DNA of 64,000 nt from Gemmatimonadaceae bacterium. GTDB lineage: Bacteria; Gemmatimonadota; Gemmatimonadetes; Gemmatimonadales; Gemmatimonadaceae. The translations under genes were made by a program, and so were the position numbers. This document shows, piece by piece, positions 1 through 64,000 of this stretch; the first letter of the stretch is position 1, and every line of letters begins with the position of its first letter. The stretch is taken from positions 1,009,189 to 1,073,188 of the forward strand of contig JBJMOW010000004.1 of the NCBI GenBank assembly GCA_045803545.1, written 5' to 3'. The notes under the pieces were generated by a model. The model was not told the DNA's origin and did no database searches. It saw nothing but the letters and a program-made list of their open reading frames with translations.

Positions 1-1264
1 TCTTCTTCCGCAAGAAGTCCATCAGAATGAACTGCCCCAACGTCATCGTGTTGGTGAAATACGCTTTGCCGCGACTAATCTCAGACACGCGCTTTACGAA
101 TTCAACGAGCGCACGGTCCCGCGCCAGCATGAAGGTGTTGATCAGAATGCCGGCCCGTCGACAATTCGCTACTTCTCGCAGCGTCGTCGCGATGACTGTA
201 CTGTCGAGTCCCATCGAGTTCTTGTAGATCTGGCCGTTGGGCATCGTCATCGCGCTCGGCTTGCCGTCGGTGATCATCACGATCTGCCGCATGTCTTTCT
301 TCTGCGCCATCAGAAGGCGGCGCGCGAGCTTCAGCCCTTCCGCGGTGTTGGTGTGATACGGACCGACCTGCGCTTGCGGCAACGTCGAGAGCGGAATCTC
401 TTCAGCGGAGTCGTGGAACAGCACCACCTGCAGCGTATCGCCGGGAAACTGGGTGCGAATGAGATGCGTCAGCGCGAGCGCGACTTTCTTCGCCGGGGTG
501 AATCGATCTTCACCGTAGAGAATCATCGAGTGCGATGTGTCGAGCATGAGCACCGTTGCGCACGACGAGCGATACTCTGCCTGACGCACCATCAGATCCT
601 CGTAGTCGATATCCATCGGCACTTCGAGTGATCCGGTACGCAGGAGCGAGTTCTTGAGAGTCTCGTTGACATCCATGTTGAGAACGTCGCCGAACTCGTA
701 CGACTTGCTGTAGCCGTCGGCCTCGATTCCCGTCGCCAAATGAGGCGTGTCGTGCGATCCGAAGCTCGACTTGCCGAGCGAGCTGAGGATGTGGCGCAGG
801 CTCTTGTAGCCGAGGAAGTCGATGCCTTTATCGGTGAGATTGAACTGCACGCTCTTCGACGCCGCTTGCGCCAGGCTTCCTTTGCCGGTGACTGGCTGAT
901 GACCGGCCGGCATCTGCGGCGGGGCTTGAAGGTTCAGATAACCTTCCTGCGCCAGTCGCTGGATCAGCTGATCGAGGAGCTCACCGAGTTTCTGCTGTGA
1001 TTCCTTGTTGCCGTCGCCCCGGAGCGCTTCCAGCAGATCGGGGGTGAACTGGCCGCTCTCGATAAGGGCGTCGAGTATCGCCTGCCGCAATGCTTCGACC
1101 GAGTGATCGGGCTCCGAATCGAAATCGTCAAAGTACGGATTGAAGCTCTGTCCGCCGGCGAAACCTGATTGCAGCAGAAAATCGGCGAGCTTATCCAGCA
1201 GCGCCTGCAGATCGACGGCATCAGCAGCTTCCGGACTGAACTTCGAATAGGTGTGGAAGCGCAT
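1..1264 (-). CDS. VWA (von Willebrand A) domain protein; 3' end runs off the window start
   Basis: Minus-strand frame is open from ATG 1264-1262 ([26 protein letters not shown]...) to position 1. It is absent from the ORF track because no stop lies in the window. My translation contains [18 protein letters not shown] (DxSxS MIDAS-type motif) and [11 protein letters not shown], both typical of VWA domains. Confidence 0.7.
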
Positions 1265-1297
1265 AACCCAAACATACAGCCGGGGACGCAGAGCGTG

Positions 1298-1303
1298 TAT
1301 AAT
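1298..1303 (+). promoter_or_regulatory. Perfect TATAAT -10 hexamer 10 nt upstream of the MFS ATG (short-leader or leaderless promoter)
   Basis: gcgtgTATAATcctctgcggcATG. This AT-rich hexamer stands out in GC-rich DNA within the 49-bp divergent region between the VWA and MFS genes. Confidence 0.35.
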
Positions 1304-1313
1304 CCTCTGCGGC

Positions 1314-2606
1314 ATGGCTAACCCGATTGGAGGCCCCGCGACCACACCGACCGCTCCCCGAAAATCGGTGCCGACGCCGCCCCGTGCCCGCCCGCGCTCG
1401 ATCAACCCATTCAGAGCGCTTCAGGTCCACCGGAATTTCCGACTCTTCTGGATCGGTCAGACTGTCTCGCTGATCGGAACGTGGATGCAAACGGTTGGGC
1501 AGGGCTGGCTTGCACTCGAGCTCACCAACAGCGCTTTCCTGGTCGGCGTCGTCAGTGCAGCGGGCAGTTTTCCGGTGCTCCTCCTTTCGCTTTACGGTGG
1601 AGTCGTTGCCGATCGCTACAACAAACTGCGTATCGTGATCGTGTGCCAGGCCCTGCTGCTCGCAGAGGCGGGAGCGCTGTGGTGGTTTACGTGGTCCGGC
1701 CGAATCGATTTCGTCTCGCTACTGGTTCTCACGACACTCAATGGCGTCATCTCGGCGTTCGAGATTCCCGCGCGCCAGGCGATGATCGTCGAGCTTGTAA
1801 CGCGCGAAGATCTGGTCGATGCGATCGCGCTCAACTCCGGCGGATTCAATCTCGCTCGTATCATCGGGCCGTCCATTGCCGCGATCGTGCTCGCCAAGTG
1901 GGGAGTCGCTGCCTGCTTTGCCATCAACGCGGTCAGCTATTTCGCAGTGCTTGGGAGTCTGTTTCAGGTGCGGCTGCCGCGATGGGTCCCGCGAGAATAC
2001 CTCGTCTCTCCCATCGAGCAGTTGAAGCAGGGCTTCCACTACATCCGCTCCAACCGCGCAGTAACGGGCTTGATGGCAGTCGTCGCCGTGTATTCGATCT
2101 TCGGCTTTCAGTATTTGTCGATGATGCCGGTGATCGCGCGCGATGTGTTGCACACGGGCGCCGGCGGCTACGGTTTGCTTCTTACGTTCGTGGGAATCGG
2201 TGCGCTGACGGGCGCACTCTCCCTCGCCGGACTCGGCGTGCGCATCAAGCGTGGCCGGCTCTACAACATCACCGCCTACGTTTACGCAGGCCTGATCATG
2301 CTGTTCGCCCTGACACGCTCGGTCCATCTCGCAGCCGCAGCACTGCTGTTCCTTGGTCTGGCGATGTTGATCAATGGCGCGCTGTCCAACGGAATCATCC
2401 AGTCCGTCGTGCCCGACGAGCTGCGCGGCCGCGTCGTCGCCACCTACATCTTCGTATACGTCGGCTTTCCACCAATCGGCTCTTTCCTCGCCGGCCTGCT
2501 GGCCGACTACATCGGAGTCGAGTGGGCGATATTCGGCGGGGGACTTGTGATGTTGATCTTTGGGATCTGGGCGTTCTCGAAGTATCCGGAGATAAGGTCT
2601 GTTTGA
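1314..2606 (+). CDS. MFS transporter (EntS/MFS_3-like)
   Basis: The 451-aa ORF 1251..2606 has about 12 hydrophobic helices. The motif FRLFWIGQTVSLIGTWMQTVGQGWL...GGVVADRYNK is typical of this MFS subfamily. I moved the start to the ATG at 1314 (MANPIGG) to avoid overlap with the divergent VWA gene; the start remains uncertain. Confidence 0.85.
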   Translation: MANPIGGPATTPTAPRKSVPTPPRARPRSINPFRALQVHRNFRLFWIGQTVSLIGTWMQTVGQGWLALELTNSAFLVGVVSAAGSFPVLLLSLYGGVVADRYNKLRIVIVCQALLLAEAGALWWFTWSGRIDFVSLLVLTTLNGVISAFEIPARQAMIVELVTREDLVDAIALNSGGFNLARIIGPSIAAIVLAKWGVAACFAINAVSYFAVLGSLFQVRLPRWVPREYLVSPIEQLKQGFHYIRSNRAVTGLMAVVAVYSIFGFQYLSMMPVIARDVLHTGAGGYGLLLTFVGIGALTGALSLAGLGVRIKRGRLYNITAYVYAGLIMLFALTRSVHLAAAALLFLGLAMLINGALSNGIIQSVVPDELRGRVVATYIFVYVGFPPIGSFLAGLLADYIGVEWAIFGGGLVMLIFGIWAFSKYPEIRSV

Positions 2607-2705
2607 CATCTCGAAGCGCTTGGAGCTGGGCTCGTCGCTAAACAGCTCCCTAAACTGGTAGCTCCCGGCTTTAGTTCTTTGATTGCCGGCTACGTATCGC
2701 GATCT

Positions 2706-3056
2706 CTACGCCGAGATGTGCCCGCGAAACATGAAGAACACCGCCCCAACTATGCACAACGCCGCCCACAGAAAGTCCAGCCGGGGCGGCTGTCGCATGT
2801 AGAAAACGGCGAACGGCACGAATACCGTCAGCGTAATCGCCTCCTGCAGAATCTTTAGCTGCGGGAGCGACAGCTCGGTCGCTCCGATTCGATTCGCCGG
2901 GATCATGAACATGTACTCGAACAACGCGATTCCCCAGCTCAGGATGACAGCGATGTACCACGGCCGGTTGCTGAGATTACGAAGGTGAGCGTACCAGGCG
3001 AACGTCATGAAGATGTTCGAGATGATCAGCAGGCTCGCCGTTCTGAGAAGTAACAT
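2706..3056 (-). CDS. DMT-superfamily small membrane protein (DUF486 family)
   Basis: 116 aa. LLIISNIFMTFAWYAHLR...SWGIALFEYMFMIPANRIG...QLKILQEAITLTVF closely matches the DUF486 pattern as I remember it. Confidence 0.85.
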   Translation of the reverse strand: MLLLRTASLLIISNIFMTFAWYAHLRNLSNRPWYIAVILSWGIALFEYMFMIPANRIGATELSLPQLKILQEAITLTVFVPFAVFYMRQPPRLDFLWAALCIVGAVFFMFRGHISA

Positions 3057-3089
3057 TTTGTTGTCGAGTGAAGTTAGGGCGGCAGCGAT

Positions 3090-3440
3090 CTAGGCTTTTA
3101 TCCAGACGCGAATCGCAATCAAAACCAGAAAAATCGCGAAGCCCCTCTGGAGCTGGGTGCCGGAGATCATTTGGGCCAGACGCGCGCCGAACCACGCGCC
3201 GATGAACAATCCGAGCGCGATCCACAGCGATGCTGCGATGTTGAGGTGTCCGCGGCGCCAGTACTCCCACGCGCCCAACGCGCCGACCGGGAGCAGTAAA
3301 GCACCCAGTGAGGTCCCTGTCGCGGTCTGCGGCTGAAACTTGGCCAGCAGAATCAGCGCCGGCCCGATGACAATCCCGCCGCCAATGCCAAAAATCCCTG
3401 CTATGACTCCGGCAAAGAGGCCGATCGCTATGAATAGCAT
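3090..3440 (-). CDS. TauE/SafE (TSUP) family membrane protein, half-size
   Basis: 116 aa with 4 TM helices. GIFGIGGGIVIGPALILL and GTSLGALLLPVGALGAWEYWRRG are typical TSUP motifs. The protein is only one half-repeat long and no second half lies adjacent. Confidence 0.7.
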   Translation of the reverse strand: MLFIAIGLFAGVIAGIFGIGGGIVIGPALILLAKFQPQTATGTSLGALLLPVGALGAWEYWRRGHLNIAASLWIALGLFIGAWFGARLAQMISGTQLQRGFAIFLVLIAIRVWIKA

Positions 3441-3472
3441 ACGGTTTTAACTCGCGTTGATTGTGAGCCGCA

Positions 3473-4771
3473 TCAGGATGGAATTCCTTTCTTCGCCGCT
3501 TCCAGCACTTTGTCCGCGAACAGATCGATCTCATCGAGCGTCGTGTAGACGTTGGGGGTAATCCGAATTCCCTTGAACTCCGCGTGTACGATCGGTGTGT
3601 TGACGATGCGATGCTGATTGAACAGCCACTGCCCGAGCTTGATGTTGTCGATGCCGTCGACCTGGAAGAGCGCGATAGCGCCTGACTGCCGGTTGTCGAG
3701 CGGTGTCAGCACAGTTATCCGCGGGCTCTCGGCGACGAGCCGCTTCGCCCAGCGATCACGCAGGTAGCGGAGCCGGGCAACCTTGCGCTCGATCCCGATG
3801 CCGCGGTGGAATGCGAGTGCAGCTGAGATCGCGTTGTGATTGGCAGCTGGATGAGTTCCGATTTCTTCGTACTTCCTGATGTCGTTGTCCTGTTTCACGT
3901 CGGCGGCCATCAGCGGCCAGAGATTCTTCTGCTTGTTCTTCCGCACATAGAGGAAGCCCGTGCCAACTGGCGCGAGCAGCCACTTGTGGAGGCTCGTTCC
4001 GTAATAGTCGCAGTTGAGATCGTCGCGCTTGAACGGGAAATGGGCAAACGCATGCGCGCCATCGACGAACACTTCGATACCGCGTGGCCGCGCGAAGTCT
4101 ACTAGCTGCCGAACGGGCATTATCTGCCCAGTAAGGTTGGTGATGTGGGTGACTTCGATCACCCTGGTCTTCGGTGTCACTGCCGCCTTGAACTGATCGA
4201 CCAGGTATTCGTCCGACGGCGGCGGCACCTTGAAAGAGACCTGCCTGACTACGATTCCTTCGCGCCGAGCTCGCTGGTCCCACGCCGTCAGCATGCGCGG
4301 GTAGTTCTGGTTGGTAACGACTACTTCATCGCCGCGCTTGAGATCGAGACCCATGATCATGATCTCGTTTGCCTCCGACGCGTTGCGCGTGATTGCCATC
4401 TCCTCCGGATCGCACCCGAACTCGCTTGCCAGATCGCGGCGAACACTCTCGACGCGCGGCTCGAGCACGCGCCACATGTGCTCGACGGGCAGCTCGTTCG
4501 AGAATCTCAGATCGCGGATCATCGCCTCGAGCACGTGACTGGGTGTCGGGCTGCAGCCGCCGTTGTTGAGATTGATCATTGTACGATCGGCGTCGAACGC
4601 CCGCTGGATCTCCGACCAGTACGATTCATCGTCGGCGACTGCGTTCGGCGACCGTCCTGCGCCGATAGCACCCGCGCGTATGAGGGACTTGATCGCGCCC
4701 TCGCGGAAAATCGGCTGCGCCGTCAGACTGGCGGCAGCCATCCCCGCCAGAAACTCCCGTCGTGTCGTCAT
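3473..4771 (-). CDS. Class V aminotransferase-fold PLP enzyme with twin-arginine (Tat) signal
   Basis: 432 aa. The N-terminus MTTRREFLAGMAAASLTA is Tat-like. The PLP-lysine context is YYGTSLHKWLLAP. Overall the protein is isopenicillin-N-epimerase/cysteine-desulfurase-like. Confidence 0.85.
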   Translation of the reverse strand: MTTRREFLAGMAAASLTAQPIFREGAIKSLIRAGAIGAGRSPNAVADDESYWSEIQRAFDADRTMINLNNGGCSPTPSHVLEAMIRDLRFSNELPVEHMWRVLEPRVESVRRDLASEFGCDPEEMAITRNASEANEIMIMGLDLKRGDEVVVTNQNYPRMLTAWDQRARREGIVVRQVSFKVPPPSDEYLVDQFKAAVTPKTRVIEVTHITNLTGQIMPVRQLVDFARPRGIEVFVDGAHAFAHFPFKRDDLNCDYYGTSLHKWLLAPVGTGFLYVRKNKQKNLWPLMAADVKQDNDIRKYEEIGTHPAANHNAISAALAFHRGIGIERKVARLRYLRDRWAKRLVAESPRITVLTPLDNRQSGAIALFQVDGIDNIKLGQWLFNQHRIVNTPIVHAEFKGIRITPNVYTTLDEIDLFADKVLEAAKKGIPS

Positions 4772-4787
4772 GGGTGAGCCTCACCGC

Positions 4788-4820
4788 AGAAAAAAGACGG
4801 TCATCGTGTGATGACCGTCT
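4788..4820 (-). terminator. Rho-independent terminator downstream of the 4854..6002 gene
   Basis: Perfect 10-bp stem AGACGGTCAT/ATGACCGTCT (4795-4804 / 4811-4820) with a 6-nt loop. On the minus strand it is followed by a run of T (plus-strand A run 4789-4795). Confidence 0.75.
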
Positions 4821-4853
4821 TCAATAATACGCCGTGCGGGAAAGCTCGGTGAG

Positions 4854-6002
4854 CTACTGATACTGTATATAGAGAGGCTTCGGGTTCAGCATCAGTACTT
4901 CCGCTGGTGTCAGCAGCGGATCGCCCTTCTTCGTGTCGTTGTGATAAAAGAGCTTGAACCCGGTGTACTCGACGGGCTCGGCTTCGACATACGCGCGATA
5001 CGAATCGTACTTGAGCCATGGCTGTCCCCAGCCATCCATGTTGATGATCACCTGCACCCGTGGATCGAGCTTTATCGCCTTCGAGTCACTGAGCATGCGT
5101 CGCGTGAATCGATGCACTATGAGAATCTTCGGGGGCAGGTTGTACTGCTTGACGAGTCCCGACAGCAGGTTGATCGCGAAGTTGACGTCGCTCGCGGTCA
5201 TGGTGCCGATCTTTGTACCGGGCTTACTTCCGTCCTTCATCGAGAACTCGGGATCGATCGCGAGCATCACGTCAGGACGCTGCAGAAATGGAACGAGCCG
5301 AGGCAATTCTTCCTGCACAGTGCTCTGTCCGACTTGTACATCCAGGAACAGGATTGCGTGCTTTTTCTGCGCCCAACCGTAGACCATGTTGATCAGGCTG
5401 TCGGTCATGCGCAGGCGATACTTGCCGTCCCTGCCGGGTGCTCCCTGCGCCACGACGGCGATTAGGTGCAGCGCCGGCTGCACTGGATGCGACGGATCCG
5501 CCCTGGTCCACGCCGCGATTTCCTTGTCGAAGCGCGCCAGCATTTGGTCGGGTGGCAGCTCGCCGAGGATACCCATCTTTTTAGAAAGCGGATTTCCGTA
5601 GTAGGCGACGATTCTCTTTTGCGGGAGGATCGCGCCAGGTAGCGGTCGCGGCGCGGTCGTCACCGGCCAATCCTTGTTTGCCAATCCGGCTTTGACTGCG
5701 GCGACGAGAGCGAGGCTGTCCTTTTTCGTGCGCCCTTTGATCGTTGGCACGGTGATCGGCGGATCCTTGGCTGCGGAATCTTTGCCGACCCCCTTCACGG
5801 TGCTCGATGCACTTGGGCTCGTTGTCGCGCTCGCCACAATTGCCGGCGTCGGCTGTGCAGCGAGCGCGGTCGGCGGGCTTTCTGGGGAAATCGTCTGGCC
5901 TGTCGGCGACGGAGTTGCGTCCTTGCTCGCCGCGCAGGCGAACGAGGCGATGACCGCTGCTGGAAGGATCGAGAAATATCTATTGAACAATGTTGAGCTC
6001 AT
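4854..6002 (-). CDS. Secreted protein or lipoprotein of unknown function
   Basis: 382 aa. It has a hydrophobic N-terminus with Cys (AVIASFACAAS), a low-complexity Ala/Pro/Thr linker, and then a roughly 270-aa globular domain. No motif I can name with confidence. Confidence 0.6.
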   Translation of the reverse strand: MSSTLFNRYFSILPAAVIASFACAASKDATPSPTGQTISPESPPTALAAQPTPAIVASATTSPSASSTVKGVGKDSAAKDPPITVPTIKGRTKKDSLALVAAVKAGLANKDWPVTTAPRPLPGAILPQKRIVAYYGNPLSKKMGILGELPPDQMLARFDKEIAAWTRADPSHPVQPALHLIAVVAQGAPGRDGKYRLRMTDSLINMVYGWAQKKHAILFLDVQVGQSTVQEELPRLVPFLQRPDVMLAIDPEFSMKDGSKPGTKIGTMTASDVNFAINLLSGLVKQYNLPPKILIVHRFTRRMLSDSKAIKLDPRVQVIINMDGWGQPWLKYDSYRAYVEAEPVEYTGFKLFYHNDTKKGDPLLTPAEVLMLNPKPLYIQYQ

Positions 6003-6062
6003 TAACTGATGAGATTTTTTGGTGAGGCGATGAATGTTTTACACCAATTCAACAATCACGCC

Positions 6063-6141
6063 GATGGCGGGATGAGGGATGGGGATGAGAGATGGGGTAG
6101 GAGCGATCCGTTTGTCGTGCATCCCCCATCCCGTATCCCGG
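6063..6141. repeat. G-rich heptamer-type array (GGGATGA variant) with a C-rich inverted partner
   Basis: gatggcGGGATGAGGGATGGGGATGAGAGATGGGGtagg (6063-6103) faces gCATCCCCCATCCCGTATCCCgg (6119-6141). This is hairpin potential; the G tracts also fit a G-quadruplex pattern. Confidence 0.6.
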
Positions 6142-6154
6142 TCCAGTTATTGCC

Positions 6155-6175
6155 TTCGGTATATATTCGGTATAC
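6155..6175 (+). promoter_or_regulatory. Candidate operator/promoter, site 1 (TTCGGTATATATTCGGTATAC), upstream of imuA
   Basis: Direct repeat TTCGGTAT with 11-bp phasing and an embedded TATACT. It ends 12 nt before the imuA ATG. Near-identical copies occur at 13179-13200 and 19765-19786. Confidence 0.45.
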
Positions 6176-6187
6176 TATAGCAGAGCT

Positions 6188-6877
6188 ATGTCCGATCGCA
6201 ACGCCGCCCTCCGCGCACTCATCGAGCATCGATTTCCTGATGCAACACCGGTCACCCACCGGACCGCGGAGCCGGTGGCAACCGGGATCAGCGCGCTCGA
6301 TGGAATTCTACCAGGACATGGCTTGCCGCGCGGAAGACTCACGGTCTGGATGCCGCAAGGTGGAGCAACTGCGGTACTGAGAGCGGCGTGTAACACCACC
6401 GTCGCACAGGGTGAGCGCGCAGTCTGGATCGATGGACTCGGCACTGTTGCCGGACCGTTCTGGGAAGAAGGCACGATCCTGGTTCGTCCAAAGACACGCA
6501 AACATGGATTGCGTGGCGCCGAAGAACTTCTGCGCTGTGGTGGATTCGCGCTCGTCGTCATCGCCGGCATCGAGCCGGAAGGAACGGAGACAGTTCGCCT
6601 CTCTCGTGCCGCGCGCGAAGGAGGAGGTGCGCTCGTCACTCTGACATCGCACGCCTCGATGGCCAGTTTGCGCATGACGTCGAAGATCCTACGCGAGACT
6701 TATCGCTGGAAAAAAACTCCATTCGGTGATCCAGCCGAAGCGCAGGAAGTGATGCTGCGCGTCCGCGCCTTCTCCCTCGGCTGGAACAAGAGCGCGGATT
6801 TCCCCGTACGGGTCATACCATATGACGTCCGCGACTCTTTGGAAGCGGGCCTCGTCGATCGACGGGGTGTCCGCTGA
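6188..6877 (+). CDS. imuA: ImuA-like (RecA/SulA-fold) translesion mutasome protein
   Basis: 229 aa. It shows ATGISALDGILPGHGLPRGRLTVW...AVWIDGLGT...LLRCGGFALVVIAG, the ImuA/SulA-like pattern. ImuB-like and DnaE2 genes are in the same window behind the same upstream motif. Confidence 0.7.
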   Translation: MSDRNAALRALIEHRFPDATPVTHRTAEPVATGISALDGILPGHGLPRGRLTVWMPQGGATAVLRAACNTTVAQGERAVWIDGLGTVAGPFWEEGTILVRPKTRKHGLRGAEELLRCGGFALVVIAGIEPEGTETVRLSRAAREGGGALVTLTSHASMASLRMTSKILRETYRWKKTPFGDPAEAQEVMLRVRAFSLGWNKSADFPVRVIPYDVRDSLEAGLVDRRGVR

Positions 6878-6881
6878 CTGA

Positions 6882-7006
6882 GGATTGAGGCGTTCGGACC
6901 AACAGCCAGTGCGGAGTCCGGATTAAGTGAGGAATTCGGAAAAGTTCTCTCACCTCAATTATTCCGAAATCCGCCGGTCTGGCAGTTTGTCCGAACGCCT
7001 CAATCC
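6882..7006. repeat. Perfect 18-bp inverted repeat separated by 89 nt
   Basis: GGATTGAGGCGTTCGGAC (6882-6899) is the exact reverse complement of GTCCGAACGCCTCAATCC (6989-7006). The element lies between the imuA stop and the likely ECF sigma start. Confidence 0.8.
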
Positions 7007-7046
7007 GCACCCAAGCCCGGAGTCCTCGCCTCCACCGAACGGTTTA

Positions 7047-7622
7047 ATGGATCTCCGTGTCGAAGGTAGTAAGCATGGTCGTGACGATCAGCGAGTGAAC
7101 GAAGCGGAGCTTATCGCCCGAATCATCGACGGAGATAGGCTGGCCGGGCGGGCGCTGTACGACATGCACGCACCCCGGGTGTTCTCGCTCGCTTATCGAA
7201 TGAGTGGTGACGCAGAGAAGGCGCGGGAGTTTACGCAGGATGCATTCATCCGAGCGTTCTCGAGGTTGTCGCAGTTTCGCGGCGAAGCCGCTTTCTCAAC
7301 GTGGCTGCACCGCATCGTCGTCACGGTCGTGTCGAATGCACGACGCAACGAGGTACGGTTTGGGCGCGAAGTAGCGCTGGACGAGGCTCACTCGATCGAA
7401 TCCACCGCGGCGGAAGCCGAGCCCGACTTGAAGGAATCGATAGAGAGGGCGGTGAACAACCTGTCGGAAGCTTATCGCACCACGCTGATACTGCACGACG
7501 TTGAGGGATATACCCACGCGGAAATAGCCGTCATGCTCGGTGTCCCCGAGGGGACCTGCAAGAGCCGGCTTTCTGTGGCAAGAGCGCAGCTGAGAGAAGC
7601 ACTGGCTGCATTCAAGGAGTAG
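7047..7622 (+). CDS. ECF-type RNA polymerase sigma-70 family factor
   Basis: Region 2 is DAFIRAF...FSTWLHRIV. Region 4 HTH is EGYTHAEIAVMLGVPEGTCKSRLSVARAQLRE. I moved the start to ATG 7047 (MDLRVEG) because the upstream part of ORF 6927.. covers the inverted-repeat element. Confidence 0.85.
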   Translation: MDLRVEGSKHGRDDQRVNEAELIARIIDGDRLAGRALYDMHAPRVFSLAYRMSGDAEKAREFTQDAFIRAFSRLSQFRGEAAFSTWLHRIVVTVVSNARRNEVRFGREVALDEAHSIESTAAEAEPDLKESIERAVNNLSEAYRTTLILHDVEGYTHAEIAVMLGVPEGTCKSRLSVARAQLREALAAFKE

Positions 7623-7626
7623 GACG

Positions 7627-8259
7627 ATGGACGAAGATCGTTTCGAAGAGGTGATTCGCGATTTGCCGCGGAGCTTCAACGCTCCGCCGCCGCCTCCACT
7701 CGACGAGATGTGGGGCGTGATCGAGGACGCTCACTTCAATTCGCCACAATCGAAATCGACATCGCGTAGCAGTTTTCTGACGACGCCGTGGCTTGCCGCT
7801 GCAACGTTGCTCGTCGGTATTGGTATTGGTGCGTTATTCCCGCGAGCCAAGCCGCCAGCGACGGTTCAGGCTCCCGTCGCACAGAGCGCCCTTCCGCGAG
7901 AGACATCGGCGGTCGCGGACGTGTATCGCGATCAGACTCAACAGTACCTCGGCCAGGCTGCAGCGCTTCTCATTTCTCTGCCGGCGAGGGACGGAAGCAA
8001 GACCGCTGATTCAGCGTTTGCCAACAAGGCCGCCGATCTTCTCGTCACGACGCGACTGCTGATCGATTCACCCGCGGCATCGCGCGATGTCAAACTGCGT
8101 TCGCTGCTCGACGATCTGGAGTTGGTGCTGGTTCAGATCGCGCGCCTCCGTAACGAGCGTTCGCGCAGTGATCTCGATCTGATTCATCAGGCAGTCGAGC
8201 AGGGAGACGTGCTGTCACGCCTCAACTCCGCAGTCGCCACAACTCAATCCTCCGAGTGA
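7627..8259 (+). CDS. Putative anti-sigma factor (single-pass membrane protein)
   Basis: 210 aa and starts 5 nt after the ECF sigma stop. One TM helix (TPWLAAATLLVGIGIGALF) lies between a short cytoplasmic N-domain and a periplasmic C-domain. The call rests on position and topology only. Confidence 0.6.
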   Translation: MDEDRFEEVIRDLPRSFNAPPPPPLDEMWGVIEDAHFNSPQSKSTSRSSFLTTPWLAAATLLVGIGIGALFPRAKPPATVQAPVAQSALPRETSAVADVYRDQTQQYLGQAAALLISLPARDGSKTADSAFANKAADLLVTTRLLIDSPAASRDVKLRSLLDDLELVLVQIARLRNERSRSDLDLIHQAVEQGDVLSRLNSAVATTQSSE

Positions 8260-10034
8260 GAACCAGGATGACCAGAGCCACTCTTATCGCTGCAGCTTTC
8301 GTTTGCGCGCTGCCGCTTGCGGCGCAAAACCCGACTCCCGCGCCGCCGGCACCACCCGCGCCTGCCGCCCCGCCTGCTGATATCGACATCGAGATGCCGG
8401 ACTTGCCCGACATGCCGGACATCCCCGATATGCCGGACATCCCGGATATGCCGGACATCCCGGATATGCCGGACATGCCCCTGCTTGCACCAATGCTCAT
8501 GGACCTGGATCTGATCGGACCAGCGTTGGCGCCTCTCGGCGCGCTCTCCGACATCGATTTCGATTTCGAGATGCCGGAAATGCCCGAGATCCCTGACATG
8601 CCCGGTGTACCGTACAGTCCCGACATCCCACCGATGGCGTTGGCTCCGCGCATTGCGATGCCGGCGGTGCCGATGATCGCAATGCGACCAGCTGTGCCAG
8701 GTGTAACGCCCCTCATCGCGATTACTCCCGCGGCAAGCATTGGCTGGCAATCCCGATTCGACCAGGCATTCAGCGGCATCACCTCCAATCCGCCCGAGTC
8801 GTGGGCGCAAACAGACCCCGCCGATTCGCTTTATAGACTGGCGCGTACTGCGCTGAATCGAGGCGAGTATCGCCGTGCCGCCGATCTCTTCGGCCAGATC
8901 AGTCAGAAATTTCCGAACTCGGTTTATGCTTCCGACGCCCGATACTGGCGTGCCTTCGCGCTCTACCGAATCGGCGGACACGACGATTTGCGCGTCGCAC
9001 TCGTTTCACTGCAGGACAGTGGGCGTGGGTTTCGTCAGCAATCGCTCCAGACTGACGCGCCGGTTCTCGCGGCAAGAATTCGTGGGGCACTCGCGCGTGA
9101 CGGAGACGAAAGCGCTCGACAGGCGCTCCAGACCGCTGCCACCCAACCTGGCGTGTGCGATCGTGAAGATCTCGCCGTTCGCGTGGAGGCGCTTAACTCG
9201 CTCGGTCAGACAGACCCGGAGTCAACCACTCCGATTCTGCGCCGTGTTCTCGCCCGCCGCGACGACTGCTCGGCGGCTCTTCGTCGCGCCGCGCTGTACC
9301 TGCTTGGGCGTCGCACTGACGACGAAGCGCGCGATCTCATCATCTCCGCCGCGCGCAACGATCCCGACATTCAAGTCCGCGCCGATGCCCTTCGTTTTCT
9401 GGCCGCGATGCCGGGCGATCAGCCGATCGCCACAATTGAAGAGATGGTGCGCACTCCCGGCAATGAGCAGCTCCAACGCGCGGCGATCGCCGCGCTTGGC
9501 AGAAGCGATAGCCCCCGCGCCCGTCAGAGTCTGCACAACGTAATCGAGCGCACCGATCTCTCGGAGAGCCTGCGCGCCACTGCGCTCTTGAGCGTCAGCG
9601 CGGATCGCTCGGGGGACAACGGAGCCTACTTACGATCGATCTACCCGCGGCTCGACACCCCACGGCTGAAAGGAGAGGCGATTCGCGCGATCGCGCGGAT
9701 CGGCGGCAACGACAACGATCAGTTTCTGCTCTCGATAGTTCGCAATCAGAGCGAATCACCTGATGTGAGAGCGACCGCCCTGCGCTCGGTTGGCCGGTCT
9801 ACTATCTCGATCGCGGATCTGTCGAAAATGTACGACGCAGCAGATGACCGTCGGCTGCGCGAGCAGCTGATCGGACTGTTCGCTCAGCGAGACGACCCGC
9901 AGGCGACGGACAAACTCCTCGAGATCGCGCGCAACGGAACCGATCCCGATATGCGCCGCTACGCCATTTCCGCTCTGTCGCGCAAGAATGATCCGCGCAC
10001 CAAGAAGCTCTTACTGGAGATCATCGACAAATGA
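8256..10034 (+). CDS. Exported HEAT/ARM-repeat protein with an N-terminal (D/E)-x-P repeat tract
   Basis: 592 aa. The start overlaps the anti-sigma stop (GTGA). Signal peptide is ATLIAAAFVCALPLAAQ. It carries repeated D-P-D-x-x-V-R-x-x-A-x-x-x-L units (NDPDIQVRADALRFLA, ESPDVRATALRSVG, TDPDMRRYAISALS). Confidence 0.7.
   Translation: MRTRMTRATLIAAAFVCALPLAAQNPTPAPPAPPAPAAPPADIDIEMPDLPDMPDIPDMPDIPDMPDIPDMPDMPLLAPMLMDLDLIGPALAPLGALSDIDFDFEMPEMPEIPDMPGVPYSPDIPPMALAPRIAMPAVPMIAMRPAVPGVTPLIAITPAASIGWQSRFDQAFSGITSNPPESWAQTDPADSLYRLARTALNRGEYRRAADLFGQISQKFPNSVYASDARYWRAFALYRIGGHDDLRVALVSLQDSGRGFRQQSLQTDAPVLAARIRGALARDGDESARQALQTAATQPGVCDREDLAVRVEALNSLGQTDPESTTPILRRVLARRDDCSAALRRAALYLLGRRTDDEARDLIISAARNDPDIQVRADALRFLAAMPGDQPIATIEEMVRTPGNEQLQRAAIAALGRSDSPRARQSLHNVIERTDLSESLRATALLSVSADRSGDNGAYLRSIYPRLDTPRLKGEAIRAIARIGGNDNDQFLLSIVRNQSESPDVRATALRSVGRSTISIADLSKMYDAADDRRLREQLIGLFAQRDDPQATDKLLEIARNGTDPDMRRYAISALSRKNDPRTKKLLLEIIDK
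8391..8480 (+). repeat. Coding tandem repeat, 9/18-bp period, encoding EMPDLPDMPDIPDMPDIPDMPDIPDMPDMP
   Basis: The units atgccggacatccc(c/g)gat are repeated head to tail, giving ten consecutive acidic-x-Pro triplets in the protein. Confidence 0.9.
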
Positions 10035-11299
10035 CTGTCAGCCGTTTCGTAGCGATCGCGGTCGCTGGCGCGATCGTCGGCACCAGCGCGTCAGCGCAAT
10101 CTCTGGCCAACCGCGTCGCGTCAGCGTCCGATCGTTCAGTGCAGTTCACCTACAAGGCGCGGCCGGGTGTATGCGGCGACGGTCGCACTTATATCTCCAC
10201 TGGCCCGGGAAACTTCTATGGCTTCAATTCGAGCGACAGGGCTGACCAGTGTCAGGCCGGTCCCGTGCGCGTGGTGGTCGACCTCGCCGACAGAAACGTT
10301 GTCGCGCTGCGCACGTACGTCGGCATTCCGTCCACCGGCCTCGACGCGAGCGTTTCGAACCTCGGCAACGTAACTCCAACGGATGCCGCTGACTTCCTGC
10401 TGGGCGTAGCTGGGCGGGCCGATGGTCGCATCGGGCGCGACGCGATCTTTGCCGCGCTGCTTGGCGACAGTGTCGACGTCAGCTCGCGATTACTGACGAT
10501 TGGCCGCGACGGCAATCGTCCATTGGAGACTCGTCGAGCCGCTCTCGCCGGCCTGGCGCGTACGGATTCGCGCCAGCTCGATGCGATTGGCTCGTCGCTC
10601 GTCCAGATCGCTACCAACGAGAGCGATGTCCAGGGTGCGCGTGAGGAGGCGCTTCGAGTTCTGTCGAGACTCGATCACGGAGCCGGCATCCAGCCGCTGA
10701 TTCGTCTTGCCAACAGCAACGCGACTTCATGGATTGGTCGGGAGAGCATGCGTGTACTCGCGTCTTCGGGCGATCCGCGTGCCCGGGATTTTCTGCGCGC
10801 GACGGTGCAGCGCACTGACGTCCCCGATGAATTGCTTGCGTCGGCGATTCGTGGTCTCGGCCGCAACTATGTCACCGGACAGGATGCGACTTTGCTGCGC
10901 TCGCTTTATCCAAAGGTCACCGGAGATAAATCACGCGACGCCATCCTGGCGTCGCTAGCGAACCTGGGCGGCGCTGACAACGTGCAATGGCTCACCGATG
11001 TCGTCCGGAACGAGCAGCTTTCGCCTGACGCTCGTCGCCGAGCGCTTGTCTATCTCACCCGCGCCGGCGCGCCGACGCCCACGCTGGTTGCGCTCTACGA
11101 TCCGCTCACCGACTCACAGTTGCGTGGCGAGTTGATCAGCATCTACTCGCGCGCGGGCGACAAGTCAGCGACCGACAAACTCGTCTGGATTGCGCGCAAT
11201 GAGCAGAACTATCAGTTGAAGCGACGCGCGATCGGTGCGCTGTCGCGGAATTCAGATCCCGCGATCAGGCAGGCGCTGCAGGGTATTGTCGAGCGTTAA
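10031..11299 (+). CDS. Exported HEAT-repeat protein, paralog of the preceding gene
   Basis: 422 aa with an ATGA overlap with the upstream gene. Signal peptide is AIAVAGAIVGTSASAQS. HEAT-like units include GDPRARDFLRATV and LSPDARRRALVYL. The C-terminus RRAIGALSRNSDPAIRQALQGIVER parallels YAISALSRKNDPRTKKLLLEIIDK in the upstream gene. Confidence 0.7.
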   Translation: MTVSRFVAIAVAGAIVGTSASAQSLANRVASASDRSVQFTYKARPGVCGDGRTYISTGPGNFYGFNSSDRADQCQAGPVRVVVDLADRNVVALRTYVGIPSTGLDASVSNLGNVTPTDAADFLLGVAGRADGRIGRDAIFAALLGDSVDVSSRLLTIGRDGNRPLETRRAALAGLARTDSRQLDAIGSSLVQIATNESDVQGAREEALRVLSRLDHGAGIQPLIRLANSNATSWIGRESMRVLASSGDPRARDFLRATVQRTDVPDELLASAIRGLGRNYVTGQDATLLRSLYPKVTGDKSRDAILASLANLGGADNVQWLTDVVRNEQLSPDARRRALVYLTRAGAPTPTLVALYDPLTDSQLRGELISIYSRAGDKSATDKLVWIARNEQNYQLKRRAIGALSRNSDPAIRQALQGIVER

Positions 11300-11892
11300 C
11301 CGGCGATCCGCCGGCGCTTGGCTGTAACTTCGGTATTCTCGACGAGGCGTGGAGCACTCCACGTCTTGTCGAGGACTTTCTGGAAGCAGCGCTTCGGAAT
11401 GATCTCGACGCCCGATTTGGCGAGGGTGTCGTAGCGGGCCAGCTTCTCGGGGTAGCGCGAGATCGTGCAAGCCTTGTAGCCAAGCGACAGGAAGAAATTG
11501 TCGGTGAGGCTCAGCGCGAAAACTTCTTCGATGTCGCGCGCGCGAGCGAGCCGCTCGACGCCCAGCACCACCTGAGTGCCCAATCCCTTGCCGTGCTGGG
11601 TTGGCGATACGGCCACTGAGGATACCTCGGCCAGCGAGGGCGAATACTCCTCGAGCGCCGCGCAGGCGAGCACGCGACCGGCAGCGTCCGTTGCAACGAC
11701 GTAGTTGTCGATGCGCGAAGCGATCTGGTCCAGGGTGCGTGGCAGCATCAGCCCCTGAGCCGCGTACGGGGACACGAGCTCGAGGATCTGGGCCGCATCC
11801 GCCCGCGCTGCCCGGCGCACGATCTGCTGGGCCGGCTTGCGGCGATCAGAAAGCCCCCGGAGAGGCTTGGCTGCACTTGGGATTTTATGCAC
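11296..11892 (-). CDS. GNAT N-acetyltransferase (short N-acetylglutamate-synthase-like)
   Basis: 198 aa. The acetyl-CoA motif is VAVSPTQHGKGLGTQVV. The overall pattern matches short ArgA-like amino-acid acetyltransferases. GTG start at 11892. Confidence 0.8.
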   Translation of the reverse strand: MHKIPSAAKPLRGLSDRRKPAQQIVRRAARADAAQILELVSPYAAQGLMLPRTLDQIASRIDNYVVATDAAGRVLACAALEEYSPSLAEVSSVAVSPTQHGKGLGTQVVLGVERLARARDIEEVFALSLTDNFFLSLGYKACTISRYPEKLARYDTLAKSGVEIIPKRCFQKVLDKTWSAPRLVENTEVTAKRRRIAG

Positions 11893-11919
11893 GAAGAATG
11901 TATATATACACAGCCTTCG
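11892..11919. promoter_or_regulatory. Palindromic operator-like element abutting the GNAT start codon
   Basis: CGAAG-aa-TGTATATATACA-cagc-CTTCG. The central 12-bp palindrome is perfect (11899-11910) and the outer 5-bp arms are complementary. It contains a TATATA hexamer 11 nt upstream of the GTG start on the minus strand. Confidence 0.35.
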
Positions 11920-11955
11920 TGGCGCAAGAGTTTGAGGGAGGACTTGGACTGATAA

Positions 11956-12128
11956 CTACCGCGCTCGTAGCTGATAGCAGCAGGCTGTTAGCTGATGGCT
12001 GCCTGCAACCAGACAGATCCCATAGAATAAAAGCGAGCAGAACGCTGTGCCTCTACGTTGTCGCGATCTGTCCCGTCGCCTGCAGCGAATAGCTATTAGC
12101 TAGCTGCTATCAGCTACCCGCGAGGTAG
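11956..12128. repeat. Imperfect 26-bp terminal inverted repeats enclosing 121 bp (MITE/REP-like)
   Basis: Compare CTACCgcgctcgTAGCTGATAGCAGC (11956-11981) with the reverse complement of 12103-12128, CTACCtcgcggGTAGCTGATAGCAGC. There are additional inner GCTGTTAGCTGA / TAGCTATTAGCTAGC repeats. Confidence 0.6.
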
Positions 12129-12150
12129 TGCGCTTTCAATGTCCGCGGTC

Positions 12151-12615
12151 CTAGTAGCTGGCGAACACCCGGTTCTTCCCATTCCGATCGAATGCGATGA
12201 CCTGGTAGTGCTGCTTCATCGCTCCTTCCATCCCCGGTGATCCCATCGGCATTCCGGGAACAGCCAGCCCCTTCACCGCGGGCTTCGCTGCGAGCAATCG
12301 GTCGATGTCCGCTGCCGGCACGTGCCCCTCAATGAGGTAGCCCTCGACAACGGCTGTATGACACGATCTCAGATCGGGCGGTACGCCAAGCGTGGCTTTG
12401 ATCTGCGCCATGTCGGGCGTGTCCTTGGCATCCACGCGGTAGCCGTGCTTGATGAGATGCTCGATCCAGTTTTTGCAGCAGCCGCAGCTCGGATCTTTGT
12501 AAACCGTGATCGTGGGTTTTTTCGGAGCAACCACGGTCGGTGCCGCAGCGGTCGTAACGGTCAGGGCAGCGGCGCAAACCGCGACCGCGAATAAGCTGAA
12601 TGAGCGCTTGGTCAT
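12151..12615 (-). CDS. DUF411 (CopG-like) periplasmic metal-binding protein
   Basis: CGCCKNWIEHL, SCHTAVVEGYLIEGHVPA and GLAVPGMPMGSPGME are DUF411 signatures. Start ATG 12615 forms an ATGA overlap with the DinB-family stop, and a signal peptide follows it. Confidence 0.85.
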   Translation of the reverse strand: MTKRSFSLFAVAVCAAALTVTTAAAPTVVAPKKPTITVYKDPSCGCCKNWIEHLIKHGYRVDAKDTPDMAQIKATLGVPPDLRSCHTAVVEGYLIEGHVPAADIDRLLAAKPAVKGLAVPGMPMGSPGMEGAMKQHYQVIAFDRNGKNRVFASY

Positions 12616-13151
12616 TGAGGCAGGGATTTGAGTGTGCGTTCGATTTGTTTGCGGTGTCGCGCTTCGTGGTGGCCGACGAAAATTAGCCACTGATACAGAT
12701 CGAGCTCGCCAAGTACGATGTGGGTGTGCTTGATGTCGCCGATCGCCAACCCATCAGCAGAGACGACCGCCGACCGTAAAGCTTCACGCGAGGTCTCCAG
12801 TCCGTCGATTGCTTCATTGATGTCGACGTCGGTTCGTGGCTGAACGAGAGTGGGCGCCTGGAGTAATCCGGATTCCAGCTTGGCTGCGTGAGAGTCGAAC
12901 GATCGCATTACCGACGATGTCGATGTTTCGTCCCGAAGGCCTTCTTCGCGCGCCTTCGCCACACGCTTGGTGATAAGGCGCGCGACACCCGACTCCACCA
13001 TCCGCAGATGTTCGAGGATCTCCGCGACGGACCAGCCGCTTGGATCCGCTCGTTGGCAAAGTCTTGTGCCGGAGACGCCGGCGAAGCTGTTGAGCAGCTC
13101 GCGTCGCTTCTCCTCCACATAACTCATCGTTTCGGCGAGTCTGGGGTGCAC
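12612..13151 (-). CDS. DinB-superfamily (DinB_2-like) metalloenzyme
   Basis: 179 aa. WSVAEILEHL...GHHEARHRKQIERTL carries the conserved His residues of the four-helix DinB fold. Confidence 0.8.
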   Translation of the reverse strand: MHPRLAETMSYVEEKRRELLNSFAGVSGTRLCQRADPSGWSVAEILEHLRMVESGVARLITKRVAKAREEGLRDETSTSSVMRSFDSHAAKLESGLLQAPTLVQPRTDVDINEAIDGLETSREALRSAVVSADGLAIGDIKHTHIVLGELDLYQWLIFVGHHEARHRKQIERTLKSLPQ

Positions 13152-13178
13152 GTTTCTAATGTAGTCATGGGGCTTGGC

Positions 13179-13200
13179 TTCGGGTTATATTCGGTATATA
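13179..13200 (+). promoter_or_regulatory. Candidate operator/promoter, site 2 (TTCGGGTTATATTCGGTATATA), between the DinB-family gene and imuB
   Basis: Same TTCGG-N6-TTCGG architecture as 6155-6175, with an embedded TATAAT (13196-13201). It lies in the 74-bp divergent intergenic region. Confidence 0.45.
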
Positions 13201-13225
13201 ATTGATCCCCCCGCTTCGCTCTGCA

Positions 13226-14596
13226 ATGTTTATCTGCCTCTGGACTCCCGCTGCTTTTCCTGCTCTCCCGCTCTTCGCTGAGGAGGGAGTCGTCCAGGAG
13301 AGCGAGCTGCTCAATGAGCTGGTTCCGGAGCTCCTCAACGTCGCACCGCGCGTCACGATCGGCTCGAGAGGAGTTGTGTGGGCAGATGCCCGCGGACTAG
13401 ATGCCGAGCTCCTCGCCAACGATCTTCTCGATGTCTTCCATCGACATGTTCCATCCTGCCTCCCGCCTCCCGCCTCCCGCCTCCCGCTTCCCGCGAGAGC
13501 GGCGATCTCGCTCGTACCAATCACCGCGGAAGTGGCAGCACTGCATGGCAACGGTGGGCTAGTCAGGATCCCGGTCGGCACCGAGCGGGAATTTCTGGCG
13601 CCGTTTCCGATCGGAGTGCTCGAAGCATCGCCGTTTCTGGCGTCGCTGCTCGATGGAATCGGAGTCGAGCGCTGTGCCGATCTGGCGAAGCTCGATCTGG
13701 AATCGATCGAGGTCCGGTTCGGCGCCGAAGGCGCCAATCTCTGGAGATTGGCGAGAGCCGACGACACGCGTCGCATCTTCAAGACGGTGCCGCGTGCGCT
13801 GCCGACTGCTTCGCTCGACTGGCTGGATTACACTCTGCGCGACGCCGAGCGTCTCGTCTTCATCATTAACTCGCTCGTCGGCAACATCACCACCGAGCTC
13901 AAGTCGCGCGGGCAATGTGCGCGTGAGATGACGTTGGTATTCTCGCTGGCAAACCGTGAGACCCTCGAGCAGCTGGTGCGCCCGGCGCGGTCCACGGCGA
14001 GCCACAAAGCGTGGATGAGATTGATGCGCTCGCACCTGGAGCGACTCTCTCTGCCCGACGGTGTCGTCGGCATTACCGTTCGCGTCGAGTCGGTAACCGG
14101 TGAGGTCGAGAAACAGGGCGACATCTTCGATCGCGGCTTCGGCACCGCGCGCGCGGCCGAGGAGACCATCGCGCAGCTCCTCGATGACCAGGGCGCGGTG
14201 GTCGTCACGCCACGAAATTCACAGCATCCGTTGATCGACCGCCGCACCGAGTGGGTCACTCAGGAGCCATCCCAGGCATCGGCGCGCATTCAGCTGCGGG
14301 AGCGAGTGGTGAAAGCGACGGCGGCCCCGCGTCTGACGCTGCAATTATTGCCAGAACCCAAGAGAGTGGCGGTAACGACACGCCGTCGTCGCGATCACGA
14401 CATGCCGATCCAGTATCGCGACAAAGAGTGGGCAACTCTCGTCTCCGCCGCCGGTCCCGATCGTGTGTCAGGTGGCCAATGGACCGAGCCCTACGCGCGC
14501 GAATATTTCCGCTGCGTCACTGATGACGGAATGATGGTCTGGCTATTCCGCGATGCGCGCGATAGCGAGTGGTATTTGCACGGCTGGTGGGATTAA
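13226..14596 (+). CDS. imuB: ImuB-like (Y-family polymerase-like) mutasome protein
   Basis: The N-terminus MFICLWTPAAFPALPL resembles the canonical ImuB start (CLW.P.WPL). About 456 aa. It occurs in context with imuA and dnaE2. The start is taken at ATG 13226; the TTG at 13202 is also possible. Confidence 0.7.
   Translation: MFICLWTPAAFPALPLFAEEGVVQESELLNELVPELLNVAPRVTIGSRGVVWADARGLDAELLANDLLDVFHRHVPSCLPPPASRLPLPARAAISLVPITAEVAALHGNGGLVRIPVGTEREFLAPFPIGVLEASPFLASLLDGIGVERCADLAKLDLESIEVRFGAEGANLWRLARADDTRRIFKTVPRALPTASLDWLDYTLRDAERLVFIINSLVGNITTELKSRGQCAREMTLVFSLANRETLEQLVRPARSTASHKAWMRLMRSHLERLSLPDGVVGITVRVESVTGEVEKQGDIFDRGFGTARAAEETIAQLLDDQGAVVVTPRNSQHPLIDRRTEWVTQEPSQASARIQLRERVVKATAAPRLTLQLLPEPKRVAVTTRRRRDHDMPIQYRDKEWATLVSAAGPDRVSGGQWTEPYAREYFRCVTDDGMMVWLFRDARDSEWYLHGWWD
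13461..13495. repeat. Five tandem heptamers (TCCCGCC x3, TCCCGCT, TCCCGCG) inside the imuB coding sequence
   Basis: Read directly from the sequence. The tract encodes CLPPPASRLPLPA. The complementary strand reads CGGGAAGCGGGAGGCGGGAGGCGGGAGG, the same family as the intergenic arrays. Confidence 0.9.
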
Positions 14597-14762
14597 TTAC
14601 TCAGAACTGCGCGCTGCTAGCCAACGAATCAGTCCCAGCTGCGAGCTAAGACCGAAATTCGAACCTATTGCGAGTTAAGAGCAAACGCTCCATCCAAGCT
14701 CGTACCTCGCACTGGGCTCGCAAATCGGACTCAGATCGCACCTCGGATTCACCCGTATTGCA

Positions 14763-16784
14763 ATGAAGCGTCTCCTCCTACTTCTGCTTCTTACAGTTCC
14801 CAGCGTCGCGAGCGTCGCGAGCGCTCGGGTTGTTCGTGTAGAGATTCTTTCTCGCTCCCCAATCTCCGGCGCCTTCGATGGCAGAACGTACGAGCGCATA
14901 ACAGGCCGCGTGTACTTCGCCTTCGATCCCAACAATACCGAGAACAAAAAAATCGTCGACCTCGCCCTCGCTCCGCGTAACGCCACGGGCGAAGTCGAAG
15001 CCATCAGCGAGTTCGTCATGCTGAAGCCAATCGGCTCCGCACAGTCGGCGAACGTCGCTGTGATCGACATCGTGAATCGCGGCGGCATCACTCATTTCAT
15101 CTTCAATCTCGGCCGCAAACCCCAGGCGGCGCCGGAATCGGGCGAGTTCTACGGCGATGCATTGCTGATGAAACGTGGTGTCACCATCGTCGCACTCGGC
15201 TGGCAATGGGATGTTCAACCAGGCGGATCGGCGCTTCACTTCCAGGCACCGCCCGTTGGTTCAGCAGCAAATCCGATAACGGGTCTCGTTCGCAGTGACA
15301 TCACTGTCGATGCGCCGACGAGCTCGATTCCACTCGGACACAGCCTCGCCACCGGAGCACTCGCGTATCCTGTCGCCGATCCTGACGATCCAGCCAATGC
15401 TCTCACGGTTCGCGACTCGCCCACCGGCACTCGCTCCATTGTGCCACACAGCCGTTGGCGTTTCGGACGCGAAGCGAACGGCCAGGTCATTGATGATCCG
15501 CGCTCAGTGTACATGGCGAGCGGCTTCCAGCCGGGAAAGATCTATGAAGTGGTTTATCGCGGCCGCGATCCGGTAGTCGTTGGCGCCGGCCTCGCCGCAG
15601 TGCGCGACATGATTTCCTATCTCAAGTACGACCCCAGCTCCATCGCGCCGGTCCAATACGGTATCGGCTACGGCGTCTCGCAGACGGGACGATTCATTCG
15701 CCACTTCCTCTATCAGGGATTCAACGCCGACGAAAACGGGCGAGCGGCGTTCGACGGATTTTTCGTGCACACCGCCGGCGCCGGTCGCGGCAGTTTCAAT
15801 CATCGTTTCGCGCAGCCATCCCGTGACGCGCAGCCGTACTCGACGTTTTTCTATCCGACCGACGTTTTCCCTTTCACCACTCTGCCGACCCGCGACCCGG
15901 TAACCGGTCAGCGCGCCGGCCTCCGCGACAACCTTGCCGGGTCGGAGGAGACGAAAGTTTTTTACGTTGATGGCGGACATGAGTACTGGGGACGTGCCGC
16001 ATCCCTGACGCATACGACTCCCGACGGCACACGCGACGTCGGCTTTTTGCCGACGGAGCGGCGTTACGTTATTTCGTCGGCGCAGCACTCCAGCCCAGCC
16101 GGGTGGCCATTGCCTGATTCGGATCGCATCGCCGGCACCATTGCCTACCGAGGCGATCCACTCGATCAGCGTCTGGCGCTGCGCGCGCTGATGTCCGCTC
16201 TGATCGACTGGGTGACCATGGCGAAAGAGCCGCCCGCGTCGCGCTACCCAACGCTCGCCTCACACACCCTGGTCGCCCCACAGGCTCAGACATTTCCTCG
16301 CATACCTGATCTCTCCGTCGCCCGAATTCCTCATCAGGTCTACAGGATGGATTTCGGTCCGCGCTGGAATCAGGGAATAGTCGATCTGGAGCCGCCAAAG
16401 CTGGGCGCACATTACCCGATTTTGGTGTCGCGTGTCGATTCGATTGGCAACGACGTCGGCGGAATTCGCAGCGTCGAGATCGCAGTACCCCTCGCTACTT
16501 ACTACCCTTGGCTGCTGCGCACCGGGATGCCGGCAGGGACCGACCGCCTCGTCAGCTTCCGCGGGACCTTCGTACCACTGCAGAAAACTGAAGCTGTGCG
16601 ACGGAAAAGCGGCGACTCTCGCCCAAGCATCGAGACGTTGTACGGTGACAAGACTCGATTCATGGGCAGGGTCAATGCAGCGATCTCTTCGTTGATCGCG
16701 CAGCGCTTCATGCTGCCAGAGGATGCTGTCGTCGCCCGAGCGCGAATGTCCGACGTCTGGGATCGCTTCGGACCCGCGAAGTAG
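14763..16784 (+). CDS. Secreted protein of unknown function (possibly alpha/beta-hydrolase-like)
   Basis: 673 aa. Signal peptide is MKRLLLLLLLTVPSVASVASA. A segment GYGVSQTGRFIRHFLYQGFN resembles a nucleophile-elbow-like GxSxxG. The family assignment is from memory only. Confidence 0.55.
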   Translation: MKRLLLLLLLTVPSVASVASARVVRVEILSRSPISGAFDGRTYERITGRVYFAFDPNNTENKKIVDLALAPRNATGEVEAISEFVMLKPIGSAQSANVAVIDIVNRGGITHFIFNLGRKPQAAPESGEFYGDALLMKRGVTIVALGWQWDVQPGGSALHFQAPPVGSAANPITGLVRSDITVDAPTSSIPLGHSLATGALAYPVADPDDPANALTVRDSPTGTRSIVPHSRWRFGREANGQVIDDPRSVYMASGFQPGKIYEVVYRGRDPVVVGAGLAAVRDMISYLKYDPSSIAPVQYGIGYGVSQTGRFIRHFLYQGFNADENGRAAFDGFFVHTAGAGRGSFNHRFAQPSRDAQPYSTFFYPTDVFPFTTLPTRDPVTGQRAGLRDNLAGSEETKVFYVDGGHEYWGRAASLTHTTPDGTRDVGFLPTERRYVISSAQHSSPAGWPLPDSDRIAGTIAYRGDPLDQRLALRALMSALIDWVTMAKEPPASRYPTLASHTLVAPQAQTFPRIPDLSVARIPHQVYRMDFGPRWNQGIVDLEPPKLGAHYPILVSRVDSIGNDVGGIRSVEIAVPLATYYPWLLRTGMPAGTDRLVSFRGTFVPLQKTEAVRRKSGDSRPSIETLYGDKTRFMGRVNAAISSLIAQRFMLPEDAVVARARMSDVWDRFGPAK

Positions 16785-19055
16785 CTAGCTGACTCCCGGA
16801 AAATCAATGCGGGCGGCCTTCGCGATTGCGCGCACGCGATTCATGATCTTGTCGGCCATCTTCGTGTCCCCCTGATTGCGTACCGCTTCTGCCAGAATGG
16901 CGCCGGTAAACGCGTACGTATAGGGAATGCCGAATGAGGGGCGGTCGATCCAGTCGCCTTCCTTGATCAAAGCTTCCGGCGCTTTGTACACGGTGTCCCA
17001 GAGTTCCTTGGTGCGCTGCACATCGAGATTGAGCCCCGCCGCCACCAGGGGAACCTGCGGGCTGTTCACGACCGGATGATCGACGAGCTTTTGCACAAAC
17101 CCCTGGGTGACCAGGTACGGCTGCAGGAGTGGGCCAAGCGTTGTCCCGCCACCACCTGTCGACACGTAGATCGGCCGCTCGGGGAACGCGTCCTTGATCA
17201 AACGCAAAAATACCAGCTCATCTCGAACGAGATAGCCCTGCGGGATCTCCAGGCTGAGATTGCCCTGTCGGAAAATCTGCGGCTGGGTGATCTGAATGTA
17301 CTCGGGAATCGCGTCCGCTTCGGCGAAAGACATCTTTAGCGGCGGCCCGGACGGCTTCTTCCACTGTTGTCCGCGGAAGATTGCCGGACCCTTGGCCGCA
17401 TCGTACGTCTCGACCGGTCGGCGAATCATCTGTCGCACGAACCAGTCGGTGTCGAGATAAGTCGTGACTGCCACAGTCACATCGCGACGGACTCCTTCAA
17501 CTTCCTGAGCGTACCACAAGGGGAAGGTGTCGTTGTCGCCATTGGTGATGACAATCGCGTATGGCTCGAGTGAGTTGAGATAGTCGGTCGCCCACTCGCG
17601 TGTGAACTGGTGGCCCGAACGCGACGCGTATTTCCAATTGGCGACAAACGGAATCAGCGCGATCAGCAGAATCGGAGCTGCAAGTTTGAACGCGCGCGGC
17701 GACGGCCACGCGAACGAGGCGACCTTGCCCTTACCGGTTTTCTCCTCTACCGCCGCCGGCTCGCGATCGAGAATCTGCGCCAGCTGCTCCCACAGGAAGC
17801 CCAATCCGACCGCCGCCCACACGCCCCACGCCGAGAAGCTCCAGATGTAGAAGTAGTCTCGGTCGCGAACCTCGCGTGCGACGCTATTTCCAAGCTCCGG
17901 CGCCTGCGACCACCCGTACTTGAAGTTCAGATAGTAAACAAGCGCCAGCGTCATCGTGAACATCAGCGGACCGAAATACCAGAACGTTTTTCGATCTCGT
18001 TGCCAATGCACCCATCCACCGAGCAGTCCGAGCCCGAGGAAGACAAAGGCGAGAATGAACTGCAGACCCTGCATCACCTGGTGTGCGTCGCGCAGCCACT
18101 GCCACTTGAAGTACAGCCACCACATTCCGACCTGACTGGTGTAGGGCGCACCTCGCTCGACCTTCTCACCGTACTGAACGCGGTTGATGTTGTCCATCAG
18201 TCGCTTCTCGGTGAGTTTGCTGAACGTGCAGCTCGCTGCGATCTTCGTCTCGCACGCCGTGGGCGCGCCTTCATTGATTGCAGGGAAGTACGCGGCGCGA
18301 ATCGGCTCGAACGCAAAAGTCGTCAGCCCGAGTAGAAGGGCACCGACCGAGGCGAGAATCAGTCTCCAGCGCATCAGCGTGCGCCACTTGGTGGCCAGCA
18401 ACGCCACGCCGGCAGCCGGCAGCGGGAGGAATCCCGCCGGGTGGTTGGCGTACCCGAGTCCGAGCAGGAAGCAGACGAGAACGATGTAGCGATCGGCTTT
18501 GCGCGAGTTGGGCGCTTCGATCCACTCGATTACCAGCCACGACACAATCGTGAAGAACAGCAGCGAGATGGTGTACACCTTCTCGTTCACCACCGACTGA
18601 TTCCAGACGGTGAATGCAGTCGCGCCAATCAACGTCGCCAGACTCGCGATCACCAGGCGCTCCCAGCGCTCGGGAACCCAACGCGCGACGATGCGCTCCG
18701 TAATCAGGAACCAGAGGCCCGCCGAGATTGCGCTCGCCAGCGCAGCCATGATGTTGATCTTCTCGGCGTACGAGACCGGAATCGGCAGCGAAGCAAATGC
18801 GTGACCGAGAATGACGAAGAACGGATTTCCGGGCGGATGCGGAATGCCGAGGACTTTGACGGCAGCCATGTACTCGCCGGTGTCCCACATCGCCACCGAC
18901 GGCGCCAACGTGATCAGGTAAAGAACGAATACGAGACCTGCGGCGATTGCCGCGGGAACGTAAGACGGCCGATAGCCGCTCTCAGCTAGCAGTGTACGCT
19001 TCGGCGCAGGCGCGTAGGTCGCGTTGACCCGGTTCGATGAGACTTGTGTTGCCAT
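16785..19055 (-). CDS. DUF2723 family polytopic membrane protein (glycosyltransferase-C-fold-like)
   Basis: 756 aa. The N-terminal signature is MWDTGEYMAAVKVLGIPHPPGNPFFVILGHAF. It has many TM helices followed by a large soluble C-domain. Confidence 0.85.
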   Translation of the reverse strand: MATQVSSNRVNATYAPAPKRTLLAESGYRPSYVPAAIAAGLVFVLYLITLAPSVAMWDTGEYMAAVKVLGIPHPPGNPFFVILGHAFASLPIPVSYAEKINIMAALASAISAGLWFLITERIVARWVPERWERLVIASLATLIGATAFTVWNQSVVNEKVYTISLLFFTIVSWLVIEWIEAPNSRKADRYIVLVCFLLGLGYANHPAGFLPLPAAGVALLATKWRTLMRWRLILASVGALLLGLTTFAFEPIRAAYFPAINEGAPTACETKIAASCTFSKLTEKRLMDNINRVQYGEKVERGAPYTSQVGMWWLYFKWQWLRDAHQVMQGLQFILAFVFLGLGLLGGWVHWQRDRKTFWYFGPLMFTMTLALVYYLNFKYGWSQAPELGNSVAREVRDRDYFYIWSFSAWGVWAAVGLGFLWEQLAQILDREPAAVEEKTGKGKVASFAWPSPRAFKLAAPILLIALIPFVANWKYASRSGHQFTREWATDYLNSLEPYAIVITNGDNDTFPLWYAQEVEGVRRDVTVAVTTYLDTDWFVRQMIRRPVETYDAAKGPAIFRGQQWKKPSGPPLKMSFAEADAIPEYIQITQPQIFRQGNLSLEIPQGYLVRDELVFLRLIKDAFPERPIYVSTGGGGTTLGPLLQPYLVTQGFVQKLVDHPVVNSPQVPLVAAGLNLDVQRTKELWDTVYKAPEALIKEGDWIDRPSFGIPYTYAFTGAILAEAVRNQGDTKMADKIMNRVRAIAKAARIDFPGVS

Positions 19056-19059
19056 CTAG

Positions 19060-19116
19060 AGTAAGGATTTGCTGTGGAATTCTCGACAGTAAGGATTTGC
19101 TGGTGGAATTCTCGAC
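19060..19116. repeat. Tandem direct repeat, 2 copies of 28/29 bp
   Basis: AGTAAGGATTTGCTGTGGAATTCTCGAC (19060-19087) is followed by AGTAAGGATTTGCTGGTGGAATTCTCGAC (19088-19116). The pair sits immediately upstream of the DUF2723 start codon (19055). Confidence 0.9.
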
Positions 19117-19148
19117 TGAATTTTAGTCACTAAACGTCGGGCGTGCGG

Positions 19149-19670
19149 TCATCGGCACGTAAGCTCGCGACGAGAAATGATCACCCGGGTTACCTGGGAT
19201 GAATTGTGTACGAAACACGCCCGTCCTTTTCTGAAAGTCAGCCCGCGAGCCGGCGTTCCGACACCAATTCCGTTCGACGTACGAAATGCAGGACTCGAGC
19301 TGCCAACGGTCTCGATCAGACTGTCCTTTCCTGCGACGGTGAAGACGATCAATCCGCCGGTTACTGATACTCCGAATACCGGTCCCTGGATCGCTACCGA
19401 TCCAGGGACCTTGATGACTGCCACTCGGCAACGCTGCCGAAGTCGCCTCAGTGGCGTACTCACAGTGACCGGCCCGATGCTGGCCGCAGTGATGAGCACC
19501 CCTGTGGGCTCGAGGCAGGCCTGGTCGCTGATCGCAACCGGATCGCCGTGTGAGAAGACGTCCGGCGAGAGCTTGGCCACGTCGTTTGCCTTCGCCGCCT
19601 CCCCGTCCGTACAGCCCCCAACCGTCGACAGGCCCATAATTACCGTAAGGACTTTCCTATAGCTCGGCAT
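19149..19670 (-). CDS. Putative lipoprotein, unknown function
   Basis: 173 aa with the lipobox-like LSTVGGC near the N-terminus. Its codon usage is more plausible than the overlapping + strand ORF 19177..19662. Confidence 0.45.
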   Translation of the reverse strand: MPSYRKVLTVIMGLSTVGGCTDGEAAKANDVAKLSPDVFSHGDPVAISDQACLEPTGVLITAASIGPVTVSTPLRRLRQRCRVAVIKVPGSVAIQGPVFGVSVTGGLIVFTVAGKDSLIETVGSSSPAFRTSNGIGVGTPARGLTFRKGRACFVHNSSQVTRVIISRRELTCR

Positions 19671-19764
19671 CGCCCCCCAACTCGCAGACCCCGCGCCGAG
19701 AACCGCGCCGCTGGCCCCGGACCGGCGGGCACTAGTCGCTGCAAGTCGTTTTCAGTTGACGGTT

Positions 19765-19786
19765 TTCGGTATATATTCGGGTATGG
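19765..19786 (+). promoter_or_regulatory. Candidate operator/promoter, site 3 (TTCGGTATATATTCGGGTATGG), at the dnaE2 start
   Basis: Same architecture as sites 1 and 2. The TATATA hexamer ends 7 nt before ATG 19783, so the second half-site overlaps the start codon. This is compatible with a leaderless mRNA. Confidence 0.45.
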
Positions 19787-22700
19787 GATTTGTTGAGCTT
19801 CGTGCCCATACCGCCTTTTCGTTCGGCGACGGCGGCACCTCACCCGAGGCGCTTGCTGCCCGTGCTGCATCACTCGGCTACCGTGCGCTGGGCATAACCG
19901 ATACGGCCGATCTGGGCGGCATCGTTCGATTTTGTCTGGAAGCGAGACGAGTCGGGCTGAAAGCGATTGTTGGCGCCGAGCTCAATATCGATGGCTGTCC
20001 CGTCGCCTTTCTGGCGCAGAACAAAACCGGGTTCAACAACATCGCCTCGCTTGTAACGAGGTCGCGAGTTGGCGAGCTATCGACGTGGCAGAAAGGAGAC
20101 GGCAAGAAAACGCGGGGTCGGCCGCGACTATCGTGGCAACAGGTAGCTGAGCGGAGCGAAGGAGTGCAGGTGCTGACCGGCCCGCTCACGGGTCCGGTCG
20201 CATCTCACCTCCGCAACGGCGAGTATCGTGAAGCGGAACACACGCTGTGCCGGTGGCGATCCGTTTTTGGTGAGCGACTCGCCGTCGAAGTGCAGCTGCA
20301 TCACGCCAGCGGTACCGAAGCCGCGCTCGGTGCTGCCTTGATCGAGCTGGCCGAGCGACACAACGTGCCGTGGGTCATCTGCCACGAGCCGCGCTACATC
20401 GACAACGGCACGCGACTCGTCCACGATGTTCTGACATCGCTGCGCTACGATGCGACCATCGACGACGCTGTCGCGCGCGGACTACTACATCCAAATGGTG
20501 AGTGGCGTCTCGTCTCGGCCGAGGAGATGGGTCAGCGATGGAAAGGTCGCGAGCAAGGACTCGAGGAGAGTGAGCGCATCGCCGACGAGTGCGATTTCAA
20601 TCTCTCATGGGTTCGTCCGCCTCTGCCAAAGTTTCCTGTTCCGCCCGGTTACGACGACGACACCTTCCTGCACGAGAAAGCTTTCGAGGGTGCGCGTGAG
20701 CGTTGGGGCGAACTCGACCAAAAGCAAATCGATCAGCTGAACCACGAGCTGCGGGTGATCGGTAATCTCGGCTTCGCGGGATTTTTCCTCGTGATGTGGG
20801 ACGCGGTGCATTTCGCCAAGTCGAAAGGGATTCTCTGCCAGGGTCGCGGCAGCGCCGCCAACTCGGCGGTGGCTTATTGTCTCGCGATCACGGCGGTAGA
20901 TCCGGTTCGGCATGGTCTGCTGTTCGAGCGATTTCTCTCGGAGATCCGCGTCGATGGGCAGACTGAAGCGCCGGACATCGATGTCGACATCGAGCACGAT
21001 CGCCGAGAGGAAGTGCTCGACTATGTCTATGGGAAGTACAATCGCGCGCAGGCGGCGATCACCTGCGTCGTGCAGATGTACCGCGGGCCGAATGCAATTC
21101 GCGATTCAATGCGCGCCTTCGGTTATCCGGTGGAGATGGCGAACAACATCTCCAAGCGCATCCATTGGAGCGATCCTGCCGAAGGGGCGAAGTACGTGGA
21201 GCAGGAGCTCGCGCCAAAGCTCGGCATCGATTTCGACAATCCGCGTGGACGTGCGACGCTGGCAGCGATGGCAGCGTTCGAAGGAGTGCCGCGTCTGCGC
21301 TCGACGCACGTCGGTGGCTTCGTACTCTCGTCTGCTCTGCTCGGCGATTACATGCCCGTCGAGCACACGACGATGGGTCGCACAATCATCCAGTTCGACA
21401 AAGATGATCTCGATGCGGTCGGAGTTCCCAAGTTCGATTTTCTGGGACTCGGTGCGCTGTCGCTGGTGAGACGCGCGTTCGACATGATCGAGGTACGCAC
21501 GGGAACGCGGCCGGAGATGTACAGGCTGCCGCCCGACGATGAGAAAACCTACGAGCTGATCGCGAGCGGTGAGACGATTGGCACCTTCCAGATCGAGAGT
21601 CGAGCGCAGATCGCTTCAGTGTTGCACACGAAGCCCGATCGGTTATACGACATCGTCGTGCAGGTGGCGCTGATTCGTCCCGGTCCGATCCAGGCAAACT
21701 TCGTCCATCCATATACTGCGCGCCGTCGCGGACTCGAGCCGGTGACGTATCAGCATCCCGATCTGGAGCCGATTCTCAAGAGGACGCAGGGCATTCCGAT
21801 TTTCCAGGAGCAGGCGATGGCGATCGCGATGAAGCTCGGTGGTTACTCGGCGGCTCAGGCCGACGAGCTGCGCCGCACCATGGGACACATCAGAAAAGTC
21901 GAGAAACTGCACCGCGTGCTCGAACAGCTCCGACAGCGCATGGTTGAGCGCGGAGTCACTGAAGATGTCGCGACCAGGATCGCCGAGGATCTAAAGAGCT
22001 TCGCGAATTATGGATTCCCGGAGTCGCACGCCTGGAGCTTCGCACTGATCGCTTACGCGACGGGTTATCTCAAGGCTCACTATACGGCGGAGTTCTACGC
22101 CGGATTGCTGAATTCTTATCCGATGGGATTCTATCCGCCGTCGACATTGATACATGATGCTCGCCGCCACGGTTTACAAGTCTTGCCGCCTTGCATGCGC
22201 GATGGCGACTGGGAATGCACCACCGAGCCGACTGACAATCCTGACCGCCCCGCGCTCAGAATCGGCTGGCGCCACATCCGCGGACTCGGCGAGAAATCAC
22301 TCGACGCGCTCAAGGCAGCGAGAGGGTGGGATCGATTCTCTTCGATCGACGATGTCATCGACAGAGCAAAGCTCCAGCGCACTGATGCACTGCAGCTGGC
22401 GCGCGCCGGCGCTTTCGCGTGCTGGGAGCCTGATCGACGTCGCGCGGCATGGGTGGCAATGCGGGCGGTGGGAGATTGTCTACCGCTGGCGCCGGCGCGT
22501 CATGTACCGTACGAGCCGCGTCCGCTGACGCGAGACGAGCTGATCTTCCTCGACTATTTCTCGGTCGGCATCAGCGTCAGCGGGCATCCCATGGAGCATC
22601 TGCGCGACGAGCTGCGCGGCAAGGGCGTACTCGATTCCAAACAGCTACTGAAGCTGAAGGGCGGGGAATGGATCAAGACTGCCGGCCTCGTCACCATCCG

Positions 22701-22941
22701 CCAGCAGCCGCAGAGCGCAAAAGGAACTGTATTTCTGCTGATGGAGGATGAGTTCGGCTTCATCAACGTCATCGTCTCGAAGAAGATGGTCGAGGAGTAC
22801 GCGGAGGTAGTGAGGTTCTCGACCTTCGTGCTGGTAGAAGGGAAGTTCGAGCGCGACGACGGCGTGCGGAACGTCATCGGCAGGAAATTCAGTGAGCTCG
22901 AGGTGAAGGAGCTGGTTCATGCCTCCAGGGACTTTCATTAG
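19783..22941 (+). CDS. dnaE2: Error-prone DNA polymerase III alpha-like subunit DnaE2
   Basis: The PHP domain starts at VELRAHTAFSFGDGGTSPEAL. Polymerase core motifs are GRGSAANSAVAYCLAIT and PDIDVDIEHDRREEV, followed by an OB fold near the C-terminus. About 1052 aa without the long tau-binding tail of DnaE1. ImuA and ImuB partners are nearby. Confidence 0.9.
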   Translation: MGFVELRAHTAFSFGDGGTSPEALAARAASLGYRALGITDTADLGGIVRFCLEARRVGLKAIVGAELNIDGCPVAFLAQNKTGFNNIASLVTRSRVGELSTWQKGDGKKTRGRPRLSWQQVAERSEGVQVLTGPLTGPVASHLRNGEYREAEHTLCRWRSVFGERLAVEVQLHHASGTEAALGAALIELAERHNVPWVICHEPRYIDNGTRLVHDVLTSLRYDATIDDAVARGLLHPNGEWRLVSAEEMGQRWKGREQGLEESERIADECDFNLSWVRPPLPKFPVPPGYDDDTFLHEKAFEGARERWGELDQKQIDQLNHELRVIGNLGFAGFFLVMWDAVHFAKSKGILCQGRGSAANSAVAYCLAITAVDPVRHGLLFERFLSEIRVDGQTEAPDIDVDIEHDRREEVLDYVYGKYNRAQAAITCVVQMYRGPNAIRDSMRAFGYPVEMANNISKRIHWSDPAEGAKYVEQELAPKLGIDFDNPRGRATLAAMAAFEGVPRLRSTHVGGFVLSSALLGDYMPVEHTTMGRTIIQFDKDDLDAVGVPKFDFLGLGALSLVRRAFDMIEVRTGTRPEMYRLPPDDEKTYELIASGETIGTFQIESRAQIASVLHTKPDRLYDIVVQVALIRPGPIQANFVHPYTARRRGLEPVTYQHPDLEPILKRTQGIPIFQEQAMAIAMKLGGYSAAQADELRRTMGHIRKVEKLHRVLEQLRQRMVERGVTEDVATRIAEDLKSFANYGFPESHAWSFALIAYATGYLKAHYTAEFYAGLLNSYPMGFYPPSTLIHDARRHGLQVLPPCMRDGDWECTTEPTDNPDRPALRIGWRHIRGLGEKSLDALKAARGWDRFSSIDDVIDRAKLQRTDALQLARAGAFACWEPDRRRAAWVAMRAVGDCLPLAPARHVPYEPRPLTRDELIFLDYFSVGISVSGHPMEHLRDELRGKGVLDSKQLLKLKGGEWIKTAGLVTIRQQPQSAKGTVFLLMEDEFGFINVIVSKKMVEEYAEVVRFSTFVLVEGKFERDDGVRNVIGRKFSELEVKELVHASRDFH

Positions 22942-22972
22942 CCCTCCGCCTTCCCGCCTCCCGCGTCCCTCC
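22941..22972. repeat. Short C-rich heptamer-family tract directly after the dnaE2 stop
   Basis: GCCCTCCGCCTTCCCGCCTCCCGCGTCCCTCC. The complement has four GGG tracts. Confidence 0.6.
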
Positions 22973-22985
22973 TTATCCTTGGCTG

Positions 22986-24050
22986 ATGCGGCAAGAGAAA
23001 CAACCTGGACGCGCGTTCGCGAGTGACAATTGGGCCGGAGTTCACCCGGAAGTGCTGGCGGCGCTGGCCGCGGCGAACGTCGGCCACGTTCCCTCATACG
23101 GCGACGACTCCTATACCCACGAAGCCGTAAGCAGAATCCGACGCGAGCTGGGTGAAGACGCTGAGGTCTTTCTCGTCTTCAGCGGCACTGCTGCCAACGT
23201 CCTCTGTCTGCAAAGCATGGTGCAGTCTCACCAGGCGGTGATCTGCGCCGAGACGGCTCACGTGCACGTGCACGAGTGTGGCGCGGCGGAGAAGCACATC
23301 GGCTGCAAGCTGCTGCCGGTGCCGGCGCCCAATGGCAAGATCACCGTCGCCGGCATTCGCGAGCATCTGCACGACATCGGTAATGAGCATCACGTCCAAC
23401 CGCGTGCGATCACCATCACGCAGGCGACTGAGTACGGGACCGTCTACACGCCGCAAGAGATCAGAGCGATCGCGGACTTTGCCCACACCCACTCACTGCT
23501 GCTCCACATGGACGGCGCGCGGATCTTCAACGCTGCTGTCCATCTCGATGTGCCCCTGAGAGCCATCACCAGCGGAGCCGGGATCGATGCACTCTCCTTT
23601 GGCGGTACCAAGAATGGACTAATGGCGGCGGAAGCCGCTGTGTTCTTCAAGCCCGTCCTGGCCGATGACTTCGAGTTCAAGCGCATGCAGAACATGCAGC
23701 TCTCATCGAAGATGAGATTCATCGCCGCGCAGTTCAACGCGCTTCTCAGCAACGATCTGTGGAAACGCAGTGCCTCGCACGCCAACCGGATGGCACAGGT
23801 TCTTGCACGAGGTCTGTCCGAGATCGAGGGAATTACTCTGACTCAGGAAGTGCAGGCCAATGAAGTGTTCGCGACTATTCCGGAGAAAGTGATCCCGAAG
23901 CTGCAGGAGAGCTGGCCATTTCATGTCTGGAACGAGAAGACTTTCGAGGCGCGATTGATCACCTCATTCGACACGACCGAGGACGACATCTCCGATTTTC
24001 TCGACCTGCTGCGGGAGAAGGTGGGATCACGGGAGAAGCAATGGACCTGA
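22986..24050 (+). CDS. ltaE: Low-specificity L-threonine aldolase (beta-eliminating lyase family)
   Basis: FASDNWAGVHPEVL, YGDDSYT and the PLP-lysine context SFGGTKNG. 354 aa. Confidence 0.85.
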   Translation: MRQEKQPGRAFASDNWAGVHPEVLAALAAANVGHVPSYGDDSYTHEAVSRIRRELGEDAEVFLVFSGTAANVLCLQSMVQSHQAVICAETAHVHVHECGAAEKHIGCKLLPVPAPNGKITVAGIREHLHDIGNEHHVQPRAITITQATEYGTVYTPQEIRAIADFAHTHSLLLHMDGARIFNAAVHLDVPLRAITSGAGIDALSFGGTKNGLMAAEAAVFFKPVLADDFEFKRMQNMQLSSKMRFIAAQFNALLSNDLWKRSASHANRMAQVLARGLSEIEGITLTQEVQANEVFATIPEKVIPKLQESWPFHVWNEKTFEARLITSFDTTEDDISDFLDLLREKVGSREKQWT

Positions 24051-24745
24051 AGAACGCCGCGGTGCTCGTAACTGGCGCCAGCTGTGGCATCGGCTTCGAG
24101 ACAGCGCGTCTGTTGCGTGAGCGCGGGGCGCGGGTTGCCGTGTGCGCGCGTCACAAAAGCGAGCTGGAGGCATCCGCAAGCCAGATCGACGCGCTGCCGA
24201 TCGTCGCCGATGTGAGCAAGGAAGATGACGTGCTGCGCATGATCGACGTGGTGGTCAAGGAGTTCGACGACTATAACGTGCTGATCAACAACGCCGGATT
24301 CGGCTCGTTTGGTCCACTGATCGAGCTTACGAGCGATGACTTCTTCAGCGTTTGGCGCACCAATGTGCTGGGCGCGATGATGGTCGCGCGGGAGTCAGCC
24401 AGACATTTCGTCGGCCGCAATTACGGCAACATCGTCAACATATCCTCGACGGCGGGACAGCGCGGATTCGCCAATGGCACCGCCTACTGTGCGAGCAAAT
24501 TCGCGCTGCACGGAATGACCGAGTGCTGGAGGGCGGAGTTGCGGCAGCACAACATCCGCGTGATGCAAGTTAACCCGAGCGAAGTGTTGACAGGCTTCGG
24601 TGCCGAGTCGCGTAGTGAGGAGCGACCCGACAATCCCTCGAAGCTCCATGCGCCTGATGTCGCGCAGACAATCGTCAGCATGCTGGAGACCGCGGATCGC
24701 GGCTTCATCACCGAATCCACGCTCTGGGCGACGAATCCGCAGTAA
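24041..24745 (+). CDS. SDR-family oxidoreductase
   Basis: The TGASCGIG cofactor motif, NNAG, and the catalytic YCASK. Confidence 0.9.
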   Translation: MDLKNAAVLVTGASCGIGFETARLLRERGARVAVCARHKSELEASASQIDALPIVADVSKEDDVLRMIDVVVKEFDDYNVLINNAGFGSFGPLIELTSDDFFSVWRTNVLGAMMVARESARHFVGRNYGNIVNISSTAGQRGFANGTAYCASKFALHGMTECWRAELRQHNIRVMQVNPSEVLTGFGAESRSEERPDNPSKLHAPDVAQTIVSMLETADRGFITESTLWATNPQ

Positions 24746-24856
24746 AGGACTTCTACGTCCACGCCGGGCTCATACTACGTAAGACGGCGTAACGCGTAAT
24801 CGCGGGGTTGCGGGTAGTGTGGGGCAGCTTGACTGCCAACCCAAACCCGGCCCCCA

Positions 24857-25534
24857 ATGAATGCACAAATAACGGATCCAGCGGTCACCCTCACCGATTA
24901 CGGGCTCGCAGTCGAGTGCGCTGTGATCGTCGGGCTATTGCTGCGAACGCAGGTCAGCGACGAGGTACTTCGCATATGGCTCGTCGTTTTCTTTGGCGCC
25001 GCGAGTGCTGCTTCGCTACTCGGCGGAACGGTCCACGGTTTCTTCAAGCCGGCGAATAGTCGTGGCCGCGCGATCCTGTGGCCCGCGACGCTGATCTCGA
25101 TTCTCGGTAGTGGATTGGCTGTGTCGTTCATCGCCGCGCACATCGAGCTGAACAACGAGGCGGAGCAGATGGCGCGCGCAGTAGCCCTAGTGCTCATGAG
25201 TCTGATGGCGCTCGCGGTGCTGTTCGCCAGTCACAGCTTCGCGATTGCGATCGCGGGTTATGTACCTCCCAGCCTTTTTTTACTTCACGCGTTTATCTCG
25301 GCGTACGAGCGCAGTGGCGCTCCCGCTCTCAGATGGGGAATTGCCGGCGTTTTACTCTCCATTCTCGGTGCGGCAATGCAGCGCCTGCGCGTCGGCGTGC
25401 ATGGACGCTATCTCGATCACAACGCCTTCTATCACGTGATTCAGGGCGTTGCATTCTGGATGATCTACAAAGGAGCGCACTTCGTCTCAACCACACTGCC
25501 ATCCATCGGGAGGACTGATGCTATTACGTCGTGA
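24857..25534 (+). CDS. Polytopic membrane protein, unknown function
   Basis: 225 aa with about 6 TM helices. Its 3' end overlaps the next gene by 17 nt. Confidence 0.55.
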   Translation: MNAQITDPAVTLTDYGLAVECAVIVGLLLRTQVSDEVLRIWLVVFFGAASAASLLGGTVHGFFKPANSRGRAILWPATLISILGSGLAVSFIAAHIELNNEAEQMARAVALVLMSLMALAVLFASHSFAIAIAGYVPPSLFLLHAFISAYERSGAPALRWGIAGVLLSILGAAMQRLRVGVHGRYLDHNAFYHVIQGVAFWMIYKGAHFVSTTLPSIGRTDAITS

Positions 25535-27017
25535 CTTCCTGAAGCTCGCTGCCAACGTCGGTGTCGCCAGCGCGGTCTCAGTAAAGGAATCGACCGAAGT
25601 TGAGACACCCCAGGACACCCGCGTGTCGGTCAACGATGTTCACTCGCAGCTGAACCCAACGCGAGTAGGTGAGATCGTGCTACCGGGATCGATCGAAGCA
25701 ATTCGGTCGACGATCAGGACAGCGCATGATCAATCGCGCCCCATCAGCATCGCCGGTGGGCGGCACGCGATGGGCGGCCAGCAGTTCGCGGCCAATGCAA
25801 CCCTCCTCGACATGAACGGCATGACACGCGTGCTCGAGTTCGATCGCGACAAAGGAGAAATCGAAGTCGAAGCGGGAATTCAGTGGCCCCAGCTCTACAA
25901 GTATCTCGTCGATAGCCAGCGCGGCGAGACGCAATCGTGGACATTCGTTCAAAAGCAAACCGGAGCCGACAATCTCAGTATTGGCGGTGCACTCGCCGCC
26001 AATATTCATGGACGGGGACTGGCATTGCGTCCCTTTGTCGCTGACGTGATCGCGTTTACGATCGTAGGATCCGACTGCGTGGTTCGGCGCTGCAGCCGCA
26101 ACCAGAACAGCGAGCTATTCCGCGCTGCAATTGGCGGCTATGGGCTCTTCGGTCCGTTTGTCACCGCGCGACTGCGTCTGGTGCGGCGCCACAAGGTTCA
26201 GCGCGTCGTCGAAGTAATCGATATCGAACACCTTTCCGAGATGTTCGTGTGTCGGATCGGCGACGGGTTCCAATACGGTGACTTCCAGTTCGCGACCGAG
26301 CTAACTCACGAAAAGCTGTTACGCAAAGGAGTGTTCTCGTGCTATCGGCCGGTTGACGACTCTACGCCGATGCAAACAAGCCGGATTCACCTCGAGTCGG
26401 AAAACTGGCGCGAGCTCATCTACCTGGCGCACGTCGATCGCGCCCGGGCGTTCGACGCTTACTCGAGCTACTATCTGACGACTTCGGGCCAGTACTACTG
26501 GTCGGATGAGCATCAGATGAGCACTCACGTCCCCGATTACCACGAGGCGCTGGCATCACGCCTCGGACATTTCGCACACGGCAGTGAGATGATCACCGAG
26601 ATCTATGTCCCGCGAGAGGCGCTGTCGCGGTTTCTCAGCGATGTTCGCGCCGACTTTATCGCGAATCAGACTGATTTGATCTACGGGACGATCAGATTAA
26701 TCGAGGCCGATGGTGAGACGAAGCTGCAATGGGCAAAGCAGTCATGCGCCTGCGTGATCTTCAATCTCCACGTTTCGCCCGATGGTGCAGGGATCGAAAA
26801 GGCAAAGCGGGAATTTCTTCAGCTGATCGATCGTGGCCTCTCCTACGGCGGGAGTTACTATCTCACCTATCATCGCTGGGCGGAGCCGCGGCAGGTGATC
26901 GCCGCCTATCCCGAATTCCCGGCTTTCCTGAAACTCAAGCGAGAGCACGATCCCACCGAAGTTTTTCAGAGCGATTGGTATCGACATTACCGCCGCATGT
27001 TCATGGACGGTGACTGA
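25518..27017 (+). CDS. FAD-binding (PCMH-type) oxidoreductase with Tat signal
   Basis: The MLLRRDFLKLAANVGVASA twin-arginine signal, plus ISIAGGRHAMGGQQ and the GADNLSIGGALAANIHG FAD_binding_4-like motifs. Confidence 0.85.
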   Translation: MLLRRDFLKLAANVGVASAVSVKESTEVETPQDTRVSVNDVHSQLNPTRVGEIVLPGSIEAIRSTIRTAHDQSRPISIAGGRHAMGGQQFAANATLLDMNGMTRVLEFDRDKGEIEVEAGIQWPQLYKYLVDSQRGETQSWTFVQKQTGADNLSIGGALAANIHGRGLALRPFVADVIAFTIVGSDCVVRRCSRNQNSELFRAAIGGYGLFGPFVTARLRLVRRHKVQRVVEVIDIEHLSEMFVCRIGDGFQYGDFQFATELTHEKLLRKGVFSCYRPVDDSTPMQTSRIHLESENWRELIYLAHVDRARAFDAYSSYYLTTSGQYYWSDEHQMSTHVPDYHEALASRLGHFAHGSEMITEIYVPREALSRFLSDVRADFIANQTDLIYGTIRLIEADGETKLQWAKQSCACVIFNLHVSPDGAGIEKAKREFLQLIDRGLSYGGSYYLTYHRWAEPRQVIAAYPEFPAFLKLKREHDPTEVFQSDWYRHYRRMFMDGD

Positions 27018-27028
27018 GCGACCCGTGA

Positions 27029-27331
27029 CTAGCTGTGGATAGCTGGCTTCTCGGCTTCACGCAGCTGAGATCCATATCGATAGTGATAGTGTCCGTACAC
27101 GAGGAGCCATGTCGCAAGCACCAGGTGAAAAACTGTCGGAATGTAAGACGTGAACCAGCGGCTCTCGCGATAAACCGTAAGGCCGAGAAGAAGTCGAGCG
27201 AACATCGCCAGAAAATAGATAGATCCGAACACCAGAAAAAACACGCCGCGGCGGGACCCCGGAGCGATGTCTCCATCGCCAAATCTCGCCGCGGTTCGCG
27301 CGAACCAGGCGATGATGAAAAGCTGAGCCAT
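27029..27331 (-). CDS. Small membrane protein; the coding region probably extends upstream to about 27502
   Basis: 100 aa from ATG 27331. The same frame stays open and strongly hydrophobic upstream (YALWLWLLLALFVLRVVAQPLALVV) back to a TAG, but it has no ATG/GTG/TTG. Confidence 0.5.
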   Translation of the reverse strand: MAQLFIIAWFARTAARFGDGDIAPGSRRGVFFLVFGSIYFLAMFARLLLGLTVYRESRWFTSYIPTVFHLVLATWLLVYGHYHYRYGSQLREAEKPAIHS

Positions 27332-27492
27332 AAGTAAAGCCGGATAAGGCAGAACGCCGCTGTGCCACGACTCGAATCGTGGTAACAGCCGGAATTCAAC
27401 AACCAGTGCCAGTGGTTGCGCGACTACCCTTAGGACGAAGAGCGCCAGTAAGAGCCAGAGCCAGAGAGCATACGACTTCGAAGGATTCTGAT

Positions 27493-28020
27493 TTAAACCA
27501 ATCGTACGCTAAGTCCTGAGTTCGGTCTTCCCATTGCAGTCACTCCCGGATCGGAGCTTTGCTCGCCCCGCAGATATTTTAGAACTTCTTCAGCGGGCAG
27601 GCGACGACCTTCGAGCTGCGCGGACTCGGCGCGCGGCTCCATCGACAGTCGAGCGCGATAGACCTCGACGACCTGTCGTCCTTCCTCGAGCGCACGCAAC
27701 GCAACACCGCGCATGTAGTAGCGATTGAAATCGCCTTCCGCCAGCATCCTCGATGCCATGTCCGGCAGCTTCACCGCCGCCTGTCCCCCACCGCGAGTGC
27801 GTCGCGGCTCGAAGTCGACCATCAGATCCGAAGCGTGCTCCTCGAGCCATCGGTCATCGTAGTATCGCAACGCTTCATGTAGATATCGTTGATAGTCGGC
27901 GATCGCCGTCGGTCGAATTCGTTCCGACGTGTGATAGTGGCCACTAGCGATGTCAGCGTCCAGCTCGGCGATGGCAAAACGACGGGTGGTCGGGTCCAGG
28001 GATTCGTATTGTAAAGGCAT
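27493..28020 (-). CDS. Hypothetical cytosolic protein
   Basis: 175-aa ORF with coding-like composition and no recognisable motif. Confidence 0.5.
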
Positions 28021-28110
28021 AACGTCACCAAAATGCGAGAGTCACAAAAACACAATCGCACGACGCAGGCCGTTGCTACAGAAGAGGATACTACCTCAGC
28101 AGTAGCGCGA

Positions 28111-28650
28111 CTATTGCTGAGTTTTTGCGAGATTAAATAGTCGGCTCGCCAGATAGAGCACCGCGACAAGAGCGACCACGTTGAGCCCAATGACCGTCGC
28201 GGGGAATGCGGGATCGTGCAGCACGAGAAACGTGCCTTCAAATCCCCATGGCTTCCAGATTCTCGGCCCGCCGAAACGAAGCGTCCACTGCAATCCCGTC
28301 ACGTATCGCACGGCGGTGTGGGCGATGATTACCGGCAAAACCTGAAAAAGCTGAAGTCCCAGTGACACCGCGAGTCCGGAGCGCCTGCCACTCCACAGCA
28401 GGACGCCGGCGACTACAGTGAGAATCATCAGTGGAATGCCGAGCATGATCTCGACTGGGCGGGCATCGCCGCTCAACGCCTCGAGCACCAACGCGACCAG
28501 CGTCCCGAGACCGAAAACAATTTGAATCAGCGCAAGCAGACGATCGAGCAAGCTGTAGATCTGCTTCTCGCGCACCAATCGTTGCTGACTGCTGACGGCC
28601 CGCGCAGCTGCGTGTTCGCCAGTGATTGGTGGAATTGGCGTCGATGTCAT
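28111..28650 (-). CDS. Hypothetical membrane protein (about 4 TM)
   Basis: I shortened ORF 28111..28869 to ATG 28650 (MTSTPIPP) because the upstream part overlaps the divergent acyl-CoA dehydrogenase gene start. Confidence 0.5.
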   Translation of the reverse strand: MTSTPIPPITGEHAAARAVSSQQRLVREKQIYSLLDRLLALIQIVFGLGTLVALVLEALSGDARPVEIMLGIPLMILTVVAGVLLWSGRRSGLAVSLGLQLFQVLPVIIAHTAVRYVTGLQWTLRFGGPRIWKPWGFEGTFLVLHDPAFPATVIGLNVVALVAVLYLASRLFNLAKTQQ

Positions 28651-28720
28651 CGAACCTCTTACGGTTGCCGCCCGTGAATTGGTTTCAGGGGTAAATTGCA
28701 TTTGAACAATCGACGAAGCC

Positions 28721-30376
28721 ATGGCCGAGTTCATCCAGGATTCTCCGCAGCTGGCTAACCAGTACGACGACGATGCCGTGCTGCGCTCGTATTTGAAATG
28801 GCGACTGCCGGCAACGGTTCTCGCTGACGTTGAGCCCGACTTACGCCGCCTTGGCCAGCGAGCAGTCACCGATATTCTTGCGGTAGGCGAAGAGGCGGAG
28901 GCATCGCCACCCCAACACGTGCCGTTCGATGCGTGGGGAAAGCGCGTCGATCGGATCGAGACCAGTGACGCCTGGCGTCAGCTGGACCACATCTCCGCAG
29001 CGGAAGGAATCGTCGCTTCTGCTTACGAGCGCACCCACGGCATTCATTCGCGCATCCATCAGTTCGCGCGATTGTATCTATTCGCGCCGTCGTCGGCCTT
29101 GTACAGTTGTCCGCTGGCGATGACCGACGGCGCGGCGCGCTTTCTCGAGGTCTATGGCGATGAAGCGACGCGCTCGGTGTTCGCGCACCTGACCTCGCGC
29201 GATCCACGGCAATTCTGGACGTCGGGGCAGTGGATGACCGAGCGGTCGGGCGGATCCGACGTGGCAAGTACTTCGACGATCGCGAAGTGTGAGTCCGGAA
29301 ACGATTACCGGTTGTATGGGCTGAAGTGGTTTACCTCGGCAACGACATCGCAGGTGGCGATGACCCTCGCCCGCATCGAAGGTGCGCCCGCTGGTGGTTC
29401 AGGGCTTAGCGTATTCCTGGTCACACTGCGCGATCGAGATGGATCGCTGCGCAACATCCGCGTCGAGCGACTGAAGGACAAGCTTGGAACACGCGCGCTG
29501 CCGACGGCCGAGCTCACACTGGAAGGCACGCCCGCGCGTTTGGTCGGTGGGCCAGGCGACGGTATCAGGAAGATCTCGACGCTGTTCAACATCACTCGCG
29601 TTTACAACGCGGTGGCCGCGGTTGCGGGAATGAGACGCGCGATCGCGCTTGCGACCGACTATGCGAGGCGTCGAACGGCGTTTGGAAAGCCGCTGATCGA
29701 ACACCCGCTGCACGTCGAGACATTGGCCGACCTCTCACTCCGGTTTCGCGCCTGCTTTCTGCTCGCTTTTCGCGTCGCCGAGTTCCTCGGCAAGGAAGAG
29801 TGCGGCGAGGCGAGCGAGACCGAATTGCAGCTACTAAGACTTCTTACGCCCGTCGCGAAACTGTACACAGCGAAGCAGGCGGTCGCTGTTGCGAGTGAAG
29901 TCCTGGAGGCGTTCGGCGGTGCCGGCTATGTCGAAGACACTGGCATCCCGCGTTTGCTGCGCGACGCCCAAGTGCTACCGATCTGGGAAGGCACGACCAA
30001 CGTGCTGAGTCTGGATACGCTGCGTGCTATTCAAAAAACTGATGCGCTCTCGGCATGGATCGCGGATGGGCGCCAGCGACTCGGTCGAGTACCCAAAAAC
30101 GAGTTCACTGCGAAAGTCCAGAATGCGCTGCGATCAATCGATTCATCCCAACGCACCTCGGATCGAGGAGCCGCATTGGAGCAGGTAGCTGCCAGAGGCC
30201 TTGCCTATGCGATAGCGAGAACGGAAGCAGCCATGCTTCTGATCGAGCATGCCGCGGCAACAAGGAATCCGGCGGCTGAAGTTGCTGCGATGCGGTGGGC
30301 GATGCGCGATCTGGAGAGACTGGTAGAGGCGAACGAAGATCACCTCACCGGATCGCGGCAGCTCGTCGTCGATTAA
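28721..30376 (+). CDS. AidB-like acyl-CoA dehydrogenase family protein
   Basis: 551 aa. It shows MTERSGGSDV, GLKWFTSA and the C-terminal helical domain typical of the AidB/ACAD10-type family. Confidence 0.85.
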   Translation: MAEFIQDSPQLANQYDDDAVLRSYLKWRLPATVLADVEPDLRRLGQRAVTDILAVGEEAEASPPQHVPFDAWGKRVDRIETSDAWRQLDHISAAEGIVASAYERTHGIHSRIHQFARLYLFAPSSALYSCPLAMTDGAARFLEVYGDEATRSVFAHLTSRDPRQFWTSGQWMTERSGGSDVASTSTIAKCESGNDYRLYGLKWFTSATTSQVAMTLARIEGAPAGGSGLSVFLVTLRDRDGSLRNIRVERLKDKLGTRALPTAELTLEGTPARLVGGPGDGIRKISTLFNITRVYNAVAAVAGMRRAIALATDYARRRTAFGKPLIEHPLHVETLADLSLRFRACFLLAFRVAEFLGKEECGEASETELQLLRLLTPVAKLYTAKQAVAVASEVLEAFGGAGYVEDTGIPRLLRDAQVLPIWEGTTNVLSLDTLRAIQKTDALSAWIADGRQRLGRVPKNEFTAKVQNALRSIDSSQRTSDRGAALEQVAARGLAYAIARTEAAMLLIEHAAATRNPAAEVAAMRWAMRDLERLVEANEDHLTGSRQLVVD

Positions 30377-30389
30377 GAGTTTCGTCGAC

Positions 30390-31013
30390 TTACAACCGAA
30401 ACCTCATTCTCGCCGCGTCGACGATCAGATCCGCGGCACCCTGAATTCCAAGGCGTTCCGTATTTACGCTAAGATCGAAGTTCTCGTGAGCGCGACGTTC
30501 GCGCTCCCAGTGCAGCCGAACCCACTGATCACGCTGCTTGTTGGTTTCATCAACCAGGCGTGCCGCTTCCTCAGCGCCGACTGCTTCACGCTGCATCGTG
30601 CGCGCGATCAAGCTTTTTCGCGGTGCATAGCAGAACACGTGGAGCGTATCTTCGCGCGCGGCGAGCATCTCCTGGGTGCCGCGACCAACGACAACCAGCG
30701 GACCGGCGGCGATCGCTTCTTCGACGACGTGCCGCGTCACTTCGATCAGCTGCTCGTCGCTGGGCCGCTTGGCCGCGGCCATCGGCGAGGCCCACTCCTG
30801 TGATCCCATCGCCATAGCCGCGGTGAGTCTCTCTACGAGAGACGGAACCCGTTCTTCGCGCGCCTGAACCTCGGCGGCGCTCAATCCCATGCGCGCGGCA
30901 ACTGCATCGACTACAGCGTTGTCGAGTAACGACCAGCCAAGAGCTTTTGCGACGAGCGCGGCTACCTCAGAGCCTCCCGAACCATAGAGGCGCGAGACAG
31001 TGAGAACCGACAG
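30390..31013 (-). CDS. Cytidylate-kinase-like family protein (probable CTG start)
   Basis: The P-loop-like signature VLTVSRLYGSGGSEVAALVAKALGW lies upstream of the first canonical start (ATG 30890). The only start-like codon after the in-frame TGA (31019-31017) is CTG 31013-31011, preceded by AGGA with 7-nt spacing. Confidence 0.6.
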   Translation of the reverse strand: MSVLTVSRLYGSGGSEVAALVAKALGWSLLDNAVVDAVAARMGLSAAEVQAREERVPSLVERLTAAMAMGSQEWASPMAAAKRPSDEQLIEVTRHVVEEAIAAGPLVVVGRGTQEMLAAREDTLHVFCYAPRKSLIARTMQREAVGAEEAARLVDETNKQRDQWVRLHWERERRAHENFDLSVNTERLGIQGAADLIVDAARMRFRL

Positions 31014-31016
31014 GAG

Positions 31017-32465
31017 TCAGTCCTGATAGGGACGGCGACGCTTTTCTTCTACCGCGCGACCATAAGTACCGGCGTCGGAGCGCGTGATCTTCTTGCGCGC
31101 GACGAGCGACTCGAGCACGAGCTCGCATCCAGCCGCGACAACCGGGAGATCATCCATCGGTGCGAGGCCTGCGCCGCTCACAACCTGCATTAGCCCGGGT
31201 ATACTGCCGAAACCCTCGACTACGGTGTCCACCGCGACATCGTCCGTCACCTGCAGAGCACCGCCGACATCGAACCACATGATGATCTCGTCGGTGTTGA
31301 TTCCACCGGCGCGGTCCTGGTACGTCGCATCGGCGGCGCGGCGAATCAACTCACGCGCGATGGTGTGACCGCCGACAAGCTCGCCTTCGTATTCGAGCTC
31401 GATCTTCCCGGTGATGGCGGGCAGCGCGGCGTAGATGTCGGCGATGCGGGGCACGATATCGCGCTCGCCGGTCTGGATCGCGCGACGCTCGGCGTTGGAA
31501 ACGACGTTCTCCATTACGCTGATCGGCATGCGCTGGGAGACGCCTGAACGCTTGTCGATCCGCTTGTCATTCCGTGCCTCGAAAGCGACGCGCTCGATCA
31601 CTTCGGCGATGAAATCGGGAACGCGCACTTTGCCGGCGCCACGCGCGGTCCACGCTTCCTGATTGGTGATCGTCATGCCAAGTTCGACGCTCTCCGGATA
31701 GTGAGTCACGACCTCGCTGCCGATGCGATCCTTGAGCGGTGTGATGATCTTGCCGCGCGCCGTATAGTCTTCCGGATTGGCGGTGAAGCACAGCATCACA
31801 TCGAGCGGGAGGCGGACAGGGTAACCTTTGATCTGAACGTCGCCTTCCTGCATGATGTTGAACAGGCTCACCTGCACCTTGCCGGCAAGATCGGGCAACT
31901 CGTTCAGCGCGAAGATTCCGCGATTTGCGCGCGGCAACATGCCGTAGTGCATCGTCAGCTCGTCACCGAGTATGTGTCCGCCGCGCGCTGCCTTGATCGG
32001 GTCGAGGTCGCCAATGATGTCGGCGACGGTGACATCAGGTGTAGCAAGTTTTTCGACGAAGCGCTGCTCCGGCTCGAGCCAGGCGATCGGTGTGTCGTCG
32101 CCGGCTTCGTTCACCATGTTTCGGCCGTACTTCGAGATCGGCGAGAACGGATTGTCGTTGACTTCGCTGCCGGCGATGATCGGCAGCGCCGGATCGAGGA
32201 GAGTGATCAATGCGCGCAGGATCCGCGACTTCGCCTGACCCCGCAGTCCGAGCAGAATGAAATTGTGCTTGCTGAGTAGCGCGTTGACGATCTGCGGCAT
32301 GACGGTTTCTTCATAACCGATCACGCCGTGAAAAATCGGCTTGCGCGTCGCGAGCCGGGTGAGGAGGTTCGCGCGAAGCTCATCCTTGACGGACTGCTCG
32401 CGTCTTTCGGGAGCGCCAAAAGCAGAACGCTTCAGCGCGCCAAATGTTTCTGGAAGGACCGACAA
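31017..32465 (-). CDS. ChlI/MoxR-like AAA+ ATPase (magnesium-chelatase subunit I family)
   Basis: 482 aa. The Walker A region is ILLGLRGQAKSRI, the Walker B region is GIFALNELPDL, and arginine-finger regions are present. This family is usually paired with a VWA protein. Confidence 0.8.
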   Translation of the reverse strand: MSVLPETFGALKRSAFGAPERREQSVKDELRANLLTRLATRKPIFHGVIGYEETVMPQIVNALLSKHNFILLGLRGQAKSRILRALITLLDPALPIIAGSEVNDNPFSPISKYGRNMVNEAGDDTPIAWLEPEQRFVEKLATPDVTVADIIGDLDPIKAARGGHILGDELTMHYGMLPRANRGIFALNELPDLAGKVQVSLFNIMQEGDVQIKGYPVRLPLDVMLCFTANPEDYTARGKIITPLKDRIGSEVVTHYPESVELGMTITNQEAWTARGAGKVRVPDFIAEVIERVAFEARNDKRIDKRSGVSQRMPISVMENVVSNAERRAIQTGERDIVPRIADIYAALPAITGKIELEYEGELVGGHTIARELIRRAADATYQDRAGGINTDEIIMWFDVGGALQVTDDVAVDTVVEGFGSIPGLMQVVSGAGLAPMDDLPVVAAGCELVLESLVARKKITRSDAGTYGRAVEEKRRRPYQD

Positions 32466-32546
32466 CTTGATACTCCGAGGGAAAATACGAGCGTGTTGGT
32501 AATCTAGTCCCCGTGTCTGGACGCTACTAGGCGGAAGCTCTACACC

Positions 32547-32574
32547 TTGACACTATTTTCTGATGAGATAGATT
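32547..32574 (+). promoter_or_regulatory. Sigma-70-like promoter candidate (TTGACA-16 nt-TAGATT) for the small lipoprotein gene
   Basis: TTGACA at 32547-32552 and TAGATT at 32569-32574. An 83-nt leader follows, with the hairpin TGCCCG/CGGGCA and a strong AAGGAG Shine-Dalgarno. Confidence 0.3.
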
Positions 32575-32657
32575 CTTGCCCGCGCCAAAAACGGGCACTG
32601 CGACCGCGTGCACGGACCGGCGAATTTTCCACGTTTGCCATCTTAAGGAGATCGTAA

Positions 32658-32867
32658 ATGAAGCGCCTGGCCCTTGTCGCCGCAGTTCTGGTTCTCGCTG
32701 CTTGCACGTCAAAGAAAGACGAAGCTGCAACCGCCGATACTTCCGCTCCAGCAATGGCTCCTGCCCCGGCAGCGATGGATACCGGCATGAAGATGGACAC
32801 CACCGCAAGCACGACCCCGTCGGCTTCGACGACCACCACGACCAAGACCACGACCAAAAAGAAGTAA
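32658..32867 (+). CDS. Small Thr/Ala-rich lipoprotein
   Basis: 69 aa with lipobox LAAC. AAGGAG lies 7 nt upstream of the ATG, and a strong terminator follows the gene. Confidence 0.6.
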   Translation: MKRLALVAAVLVLAACTSKKDEAATADTSAPAMAPAPAAMDTGMKMDTTASTTPSASTTTTTKTTTKKK

Positions 32868-32891
32868 ATCGTCGCGATCGGTCAAATGAAA

Positions 32892-32920
32892 AGGCGCCAC
32901 TAAACAGTGGCGCTTTTTTC
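32892..32920 (+). terminator. Rho-independent terminator (bidirectional position between convergent genes)
   Basis: The GGCGCCAC-taaaca-GTGGCGC stem is followed by TTTTTT. It overlaps the last codons of ygfZ on the other strand. Confidence 0.75.
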
Positions 32921-33907
32921 GTTTTGGTCGACCTGAACGCTGCATTCGCCATCCGGCCACTTCGCTTGCAGCGTCGTCCCTCCGGCAATCTCTCTGCGGA
33001 CCATTCCCAGCGCGATGCCACCAAATCGGGGTGAGAGAGCAGCGCTCCGGATATCGCCGATAACTTTTCCTGTCTCGTCGAGGAGCTCGGCGCCCTTTGG
33101 TGGCGCGGGCCGGGTGACAAATCTCAGTCTGCGAAGAAAGCGATTCACGTGACCGCGAAAGTGTACGCGCGCCACGGTCTCCTGTCCGATGTAGCAACCC
33201 TTGGTGTACGAGATTGCGCCGAGGTCGTCGAAGTTTACTTCCTGCGGCAGTGTCGAGTCGTCCATGTCGACGCCCCACTCCGGTCGACCGGCTTCGATCC
33301 GAGCGATGTCCCACGTTTCTTTGCCGCCCGCGTTCACACCGGCAGAATGGAACCTGGTCTTGAGCGCGCCGGTGGCCTGCGTTGGAATGAAAATATCGAA
33401 ACCGTCCACATCCAGATCGGCTGCGCGCGCGACTATCGCCGTGACATCGGCGAACGGCCGGCTCAAGTGACCGTACGGCGGCAGCGCGGCGAGATCCTTG
33501 TCGTCGATATCCATCACCTTCGAAACGACAGATCGGGCTGACCGGCCAAAGATTCCGAAGTCACTCAGCTCCGCCGTCAGATCGTGGTAGGGCGCCTGGC
33601 GCGGATTGATGTATTTTCGCACCAGCTCCTTCCAACCCGGCGCTGCGGCAGCGGAAGTGTCGATCAGCAGCGAATCGTCGAGCGCAAAGATGCGGAGATC
33701 CGCGACGATCTTTCCCTTCGCCGTCAATGCCGCCGCGTACTGACCCTCGCCGGGAGAAAGCGCGGATACGTCGTTCGTCACCATTCCGGTGACGAGCTCG
33801 GCGGCTTTTGGACCCGACACCCGCATGCGGAGTCTGTCGGTGCGATCGAAAAACAGAGCGCCGTTGTGCAGCGCGGAATACTCGTTCAGCTCCGCCATGT
33901 TTTTCAA
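32900..33907 (-). CDS. ygfZ: Folate-binding YgfZ / GcvT-family protein
   Basis: Carries the KGCYIGQETVARV signature and an aminomethyltransferase-like fold pattern. 335 aa. Confidence 0.85.
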   Translation of the reverse strand: MKNMAELNEYSALHNGALFFDRTDRLRMRVSGPKAAELVTGMVTNDVSALSPGEGQYAAALTAKGKIVADLRIFALDDSLLIDTSAAAAPGWKELVRKYINPRQAPYHDLTAELSDFGIFGRSARSVVSKVMDIDDKDLAALPPYGHLSRPFADVTAIVARAADLDVDGFDIFIPTQATGALKTRFHSAGVNAGGKETWDIARIEAGRPEWGVDMDDSTLPQEVNFDDLGAISYTKGCYIGQETVARVHFRGHVNRFLRRLRFVTRPAPPKGAELLDETGKVIGDIRSAALSPRFGGIALGMVRREIAGGTTLQAKWPDGECSVQVDQNEKSATV

Positions 33908-33931
33908 TTAAGCCGGTGCACACCGGCAGCG

Positions 33932-35248
33932 CTACTGTCCGATTGCCGCGTATGATGCGTCGAGCAAATCGACGGGGTGAATCGAGCGTGCGTTGATTTC
34001 CGCGCGTATCAAACCGGCGCCGATCTGCATCAAACAACCTGGATTTCCGGTTGCCACCCACGGCGCGCGCGTGGCGCGGATGTTATCCAGCTTGGGCACC
34101 AGCACTGCGTCCGATGTCGCCGGTTCGATCAGATTGTAGATGCCGGCGCTGCCACAGCACTGGTCGGAATCGTGGAGCGGCACCAGCTCGAGACCGGGTA
34201 TCGAAGCGAGCATCGACAAAGGCGCTTGCGTCACCCGCTGGGCGTGCTGGAGGTGACACGGCGCATCGTATGTTACCCGAAGTGGCAGTGGACCGCCCGG
34301 ACGCGGGCCTGCGTCGGCAAGCAATTCACTCACATCGCGCACGCGTTCGGCAACCGCAACCGCTCGCTCGTACCACTCAACGTCGTCGTGCAACAGGTGA
34401 CCGTATTCTTTCATGATCGCCCCACATCCGGCTGCATTGGAGACCACGTACTTCGCACCCGACTTTTCGAACGCAGCGATGTTCTTCTTCGCCAGAGCGC
34501 GCGCGCCCTCGAGATCACCAGCGTGAGCGTGCAAGGCGCCGCAGCATTGCTGGCCGCGCGCGGGAACGGACGCGTATCCGTTCACCGTCAGCACTCGCTC
34601 GGTCGCACGATTGGTGGAACTGAATAAACCATCCATCACGCAGCCGCGCAGCAGCGCGACTGTTCCATTCTCACCGCGAGTGACCGGATTGTAGGACGAT
34701 CGTTCGATGGACCGACCGGTCGACGCGAGCATCGCCATCGCAAATCCGAGCCGGCCTTTGATTCCGGACAGCAAAGTCGGAATTGGAGTAGCAGCGAGCA
34801 GTCGGGAGAAAAACATCGCCGGTCTCAACAGCCATTCTCTGCCAAACACGAACAGAATGAGTCGCGCGATAAACGGCGTAGATTGATACTGGTTCAGTGT
34901 GGCGCGCGTTGCCTCGAGAAGTTGTCCGTAGGGCACGCCGCTCGGACACACCGGCTCGCACGCCCGACAACCAAGGCACTGATCGATATGCAGCTTGACC
35001 TCGGCATCAGTCGGGGCGACGGTGCCCTCCAACATTGAGCGCATCAGAAAAATTCTGCCCCGAGGACTGTCGTTTTCGTCTTCGAGATTCAGATACGTCG
35101 GACAAGCCTGCAGGCAGAAACCGCAATGCACACATGCATTAATGCCCGGCAGCGCCGCGGCGAGCGGAGTTCCGGGTAGCGCACAGCCAGGCATCGTATC
35201 GGGCGGCAACGGATCGCGAGGTGGAGGAACGACTGGTAGCGCGGTCAA
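33932..35248 (-). CDS. glcF: Glycolate oxidase iron-sulfur subunit
   Basis: Two ferredoxin-type clusters (CVHCGFCLQACP and CLGCRACEPVCP) plus two CCG domains. The start is set at TTG 35248, which overlaps the glcE TGA (TTGA). Confidence 0.85.
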   Translation of the reverse strand: MTALPVVPPPRDPLPPDTMPGCALPGTPLAAALPGINACVHCGFCLQACPTYLNLEDENDSPRGRIFLMRSMLEGTVAPTDAEVKLHIDQCLGCRACEPVCPSGVPYGQLLEATRATLNQYQSTPFIARLILFVFGREWLLRPAMFFSRLLAATPIPTLLSGIKGRLGFAMAMLASTGRSIERSSYNPVTRGENGTVALLRGCVMDGLFSSTNRATERVLTVNGYASVPARGQQCCGALHAHAGDLEGARALAKKNIAAFEKSGAKYVVSNAAGCGAIMKEYGHLLHDDVEWYERAVAVAERVRDVSELLADAGPRPGGPLPLRVTYDAPCHLQHAQRVTQAPLSMLASIPGLELVPLHDSDQCCGSAGIYNLIEPATSDAVLVPKLDNIRATRAPWVATGNPGCLMQIGAGLIRAEINARSIHPVDLLDASYAAIGQ

Positions 35249-36375
35249 TTCAGATCGCCAAGGATGCCAGGATTCAAAATGTTGTGCGGGTCGTACGCCC
35301 TTTTGATGCCCTGCGACAATGGGTCCGCGACGACACTGCGCGACATCGCGGGCCACAGCTCGGCGGGCAGCTTCTCGAACGCGAGCTCGCTCGATTCGGT
35401 GCGTTCGATTCCGCTGGCTATCTCCTGCGACGAATCGCCGCCATCAATTGCACCAGCAACGACGCGAATCACGCCCCGTCTCGGGTCGATCGACGTGTAG
35501 ACACCGCTGACATCATCGCTGAGAATCTGCGCAGCGCTGGCAACGATTCGCTGAGGCAAGCTCGAGATTCGCAGCGATGTGTGCGATCCAGCTTCGAGCC
35601 CCCGCAAGGACAGCCAGTTGCTCGAGTCGATTTCCTGAGTGCTGGCTATCTGCGTCAGTCCAGCGGCCTGTGCTTTCACGGCGGCTGAATTGCCGCCAAA
35701 GCGGATCAAGCCAATCGCATCCTGGCCCAACTCGAGCGCGCGAGCGACCGAAGCGCTGACAAGCAGGAACGCAAAAGGACTCAATGGTGCGGCAACCAGC
35801 GCGCGCAGGAACGCGGTCGTTTGCTTCTCGGATCCTCCGAGGTGAACGACGAACGTGCGATCCACTTCGGGTAGCGCGTAGAGTCGGAGTGTGACCTCGG
35901 TGATGACACCGAGTGACCCCCAGGATCCGGTCAACAATCTGGAGAGATCGAAACCGGCGACGTTTTTCACAACCTTGCCGCCGGCCCGCACTACTTCTCC
36001 GCGACCATTGACGAACTCCAGTCCGAGCACGAGATCCCGCGGCAGTCCGAAGTTCGACGACAGGGGACCGGCCGACGCGGTGGCGATGGTCGCGCCAATG
36101 GTGCCGTCAGGCGAGCCGTACGCGTCGAGGGGGAGCCACTGCTTTTTTTCGCGGGTAGTTGCCTCGATGTCCGAAAGACGGGTGCCGGAGCGGACTGTGA
36201 TGGTAAGATCAGCGGGCACGTACGCGGTGACACCCGCCTCATCACGAAGCGCCAGGGTATGCTGTGCGCGAACGGGACGTCCGGCGTCGAGCCAGCTGCC
36301 ACCGCCCGCGATTCTCAGCGGGGTCCTGCTGGCAAAACTCTCCCTCACTGAGCCCGCGATCGATTCAGTGCTCAC
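35245..36375 (-). CDS. glcE: Glycolate oxidase FAD-binding subunit
   Basis: RIAGGGSWLDAG and VKNVAGFDLSRLLTGSWGSLGVITEVTLRL. The start is set at GTG 36375, which overlaps the glcD TGA (GTGA). Confidence 0.8.
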   Translation of the reverse strand: MSTESIAGSVRESFASRTPLRIAGGGSWLDAGRPVRAQHTLALRDEAGVTAYVPADLTITVRSGTRLSDIEATTREKKQWLPLDAYGSPDGTIGATIATASAGPLSSNFGLPRDLVLGLEFVNGRGEVVRAGGKVVKNVAGFDLSRLLTGSWGSLGVITEVTLRLYALPEVDRTFVVHLGGSEKQTTAFLRALVAAPLSPFAFLLVSASVARALELGQDAIGLIRFGGNSAAVKAQAAGLTQIASTQEIDSSNWLSLRGLEAGSHTSLRISSLPQRIVASAAQILSDDVSGVYTSIDPRRGVIRVVAGAIDGGDSSQEIASGIERTESSELAFEKLPAELWPAMSRSVVADPLSQGIKRAYDPHNILNPGILGDLN

Positions 36376-37886
36376 GCGACTGGACGCGAGGGCTCGGCCT
36401 CGAGTGGTGGTGATGGTGTTTCGGCGCGACGCACTGCAGGCAGGCCTTGCCACTCTCGACACGAATGGACAGGTACGACCTTTCCGGGATTCGAACGGCG
36501 CTCGGGGTCGAATACCGATCGCAACTCGCACATCGCGTTGAGCGATGTCTCGGGAAAGATCGATTCCATGTACCCCAACTTGTCGAGCCCGACGCCGTGT
36601 TCACCGGTGATGCTTCCGCCGGCATCGATGCACGCCTGCATGATCTCGCGCATCGCCTTATGCACTCGCTCGCTCTCAGCGGGATCGTCGGCGCTGTAGG
36701 CGATGTTGGGATGCAGATTTCCGTCGCCGGCGTGGAAGACATTGCAGACAAGAACGCGATACTTCTCGCTGATGCGGTGAATCGTCTCGAGAATCTCCGG
36801 CAGTTTGGTGCGCGGAATCACGGCATCCTGCACGATGAGATGCGGAGCGAGACGGCCCATCGCGCCGAATGCTTTCTTGCGTCCCTGCCATAGCTTCATG
36901 CGCTCGGCGTCATCCCGCGCGACGCGTACGTTCCGCGCGCCGCCGCTGGCGCAAATGCGACGAACGGTCTCGAGGTCCGCGATCACCCCGGCTTCGAGCC
37001 CATCGAGCTCGATCAGGAGAATCGCTTCGGCGTCGCGTGGATAACCGGCGGCGTAGATCGAATCTTCAACGACGCGGATGGTGGGACCATCCATGAACTC
37101 GAGTGCGGCGGGAACGACCCCCGATGCGATCACCGCCGACGTAACCTGGGCCGCCTCGTTGACCGACATGAAATCGGCGAGGATGGTGCGAACGGTCTGC
37201 GGCTTGGGCGTGAGCTTGACGGTCACATCCAGCGCGAGACCGAAGCATCCTTCCGATCCAATGAACGAGCCGCGCAAATCGTAGCCGTCTTTCTCGCCAA
37301 CCTTGCTGCCCAGCTCGACGATCTCTCCGCTCGGCAAAACGACCGTCAGCGCGAGGACGTGATTGAGGGTGACGCCGTACTTGAGGCAGTGCGGGCCACC
37401 GGCGTTCTCGGCGACGTTCCCGCCGATCGTGCAAGCTGATTCACTCGACGGGTCGGGTGCGTAGAGCAGTCCCTGCGCTGCGACGTGACGATTGAGCTTG
37501 AGGTTGACGACACCGGGTTCCACGAGTGCGCGTCGATTCTCGACGTCGACGGAGATGATTTTCTTCAGGCGGTGCAGTCCAACGACGACGATATCGTCTG
37601 CCAGTGCACCGCCGGATAAACCGGTGCCTGCGCCGCGGGGAACGAACGGCACTTTTCCCGCCGCGAGCAAACGCACGACTGCGATCGCTTCGTCGCGTGT
37701 GCCAGGAAAAACTGCCAGTTTCGGCTGTCGCCGGTAGCCCGGCAATCCATCGGAGTTGTACACGAGCAGCTCGCTCGGCCGACTCAGGACGTGCCGTGAT
37801 CCAACGATCTCGGCGAGATCTGCCGCGAGATCGGAAGGCGACAGGGATTCAACAGGTGACTCCGCGCGATTGGCGGGCTGGGTCAT
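36372..37886 (-). CDS. glcD: Glycolate oxidase subunit GlcD (FAD-linked oxidase)
   Basis: 504 aa. It shows PRGAGTGLSGGA, the C-terminal FAD-oxidase domain and GITGEHGVG. Confidence 0.9.
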   Translation of the reverse strand: MTQPANRAESPVESLSPSDLAADLAEIVGSRHVLSRPSELLVYNSDGLPGYRRQPKLAVFPGTRDEAIAVVRLLAAGKVPFVPRGAGTGLSGGALADDIVVVGLHRLKKIISVDVENRRALVEPGVVNLKLNRHVAAQGLLYAPDPSSESACTIGGNVAENAGGPHCLKYGVTLNHVLALTVVLPSGEIVELGSKVGEKDGYDLRGSFIGSEGCFGLALDVTVKLTPKPQTVRTILADFMSVNEAAQVTSAVIASGVVPAALEFMDGPTIRVVEDSIYAAGYPRDAEAILLIELDGLEAGVIADLETVRRICASGGARNVRVARDDAERMKLWQGRKKAFGAMGRLAPHLIVQDAVIPRTKLPEILETIHRISEKYRVLVCNVFHAGDGNLHPNIAYSADDPAESERVHKAMREIMQACIDAGGSITGEHGVGLDKLGYMESIFPETSLNAMCELRSVFDPERRSNPGKVVPVHSCREWQGLPAVRRAETPSPPLEAEPSRPVA

Positions 37887-37899
37887 CCGTTGAATTTAG

Positions 37900-38874
37900 C
37901 TATTCGTCCTCCTCCGGCGACGCAACCACCAGCCGCAGCGCGTCTCGATCGATACGGTATTCGAGAGGTGTCTTCATGCGCTTAAGCTCTCCGTCCAGCC
38001 CGACCGTCGTTTGTGGCCGGTTCAAATCGATCTGGCATTTGTCGACCAGAAAATTCTCGAACTCCGGTAGCTTCGCCGCCTCCTTCGTTCCGCGGGCAAG
38101 CGCAGCCATTCCCAGCGTGAACAGCCTGGCCTTCTTGCGGCCGCGAATAATCATCACGTGCAAGCCGCGTCTGCCATTTGCGACTCGATTTCCGAAGGTG
38201 GGCATTTTGAGCTCGCGCTCGCCAACGCCAATGAATACGAGAGATGTGCGAAACGTTCTCGCTTTGCCTTCAACCTCGAATGTGACGCTGAATGTGCGGA
38301 GGTCTTTGAGCGTCATCACACCGGCGAAAACGCTGGCAATCGTATATCCAAACCGCTTCTCGAGCCTTTCTCGATCGCGAACGAACGTCACATAGGCGCC
38401 AATGGAGCTGGTGTTGAGGAAAACACAGTCGTTGACGTAGCCAATGTCGGCTCCGACGACTTCGCCGGCACCGGCGGCGATTGCTGCCTTACCGAGGTCG
38501 GTCGGAATGTTGTGATCCTTGGCGAAGTGATTGAGGGTTCCGCCCGGCAGGATGGCGAGTTGAGTTTCACTCCTGGCGACCAGCGACGCCGCGGTAGCGA
38601 TGGTTCCGTCACCCCCGGCAACCAGGATGCGTTCGATGCCGCCGGCGATCGCTGTCTTGAGCTTTGATTCCATGTCGCCGGGCTCGACGACCTCTAAATC
38701 GTAGCCGACTGTCTCCAGCGCCTCACGCGCCTTATCCGCGTTGCCGCACTTGGCGTTGAGGAAAGCCTTTAGAGCGCGAGGCGGGCGGCGAGAGGCGGGA
38801 GGCGGTGTAGTGGATAGAGACACGAGAGATGCTCCATACAAGAAAGACGCCGACCCAATTTGAGTCGGCGTCAT
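37900..38874 (-). CDS. Diacylglycerol-kinase-family lipid kinase (YegS/BmrU-like)
   Basis: Carries the ILVAGGDGTI motif and LAILPGGTLNHFA. The start is uncertain because the first roughly 35 codons cover one arm of a heptamer inverted repeat. Confidence 0.8.
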   Translation of the reverse strand: MTPTQIGSASFLYGASLVSLSTTPPPASRRPPRALKAFLNAKCGNADKAREALETVGYDLEVVEPGDMESKLKTAIAGGIERILVAGGDGTIATAASLVARSETQLAILPGGTLNHFAKDHNIPTDLGKAAIAAGAGEVVGADIGYVNDCVFLNTSSIGAYVTFVRDRERLEKRFGYTIASVFAGVMTLKDLRTFSVTFEVEGKARTFRTSLVFIGVGERELKMPTFGNRVANGRRGLHVMIIRGRKKARLFTLGMAALARGTKEAAKLPEFENFLVDKCQIDLNRPQTTVGLDGELKRMKTPLEYRIDRDALRLVVASPEEDE

Positions 38875-38919
38875 CTTACTGCTGTTTCGCTTTGCGCCTC
38901 TCGCCTCCCGCCTCCCTCC
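38774..38919. repeat. Inverted heptamer-family arms bracketing the start of the lipid-kinase gene
   Basis: gcgcGAGGCGGGCGGCGAGAGGCGGGAGGCGgtg (38774-38807) faces gCGCCTCTCGCCTCCCGCCTCCctcc (38894-38919). Confidence 0.7.
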
Positions 38920-38926
38920 TACCGCT

Positions 38927-39892
38927 CTAACTCCAGAATCCCGCGAGGGCCGAGCCGTCCGGTGATTCGCGCAATTTCTCGAAAGCGCGCTCGCGGATCT
39001 GTCTGATTCGCTCGCGCGTGACCCCCATCAGTGCGCCGATCTTCTCGAGCGTCATGGCGTCTGAGCCCTGTTCCAGGCCGTAGTACAAGTGAAGGATCTT
39101 CCTTTCGCGTGGCGTCAGGTACTTCCTGAAGACGCGGTCGATGAACTCGCGCATCAAGTGGAAGTCGGTGACATCCTCGATCTCGCCACCATCCACACCG
39201 GCGAACCGTTCACCGAGCGTGCACGCCTCGCGATCCGAGCGATCGATCGGCGCGTCGAGCGAGATCTCGGTCGCCGACATCTGCTTGGCGCTGCGGACAG
39301 CGTCCGGAGTCTCCTCCAGCAGTCGGCCGATTTCGTTGTCAGTTGGATCGCGCTTGAGAACCTGGGAGAGAACTGTCTGGGCGCGGGCGAGTCTGATTAG
39401 CTGGGAATTCTGGTTGAGCGGGATCCTCACGCTCCGGGTCTGCTCTGCCAATGCCTTCAGGACGGCTTGCCGCACCCACCACACTGCGTAACTGATGAAT
39501 TTGACGCCCTGATCCGGATCGAACTTTCTTACCGCTTTGAGCAACCCTTCGTTACCGATCGCTACGAGCTCACCGAGGTCGAGTCCGTGGCCCTGATACT
39601 TCTTCACATACGAGATAACGAATCGAAGGTTGGCGGTGACCAGCCGCTCTGCTGCTTTCTCGTCTCCCGCTTGCGCGCGTCGCGCAAGTCGACGCTCTTC
39701 TTCAGCGTCGGTAATAAGTGGGAGCTTCTGGATGTCCTGGAGGTACTGGTCGAAAGCGGTGGAGGGGGAAGAACGGAAGAAACCTTTGGATCTACTTTCG
39801 CCCGTAGTCTGCATAAGCCCCTTGGTAGAGACACTATGGACGGGCGTACCTGGGTGGCGCGCCCGGCTTTCGGTGGACGCGCACATTAACAA
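38927..39892 (-). CDS. RpoD/SigA-family sigma-70 factor (regions 1.2-4, short form)
   Basis: Shows LVTANLRFVISYVKKY, ISYAVWWVRQAV and the region 4.2 HTH TLEKIGALMGVTRERIRQIRERAFEKLR. An alternative start is ATG 39814. Confidence 0.9.
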   Translation of the reverse strand: MLMCASTESRARHPGTPVHSVSTKGLMQTTGESRSKGFFRSSPSTAFDQYLQDIQKLPLITDAEEERRLARRAQAGDEKAAERLVTANLRFVISYVKKYQGHGLDLGELVAIGNEGLLKAVRKFDPDQGVKFISYAVWWVRQAVLKALAEQTRSVRIPLNQNSQLIRLARAQTVLSQVLKRDPTDNEIGRLLEETPDAVRSAKQMSATEISLDAPIDRSDREACTLGERFAGVDGGEIEDVTDFHLMREFIDRVFRKYLTPRERKILHLYYGLEQGSDAMTLEKIGALMGVTRERIRQIRERAFEKLRESPDGSALAGFWS

Positions 39893-39983
39893 TCGGAATG
39901 CTCAGCAGTCAACAGCCATGTTTCATGCCACAAACATGACAGCTATTTTTTGGGGTTTCTTCGGGGGAAACCCTCAAACCACA

Positions 39984-40169
39984 TCAGGCTGGAGGTGCCG
40001 GCGGATCCTTGGTCTTCGTTCTGGTGGTTGCAGTGACGATCGCAATTCCGATCAGGATGATCGCGCCAACGATCACCCAGGTCTGGGAAACGCCGAGCAG
40101 AACCGCCGCGATCGCCAAGCCGATGATGAGGACGATAAATCCGATCAGATAGGTGCTGAACGAGGACAT
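39984..40169 (-). CDS. Small two-TM membrane protein
   Basis: 61 aa with two clear hydrophobic helices and a basic, Pro-rich tail. No Shine-Dalgarno is evident. Confidence 0.45.
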   Translation of the reverse strand: MSSFSTYLIGFIVLIIGLAIAAVLLGVSQTWVIVGAIILIGIAIVTATTRTKTKDPPAPPA

Positions 40170-40225
40170 GGTTGTCTCGGGTTCGAGTCAGCGGGTGGGG
40201 TCGCAATCAGTGTACCAAGGCTCGA

Positions 40226-40399
40226 CTGCGGGATGCGAGCTAACTGATCGGTCCGAACTGCGAGCTGATTACGAGATGCGAGCTAACTGCGAGATGAGGG
40301 CGATGCGAGCTGACTGGAGGGCTAGCCCTCAACTCGTAACTAGCTCGCATCTCGCATCTGATCGCAGCCCGCAACAATCAGTTGGCTCGCACCCCGCAG
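40226..40399. repeat. REP/MITE-like element, copy 1, bounded by CTGCGGG...CCCGCAG
   Basis: Four forward TGCGAGCT(A/G)A units sit opposite inverted AGCTCGCA/GGCTCGCA units, with dyad symmetry around 40320. The right end CAACAATCAGTTGGCTCGCACCCCGCAG is nearly identical to 60566-60592. Confidence 0.65.
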
Positions 40400-40401
40400 C
40401 C

Positions 40402-41211
40402 TTACCGCTTGGCGATGCCGTCCCAGCGAGTCGGAACGAGAGTGTCGTTCGGCACGGTCTCGACTTCACGCGCGACCAGGATCGCGCTCCCCCAATGACG
40501 GCCGAAGCGGGCGGCTTCTCTGCAGTCCGGATTCCAGATGTCGAGCGTAGCGCCGAGCACATTGCCGCCGGTGTCGTCGACCAGGTAACGACCGAGGTAC
40601 TCGTCGCCGAGGAAGACTTCGACGTAACGCGCGAGCGGGAAAATGCGCGGGTCGGCGGCGACGATGCCGTGACGGGTCTGCCGTCCGCGGCGAGTTTCAC
40701 CCTGTACGCAGTACTGGGTGAGCGACACGGGAATGGTGATTCCGTCCTGGGCCCGTGCGAATTTCGAAGGAATCAGCGGCAGGATTCCCTTCTTCATCTT
40801 GATCGCTTCGTGCGCGGTGGCCCGCACGACATTGCGCGGAATCGACTCGACGCCTCTCGCGATCGGCTTAGTGACTGCAGCGGTCGCGCGTGCAACTTTC
40901 ACGGTCGCCGACGGGACTGCCTTGGCGAGAGTCGCCACGGCGCGCATCGGGGCGGTGAGCATGCCCGCTTCGCTGTGCACGCCTTCGATGTCCGCCAGGA
41001 TCTGCGGCTCGAGAGGCGGCAAGGAGGCCGGAGTAATCTCGCTGGCGGCTTCTACCGGCGAGAGCGACGGCAAGGCGATGGCGCCGGTTGCCACCAGGGC
41101 GACCGCGAGGGTGACTGCCGAGATGGTGCGAGCGATGTCCGCGCGCGACCGCGCCGGGCTACCAGAGGCCGGCACTTCATAGGTACCGCGAGAGACATTG
41201 CTGTTTTTCAT
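40402..41211 (-). CDS. 3D-domain (MltA/RlpA-like double-psi beta-barrel) cell-wall protein
   Basis: The C-terminal segment RHGIVAADPRIFPLARYVEVFLGDEYLGRYLVDDTGGNVLGATLDIW matches the 3D domain pattern. An N-terminal membrane anchor is present. Confidence 0.75.
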   Translation of the reverse strand: MKNSNVSRGTYEVPASGSPARSRADIARTISAVTLAVALVATGAIALPSLSPVEAASEITPASLPPLEPQILADIEGVHSEAGMLTAPMRAVATLAKAVPSATVKVARATAAVTKPIARGVESIPRNVVRATAHEAIKMKKGILPLIPSKFARAQDGITIPVSLTQYCVQGETRRGRQTRHGIVAADPRIFPLARYVEVFLGDEYLGRYLVDDTGGNVLGATLDIWNPDCREAARFGRHWGSAILVAREVETVPNDTLVPTRWDGIAKR

Positions 41212-42326
41212 GCAAGCACCTCCCGTAGCTGATCGTTACTTACCGAAACCGTCCACCCTGATTCCTCTCCCGCCATGCTGCCGACGCGTCTAGGTAAGGC
41301 AAACCTTGTCTTACCGCCCCGCGCTTTCTTATCCGACCCCATCGCGGCGATAACCGCATCCGACTCACAGGAGTCGGGCAAAGTCGTCGGGAGGCTGAAG
41401 GCCCGGAGCGCGCCAACAATGGCATCCGCGGTCCCCGGTTCGGCGACTCCCAGCCTTTCGGCGAGTCGCGCCTCCAACGCCATCCCTACCGCGATCGCTT
41501 CTCCGTGAAGGAGAGTGTAGCCACTAACGAGCTCGATCGCGTGGCCGATGGTATGGCCAAAATTCAGAGTTTTTCGAAGGCCTTCCTCCCGTTCATCACG
41601 TGAGACAACTGCGGCCTTGATCTCAATACTATGGACGATGGCGGCGAGCATGCTGTCACTCGTCGGACCGTCCTTCGCCAGCAGCTTTTTGGCGCCGCCG
41701 ACGACCGTACGAAGATAAGCCTCGTCGGCGATTACGCCATGCTTGATAACCTCTGCAAATCCCGCACGCATCTCGTTAAGTGGAAGCGTGGCAAGGACTT
41801 GCGGGTCCACAATTATTGCGGCTGGGTGGTGAAAAACGCCGACCAGGTTCTTGCCAGCGGGGGTGTCGACAGCCGTTTTCCCCCCGATCGCTGAATCCAC
41901 CATCGCCATCAGGCTGGTGGGGACCTGAACGATGGGTATACCGCGCATAAAAGTGGCTGCGAGGAACCCAGCGAGGTCGCCCACGACGCCTCCGCCAAGT
42001 GCGATGACGGCGGAATCGCGGCCGAATCCGCGGACCAGCAATTGGTCGGTCAGGCTGCCCCAGGTATCCCGGGTCTTGTTCGACTCGCCGGGGGCGATCG
42101 TCAGTACGTCGACTTTGTCCCGGTTGAACGCTTTTTTGACCTGGGAGGCGTAGATGGGGCCGACGTTCGCGTCGGTGACGATCGCGTAGCGATGGGCCGG
42201 CGCGACCTCCTTTGCGATTGCCGCAACGTGGGAGATCAAACCGGGCGCGACCCTGATCGACGACGCACCGAGCGCGATCCGCTGATGGGCGGGTAGCGCG
42301 GGCGTAGGAGGTGTTTTGGCTACCAG
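41208..42326 (-). CDS. aroB: 3-dehydroquinate synthase (possible CTG start)
   Basis: Core motif GGGVVGDLAGFLAATFMRGIPIVQVPTSLMAMVDSAIGGKT. The first canonical start (TTG 42239) removes the conserved N-terminal strands (QRIALGASSIRVAPGL). The frame is open up to a TGA, with CTG at 42326. Confidence 0.8.
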   Translation of the reverse strand: MVAKTPPTPALPAHQRIALGASSIRVAPGLISHVAAIAKEVAPAHRYAIVTDANVGPIYASQVKKAFNRDKVDVLTIAPGESNKTRDTWGSLTDQLLVRGFGRDSAVIALGGGVVGDLAGFLAATFMRGIPIVQVPTSLMAMVDSAIGGKTAVDTPAGKNLVGVFHHPAAIIVDPQVLATLPLNEMRAGFAEVIKHGVIADEAYLRTVVGGAKKLLAKDGPTSDSMLAAIVHSIEIKAAVVSRDEREEGLRKTLNFGHTIGHAIELVSGYTLLHGEAIAVGMALEARLAERLGVAEPGTADAIVGALRAFSLPTTLPDSCESDAVIAAMGSDKKARGGKTRFALPRRVGSMAGEESGWTVSVSNDQLREVLA

Positions 42327-42874
42327 GTTACTTCACCCGCGCCGCTGAGTACGTTGGCGAGCCGCGCCAGAGTGAAGAGCAGATCGGATAGCCGATTCAG
42401 ATAGACGACGACGATTTGTGGTATCTCCACCTCGCGCTGCAGCCCGACCACCTTGCGCTCGGCGCGGCGGCAAACCGTTCGCGCGACGTGAAGCATCGCG
42501 CCCTTCTTGCTGCCGCCGGGAATGATGAAAGCCTTGAGCGGCTCGAGGTCGCGGTCCGAGTCGTCTATCGCCTGTTCCAGCTCCCCGATGCGGCGGTCAT
42601 CGATGTTTGCCTTGGCGAGGTGCTTGTGCATTTTGTCGAGATCCGGCGTCGCCAGCAGCGCTCCGATGCTGAAGAGATCGCGCTGCATAGGAACAAGGAT
42701 CTCATCGATGCGGGGCAGCGATTCGATGGCGCGGGCCATTCCGATTACGGCGTTGAGCTCGTCTACATCTCCATACGCTTCGACCCGGGGATCATCCTTC
42801 GGAACTCGGCCGCCGCCGAAGAGGCCGGTATCGCCGGCATCGCCCGTTTTTGTGTAGATCTTCATCGCGACCAA
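42320..42874 (-). CDS. PduO-type ATP:cob(I)alamin adenosyltransferase
   Basis: MKIYTKTGDAGDTGLFGG is the N-terminal signature. The likely true start is ATG 42865. Confidence 0.9.
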   Translation of the reverse strand: MVAMKIYTKTGDAGDTGLFGGGRVPKDDPRVEAYGDVDELNAVIGMARAIESLPRIDEILVPMQRDLFSIGALLATPDLDKMHKHLAKANIDDRRIGELEQAIDDSDRDLEPLKAFIIPGGSKKGAMLHVARTVCRRAERKVVGLQREVEIPQIVVVYLNRLSDLLFTLARLANVLSGAGEVTW

Positions 42875-42916
42875 ATCTATGCTGTTCGGTGCGCTCGCAT
42901 TGACGCACTATTCGGC

Positions 42917-43177
42917 ATGTCGCGTACAGATAATGGCGCCCCGGACGACGAGGACCTGGATACTGAATTTCCGCTCGGTGACGGCACGGCTGAGACAACG
43001 GCCAGCGTCCACTGTCCCTATTGCAACGAGGTCGTGGAGATCGCGATCGATCCCGGCGGCGGGCCATCGCAACAGTACGTTGAGGACTGCGAGGTATGTT
43101 GCCAACCGTGGACGGTCAACCTCCACTACAGCGGAGATGGATCGGCGCAGGTGAGTTTGACCCCACTCGATCAATAG
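42917..43177 (+). CDS. CPXCG-motif cysteine-rich small protein
   Basis: 86 aa carrying VHCPYCN...EDCEVCCQPW. Only the 3' part of ORF 42416..43177 is plausible, because the rest is antisense to the adenosyltransferase gene. Confidence 0.7.
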   Translation: MSRTDNGAPDDEDLDTEFPLGDGTAETTASVHCPYCNEVVEIAIDPGGGPSQQYVEDCEVCCQPWTVNLHYSGDGSAQVSLTPLDQ

Positions 43178-43264
43178 CTTCACCGCTCGTTCTGAATGCG
43201 GAGAAACGAAAGGTTTCACCGCCAGGTTCGCGCATCTGCCTACTATATATTTCGGGTCAGAGAG

Positions 43265-44281
43265 ATGAGCCACGAAATCGTCGATATCACCATCATCGGC
43301 GGCGGTCCAACCGGGCTGTTCGCCGCTTTTTATGCCGGGATGCGGGGAGCGACGTCGCAAATCGTCGACGCGCTCCCACAGCTCGGCGGACAGCTGGCCG
43401 CGCTGTACCCGGAGAAGTACATCTTCGACGTCGGCGGATTCTCCAAGATTCTCGCCAAGGATCTGGTCAACACGCTGGTCGAGCAGGCGGCGCAATTCCG
43501 GTTCAAGTCGCACCTCAACCAGAACGTCGTGGCGCTCGAGCAGAATGGGGATCACTTCTTCCTTGTTACTGAGACGGACCGTTTTCCGACCCGCGCCATT
43601 GTCATAGCGGCGGGAATCGGCGCGTTTTCTCCACGCCGGCTTCCGCAGCAGTGCGCGGAGCCCTGGTACGGTCGCGGGATTTTCGATCGCGTGGCCAATC
43701 CGGAGGAATTCCGCGGCCAGCGCATCGTCATCATCGGCGGCGGTGACTCAGCCTTCGATTGGGCGCAGCAGCTGCGAGATCGCGCGCGGGCGGTGACGCT
43801 CGTCCACCGGAGTGACAAGTATCGCGCGCACGGCGCGACAATCGCCGATGTGGTGGCCGCGGCCGGTGAAGGCCGTACGACCTTGCTGCCATTTCACGAG
43901 CTGCACGATGTACTGTCGGAGGATGACCGACTTACCGGGGTGACACTGCGCGATGTGAAAGCGAAGACGACCCGCGATATCGAGGCGGACGCCATTCTGC
44001 CGATGCTGGGATTTCACAGCGACATCGGTGCGCTCGGAGAGTGGGGACTGAACTGCGAGAACGACGAGATCATCGTCAACAGCATGATGGAGACAGGGCG
44101 GGCAGGTATTTACGCCGCTGGAGACATCACCACCTATCCGGGCAAGCTAAAGCTGATCGCAACCGGATTCGGGGAAGCGGCGACGGCGGTCAATCAGGCC
44201 GTGCACTGGATCTACCCGGACAAGAAAGTGAATCCCGGGCACAGCTCCAACATGGCGATTTTCGGCCAGAAGGACGATTAG
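43265..44281 (+). CDS. Thioredoxin-reductase-like ferredoxin-NADP+ reductase
   Basis: IIGGGPTGLFAAFYAGMRG, GGQLAALYPEKYIFDVGGF and VIIGGGDSAFDWA match the YumC-type FNR pattern. Confidence 0.85.
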   Translation: MSHEIVDITIIGGGPTGLFAAFYAGMRGATSQIVDALPQLGGQLAALYPEKYIFDVGGFSKILAKDLVNTLVEQAAQFRFKSHLNQNVVALEQNGDHFFLVTETDRFPTRAIVIAAGIGAFSPRRLPQQCAEPWYGRGIFDRVANPEEFRGQRIVIIGGGDSAFDWAQQLRDRARAVTLVHRSDKYRAHGATIADVVAAAGEGRTTLLPFHELHDVLSEDDRLTGVTLRDVKAKTTRDIEADAILPMLGFHSDIGALGEWGLNCENDEIIVNSMMETGRAGIYAAGDITTYPGKLKLIATGFGEAATAVNQAVHWIYPDKKVNPGHSSNMAIFGQKDD

Positions 44282-44835
44282 TTCGGCTCGTCGAGTCGGG
44301 TGCGGCTCAGGGCTGGTGCCGGAGTGGGCGAACCCGGAATAGCTGTGAGGGCATGTTCGTCGCGACCGGCGCGAATGCAAAGGATCCAGGTCAACATCGC
44401 AGTGCCTAAAGTGACGGCGAGGTCCGCGAGGTTGAACGTCCAGAAGCGGTGCGATTGGATGCCGATATCGATGAAGTCCACGACACCGCGCGGGGACTTG
44501 ATGCGGTCGAGCAGATTCCCGACCGCGCCGCCGCAGATGAGCGCAATCGAGGCGATCTGCAGCCGATCATCCCGCGGAGTTTGCCGGTACATATAAAGAA
44601 GCACGAGCAGCGTTCCGATGGAGAGCAGCACGAACCACCAGCGGGACGATGGTCCGAGCGAGAAGCTCATCGCGCCCTCGGGGTTATAAGCGAGGGTGAA
44701 ACGGAGGATATCGTCAACGATGTTGTGCGGTACGTACGCGGGCGACAGCCGGTTCACCGCGAGCTTTTTGCTGACGAGGTCGACCAGAACCGTCATCAGA
44801 AAAATCGTCCAGAATTTATTGGCTCTTTGCGGCAT
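44278..44835 (-). CDS. lspA: Lipoprotein signal peptidase II
   Basis: 185 aa with 4 TM helices. FNLADLAVTLG and the NPEGAMSF region fit LspA motifs. Confidence 0.9.
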   Translation of the reverse strand: MPQRANKFWTIFLMTVLVDLVSKKLAVNRLSPAYVPHNIVDDILRFTLAYNPEGAMSFSLGPSSRWWFVLLSIGTLLVLLYMYRQTPRDDRLQIASIALICGGAVGNLLDRIKSPRGVVDFIDIGIQSHRFWTFNLADLAVTLGTAMLTWILCIRAGRDEHALTAIPGSPTPAPALSRTRLDEPN

Positions 44836-44944
44836 GAATCTCGTTAGGGTGTTCTGGCCTTACGGTTTTGAGCTTAATCGCGTTTCGCTGGAACAGGGAC
44901 GACCAGCTGAATCCGAAGTATTAGACAGCGCATTATAGATTCTA

Positions 44945-45000
44945 GCGGGAAGCGGGAAGCGGGAAGCGGGATGGAGATTGAGGATTAGAGGATTGGGGAT
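44945..45000. repeat. GGGAAGC x3.5 array (canonical G3N4 quadruplex motif) followed by GAGGATT-type heptamers
   Basis: GCGGGAAGCGGGAAGCGGGAAGCGGG (44945-44970) is followed by atGGAGATTGAGGATTAGAGGATTGGGGAT. Confidence 0.85.
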
Positions 45001-45020
45001 GACGCGAGAGGACTGGCGAT

Positions 45021-46454
45021 CTGACTAAGAAACCAACGCATTACCACCTGATCGGGATCGCTGGTACGGCGATGGCGTCGCTGGCGGGGCTGCTGAAAGC
45101 CGCCGGACATAAAGTCACCGGGTCCGACGAGAACGTTTACCCGCCCATGTCAACCAACCTGGAGCGCATGGGGATCACCTACGCTCAGGGTTACAAGCCG
45201 GAGAACCTTTCACCGGCGCCTGACATCGTCGTGGTCGGCAATGTCATCTCGCGCGGGAATCCGGAGCTGGAAGAGGTGCTGATCCGGAAGCTGCGTTACA
45301 CGTCAGCGGCTGCCACGATCAAAGAAGAATTCATATGGGGTCATCACTGCCTGGCGGTGGCGGGGACGCATGGCAAAACGACCACGACTTCGTTGCTGGC
45401 GTGGCTGCTGGAGTCGGCCGGACTCAACCCGAGCTTTCTGATTGGCGGTGTAGCTGAGAACTTCGGCACATCCTATCGACTCACGGGCTCGCGTTACTTC
45501 GTTATTGAAGCCGACGAGTACGACACGGCGTACTTCGACAAGGGTCCGAAGATGTGGCACTACCTGCCGGACACCGCGATCGTCAACAACATCGAATACG
45601 ATCACGCCGACATCTATCGCGACGAGGAGGCGTACAAGTTCGCCTTCGCGCGCTTCATCAATCTCGTTCCGAAGAACGGCGTGGTGATCGCTGGCTGGGA
45701 CTCGCCAATCGTGCGAGAGCTTGCTCCCAAATCGCCGGCGCCTGTGCAGTCTTTTGCGTATGGGGATGACACAGTGACGTCGCAGGATGCGCAAGCACAT
45801 TGGCACGCGCGCGATGTCGAGTTCGACGAGAGCGGCACCCGGTTCCGCGCTTTCAAGTCGACGGAAGAGTGGGGAAGAGTCGAGACACCTCTCGCGGGCG
45901 CGTTCAACGTGCGCAACGCGCTGGCAGTCATAGCGGCCGCGGAATCAGTGAAAGCCGATCGCGATGGTGTGCGTCAGGGATTCAAGACCTTCGCGAGTGT
46001 GAAGCGACGGATGGAAGTCCGTGGTGAAGTTCGCGGCGTGACAGTGATCGACGATTTCGCGCATCATCCGACAGCGATCCGGGAGACGATCGACGCGGTG
46101 CGACAGAAGTACAAAGGGCGGCGAATCGTTGCCATCTACGAGCCGAGGAGCTACACCGCGCAGCGGCGGGAATTTCAGGACGACTATGCGCGCGCCTTCG
46201 CTGGTGCGGAGGAGATTATTTTCGCGTCGTTGTATCGGCCGGATCGGTACACGAAAGAGACTGCGCTGGATCTCGGAAAGCTCGTTCGGGATCTGAGCAC
46301 TAACGGCAAAACCGCAAAAGAGCTCAAGGATGCTGACACGATCGTGCGTGATCTTGCTCCGCGCGCACGTGAGCGTGATGTGGTGTTGATCATGTCGAAT
46401 GGCGGATTTGGCGGGATCCACCAGAAACTTCTCGACGCGCTCGGAGCTCGCTGA
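45021..46454 (+). CDS. mpl: UDP-N-acetylmuramate:L-Ala-gamma-D-Glu-meso-DAP ligase (murein peptide ligase), probable CTG start
   Basis: HYHLIGIAGTAMASLA...GSDENVYPPMS, GTHGKTTTTS and EADEYDTAYFDK parallel E. coli Mpl as I recall it. The first ATG (45072) lies inside the N-terminal Rossmann GxxGxxM motif. Upstream, the frame has only CTG 45021, preceded by GAGAGGA. Confidence 0.85.
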   Translation: MTKKPTHYHLIGIAGTAMASLAGLLKAAGHKVTGSDENVYPPMSTNLERMGITYAQGYKPENLSPAPDIVVVGNVISRGNPELEEVLIRKLRYTSAAATIKEEFIWGHHCLAVAGTHGKTTTTSLLAWLLESAGLNPSFLIGGVAENFGTSYRLTGSRYFVIEADEYDTAYFDKGPKMWHYLPDTAIVNNIEYDHADIYRDEEAYKFAFARFINLVPKNGVVIAGWDSPIVRELAPKSPAPVQSFAYGDDTVTSQDAQAHWHARDVEFDESGTRFRAFKSTEEWGRVETPLAGAFNVRNALAVIAAAESVKADRDGVRQGFKTFASVKRRMEVRGEVRGVTVIDDFAHHPTAIRETIDAVRQKYKGRRIVAIYEPRSYTAQRREFQDDYARAFAGAEEIIFASLYRPDRYTKETALDLGKLVRDLSTNGKTAKELKDADTIVRDLAPRARERDVVLIMSNGGFGGIHQKLLDALGAR

Positions 46455-46457
46455 CGG

Positions 46458-47048
46458 CTACTCTGGGCTGATCTTTCGGCGCGGCACAATCGGGGTAAGG
46501 CGGGCTGATCCCGTTTTTGCGACGATTCCGAGTTTAAGAATGGTGTTCCAGTTCCGGCCGGTTCCCCGTCCCAGTCTCTTCTCGAGAACCGAGTGGGTGA
46601 GCTTCGATCGGCCCTGGCCGTCCGGGAAATAAATGTAGGCGTGCTTGCCCTTGGCGCGTACGACTTCGCGGCCGCGGATGTCGCCTTGCAGCGCGACGAT
46701 GTCGGCCACGTCCGGCTCGCTCTTCAGGAACATCACTACGAGATGCCCCGAATCCTTCTCGGCTTCTTTGCGGAAAGGATTCTGGCGGATGATGGCCTTC
46801 CACTCATCCGGCGTCCGCACGATGAAATCGGCTTCGAGCGACAACCGATCGAGGGCTTCGCTCTCGAGAAAACGCTCGAGCTCGGAGCCAGTTCTAACCT
46901 TGCTCTCGAAGACGAGGTTACCGCTCTGAAGCAGCGACCGGACGTTCTCCATGCCGAGCGCCGCCAGGAAATTTCGAAGATCGGTCATCCCGACCTGACG
47001 ATGGCCGCCGACGTTGATGCCGCGGACGAGAGCGATATGGGTTGTCAG
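46458..47048 (-). CDS. DUF1697 family protein, probable CTG start
   Basis: The family signature IALVRGINVGGHRQV is encoded upstream of the first ATG (46988). CTG 47048 lies 2 codons after an in-frame TAG and gives (M)TTHIALVRGINVGG, a typical DUF1697 N-terminus. Confidence 0.8.
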   Translation of the reverse strand: MTTHIALVRGINVGGHRQVGMTDLRNFLAALGMENVRSLLQSGNLVFESKVRTGSELERFLESEALDRLSLEADFIVRTPDEWKAIIRQNPFRKEAEKDSGHLVVMFLKSEPDVADIVALQGDIRGREVVRAKGKHAYIYFPDGQGRSKLTHSVLEKRLGRGTGRNWNTILKLGIVAKTGSARLTPIVPRRKISPE

Positions 47049-47098
47049 AACTGGCTACTGGTTTAAGAAGACAGGGGTCTGCTACTGAAAAATATCAG

Positions 47099-47297
47099 CC
47101 GGCGGGAGGCGGGAAGCGGGAAGCGGGAAGCGGGAAGCGAGAAGGAGGGCGCGAGAGGCGGGAGGCGAGAGGCGGGAGGAGGATGCATTCGCCTCGCCCT
47201 GTCTTCACCGCGCTTCGCTTCCCGCTTCCCGTTTCCCGCCCGCTTCCCGCTTCCCGCCTCCCGCTTCCCGCTTCCCGCTTCCCGCTTCCCGCTTCCC
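47099..47297. repeat. Large inverted pair of heptamer arrays (about 12 units per arm) around a 28-nt spacer
   Basis: The left arm (47099-47183) is GGCGGGAGGC(GGGAAGC)x4...GAGAGGCGGGAGGCGAGAGGCGGGAGG. The right arm (47211-47297) is its C-rich complement, (CTTCCCG)n. The right arm supplies the last roughly 30 codons (GKREAGS repeats) of ORF 47205..48524. Confidence 0.9.
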
Positions 47298-48524
47298 ACT
47301 CCTATATGGGCGCTCCCACTCGCGCAGATGATCCAGCAGGTAGTCGAGCGAGAAGACGTGCCGTGAGTTGTCGGCCTTGCGGCGGAAGATCACGCGTGAC
47401 CAGCCGCGCATCCCCGTCGGGGTGTACCACTCGCCGTTCATGTGCAGCTTGTCGCCATTGATGGCGCGTATCAGTACGCGTTCGTACTGCGACCGCGGAA
47501 GCACGCGTTCGGGGAAAAGGTTGTCCCACGTGCAGAGGCGTCCGACGTCCTCGTACCCCGCCGGCCGATCGTCGAGATCCAGCAGTGATGGAGCGCGCCC
47601 TTTCATCACCGAGCCAATCAGCCTCAGGGTAAACGGGTCGGAGAAGCGGCGGATGTACGGCCAGAAGTGTTTCGTGATCCGACCGGCCATCTCGCGCAAC
47701 GTCATGAAACGGCCGTCGGTCGTTGGCCATTTGTCGGTGTCAATGTCGCTGATGAACGGGTTTTCGGGATAGCAATCGAAACGGGCCAGCCATCCTTTGC
47801 GCGTCGTGTGCGGCATTGGACGGAATCCACGAATCACCGGAATGTCGGTGTCGTCAAGCGCGCTGATTTCGTAACTTGGCCACCGCATCACTTCCCGCAC
47901 AATCCCGACGATCAGGGTCGCTGTTGCAATCATGAGCGGTGCGTCGGGAGTGAAGTCGGCAGTGACCTCGATGCGATCGCCGCGCGGCCGCACCCCGATT
48001 CCCGTCGAACGCCGGTTCGCCGCGAGCAGCATCACCGGAATCGGCAGGATGTGCGCGAGCAGATAAGCCAACTGCTCGACGGTGCGCGTCGTCCCCTGCT
48101 CGTACTTCGGCAGCTCGAACGAGATGTTGTAGTGGGTGCTGAAGCCGGCGAGCTGGACGTCGGTGTCGTGTGCCTGCTCCCAGGCATCGAGCTCCTGACG
48201 CACGAACAGAATCGCTTCCCATAGCGAGCGCCCGGCACGCGCGGCGCAGCCACGCTCGATCTCGATCACTGGCGTCGCCACTTCGATCACGCCCGTATCG
48301 AAATACACGGCACCGCCAGTTGGCAGGTGATACGACCGTCCTTTGCGGTGCATCATCTTCTCGCGGATGATCCTGCGCGGGCTGCCGAAGAGATCCTCAG
48401 GCTTCACCTGCACGCCGTCCTGGATCACCGCGAATTCGGCTTCCATGCCGATTGCGGCGAGCTGGATACGCTCGTGCGTGGATGATTTGTTCTCGGGACC
48501 TTTCTTTTTCTTCAGCTCGGTCAT
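47205..48524 (-). CDS. Distant PafA/Dop / glutamine-synthetase-fold carboxylate-amine ligase-like protein
   Basis: 439 aa. GMEAEFAV parallels the GIETEFG strand of PafA. GGAVYFDTGVIEVATPV parallels GARLYLDVGSHPEYATAE. GFSTHYNISF parallels YGCHENYLI. The order and spacing of the three motifs are as in PafA (about 450 aa), compared from memory. The C-terminal tail is encoded by the heptamer repeat. Confidence 0.5.
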   Translation of the reverse strand: MTELKKKKGPENKSSTHERIQLAAIGMEAEFAVIQDGVQVKPEDLFGSPRRIIREKMMHRKGRSYHLPTGGAVYFDTGVIEVATPVIEIERGCAARAGRSLWEAILFVRQELDAWEQAHDTDVQLAGFSTHYNISFELPKYEQGTTRTVEQLAYLLAHILPIPVMLLAANRRSTGIGVRPRGDRIEVTADFTPDAPLMIATATLIVGIVREVMRWPSYEISALDDTDIPVIRGFRPMPHTTRKGWLARFDCYPENPFISDIDTDKWPTTDGRFMTLREMAGRITKHFWPYIRRFSDPFTLRLIGSVMKGRAPSLLDLDDRPAGYEDVGRLCTWDNLFPERVLPRSQYERVLIRAINGDKLHMNGEWYTPTGMRGWSRVIFRRKADNSRHVFSLDYLLDHLREWERPYRSGKREAGSGKREAGGGKREAGGKREAGSEAR

Positions 48525-48581
48525 TCTGCCTTCTTACCCAAAGTGCTTCACTCTTTCTGACTCTTTTTCGGGACGATTCCG

Positions 48582-49208
48582 TCAACTTTTAACGTCCCTC
48601 GGCACTGAGATGACGTATCCCAGGTCGAGGTGTAGATGATCCTCCGCGTAGCCCGTAGGTGTTCCGTAGGGACGCGTCCAAACTCCAGGTAGCGTCTCCC
48701 GCGCGATCAGGCTGAAGCGCTCGATCGCACTTCGGTTGTCCAGGTAAGCGTCGCCAATGCGATAGATATTGGCGGCGGTTCCCCAGGCGTGCGGAGTCGC
48801 ATTCTTGGAGAACCGATGGGAAGGCGACCGATAGCCGCCATTCGCTGAAATGTGAACCAGCGTCCCAACAGCCTCCCGGAACCTCTCCAGACACACTGCA
48901 AGGAGGGTTATTGCGCACGGAACGTACCGGGGGAATGTGCGTAAAGGCGCGGCTTCCCGGACGTCGACCTGTATGAACTCCCAAAGCAGGAAGTGCGTGG
49001 AGAGCTCTACCTTCATCGCCGAGTCCCACGAGGGCACCTCGTAAAAATACCGGGGCAGCTGCCGGGAAAACCCGGTTCCGTCCTTCCATTCCTCCCCCGG
49101 TCTCAAGGCTTTACGGTACTCAGGCGGCAGGGTCAGGCCGTCAACGACCCGAAGGGGGAAGTTGGGGGACTCATGTCTGGCCTCAGCGAAGCTCGACGGA
49201 GCGCTCAT
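48582..49208 (-). CDS. Peptidase M15 (VanY / Peptidase_M15_3-like) fold protein with a variant metal motif, no signal peptide
   Basis: Shows NGGYRSPSHR, then HAWGTAAN (H-x6-N where the family has H-x6-D), then the distal DHLHLD. 208 aa. Confidence 0.7.
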   Translation of the reverse strand: MSAPSSFAEARHESPNFPLRVVDGLTLPPEYRKALRPGEEWKDGTGFSRQLPRYFYEVPSWDSAMKVELSTHFLLWEFIQVDVREAAPLRTFPRYVPCAITLLAVCLERFREAVGTLVHISANGGYRSPSHRFSKNATPHAWGTAANIYRIGDAYLDNRSAIERFSLIARETLPGVWTRPYGTPTGYAEDHLHLDLGYVISVPRDVKS

Positions 49209-50107
49209 TCGTCGGGTGGGCCTTTGGTGAGGGCTTCATAGATAGCGTGTGAGATGGTGGCGATGGTCCGCGACCGACCCGATGTGTTCGGATCCCATTC
49301 CGTAAGAATCACCAGCGCGTAAGGTTTGCGCTTGGGCAGGTAGATCACTCCGGCGTCGTGGGCGACGGTGGAAATCTCGCCGGTCTTGTGCGCAACCCGG
49401 GTGCCTTTGGGCAGGCGTGCCGGGATCCCCTGATTGAATTCCTGCCCGTGCATGATGTCCATCATCCGCCGAGACAAAGCCGGTGAGAAGGCTTTTCCCG
49501 CCGCCAGCATGACGAGAATTCTGAGCAGCCCATTGGCGGTGACGCGGTTATTGATCCCTTTCTCGAACGCGAGCTCGTCCTCGACACCGCGTTTGAGGTC
49601 GATGCCTTGCTCGAGATGCAGCTCGTGCAGGGTCTCGTTGACCGACTGTGGTCCGATGACGCCGAGCACCAGGTTGGTGGCGAGATTGCTCGACGTCGTG
49701 ATCATGTGGTAAGCGAGCTCGTCGACGCGCATCATCTTGCCGATGGCGTTGTGGACGGCTGAATTCGCGTCGCGGCCGGACTCGACGCGGAAAGGAATAT
49801 CTTCGACGACGCTGAGGAACCGGTTGCGGACGTGGACGCGTGAGTGTGGCAACAAATCGCCCCGGTCAATGGCGGCGAAGACGCCGAGCAGGATCGGTAC
49901 CTTGATGGTGCTGGCCGCGTGGAACCAGCGATCGTCGTGGTAATGCAGCTCGAAGCCAGTCTCGAAATCGTGCAGCGCGACGGCGATCGCCTTGGCGCCC
50001 GACTCCCTGGCGATCTTTTCGATCTGGTTCTCGAGGGCGGACTCACTGGGCGCGGCGGCGCTCACACCGGCTGAATGTGCCGGAGATGTTGTTTCCTTGC
50101 TGGTCAT
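49205..50107 (-). CDS. Class-A beta-lactamase-related serine hydrolase, no signal peptide
   Basis: SxxK = STIK, SxN = SSN, KTG = HKTGE. 300 aa. ATGA overlap with the M15 gene. Confidence 0.8.
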   Translation of the reverse strand: MTSKETTSPAHSAGVSAAAPSESALENQIEKIARESGAKAIAVALHDFETGFELHYHDDRWFHAASTIKVPILLGVFAAIDRGDLLPHSRVHVRNRFLSVVEDIPFRVESGRDANSAVHNAIGKMMRVDELAYHMITTSSNLATNLVLGVIGPQSVNETLHELHLEQGIDLKRGVEDELAFEKGINNRVTANGLLRILVMLAAGKAFSPALSRRMMDIMHGQEFNQGIPARLPKGTRVAHKTGEISTVAHDAGVIYLPKRKPYALVILTEWDPNTSGRSRTIATISHAIYEALTKGPPDE

Positions 50108-50114
50108 CTACCGC

Positions 50115-51035
50115 TTATGAATACGCTACGCGCGGGTCGGCTTTGGCGTAGGCGAGATCGGTGAGGAGGTTCACCATCACAAACACAACGCTGAGAAAAA
50201 GCACCGAGCCCTGAATGGCGGGCAAGTCCCGTCGCGTGATGGCATTGACGACGTAGCGGCCAAGTCCGGGCCAGCTGAAGATCGTTTCGGTGAGAATGCT
50301 TCCCGTCAGGTAGTATCCGAAATCGAGACCGAGGACGGTGATGATCGGAATGAGTGCGTTGCGGAGTGCGTGGCGCACTATGACGGCGCGTTCCTTCAAT
50401 CCTTTCGCGCGCGCGGTTCGCACAAAGTCTCCGCCGAGTACATCCAGCATCGCCGATCGGGTGACTCGCGCGAGGAACGCGATCGAGCGCGAGCCAAGCG
50501 CGAACGCAGGGAGAATCAGATACTTGATTCCGCCGTAGCCGGATGGCGGCAGCCAGCGCAGCATCACCGCGAAGATCAGAATCAGAATCAGCCCGACCCA
50601 ATACACAGGGAAAGAGATTCCGAGATAGGCGATGCCGAGACCCAGTCGGTCGAACCAGCCACCTGGAGCCCGGGCACTGAGAACGCCGAGTGTAATACCG
50701 AGAATAGAAGCGAGCAGCATCGCCGATCCGGCGAGAAGCAGCGTTTTCGGGAATCGCTCGAGAATGTCGCGAATGATCGGGCGTTGTGTGATGTACGAGT
50801 TGCCCAGATTACCGCGCACCACGCCGCCCGCGTACAGTGCGAACTGCTTGAGCCGGGGCTCGTCGAGGTGCAGATCTTTTCTCAAACGCGCGATCGTCGC
50901 CGAATCGGCGCGCTCGCCCACCATCTCGGTTACCGGATCACCCGGTGCGACATTGAGCAAAAGAAATGTCACTACCAGCACCCCGAACAGGGTCGGGATG
51001 GCGAGTAGAAGTCGGCGGACGATGAATGCGAGCAC
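50115..51035 (-). CDS. Peptide/nickel ABC transporter permease (DppB/OppB type)
   Basis: 306 aa with 6 TM helices. The EAA-loop region is RTARAKGLKERAVIVRHALRNALIPIIT. Confidence 0.9.
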   Translation of the reverse strand: MLAFIVRRLLLAIPTLFGVLVVTFLLLNVAPGDPVTEMVGERADSATIARLRKDLHLDEPRLKQFALYAGGVVRGNLGNSYITQRPIIRDILERFPKTLLLAGSAMLLASILGITLGVLSARAPGGWFDRLGLGIAYLGISFPVYWVGLILILIFAVMLRWLPPSGYGGIKYLILPAFALGSRSIAFLARVTRSAMLDVLGGDFVRTARAKGLKERAVIVRHALRNALIPIITVLGLDFGYYLTGSILTETIFSWPGLGRYVVNAITRRDLPAIQGSVLFLSVVFVMVNLLTDLAYAKADPRVAYS

Positions 51036-51038
51036 GCC

Positions 51039-52598
51039 CTACTTGCTGATCGTCACGTCAGTCCAACGCTGACCGCTGAACACTGCCGGCACGGCGAAGC
51101 CGTGAATCCAGGGCTGAATGGCGTACATATCCTTGTAGAAAAACAGATACGCCATCGGTGCGTCGGCGAATTGAAGCGAATCCGCCTGCGCGTACAATGC
51201 GTTTCGCTTTGACTCGTCCTGCTCGCGGTGCGCCTGATCCACCAGCGCGTCGAATTTGGGATTCGAGTAGAAGGAGACGTTGCCGCCGGGCCCTTTGTTC
51301 TTGCTGTGCAACAGCGGGAACAGGAAGTTCTCCGCGTCGGGATAATCTGCCCACCATTCCTTGACGTAGAGATCGGCGGCTCCTTTGCGCGCTGCCTCGC
51401 GCACCGACGATGCGTCGCGCTGCACGATCTTCGCGCGGATGCCGGCTTCGGCGAGATTGGCCTGAATTGCCTGCGACAGTCGTGGGGACTGGTCGGTCGT
51501 GGCCGCCCAGAGCTCGACGTCGATGCCATTGGGGTGTCCGGCGGCGGTGAGAAGCTGTTTGGCTTTGGCGACGTCGTGCCCATATGGTTTGCGATTGGCG
51601 TCGTAGCCGGGGAGAGTTGGCGGAACGACGCCGTTGGCAACGGCACCGCGGCCGGCCATGACTGCGCTCAGGATGGTGTTGACATCGATTGCGTAGTTCA
51701 GCGCCTGTCGCACGCGAACATCGGCGAGGGGACCGCGAGTGGTGTTGATCGCGACATACCAGAAGCGAAGCGCGGGAGCGGACTGCAACAGCTTGCTCTT
51801 GTCGGGATCCGCCTGCCACGACTTCCCTGTCTCATCCGGTACGGTCAACACATCGACGTTGCCGGCCTCGAACTCGGCGGTGGCTGTGCTCATCTCGGGA
51901 ATGATGCGCGCCATCAGCGAGTCGCTCTTGGGCAGTCCGTCGAAGTAGTTCGGATTCTTTGCAAACTTGAGGTAATCGTCGTGTTTCCATTCGACGAACT
52001 TCCACGGGCCGGTCCCAATTGGCTTCTGGCCGAAGTCGCTGCCGGCGTTGTCAGGCACGATGGAGTTTACCGGCATTGCCAGCATCTTCGGGAAGATCGA
52101 GTAGGGCTCCTTGAGCGTGATCACGACAGTCGTGTCATTTGGCGCGGCGAGGCCGGTTATCGATGATCCCTTCCCGCCGGCGAAATCCTCAGCGCCTTTG
52201 ATCGGAAATAGTGGCCAACCACGCCCGCCCTTCGTCTTAGGGTCGAGGACGCGCTGGAAAGTCGAAACCACATTTTTCGCGGTGAAGTTCGAGCCGTCAT
52301 GGAACTTGACGCCGCTGTGCAGGTGAAACGTGTAAGTGAGGCCGTCAGGTGTCACTTCCCAGGACTTGGCGAGTCCGGGGACGACTTTGGCGTCAGCGGT
52401 AAATCGAGTGAGTCCGTCGAAGATGTACGCCACCGCGCGACCGGTCGGCACGTCCGTCGAGAGTGCCGGGTCCATCGATCGCGGGTCGTAAGTATCGCGC
52501 GAATCGATCAGTGTTTTGCGTTGAGGAGCTGATGATTCACCACCACCGCCACCACAGCTGAGAAGTGCGGGTATTACGAAGAGGATTAGTCGCCGCAT
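51039..52598 (-). CDS. ABC transporter substrate-binding lipoprotein, family 5 (peptide/nickel)
   Basis: The start is set at ATG 52598 (MRRLILFVIPALLSCGGGGG lipobox). Family-5 SBP pattern throughout. Confidence 0.9.
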   Translation of the reverse strand: MRRLILFVIPALLSCGGGGGESSAPQRKTLIDSRDTYDPRSMDPALSTDVPTGRAVAYIFDGLTRFTADAKVVPGLAKSWEVTPDGLTYTFHLHSGVKFHDGSNFTAKNVVSTFQRVLDPKTKGGRGWPLFPIKGAEDFAGGKGSSITGLAAPNDTTVVITLKEPYSIFPKMLAMPVNSIVPDNAGSDFGQKPIGTGPWKFVEWKHDDYLKFAKNPNYFDGLPKSDSLMARIIPEMSTATAEFEAGNVDVLTVPDETGKSWQADPDKSKLLQSAPALRFWYVAINTTRGPLADVRVRQALNYAIDVNTILSAVMAGRGAVANGVVPPTLPGYDANRKPYGHDVAKAKQLLTAAGHPNGIDVELWAATTDQSPRLSQAIQANLAEAGIRAKIVQRDASSVREAARKGAADLYVKEWWADYPDAENFLFPLLHSKNKGPGGNVSFYSNPKFDALVDQAHREQDESKRNALYAQADSLQFADAPMAYLFFYKDMYAIQPWIHGFAVPAVFSGQRWTDVTISK

Positions 52599-52667
52599 GG
52601 TGTGCTCTGACGGTTGACATGAAGGGGCGAAAGTGGAGAACTTTCGCGCACCCAAAAAGGCCTCATC

Positions 52668-52940
52668 GTGAGCGCAGAATACTATTATCGCCGCCAACTC
52701 GGCGCCAAGGATCTGTTGCCGGCAGTTGGTCTCGGCGTCGCCACGGGTTTGGCCGCGTTCTACATTGTGCAACTCTTAATCCAGCGTACGCCTCTGGTGC
52801 CTCAAGGCGATTTGCCACGGACGCCGACGGCGCCGCCACGGAGAATGCTGGGCGATCGGACCGAGCCGGAGACAGAGACCCACTACGCGCGAGAGCTGCC
52901 GGCGGGTCAACCACCGGGCGCGCGCGCACTGAAAGGGTGA
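52668..52940 (+). CDS. Small single-TM protein translationally coupled to tamA
   Basis: 90 aa. GTG start with AAAGG 8 nt upstream. TM helix LLPAVGLGVATGLAAFYIVQLL. Its stop TGA overlaps the GTG start of the TamA-like gene (GTGA). Confidence 0.5.
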   Translation: MSAEYYYRRQLGAKDLLPAVGLGVATGLAAFYIVQLLIQRTPLVPQGDLPRTPTAPPRRMLGDRTEPETETHYARELPAGQPPGARALKG

Positions 52941-55189
52941 AGCTGACCCGGGTTCGACTCGGGCTTTTCACCGTATTCGCCTTCCTCGCAGCGACTCCGC
53001 TTGTCAGTGCTCGCGCTCAGGACATCGAGTGCGAGCGCGGAGACCTCGAGGTAATGCAACTCAATTTCGAGGGCAATCATGCATTGTCCGACGCCGAGCT
53101 CGCGCGAGCGATTGTAACGACACCGTCCTCGTGGGCCCGCCGCTTCCTGCATCTGCCGTTCACCACCAAGCATTGCCTCGACCGGGTCGAGCTGCCGAAC
53201 GATAGAGCGCGGCTGATCATTCTGTATCGACGTCGCGGGTTCCCCAAGGTGAAAGTGGACACGGCGGTGAAGGTGCTGGCGCCGGGCGCAGTCGCGGTCA
53301 CGTTCACGATCAACGAGGGGCCCCCGATGATTCTGCGCGGCTTCGGCGTTCAGGGACTCGACTCTGTTCCGGAAGGGCCGCGCTTGCTGCGATCTATCAG
53401 GATTAGCGAAGGAATGCGGTTCGATCGCACGACGATGGATACCGCTGCCAACAGCATTCGTGAGCGACTGCACAACAGCGGATACCCGCGCGCAGTCGCC
53501 GAGAACCATCCCGTCGTCAATGACAGTTCATTGAGTGGCTGGGACACGCTGGTGGTCACGGCCGGACCACGAACGAGAATCGGGGCGATCAAGATCGACG
53601 TGACGCCGCTCACCGATAGGAAGCAGCAGATTCCTACCCGCATCGTCAGGAAGATCATGGGTCTCGATTCCGGTCAGCTTTATCGCGAGAGTGAGATTCT
53701 CGATTCACAACGCGCGATCTACCAGACCGAGGCATATCAGCACGTGTCGATCGCGCCGGACAGCGGCGCCGATTCTCTGGTGACGCTTTACGTAAATCTG
53801 GCGGAAGCGCCGATGCACGCGGCGCGCGTCGGAGCCGGCTACGGCACACTCGATTGCTTTCGGCTCACCGGCGAATACACGGACTACAACTTCCTGAACG
53901 GCGCGCGCAGACTCGATCTCACCACTCGTGTCTCGAAGATCGGAATCGGGCGGCCGCTGGATTGGGAGCCCAACCTGTGTCCCGCCGCGAAGAAGGATGT
54001 CTTCAGCAATCGGCTCAACTACTACGCCGGCGCAACGCTGCGACAGCCGGTGTTCCTCGGCTTGCGGACGGTGCCGACGCTGACGGTGTACTCGCAGCGG
54101 ATCTCGGAATACAACGCATATCTGCGGACAACGTCCATCGGTGGCGCGGCGTCGTTGATCTGGCGCAGCCTCACACGCACACCGGTGAATCTGACCTACT
54201 CGATGGATCTCGGACGCACCGAAGCGCAGCCGGCTCTGTTCTGCGCGGTGTTCAATCTGTGTGAGGCGGCCGAGCGCGAGCGGATACAACGGACACAGCA
54301 GCTGGCGATCCTGAGCCTCGCGGTAACGCGCGACAACTCGAACAATTTGTTATCGCCAACTCGCGGTTCGGTGATTCGGTTGGAGGCTCGGCATTCTTCG
54401 CCGGCGATCCTCTCCAACAAGGACCTGCAGTTCAACAAGCTGGTCGGCGATGCTTCACGTTACATCGCGGTTGGCAGCTCGGTGATTGCAATGCGCGTCC
54501 GTGGCGGGTCGGTCTTTGGCCGCAACGTTCAATCAGCGACCGGGTTCATCCCGCCGCAGGAGCGTCTCTATGCCGGTGGTCCGACAACTGTGCGCGGATT
54601 CGCTCAGAATGAGCTTGGGTCGCTCATCTACATCTCCGGGTCTCAGGAAGCATTCTTCATCGACAACCCAAACGGGACCCGCGATACGGTGCTGCTGCAG
54701 GAGCACACGGACAGCGCTGTCCGGCGAACCGTGCCTGTGGGCGGTAACTCTTTGGTTGTGGGGAATCTCGAGCTCAGAATGCGCAGTCCATTCCTGTCGG
54801 AGCTGCTGCAATGGACCCTTTTTACGGATGCAGGCGAGGTATGGAATCGGGGTACTGGCCAGCTTAAGCAGGTGAAGCTCAAAGTGACGCCAGGAATTCA
54901 ACTTACGGCGTTCTCTCCGGTGGGACCTGTGCGTCTAGCAGTAGGGTACAATCCATACCGCCGACCGCCGGGGCCGATCTACTTTGAAGGGACCAGTCTG
55001 GGTGGTGAGTTATTGTGCGTAAGTCCGTTCAACACCATCAAGACACACATCACGTACGATACGAATGGGAATCCGACGAGCATTAGTCAGGACCCGGGCG
55101 GCATCTGTCCCTCGACGTATCAACCGCCGACGGACAACAGTCTTCGCAGCAAGCTCACGTTCAGCTTCGCGATCGGTCAGGCTTTCTAA
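52937..55189 (+). CDS. tamA: BamA/TamA-family outer-membrane protein (POTRA + Omp85 barrel)
   Basis: Start GTG 52937 gives the signal peptide VKLTRVRLGLFTVFAFLAATPLVSARA. It has POTRA-like repeats, an Omp85 barrel and the C-terminal beta-signal FAIGQAF. A TamB-like gene follows. Confidence 0.85.
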   Translation: MKLTRVRLGLFTVFAFLAATPLVSARAQDIECERGDLEVMQLNFEGNHALSDAELARAIVTTPSSWARRFLHLPFTTKHCLDRVELPNDRARLIILYRRRGFPKVKVDTAVKVLAPGAVAVTFTINEGPPMILRGFGVQGLDSVPEGPRLLRSIRISEGMRFDRTTMDTAANSIRERLHNSGYPRAVAENHPVVNDSSLSGWDTLVVTAGPRTRIGAIKIDVTPLTDRKQQIPTRIVRKIMGLDSGQLYRESEILDSQRAIYQTEAYQHVSIAPDSGADSLVTLYVNLAEAPMHAARVGAGYGTLDCFRLTGEYTDYNFLNGARRLDLTTRVSKIGIGRPLDWEPNLCPAAKKDVFSNRLNYYAGATLRQPVFLGLRTVPTLTVYSQRISEYNAYLRTTSIGGAASLIWRSLTRTPVNLTYSMDLGRTEAQPALFCAVFNLCEAAERERIQRTQQLAILSLAVTRDNSNNLLSPTRGSVIRLEARHSSPAILSNKDLQFNKLVGDASRYIAVGSSVIAMRVRGGSVFGRNVQSATGFIPPQERLYAGGPTTVRGFAQNELGSLIYISGSQEAFFIDNPNGTRDTVLLQEHTDSAVRRTVPVGGNSLVVGNLELRMRSPFLSELLQWTLFTDAGEVWNRGTGQLKQVKLKVTPGIQLTAFSPVGPVRLAVGYNPYRRPPGPIYFEGTSLGGELLCVSPFNTIKTHITYDTNGNPTSISQDPGGICPSTYQPPTDNSLRSKLTFSFAIGQAF

Positions 55190-55224
55190 GCCGGGCTTCC
55201 GCCTCTCGCCTCTCGCCCTCCGCG
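55190..55224. repeat. Short C-rich heptamer-family tract between tamA and tamB
   Basis: GCCGGGCTTCCGCCTCTCGCCTCTCGCCCTCCGCG, which contains complements of GAGAGGC units. Confidence 0.6.
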
Positions 55225-55225
55225 A

Positions 55226-58200
55226 ATGACCCGGCGTCTCCGCATCGCCATCGGCAGCGCGATCATCCTGTTCGGGTTGATCATGATTGTCGTGCTCGGC
55301 TTCATCGGCATCACGCATACGAGCGTGGGCCAGGAGCGTGTGCGGAGCATGATCGCGACCCTACTCGAAGGTAAGGTCAAAGGAAGAGTCTATCTCGGCC
55401 ACCTGAGCGGCGGCCTCGTCGGCGGAGTCACAATCGACTCGGTCGAAATTCGCGACGACGAGGATTCGGTGTTTTTCGCATCGGGACCAATCACGGTTGC
55501 ATACGATCCACGCGATTTGCTGGATCGCCGCATTCTCTTCAGTCGGGTTGAGGCGCAGCGGCCCTACGTGCACCTGCGTCAGCACGAGAACGGCGAGTGG
55601 AATTTCCGCCGCATTTTCCCGGCGAGCGTGGAGAAGCAGCAGCGAAATCAGCGCGGGTTCGGACAGTACATCGTCGCCGACACGTCGATCGTCCGCGATG
55701 CGCGGATGGATCTGACACTGCCTTGGCACCTGTCCGACACTCTGCGTGGCTACAAGCGCGACAGCGCGGTGCGCTACGAGCTCACGCGCAAAGATCACGA
55801 GATTCACAAGACGCGTGAGGGTTATGCGCGCACCTGGCGCTGGAGTGATATCGACGCCGACCTCGGCTACGCTCGCATCGCAGATCCTGACACAGTCGGT
55901 CGTTTGATTCGCATTCGGAATGTCAGCCTGACTGAGACGGATCCGCCGTTCAAGTTCCGAAACGTCGCCGGTACTTTCCTGAATCTTGGCGACTCGGTGT
56001 TCATCGATGCCGATCATTTTGATCTGCCCGGATCCACCGGTCGCGCGCACGGCAGCGTGATCTGGGGCAGCGATCTGCCTGTTCGCTATTACATACATGT
56101 AGTAGGAGACTCAGTCTCCCTCGCCGATGTAGCGTGGGTGTATCCGACGCTGCCTAAGACGGGCAGTGGCAAGATGGAGCTCGACATCCGCAGCGAGCGA
56201 AATCCCAAGCTTCTCGACTACATCATCAGCAACATGGATGTGCGCTCGACTCGCTCGCACCTGCTCGGCAATATGACGTTTGGCACCGGGGGTAGCGTAC
56301 TGGCGGTGAAGAATGTCGAGCTGCAGGCAGCGCCGGTGAATTTCGACTTGCTGCGGACGCTGAACGGCAAGCCGTTCCCGTACAACTGGCAGGGAAACAT
56401 CACCGGTACGGTGCGGGCGTCGGGCGGCCCACTCAATCACTTCAAGGTTGAGGAGTCGGCGTTGATCTTCGACGACGCCAACGTGGCCGGCGCCGAGACC
56501 GAGGCGCGCGGCAATGGCGAGCTGGACATCCTGTTCCCGGCGTTCACTGCCTTTCACGCATTCAACGTCGACGTCGCGACGCTCGATCTGCGCACACTGC
56601 AGTACCTCAATCCGCAGTTCCCGCGGATCAAAGGCACCGTCTCGGGCACTGCGACGCTGGACTCCTCGTGGCTGGACGTTCGCTTCAGCAACGCCAGCCT
56701 GTTCCATCACGATGGCAACCTCCCGCTGTCGCATGCAACGGGGAATGGCCGCATCACGTGGGGCGAGAAGTATCTCACCTACGATTTGAATCTTCACGCC
56801 GAACCGCTGTCGTTTACCGCGCTGGTGCACTCTTATCCGTTGCTGCCACTGCGCGGCAGCTACCAGGGCCCGGTGCAGGTGAAGGGACAGTCGCCCGGCC
56901 TACTGGTGAACGCGACCCTGACCGGACCGGCCGGCCAGTTCGCGTACAGCGGGCTCGTCGACGCGGATCCTTTGGTCTACGGTGCACGTGGGCGCGCGAC
57001 TTCGACCGCGCTCGATTTGCGCACGCTGATGGACAACAGTCAGCTACCGCACACTCAGCTCACCGGGCGCTATGATCTGGATCTGCACGGCGCTGACCTG
57101 CCGTCACTCGCGGGCAGTGCAGTAGCGCAGATCGAGAAGTCGACACTCGGCGGATTCCGCGTCGATCCGTCGGTGGCACGCTTGCATTTCGCGAACGGCG
57201 TAGCGACTGTCGACACCCTCGCGATCAACGCATCGGGACTGCAGGCGAGCGCGGCCGGCACCTTCGCGCTGACAGGAGCGCACCAGGGCTCGCTGAAGTT
57301 TTCGGCGGAGATGGATTCGCTGGCGCGGCTGCGCACTCTGGTGCCGGCGCTCGCAACCAACGCTCAACTCGATTCGCTGCGCGGCAGCGGCCAGCTTACC
57401 GGCGAGCTCTCGGGCAGTATTGAGCATCTCGCGCTAAATGGAGTGATCCGCGCCAACGATGTCAGTTTCGGCAGACAGAGCGTAGAGAGCATTCGTGGTA
57501 CACTGCTTCTCGCGGACATCACCAAACAGCCTACAGGCTCCTTCCTCTTCGGCGCGGACACCGTCGCGCTTGGACCCGTCGGGTTCAACAGCATGCGGGC
57601 AACAATAGCGCTGACCTCGCCGACGTCCGGGCATTTCAGCGCATCCATGCTGAGTCAGAGCGGCGTGTCGACCGAGCTCGCCGGCAACATCACACGCAGC
57701 AAGGACACGACAATCGTGCGCCTTGACAGCGCAGCGGTTGACGTCGACGCGGACAACAGATATCGGCTACAGTCGCCGAGCAAGGCGGTATTGTCGAAGG
57801 GATTTCTGTCGCTCGATTCATTGATTCTGCAACACAGCAGCAACGCCAAGCTCATCGTCCAGAACCTGCGCTTTACCGGCGACTCGATCAACGGACACAT
57901 TCGCACGGACAGCGTCGACATGCGTCTCTTCCGCGCCTTCGTACCGGGACTGGTAGACGCTCGCGGCGCGATTGTCGCCGACGTCGACGTGCGCGGCGCG
58001 GTCAAGCAGCCGCGTCTCTATGGCCAGATCACGTTGCCGGATGGAACTGCTGCCTTCTCAAACCTCGGCACACGTTTCAATCACATCCGCGCGAACATCA
58101 CGCTCGACGGCGATTCCGTGCACATCAAGCAGTTGTCGGCGGAGACCAACAAGGACCGTCGCGGATCGGCGAACGTGACGGGCACGGTGAGCTTCGAGCA

Positions 58201-59389
58201 TTATGACAATCCGTCATTCTCGATCGTGGCAAACGCGTCGAACTTCCACGCCATCGACAAGCCTGGACTGGCAGCGCTCGACATCTCGACTGGACCGCCA
58301 GTGACGCTTAGCGGGTCAACGCAGGACGCGGTTTTGCACGGCGCCGTCCGCGTCGAACGCGGGTCGATCTACATCCCGGAAGTCATCAAGAAGAACGTGA
58401 TCGACTTGAACGATCCCGATCTGCAGACGACCGTCGACACGCTGCTGTCGCAGAATCGAGAAGTGATGCCGCGCGCGCCAAAGGCAGTCGCACGCAATCT
58501 CCGGCTTGAAGATGTGAACGTCGATATCGGACCCGACGTCTGGCTGCGTTCATCGGAAGCCAACATCAAGCTGGGCGGGTCGCTGAACGTGACGATGGCA
58601 TCCGGCGGTCCTGGCCAGCCACCGCAGCTGGCGTTGCAGGGAATCTTGAGCGCAGACAAAGGCACCTATCGACTGAACCTGGTCGACCCATTCGTCCAAC
58701 CGACCTTCGACGTGCAACGCGGAACGCTGACGTTCTACGGAGACACTCAGCTGAATCCGCTGCTCGACATCGCCGCCATTCACACGGTTCGTCAGCCGAG
58801 GATTCAGACCGCAAACGGTCGTGACGTGCGTGTGGAGGTCGACATCACCGGTACACTGGCGCGGCCATCGCTCGCGCTCAAGAATCCGGACAACCTGCCG
58901 TTGTCCGAGAGCGACTTGCTCAGTTATCTGGTGACGGGTGAGCCGGCGGTCGGTCTCGACAACACCGGAACGCAGGTCGCCGCCCTCGGCGTCCGTACCG
59001 CGGCCAACCTGCTGGTGAGCGCATTGCCGAGGAACGTCGTCGATTATCTGGAGATCCAGACGGCAGCGCCCGGTAGCGATCCAAATCAGGCGTCCTCACT
59101 GTCGCAATACTACGGGTTGTTGAACACCCGCGCGATACTCGGCAAGCAGGTTGGCAGCAAGTGGTTTGTCGGCCTCAGCACTGGACTATGTTTCGTAAGC
59201 TCCAGTCTTTTCAAAGAGAATTTGGGCCTGCAGCTCGAGTACAGAATCAGTCCGGTGTTGAGTGCACAGGCCGCAATCGAGCCGGGCTCCAGCGCTCGGT
59301 GCGACCCGACTGGTCAGAAGCTGGTGATCCCGCCGAACCAGACTCCATCACAGCTCGGCTTCGACCTCTTTCGCAACTGGCGTTTCTAA
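55226..59389 (+). CDS. tamB: Translocation and assembly module protein TamB (AsmA-like, DUF490 C-terminus)
   Basis: 1387 aa with an N-terminal membrane anchor (AIILFGLIMIVVLGFIG), a long beta-rich body and a C-terminus ending in aromatic residues. It sits directly downstream of the TamA-like gene. Confidence 0.85.
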   Translation: MTRRLRIAIGSAIILFGLIMIVVLGFIGITHTSVGQERVRSMIATLLEGKVKGRVYLGHLSGGLVGGVTIDSVEIRDDEDSVFFASGPITVAYDPRDLLDRRILFSRVEAQRPYVHLRQHENGEWNFRRIFPASVEKQQRNQRGFGQYIVADTSIVRDARMDLTLPWHLSDTLRGYKRDSAVRYELTRKDHEIHKTREGYARTWRWSDIDADLGYARIADPDTVGRLIRIRNVSLTETDPPFKFRNVAGTFLNLGDSVFIDADHFDLPGSTGRAHGSVIWGSDLPVRYYIHVVGDSVSLADVAWVYPTLPKTGSGKMELDIRSERNPKLLDYIISNMDVRSTRSHLLGNMTFGTGGSVLAVKNVELQAAPVNFDLLRTLNGKPFPYNWQGNITGTVRASGGPLNHFKVEESALIFDDANVAGAETEARGNGELDILFPAFTAFHAFNVDVATLDLRTLQYLNPQFPRIKGTVSGTATLDSSWLDVRFSNASLFHHDGNLPLSHATGNGRITWGEKYLTYDLNLHAEPLSFTALVHSYPLLPLRGSYQGPVQVKGQSPGLLVNATLTGPAGQFAYSGLVDADPLVYGARGRATSTALDLRTLMDNSQLPHTQLTGRYDLDLHGADLPSLAGSAVAQIEKSTLGGFRVDPSVARLHFANGVATVDTLAINASGLQASAAGTFALTGAHQGSLKFSAEMDSLARLRTLVPALATNAQLDSLRGSGQLTGELSGSIEHLALNGVIRANDVSFGRQSVESIRGTLLLADITKQPTGSFLFGADTVALGPVGFNSMRATIALTSPTSGHFSASMLSQSGVSTELAGNITRSKDTTIVRLDSAAVDVDADNRYRLQSPSKAVLSKGFLSLDSLILQHSSNAKLIVQNLRFTGDSINGHIRTDSVDMRLFRAFVPGLVDARGAIVADVDVRGAVKQPRLYGQITLPDGTAAFSNLGTRFNHIRANITLDGDSVHIKQLSAETNKDRRGSANVTGTVSFEHYDNPSFSIVANASNFHAIDKPGLAALDISTGPPVTLSGSTQDAVLHGAVRVERGSIYIPEVIKKNVIDLNDPDLQTTVDTLLSQNREVMPRAPKAVARNLRLEDVNVDIGPDVWLRSSEANIKLGGSLNVTMASGGPGQPPQLALQGILSADKGTYRLNLVDPFVQPTFDVQRGTLTFYGDTQLNPLLDIAAIHTVRQPRIQTANGRDVRVEVDITGTLARPSLALKNPDNLPLSESDLLSYLVTGEPAVGLDNTGTQVAALGVRTAANLLVSALPRNVVDYLEIQTAAPGSDPNQASSLSQYYGLLNTRAILGKQVGSKWFVGLSTGLCFVSSSLFKENLGLQLEYRISPVLSAQAAIEPGSSARCDPTGQKLVIPPNQTPSQLGFDLFRNWRF

Positions 59390-59460
59390 ACGACGGTTGA
59401 CTCGTCAGTTAACGAGTTTCGGGTCTCTCGGATAGGCAGCATCCTGCAATTGCGAGTGTG

Positions 59461-59673
59461 ATGGCTAACAACCTGCGCGAAAAGGATTCGATGCTTTGCC
59501 GCTCCTGCGGTAATGAGGAGCGTGCATCCGAAGGCTACCCGTGTACAGATTGCGGAACGTTCATCTGTGTCATCTGCATCTTTCGCGGCGTCACGCTCTG
59601 CAAATCATGCGTCCAGAAACGTCCCGAACCACCGCTGACAGTTCCCCAGAAGCCCGACTGGCCGGAGCATTGA
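59461..59673 (+). CDS. Small cysteine-rich zinc-ribbon protein
   Basis: 70 aa with four CxxC pairs (CRSC, CTDC, CVIC, CKSC). Its stop overlaps the TTG start of the NlpC/P60 gene (TTGA). Confidence 0.55.
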   Translation: MANNLREKDSMLCRSCGNEERASEGYPCTDCGTFICVICIFRGVTLCKSCVQKRPEPPLTVPQKPDWPEH

Positions 59674-60443
59674 GCGAAAGTGTAACCGCCATCGCGCCAA
59701 TCGCACCGATGTTGTGCGAGCCGGATGTGAAAACGACCCAGGTCTCACAGCTATTGCATGGCCACATCGCTCAGGTACTCGAGCGCAGGGGGTTGTGGCT
59801 CAACGTGAAAGGCGCCGACGGTTATCCGGGCTGGGTACATCAGGGCTACGTGGTCATTGTGCCCGAGCCGGTGCCGCCGCTCGAGGACACAGGCTGGAAC
59901 GATCGGCGACCCTTATCACTCGGCTGCACTGTCCGCGACGAGCACGGCGCCACGCGCAAACTTCCACTCGGCGCGCTGATCACCGAGGGGCAGGAGCGCT
60001 TCGGCGGATTAGCGATGAGTTATGAAGAGCGGCGTCACGCATTTCCGCCCGCCGCCGACTCGATCAACGCATCAGCGATGACTTTCTTCGAAGGCACATC
60101 GTATGAGTGGGGCGGCGTCACGCCGTGGGGATGCGATTGTTCAGGACTGGTATCGAGCTCGTTTCATCTGCACGGAGTCAATGTTCCGCGCGACGCGTGG
60201 ATGCAGGCGATGACCGGCATTCCGGTCGCGATGAATCAGCTGCAGCCGGCTGATTTGCTGTTCTTCTCCGACGAGCCCGACGGCAAGATCACGCACGTCG
60301 CGATCTCTCTGGGCGGAACTCGAGTCGTTCATCTGGCGCTGGGACGCGGAGGCTACGCGGTCGATGATCTCAAGTCAGGCGACGAATACACCAATCTTCT
60401 CACGACAAGGTTTCGCTTCGCCCGACGAATTTTGGTTGACTGA
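59670..60443 (+). CDS. SH3b + NlpC/P60 (C40) peptidase, YkfC-like
   Basis: An SH3-like N-domain (LWLNVKGADGYPGWVHQGYV), the catalytic Cys context YEWGGVTPWGCDCSGLV, and His in ITHVAISLG. No signal peptide is seen. Confidence 0.85.
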   Translation: MSESVTAIAPIAPMLCEPDVKTTQVSQLLHGHIAQVLERRGLWLNVKGADGYPGWVHQGYVVIVPEPVPPLEDTGWNDRRPLSLGCTVRDEHGATRKLPLGALITEGQERFGGLAMSYEERRHAFPPAADSINASAMTFFEGTSYEWGGVTPWGCDCSGLVSSSFHLHGVNVPRDAWMQAMTGIPVAMNQLQPADLLFFSDEPDGKITHVAISLGGTRVVHLALGRGGYAVDDLKSGDEYTNLLTTRFRFARRILVD

Positions 60444-60447
60444 AATG

Positions 60448-60592
60448 CTGCGGGATGCGACCGCTGCCGGAGGAGAGGTTAGCTCTTAACCGCAACTAGC
60501 CCACATCTCGCAACCAGCCCTCGTCTCGCAACTAGCCCGCAACTCGCAACCAGCCCGCAGCTCGCAACAATTAGTTGGCTCTCCTCCCGCAG
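60448..60592. repeat. REP/MITE-like element, copy 2, with an internal 17-18 bp tandem array
   Basis: Starts CTGCGGGATGCGA and ends CAACAATTAGTTGGCTCTCCTCCCGCAG, as in copy 1. Internally it has 4-5 tandem units CTCGCAAC(C/T)AGCCC-N3 (60489-60575). Confidence 0.65.
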
Positions 60593-60629
60593 CGTGCTCG
60601 TAGTTAGCTCTCCTCCCCCAGCCCTCTCG

Positions 60630-61064
60630 CTAGGAAACCATCCCGTTCGGCGTTCCTCCCATGATCCGCGGTTGAATCGGTCCATTCACAAACAGTCTCG
60701 CCGACGCGGTCGGTTTGCCGTCGAGGGTGACCTGCATCTTGTATTGTCCCGCAGAGTTCAGCGGGAGATCGACGACCGCGATGATCGGCAGGTCGACCTC
60801 GAACTCGGGATTCGGCGCCGGCGCGACGTTCATCTCACCCGACGATGACCACAACTCCTCATCGCGCGGACTCAACCAGCGGAAGGTCAGCTTGTGATTG
60901 CCTACATCACTACCGTCGGCCTTTACGCGCACGATGAAGTGCGTGCGCGGGTGAATCGTCGGTAATCCCGCGACCTGGACTGCATCGAACACGCCGAGGA
61001 CGTTGAGCTTTCCCTCCTGGGAAAGGTTGGCGGCGTCGGCGAAAACGGCAAATGAGATGTGCAT
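60630..61064 (-). CDS. Hypothetical beta-rich protein
   Basis: 144-aa ORF with coding-like composition. No motif I can assign confidently. Confidence 0.55.
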   Translation of the reverse strand: MHISFAVFADAANLSQEGKLNVLGVFDAVQVAGLPTIHPRTHFIVRVKADGSDVGNHKLTFRWLSPRDEELWSSSGEMNVAPAPNPEFEVDLPIIAVVDLPLNSAGQYKMQVTLDGKPTASARLFVNGPIQPRIMGGTPNGMVS

Positions 61065-61113
61065 CCCGCAAAGTAGCCGCGCTGCAGCTTCACGGGCTAG
61101 CTAGTTTTCGGCG

Positions 61114-62070
61114 ATGACAGAATCGGTTAGCCCGCCGGTCGCAATCGCGGAATTGTCGTCGCATCCCGCATTCGGCGTGACGGATGTGTTGCTGCTCGCG
61201 ATGGCCACGATCTGGGGATCCAATTTTGTGGTGGTGAAATACGCGACGCGAATCTTCAATCCCGTCGCTTTCACTGGCTTGCGCGTTGGTACCGTAGCGA
61301 TCTTCATGATTCTTTTCGCGCTTTTGCGAAGCGCAGGGAGCGGAGAGCGCGCTACGTCGCGTCGAGCCCAGGCTCGTTCACTGAGCCGTGGTGTCATTAC
61401 TCGATTGCTATTGCTCGGGGTGGTCGGCAATGGGCTCTATCAACTCTGTTTCGTCCACGGTGTCGCGCGGACCCGAGCCGGAAACGCTGCCCTCATCGTC
61501 GGAGCAGCGCCTGCGTTCATCGCGCTGGCGGCAAGAGCGAAAGGGCTCGAACGGATCCAGCGAATGACAATGATGGGAATCGTACTATCGGTGTTGGGGG
61601 TTGGACTCGTAATGCTCGGCAGCGCGAACGCCGGCGCGGGGCAGACGACACTGCTGGGATCCGTCCTCGTATTCCTGGGCGTCGTGTGCTGGACGTTCTA
61701 CACGATCTTCCTGCAGCCGTACACCAAGCGCGTCGACGCGATCACATTATCGGCGCTGACTTTGATCGGCGGCGGGGTGCCGCTTTTGATCGCAGCCAGC
61801 CCGGCAATCGTCGCGACAGACTGGTCGCGAATCGGTATCATGGGCTGGATGGCGCTGATCTACTCCAGCATCGTCTCGATGGGTATCGCTTATCTCTTCT
61901 ATTATCGAGGCTTGCGAGTACTTGGCCCGACCCGCACGGCGGTTTACTCCAACCTGCAGCCGATCATCGCGCTTCTCATCGCGTGGCCGCTGCTCGGCGA
62001 AACTCCGACCATTTTCCAGGGCGTCGGCGCGGCCACGATCGTTGCCGGTGTCTTCATGACTCGGGCATGA
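61114..62070 (+). CDS. EamA/DMT family transporter
   Basis: 318 aa with 10 TM helices and two EamA-like halves. Confidence 0.9.
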   Translation: MTESVSPPVAIAELSSHPAFGVTDVLLLAMATIWGSNFVVVKYATRIFNPVAFTGLRVGTVAIFMILFALLRSAGSGERATSRRAQARSLSRGVITRLLLLGVVGNGLYQLCFVHGVARTRAGNAALIVGAAPAFIALAARAKGLERIQRMTMMGIVLSVLGVGLVMLGSANAGAGQTTLLGSVLVFLGVVCWTFYTIFLQPYTKRVDAITLSALTLIGGGVPLLIAASPAIVATDWSRIGIMGWMALIYSSIVSMGIAYLFYYRGLRVLGPTRTAVYSNLQPIIALLIAWPLLGETPTIFQGVGAATIVAGVFMTRA

Positions 62071-62759
62071 GGCTAGTTCTCTTCGACATTGACGGGACGC
62101 TGCTCAATTCAGGAGGAATGGGGCGAGCGGCGATGCAGAAGGCGCTTGGCCAGATCTTCGGATCTCCCGGGAATCCGTCCTATCGTTACGATGGCAAAAC
62201 CGACAAGCAGATCGTGCGCGAAGTAATGCGGATGGAAGGACACTCCGATGAGCACATCGATTCGAGAATGGAAAAGTTGGTCGGTGTTTATCTCGAGGGC
62301 CTGCGCGAAGCCGCTGCCAGCCGCAAGTTCAACATCCGTCCGCTCGATGGAATCCCGGAGATTCTCGACGCGTTGGACAATCGGGACGATGTGATTCTTG
62401 GACTCCTTACTGGAAACGTCGAGCCCGGTGCGCGGATCAAGCTGACAGCGGCTGGTATCGATCCGGATCGATTCAAGATCAACGCGTTCGGGTCGGATCA
62501 CGAGCACCGCCCGGAGCTGCCGGCAATCGCGCGACGTCGAGCGGGAGAGACACTCGGTCTCGACATCGCCGGCGACCGCCTCGTTGTGATTGGCGACACC
62601 CCCGCCGATATCGAGTGCGGTAGATCGCTCGGCGCCAAAGCGATCGGCGTCGCCAGCGGGCACTATACCGTCGAACAGCTGCAGGCGCATCGCCCTTACG
62701 CGGTTTTCTCTTCGCTCGGCGATACCAGCAAGGTCCTCGACACCATCCTTCATGCGTGA
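62067..62759 (+). CDS. HAD-superfamily hydrolase (phosphoglycolate-phosphatase-like)
   Basis: Start ATG 62067 overlaps the EamA stop (ATGA). Motif I is LFDIDGTLL. Motifs III/IV are around VVIGDTPADIECG. Confidence 0.85.
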   Translation: MRLVLFDIDGTLLNSGGMGRAAMQKALGQIFGSPGNPSYRYDGKTDKQIVREVMRMEGHSDEHIDSRMEKLVGVYLEGLREAAASRKFNIRPLDGIPEILDALDNRDDVILGLLTGNVEPGARIKLTAAGIDPDRFKINAFGSDHEHRPELPAIARRRAGETLGLDIAGDRLVVIGDTPADIECGRSLGAKAIGVASGHYTVEQLQAHRPYAVFSSLGDTSKVLDTILHA

Positions 62760-63324
62760 GGTCGAGCTCAAGGCGGTCGTCGACGACGTTGCGGAGCGGC
62801 GTCGCAACACCGAAAACGCGGGCGCGAAACTGTCTTTTGAAGGCAAGATCTCCGACCGGCGCTACGACTTCGCATCGGGCGATCTTTCTTCGCGCGATGA
62901 AGTGCTGAGAATGCGCACGTACATCAGCAAAACGGGCGCGAAAACCCACATCGACTGGAAAGGCCCGACCGAATTCCGCGACGTCTACAAAGTGCGCGAA
63001 GAGATCACTACTTCTGTCGACGATTCAGTGGCGCTCCACACGATCCTGCAGAAACTTGGTTTCGAGCAGGTCGCCGAGATCGATCGTGAAATCGCAGTGT
63101 ACGCGTTCGGTGCTGCGACGATCAGGTTCGAGATCTATCCGCGGATGGACACACTGGTCGAAGTAGAAGGTGAGCCGGAGGCGATCGAGGCGGCGATCGA
63201 GGCCACTGGCATCTCGCGTGGCACCTTCAGCAATCGGCGATTGGCGGATTTCGTAATCGATTTCGAGCAGCGAACAGGAGTTCAGGCAGCGATCTCGGAT
63301 CGCGATTTGGAGTCAGCGATCTAA
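62752..63324 (+). CDS. CYTH-domain protein (CyaB/ThTPase-like)
   Basis: Has the N-terminal ExExK signature (MREVELKAV). 190 aa. The start overlaps the HAD gene end. Confidence 0.8.
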   Translation: MREVELKAVVDDVAERRRNTENAGAKLSFEGKISDRRYDFASGDLSSRDEVLRMRTYISKTGAKTHIDWKGPTEFRDVYKVREEITTSVDDSVALHTILQKLGFEQVAEIDREIAVYAFGAATIRFEIYPRMDTLVEVEGEPEAIEAAIEATGISRGTFSNRRLADFVIDFEQRTGVQAAISDRDLESAI

Positions 63325-63374
63325 CTACCAGTGCCAATTGCGTATACGCGGTATCCAGATAAATTCACTCGGCA

Positions 63375-64000
63375 ATGAATTGTAGATTGATGCGAGGGAT
63401 CGCTGTCTCGATCCTTTCGCTGTTTGCGGCTCGCAGTGTCGCCGCCCAGGAAAACCCGGCAAAGCGATTGGCGAGCATCGTCGGCGTCGCCGTTGAGGAG
63501 TACGCCAAAGCCGTCGACGAAAACGGCAAGCTGATCTCGAAAGACGAATACGACGAGACGAGCGGGTTTCTCAGCGACGCTCGACCGATCGCGACGCGAC
63601 TCAACAGCTACACCGCGCGCACCATACAGGCCCTGCTCGACAGTCTTATCGCTGTAGTGCGCGACCGCAGACCACCGGCGGCAGCACGCGAGCTGCACGC
63701 AAGATTTGTCAACGCACTCGGTACGGCGGGTGCAATGGACCTTCCGAAAGCGCGGCTCGATACAGTCGAAGGCCACCGTCTCTTTGCCGCGAGCTGCGCT
63801 TCCTGTCACGGCATTGCCGGAACTGGCGATGGACCAAGCGCCCACACCCTCAGCACCCGGCCACCCGCCATTGGTGTCAGAGGCGAGACCCCAGAGCTGA
63901 CATCGACTCTCGCGTACAACGTGATCTCAGTCGGCGTACGCGGCACCGCGATGCCGGCATTCGCAGGTACACTCACTCCGCAGCAACGCTGGAACATCAT
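63375..64000 (+). CDS. Exported c-type cytochrome domain protein; 3' end runs off the window
   Basis: The + frame is open from ATG 63375 and is absent from the track because it has no stop in the window. Signal peptide is IAVSILSLFAARSVAAQ. The heme motif is CASCHG, and TAMPAF follows downstream. Confidence 0.6.
   Translation, partial: MNCRLMRGIAVSILSLFAARSVAAQENPAKRLASIVGVAVEEYAKAVDENGKLISKDEYDETSGFLSDARPIATRLNSYTARTIQALLDSLIAVVRDRRPPAAARELHARFVNALGTAGAMDLPKARLDTVEGHRLFAASCASCHGIAGTGDGPSAHTLSTRPPAIGVRGETPELTSTLAYNVISVGVRGTAMPAFAGTLTPQQRWNI

Follow-up and report, generated by a model that had tools for sequence, protein, structure and literature searches.

The window (the whole stretch of 64,000 nucleotides that was analysed) contains a gene whose product, as judged from its predicted structure, is a member of a previously unannotated family in the glutamine-synthetase (GS)-fold carboxylate-amine ligase superfamily, with its catalytic core intact. 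The first-pass annotation had seen a PafA/Dop-like carboxylate-amine ligase fold in this protein (hereafter the target), a reading that was borne out, PafA, Dop and GCS2/YbdK heading the structure search and the catalytic-core residues being invariant. The catalytic machinery of PafA, Dop and GCS2 is kept, yet it is tied to two peptidoglycan-type peptidases and to mpl, not to Pup and the proteasome. With its thousands of sequences, the family is conserved throughout Gemmatimonadota, a soil phylum that is abundant and little studied, and it was missed by Pfam, NCBIfam and PDB sequence searches; the annotation "GS-fold carboxylate-amine ligase, PafA/Dop-like" is now available for thousands of "hypothetical proteins".

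47205..48524, minus strand: target gene, ATG start, 439 aa, unannotated family of the predicted GS-fold carboxylate-amine ligase superfamily

Predicted Fold and Sequence Searches

In the AlphaFold (AF2) model of the target (pLDDT 81.5, pTM 0.80), strands are found at residues 24-35, 72-74, 80-83, 123-135, 176-181 and 184-190 and helices at residues 93-119 and 195-212, and the saddle-shaped six-strand sheet with helices after strands 3 and 6 that serves as a criterion for the superfamily (PMC2588565) is present. Against the PDB, Foldseek returned PafA as the top match (4bjr, E 8.7e-9, probability 1.00), then Dop (5lrt, 7oy3 and 4b0r, E 4e-8 to 4e-7, with probability 1.00 for 5lrt), YbdK/GCS2 (1r8g, E 7e-6, TM 0.41/0.50, the value of 0.50 being normalised to the target and the best such) and, more weakly, GshF (E 1e-2) and GS (E 0.13). 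All 13 PDB matches at E<=1e-3 were PafA, Dop or YbdK-type GCS2 chains, with GshF next, and the TM values behind the assignment were only 0.42-0.52, reaching 0.52 for Dop 5lrt. The independent viral library BFVD also returned amidoligases, its best match being 'COOH.NH2 ligase-type 2'. The superfamily assignment rests on this predicted structure with its low TM values, because no sequence-profile method places the target significantly.

Indeed, when the query, 31 close homologues and 9 distant ones were scanned against Pfam and NCBIfam, a cut-off as loose as E<=10 brought up no relevant family; the membership in Pup_ligase (PF03136) or GCS2 (PF04107) for which a HMMER-type Pfam search had been suggested was not found at that threshold. 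Searches of the PDB by sequence, with the single protein and then with a profile, returned nothing relevant to the target, PADLOC nothing for the trio of genes described below or for distant target homologues, and a tblastn comparison of the target with plasmids no match. When the family profile was compared with PafA/Dop profiles by hhalign, the probability was only 12-14% (pairwise P about 0.002), with a PafA/Dop alignment that was shallow, its homologue search having given only Corynebacterium PafA at >=58% identity. One sequence of this alignment, presumably M. tuberculosis PafA, was checked by its match to 4b0t (E 8e-155). The family alignment gave no hhalign signal with the single sequence of E. 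coli YbdK (probability 0.2%).

The ORF does carry the three motifs that had been reported in PafA order, its translation containing AAIGMEAEFAV (G26-E30), GGAVYFDTGVIEVATPV (G70-V86) and GFSTHYNISF (G127-F136). Their proposed correspondence to PafA was recovered by hhalign, which paired GMEAEF with GIETEY, GGAVYFDTGV-IEVATP with NGSRLYLDVGSHPEYATAE and FSTHYN with YGCHEN, and it agrees with the Foldseek matches to PafA and Dop. The likeness of the target to PafA exceeds chance. The first-pass annotation had held that its reading would fall if profile and structure searches came back empty or led to a characterised family with a known substrate: the profile searches were empty, the Foldseek search was clearly positive, and no characterised family with a known substrate emerged.

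Active-Site Residues

The superfamily is marked by the motifs GhExE or Ex[EH] on strand 1, [HD]x[NH] on strand 4 and Ex[RK]x2D, or [QH]x4D in PafA, on strand 6 (Iyer et al., 2008; PMC2588565); strands 2 and 3 supply acidic residues, and one Arg sits on strand 5 and a further one in the loop that precedes it (PMC2588565). In Dop, the Mg ligands are E8, E10, Y92, E99 and H155 and the catalytic residue is D94 (PMC8599861). These ligands and the catalytic Asp map to E28, E30, Y74, E81, H131 and D76 of the target, which are the most conserved positions of the family: among homologues with identities as low as 34%, each is either invariant or conserved to at least 90%. The core elements are encoded as follows.

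48435..48449, minus strand: core strand 1, GhExE motif G26-M-E28-A-E30, equivalent to Dop E8/E10, paired by hhalign with GIETEY
48270..48305, minus strand: core strands 2-3, Y74-F-D76-T-G-V-I-E81-V-A-T84-P85, equivalent by hhalign to Dop Y92, D94 and E99 (PafA D57)
48126..48134, minus strand: core strand 4, H131-Y132-N133, the [HD]x[NH] motif, equivalent to Dop H155/N157, invariant and aligned with H-E-N of GCHENY
47955..47990, minus strand: core strands 5-6, hairpin R179-P-R181-G-D-R184-I-E186-V-T188-A-D190, with the Arg fingers and the strand-6 Glu

On strand 1, the conservation of G26, E28 and E30 in the family alignment reaches 90% or more, the sole exception being the homologue P0127, in which ExE is lost. 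No variation occurs at Y74, D76, E81, T84 and P85 down to 34% identity (22 sequences for D76 and E81); in the hhalign pairing, Y74-F-D76 aligns with LYLD of PafA and E81 with the E of PEY, the PafA chain 4bjr reading LYLNVG at the catalytic strand, i.e., D57N. As had been remarked, the His of HPEY is not conserved, the family reading G78-V79-I80-E81 at this place. R179, R181, R184, E186, T188 and D190 are invariant as well, R179 and R181 lying on the strand of residues 176-181, and R171/R172 in the loop before strand 5 are conserved in most members, not all. Strand 6 (184-190) reads ExTxD, so that its Glu is present, its Asp stands at +4, not +5, and a Thr replaces the Arg/Lys; the correspondence with TVEVRVMD of YbdK is a tentative one drawn by inspection. 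Further invariant residues (R242, G244, W245, R277 and Y324) are found in the C-terminal region of about 190 residues that the family has in addition to what is seen in GCS2/YbdK.

Relation to PafA/Dop and to GCS2/YbdK

With PafA and Dop (PF03136; 4bjr, 4b0t, 5lrt) the target has in common the order of the core strands, GhExE on strand 1, H-x-N on strand 4, the Y-x-D strand with its catalytic Asp (PafA D57, Dop D94, target D76) and an E-h-A-T strand, which reads PEYAT there and IEVAT here. The overall lengths are similar, and the presumed acyl-phosphate chemistry on a carboxylate would be the same. However, the long strand 5-6 segment of PafA/Dop, RPIINTRDEPHAD...YRRLH, RRLH[VI]xxGD (Dop R227, H231, H241), is replaced in the target by a tight 12-residue hairpin that begins RPRGDRIE and has no equivalent of the adenine-stacking Dop H231 loop and a Glu where Dop has H241, and the middle Glu of the PafA strand-4 HEN is replaced by Tyr. 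Given the deviating strand 6, the missing H231/R227 loop and this Tyr, nucleotide binding is only predicted. The Dop loop is also absent, strand 1 being separated from the YxD strand by about 44 residues, as in PafA, vs. about 84 in Dop. PafA and Dop belong to Actinobacteria or Nitrospirae and the target family to Gemmatimonadota; the context of the former is Pup, the proteasome and Mpa, whereas the partners of the target are two peptidase-type enzymes.

GCS2/YbdK (PF04107; 1r8g, 1tt4) resembles the target in its GS-fold cradle, GhExE motif, E-L-A-T strand and H-x-H/N strand 4, and each is taken to be soluble and to act on its own on small substrates, which for the target is a presumption. The strand 5-6 hairpin of YbdK, 'IRP...TVEVRVMD', also resembles 'VRPRGDRIEVTAD' of the target family, a comparison made by inspection and not by superposition. 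By contrast, GCS2/YbdK lacks a sequence signal to the target and has a different operon, whereas the target has a Y-x-D strand of the PafA/Dop type, ExTxD instead of ExRx2D on strand 6, and the additional C-terminal region. As PafA/Dop-like strands 1-4 are here combined with a GCS2-like strand 5-6 hairpin, the target family might stand closer to the pupylation enzymes than any other small-molecule family that survives, and it could represent an evolutionary intermediate in the descent of these enzymes from small-molecule gamma-glutamyl ligases.

Next to the genes of PafA and Dop stands a pup gene, whose product has 50-90 aa and a C-terminal G[EQ], and proteasome or Mpa genes are as a rule found there too (PMC2588565). 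The absence of such a context had been noted before and was confirmed: none of the reading frames of at least 30 aa in the 64 kb ends in GGQ or GGE (a narrower search than for any G[EQ]), and Pfam detected no proteasome, Pup, Pup_ligase or AAA-Mpa family among the roughly 45 ORFs of the window that were scanned. Pup-type tagging was set aside because there is neither a tag ORF nor a proteasome. With no PF03136 match, no Pup-like ORF, no proteasome gene and a GCS2-like strand 5-6 hairpin, the target is outside the PafA/Dop family.

A Conserved Gene Trio Close to mpl

The target gene is the last of three genes, bla2, p208 and target, which stand in the following neighbourhood.

45072..46454, plus strand: mpl (UDP-MurNAc:L-Ala-gamma-D-Glu-meso-DAP ligase), TIGR01081 with 425.9 bits vs. 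a cut-off of 388.7, convergent with the cassette
46458..46988, minus strand: DUF1697 gene (PF08002, E 3e-25), between target and mpl
48582..49208, minus strand: p208, middle gene of the trio, 208-aa homologue of Peptidase_M15_3 (LAS-type zinc peptidase)
49205..50107, minus strand: bla2, first gene of the trio, 300-aa serine hydrolase of class-A-beta-lactamase fold with STIK, SSN and KTG motifs
50115-51035, minus strand: peptide ABC transporter permease (Pfam of orthologues in locus L001), packed upstream of the trio
51039-52772, minus strand: SBP_bac_5 substrate-binding lipoprotein (Pfam of orthologues in locus L001), real start probably near 52598

The product of bla2, a gene that overlaps p208 by 4 nt, matches PF13354 (E 9e-48) and the NCBIfam class A model with 114 bits, under its 200-bit cut-off, and its closest solved relative is the cyanobacterial PBP-A (Tll2115; 2j7v, E 2.8e-26). 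It was considered as a class A beta-lactamase resistance gene and rejected as such, given the sub-cut-off NCBIfam score, the closeness to PBP-A and the lack of an N-terminal hydrophobic segment.

For p208, the AF2 model is poor (pLDDT 65) and gave no significant Foldseek match, the identity of the protein coming from profile comparison instead: hhalign aligned it with a phage M15_3 endolysin at a probability of 97% (E 8e-11), and 10 of 30 members have weak PF08291 matches (best E 0.021, none at the Pfam cut-off). The LAS zinc motif has the form H-x6-D ... H-x-H, and the predicted zinc ligands of p208 are H140, N/D147 and H193, of which H140 and H193 are invariant, whereas at the second the zinc-binding Asp is kept in 7 and replaced by Asn in 23 of the 30 members; H191 does not vary in the p208 alignment, but 7 of the 73 members taken from the loci have Q there. 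The 5' part (about 60%) of the p208 gene is an open frame, and the opposite strand shows nothing of note. A hydrophobicity scan found no N-terminal hydrophobic segment in bla2 or p208, and all three proteins of the trio appear cytoplasmic.

All of the roughly 80 genome loci that include an upstream flank have the order bla2, p208, target, with p208 lying immediately before the target in practically every locus, and the order recurs in metagenomic homologues of 44-51% identity; the two most distant target homologues have unrelated gene contexts. About 4926 target homologues were collected, none with a Pfam domain, and the family occurs in at least 463 species-level genomes, almost all of them Gemmatimonadota. 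In 42 of the 55 informative loci the flanks contain mpl, which is directly adjacent in two arrangements (convergent downstream or divergent upstream); it is absent from 13 loci having at least 3 kb on both sides. Part of this linkage could be inherited synteny. Clustering of the neighbouring ORFs over the loci, in which the clusters were contaminated by antisense shadow ORFs of the high-GC DNA, yielded nothing recurrent beyond the trio, mpl and clade-specific genes. The DUF1697 gene is probably not part of the core since it is present only in the closest Gemmatimonadaceae clade, and the permease and substrate-binding protein genes are packed immediately ahead of the trio in no loci but those with >=77% identity. 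A search of the literature found no relevant paper on the combination of bla2, p208 and target.

Proposed Role and Alternatives

The strict conservation of the trio, a cassette that the first-pass annotation had not seen, with its two peptidase-type genes and usually near mpl, suggests that the substrate is a peptide, probably one from the cell wall. We tentatively propose, with somewhat less than even confidence, that the target is an ATP-dependent carboxylate-amine ligase for a murein-derived peptide, acting beside Mpl in murein-peptide salvage or remodelling. The analysis shows the fold as modelled, the conserved catalytic residues, the constant trio and its link to mpl; we infer ATP use, the ligase direction and a peptidoglycan-peptide substrate along the following lines. 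In this proposal, the beta-sheet cradle would hold Mg-ATP through E28/E30, Y74, E81, H131/N133, E186 and the Arg cluster R179/R181/R184. A substrate carboxylate, probably of glutamyl type by analogy with the superfamily, would be converted to an acyl-phosphate, and D76 would deprotonate the incoming amine, whose attack would form the amide bond. The substrate would not be a Pup-like protein and would most likely be a small D-amino-acid-containing peptide from peptidoglycan turnover, handled together with the cassette partners, a putative cytoplasmic DD-peptidase-type serine hydrolase similar to PBP-A and a putative cytoplasmic M15_3 (LAS) peptidase homologue.

Known systems for murein peptides are formed by LdcA, MpaA and Mpl in E. 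coli and by VanX/VanY with a ligase in vancomycin resistance. The trio, in which a DD-peptidase-type enzyme and a LAS zinc peptidase would be joined near mpl by an ATP-dependent amide ligase, resembles murein recycling or remodelling in logic only: to our knowledge, its proteins belong to none of the families of the known pathways (S66 LdcA, M14 MpaA, M15B/D VanY/VanX, ATP-grasp Ddl/VanA), and we know of no murein-recycling step that uses or requires a GS-fold ligase. If the proposed role is true, the target would be a new enzyme class in cell-wall peptide recycling or remodelling. The three-gene cassette as now defined is directly testable in cultured Gemmatimonas. A bolder version, which we consider rather improbable, is that a Pup-free enzyme of PafA/Dop type acts on peptidoglycan stem peptides in the cytoplasm, making or breaking their isopeptide-like gamma-D-glutamyl bonds or their amidated carboxyl bonds, within a hitherto unknown, phylum-wide module for murein-peptide salvage or remodelling that would feed Mpl in Gemmatimonadota and include a signal-peptide-less DD-peptidase of PBP-A type and an M15_3 peptidase.

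The first-pass annotation had left the choice between a divergent carboxylate-amine ligase and a Dop-like amidase with a different substrate. A Dop-like hydrolase, unlikely in our opinion, would use bound ATP, or ADP and Pi, to phosphorolyse and then hydrolyse an amide of gamma-glutamyl type; candidates are the gamma-D-Glu-meso-DAP bond and the iso-glutamine or DAP amide of recycled stem peptides, the target being the third catabolic or trimming enzyme of an all-hydrolase cassette. Such a role would suit the hydrolase types of both bla2 and p208, the Foldseek scores of Dop structures equal those of PafA, with a TM of up to 0.52 in the case of 5lrt, the catalytic Asp and the metal ligands are common to Dop and PafA, and Dop itself is an example of this fold acting as an amidase on a gamma-glutamyl amide (PMC7947786). 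However, Dop is the sole known hydrolase of the superfamily (PMC7947786), an insertion of the size of the Dop loop is missing from the target, and the target sequence does not discriminate a ligase from an amidase.

We give as little credence to a ligase of a small-molecule pathway unrelated to peptidoglycan recycling, in which the two peptidase-fold partners would tailor a metabolite, for instance in the synthesis of a gamma-glutamyl peptide, thiol or osmolyte, in the modification of non-ribosomal or D-amino-acid peptides, or in the handling of a beta-lactam or dipeptide toxin. Other orphan families of the superfamily are predicted to make peptide metabolites and not to tag proteins (PMC2588565), a 34%-identical homologue adjoins NRPS genes and LAS-like and CHAP-like proteins, the 13 loci without mpl fit such a pathway, and a cytoplasmic enzyme of class A fold is unusual for cell-wall work. 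The trio is nevertheless inherited throughout the phylum (463 or more species genomes), it lies on the chromosome, the plasmid search having given no match, it has no adjoining biosynthetic core genes, and mpl is the only recurrent extra neighbour across rearrangements. A scenario similar to that of tabtoxin, i.e., the detoxification of a beta-lactam inhibitor of GS, was also considered; attractive by analogy, it found no support, and the phylum-wide vertical conservation favours a housekeeping function.

That the protein would be a catalytically dead scaffold, or that the resemblance would be due to chance or to the model with no ligase chemistry behind it, is very unlikely. The silence of the sequence-profile methods, the missing part of the PafA nucleotide-binding loop and the loss of ExE in P0127 would fit this explanation, but it is exactly at the metal-binding and catalytic sites of the superfamily that no change occurs over the range of 34-95% identity, and all 13 Foldseek PDB matches at E<=1e-3 are superfamily members, to which the viral library adds amidoligases. 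Least credible of all is a PafA-like ligase that tags proteins with an unrecognised small protein other than Pup, for although PafA is the top structural match and the catalytic Asp, which in PafA deprotonates the acceptor lysine, is kept, the window holds no ORF ending in GG[QE], no proteasome or AAA unfoldase gene appears among its roughly 45 ORFs scanned, PF03136 is not matched, and no conserved small ORF stands beside the target in about 80 loci, where the fixed neighbours are two enzymes.

The C-Terminal Tail and the Downstream Repeats

The conserved core of the target extends over residues 20-406 approximately, and the end of the gene coincides with repeated DNA.

47208..47303, minus strand: C-terminal tail of the target, residues 408-439, with GKREAGS-type repeats, the frame running into a (GGAAGCG)n heptamer array (TRF, sequence)
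47101..47297, no strand assigned: inverted pair of heptamer arrays that spans the target stop codon and can fold into a hairpin of about 200 nt

The tail (408-439) has a pLDDT <50 in the AF2 model, varies between homologues and weakly matches the NCBIfam entry 'KRQAASG repeat spurious translation'. These last residues of the target, about 32 in number, are an unconserved read-through into the 7-bp tandem repeat, which leaves a conserved protein of about 405 aa and corrects to that extent the comparison in length with PafA that had been made (439 vs. about 450 aa). As RNA, the hairpin formed by the heptamer arrays has a minimum free energy of -149.9 kcal/mol (z -8.75) and is possibly a terminator or a dispersed repeat element.

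Predicted fold and homologues

The open reading frame at 47205..48524 (-) begins at an ATG and codes for 439 aa, and its translation contains the three strings (AAIGMEAEFAV, GGAVYFDTGVIEVATPV and GFSTHYNISF) from which the first-pass annotation had proposed a ligase fold similar to that of the Pup ligase PafA and the depupylase Dop. Its claim of a PafA-like length holds for the reading frame, but the conserved protein is about 405 aa rather than 439, because the tail is a repeat read-through, disordered in the AlphaFold2 model and variable between homologues. The final ~32 codons extend into tandem copies of a 7-bp unit, which read (GGAAGCG)n in the coding sense and are translated into a "GKREAGS"-type tail.

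The AlphaFold2 model, built from a 32-sequence alignment, has a mean pLDDT of 81.5 and a pTM of 0.80, with disorder limited to residues 1-22 and 408-439. Each of the 13 PDB matches that Foldseek found at E<=1e-3 is a chain of PafA, of Dop or of a YbdK-type GCS2 protein, and the best matches in a viral structure library, searched independently, are "COOH.NH2 ligase-type 2" and "Amidoligase".

Foldseek matches of the model in the PDB
PafA-Pup complex (4bjr): E 8.7e-9, TM 0.47/0.42
Dop (5lrt, 7oy3, 7oxv, 4b0r): E 4e-8 to 4e-7, TM up to 0.52
YbdK/GCS2 (1r8g, 1tt4): E 7e-6, TM 0.50 normalised to the target
GshF (3ln7): E 1e-2
Glutamine synthetase: E 0.13

These matches support the PafA-like fold proposed earlier: on this model, the protein is of the carboxylate-amine-ligase type with a GS fold, and its catalytic core is conserved.

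With the protein as query, Pfam and NCBIfam gave no match at E<=1 except a weak one between the tail and an entry for "repeat spurious translation", and no relevant family was matched at E<=10 by 31 close and 9 distant homologues, nor among all PDB sequences by phmmer and profile searches. Taken by themselves, the profile searches would have refuted the ligase-fold proposal on the first-pass annotation's own terms; the structure search was positive. Homologues are numerous (4926 matches at E<=1e-3 among 5.8 billion proteins); the top ones are all "hypothetical protein" of Gemmatimonadaceae or other Gemmatimonadota, and none carries a Pfam domain. However, when 1.84 billion cluster representatives were searched exhaustively with a profile, only 469 clusters were matched, many of them fragments, and the family is therefore populous yet narrow. 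With one genome scanned for each GTDB species, at least 463 genomes proved to have a relative; the best 80 of these are nearly all Gemmatimonadota (Gemmatimonadaceae, Longimicrobiales), a few being bins labelled Blastocatellia, Acidobacteriota or Bacteroidetes.

A probable hybrid active site

Profiles were built from the PafA (C. glutamicum, 4b0t/4bjr) and Dop (A. cellulolyticus) sequences retrieved by PDB search, and hhalign reproduced the motif pairing of the first-pass annotation, at a low probability (12-14%; pairwise P ~0.002). G26-M-E-A-E-F is paired with G-I-E-T-E-Y, G-G-A-V-Y74-F-D76-T-G-V-(gap)-I-E81-V-A-T-P with N-G-S-R-L-Y-L-D-V-G-S-H-P-E-Y-A-T-A, and F-S-T-H131-Y-N133 with Y-G-C-H-E-N. 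In Dop, Mg is bound by E8, E10, Y92, E99, H155 and H241, D94 is catalytic and R227 binds Pi (PMC8599861), positions that agree with the Dop sequence when checked on it; the 4bjr chain carries D57N at the Asp aligned with D76. Among homologues down to 34% identity, Y74, D76, E81, H131 and N133 are invariant, and conservation is 90% or higher at G26, E28 and E30. In the same alignment R179, R181, R184, E186, T188 and D190, on strands 5-6, are all invariant.

Measured against the five motif classes of the superfamily (Iyer et al., 2008; PMC2588565), the family has the GhExE motif of strand 1, the acidic residues of strands 2 and 3, [HD]x[NH] of strand 4 and the Arg of strand 5, the Arg of the preceding loop being conserved in part. 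On strand 6, where the superfamily pattern is Ex[RK]x2D or [QH]x4D, the family has E186-V-T-A-D190, which may be a variant of it. In PafA and Dop, a long strand 5-6 segment (RPIINTRDEPHAD...YRRLH) carries Dop R227, H231 and H241, whereas the family has instead a tight hairpin, V-R179-P-R-G-D-R-I-E186-V-T-A-D190. This replacement, together with the lack of any match to PF03136, rules out membership of the PafA/Dop family itself. By eye, the hairpin resembles I-R-P-S-P-H-F-G-T-V-E-V-R-V-M-D of E. coli YbdK, a protein with which hhalign gave no signal; the strand 5-6 correspondence is a putative one. The family thus looks like a hybrid, in which strands 1-4, with the catalytic Y-x-D strand among them, follow PafA/Dop and strands 5-6 follow GCS2. 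A C-terminal half of ~190 residues is the family's own, with invariant R242, G244, W245, R277 and Y324.

In one metagenomic homologue (P0127, 42% identity), IVLVSFF replaces IGMEAEF, so that the ExE metal-binding motif is gone from an otherwise preserved core; this homologue may be a paralogue without activity or reflect a sequencing or assembly error.

A conserved cassette often linked to mpl

The neighbours of the gene on the same strand are tightly packed and face mpl, the gene of the UDP-MurNAc:L-Ala-gamma-D-Glu-meso-DAP ligase.

Genes surrounding the target
51039-52772 (-), SBP_bac_5 peptide-binding lipoprotein
50115-51035 (-), single ABC permease, DppB-like
49205-50107 (-), bla2, Beta-lactamase2 family
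48582-49208 (-), p208, 208 aa, no Pfam match, 4-nt overlap with bla2
46458-46988 (-), DUF1697
45072-46454, convergent with the (-) block, mpl (TIGR01081, 425.9 bits, cut-off 388.7)

As stated by the first-pass annotation, no Pup or proteasome genes were found around the target: no reading frame of at least 30 aa ends in GGQ or GGE in the whole 64 kb, and Pfam finds no proteasome, Pup, Pup_ligase or Mpa-type ATPase among ~45 ORFs scanned across the window.

In a tblastn survey of 85 loci, bla2, p208 and the target occur in this order and on one strand in every locus with upstream flank, and the trio is also kept in metagenomic homologues at 51%, 45% and 44% identity. It is a fixed three-gene cassette, in which the target is joined by a serine hydrolase of DD-peptidase type and a probable homologue of LAS-type peptidases. 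The same survey indicates that the SBP/permease pair and DUF1697 are clade-specific. The trio is not kept by the two most distant full-length homologues, P0139 (39% identity; L091 6001-7287), which lies among DndB, QueC-like and PTPS genes, and P0150 (34%; L088 6001-7203), which follows MqsA-antitoxin and ParA-like genes and adjoins NRPS genes and the genes of an M74/LAS-like protein (302 aa) and a CHAP/NlpC-like protein (199 aa). Both may be island-borne paralogues with another substrate.

The linkage to mpl is frequent and survives rearrangement. The gene lies inside the flanks of 42 of the 55 informative loci: in 8 it is the next gene downstream, in convergent orientation, in another 8 it is the next gene upstream, in divergent orientation, and in 20 further loci it lies within 1.5 kb. 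The other 13 loci, whose flanks reach 3 kb or more on both sides, lack it. No other recurrent neighbour was found across diverse loci.

The position of the SBP/permease pair (50115-52772) immediately before the trio is peculiar to the closest clade of Gemmatimonadaceae, and no second permease or ATPase gene stands alongside; the lipobox of the lipoprotein (LLSCGGG) lies ~58 codons into the listed ORF. Other cell-wall-related genes within 12 kb, at 59541-60443 (+) and 40402-41211 (-), encode an NlpC/P60 peptidase, whose SH3 domains comprise the "dipeptidyl-peptidase SH3" type, as in gamma-D-Glu-diamino-acid endopeptidases, and a 3D-domain protein. Divergent from the cassette, the genes of an Omp85/POTRA protein and, next, a TamB-family protein of 1387 aa (52565-59389, +) form a TamA/TamB-like pair, which also borders the cassette in another locus (L001).

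Partner proteins

The bla2 product has the motifs STIK, SSN and KTG and scores 114 bits, below the 200-bit NCBI cut-off for class A beta-lactamases. Among solved structures it is closest to Tll2115 of Thermosynechococcus (2j7v, E 2.8e-26). Tll2115 is the PBP-A of cyanobacteria, a DD-peptidase with kinship to class A beta-lactamases. The p208 protein is a probable homologue of Peptidase_M15_3 (LAS zinc peptidases): PF08291 matches 10 of 30 members below threshold, phage M15_3 proteins are matched by tblastn, and hhalign pairs the family (probability 97%, E 8e-11) with one such phage protein, itself carrying PF08291 (E 1.5e-20) and a PG_binding_1 domain. Of the predicted zinc ligands, the two His residues H140 and H193 do not vary, and at the Asp position of the H-x6-D motif 23 of 30 members have Asn and 7 have the canonical Asp. 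The first ~95 residues are poorly modelled and have no recognisable relative, and the AlphaFold2 model was too poor for a fold search.

An N-terminal hydrophobic segment is missing, by a crude test, in 73 of 79 bla2 and 70 of 82 p208 orthologues. If this test holds, both proteins would be cytoplasmic, which is unusual for their families, and bla2 is suggested to be a cytoplasmic DD-peptidase-like enzyme.

Proposed function

In the superfamily, the acyl-phosphate is normally formed on a glutamyl carboxylate (PMC2588565). With Mg-ATP, the target would similarly convert a carboxylate to its acyl-phosphate and then join it to an amine, or alternatively hydrolyse the corresponding amide, like Dop. 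Motifs of the sequence alone do not separate the two activities; we lean towards a ligase, because a Dop-loop-sized insertion is absent and Dop is the only known hydrolase of the superfamily (PMC7947786). The substrate would be a small peptide with D-amino acids; the most plausible candidate is a fragment of a murein stem peptide that bla2 and p208 handle and that is tied to Mpl-dependent salvage. PafA makes and Dop breaks bonds of the same chemical type as those found in stem peptides at the gamma-D-Glu-mDAP linkage and at amidated carboxyls, and action of the target on such bonds is an attractive, if speculative, idea.

The fold, the superfamily and its chemistry are already known, and orphan families of the superfamily were previously reported (PMC2588565). 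In the libraries and literature searched, we found no description of this family, its hybrid active site, its restriction to Gemmatimonadota or its cassette with two signal-less peptidase-type proteins. For specialists of pupylation or cell-wall recycling, it is a worthwhile and directly testable lead towards a function that we infer.

Heptamer repeats and shadow ORFs

The GC content is uniform throughout the window (58-63%) and the target gene marks no compositional break. The heptamer of its tail recurs in the window (21 matches, 1.06 expected).

Arrays of GGAAGCG/CGCTTCC
47101-47297
13464-13491
44948-44968
22955-22968
38902-38915

Two inverted arrays flank the target stop codon, the last ~32 codons being one arm, and could form a ~200-nt hairpin (RNA MFE -149.9 kcal/mol, z -8.75). 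In this genome the arrays may serve as terminators or represent a dispersed repeat. Long antisense "shadow" ORFs are abundant on both strands of the high-GC region 40000-56000, for example at 47667-48224 (+) within the target and 48589-49089 (-) within p208, and they pollute naive ORF clustering of related loci.
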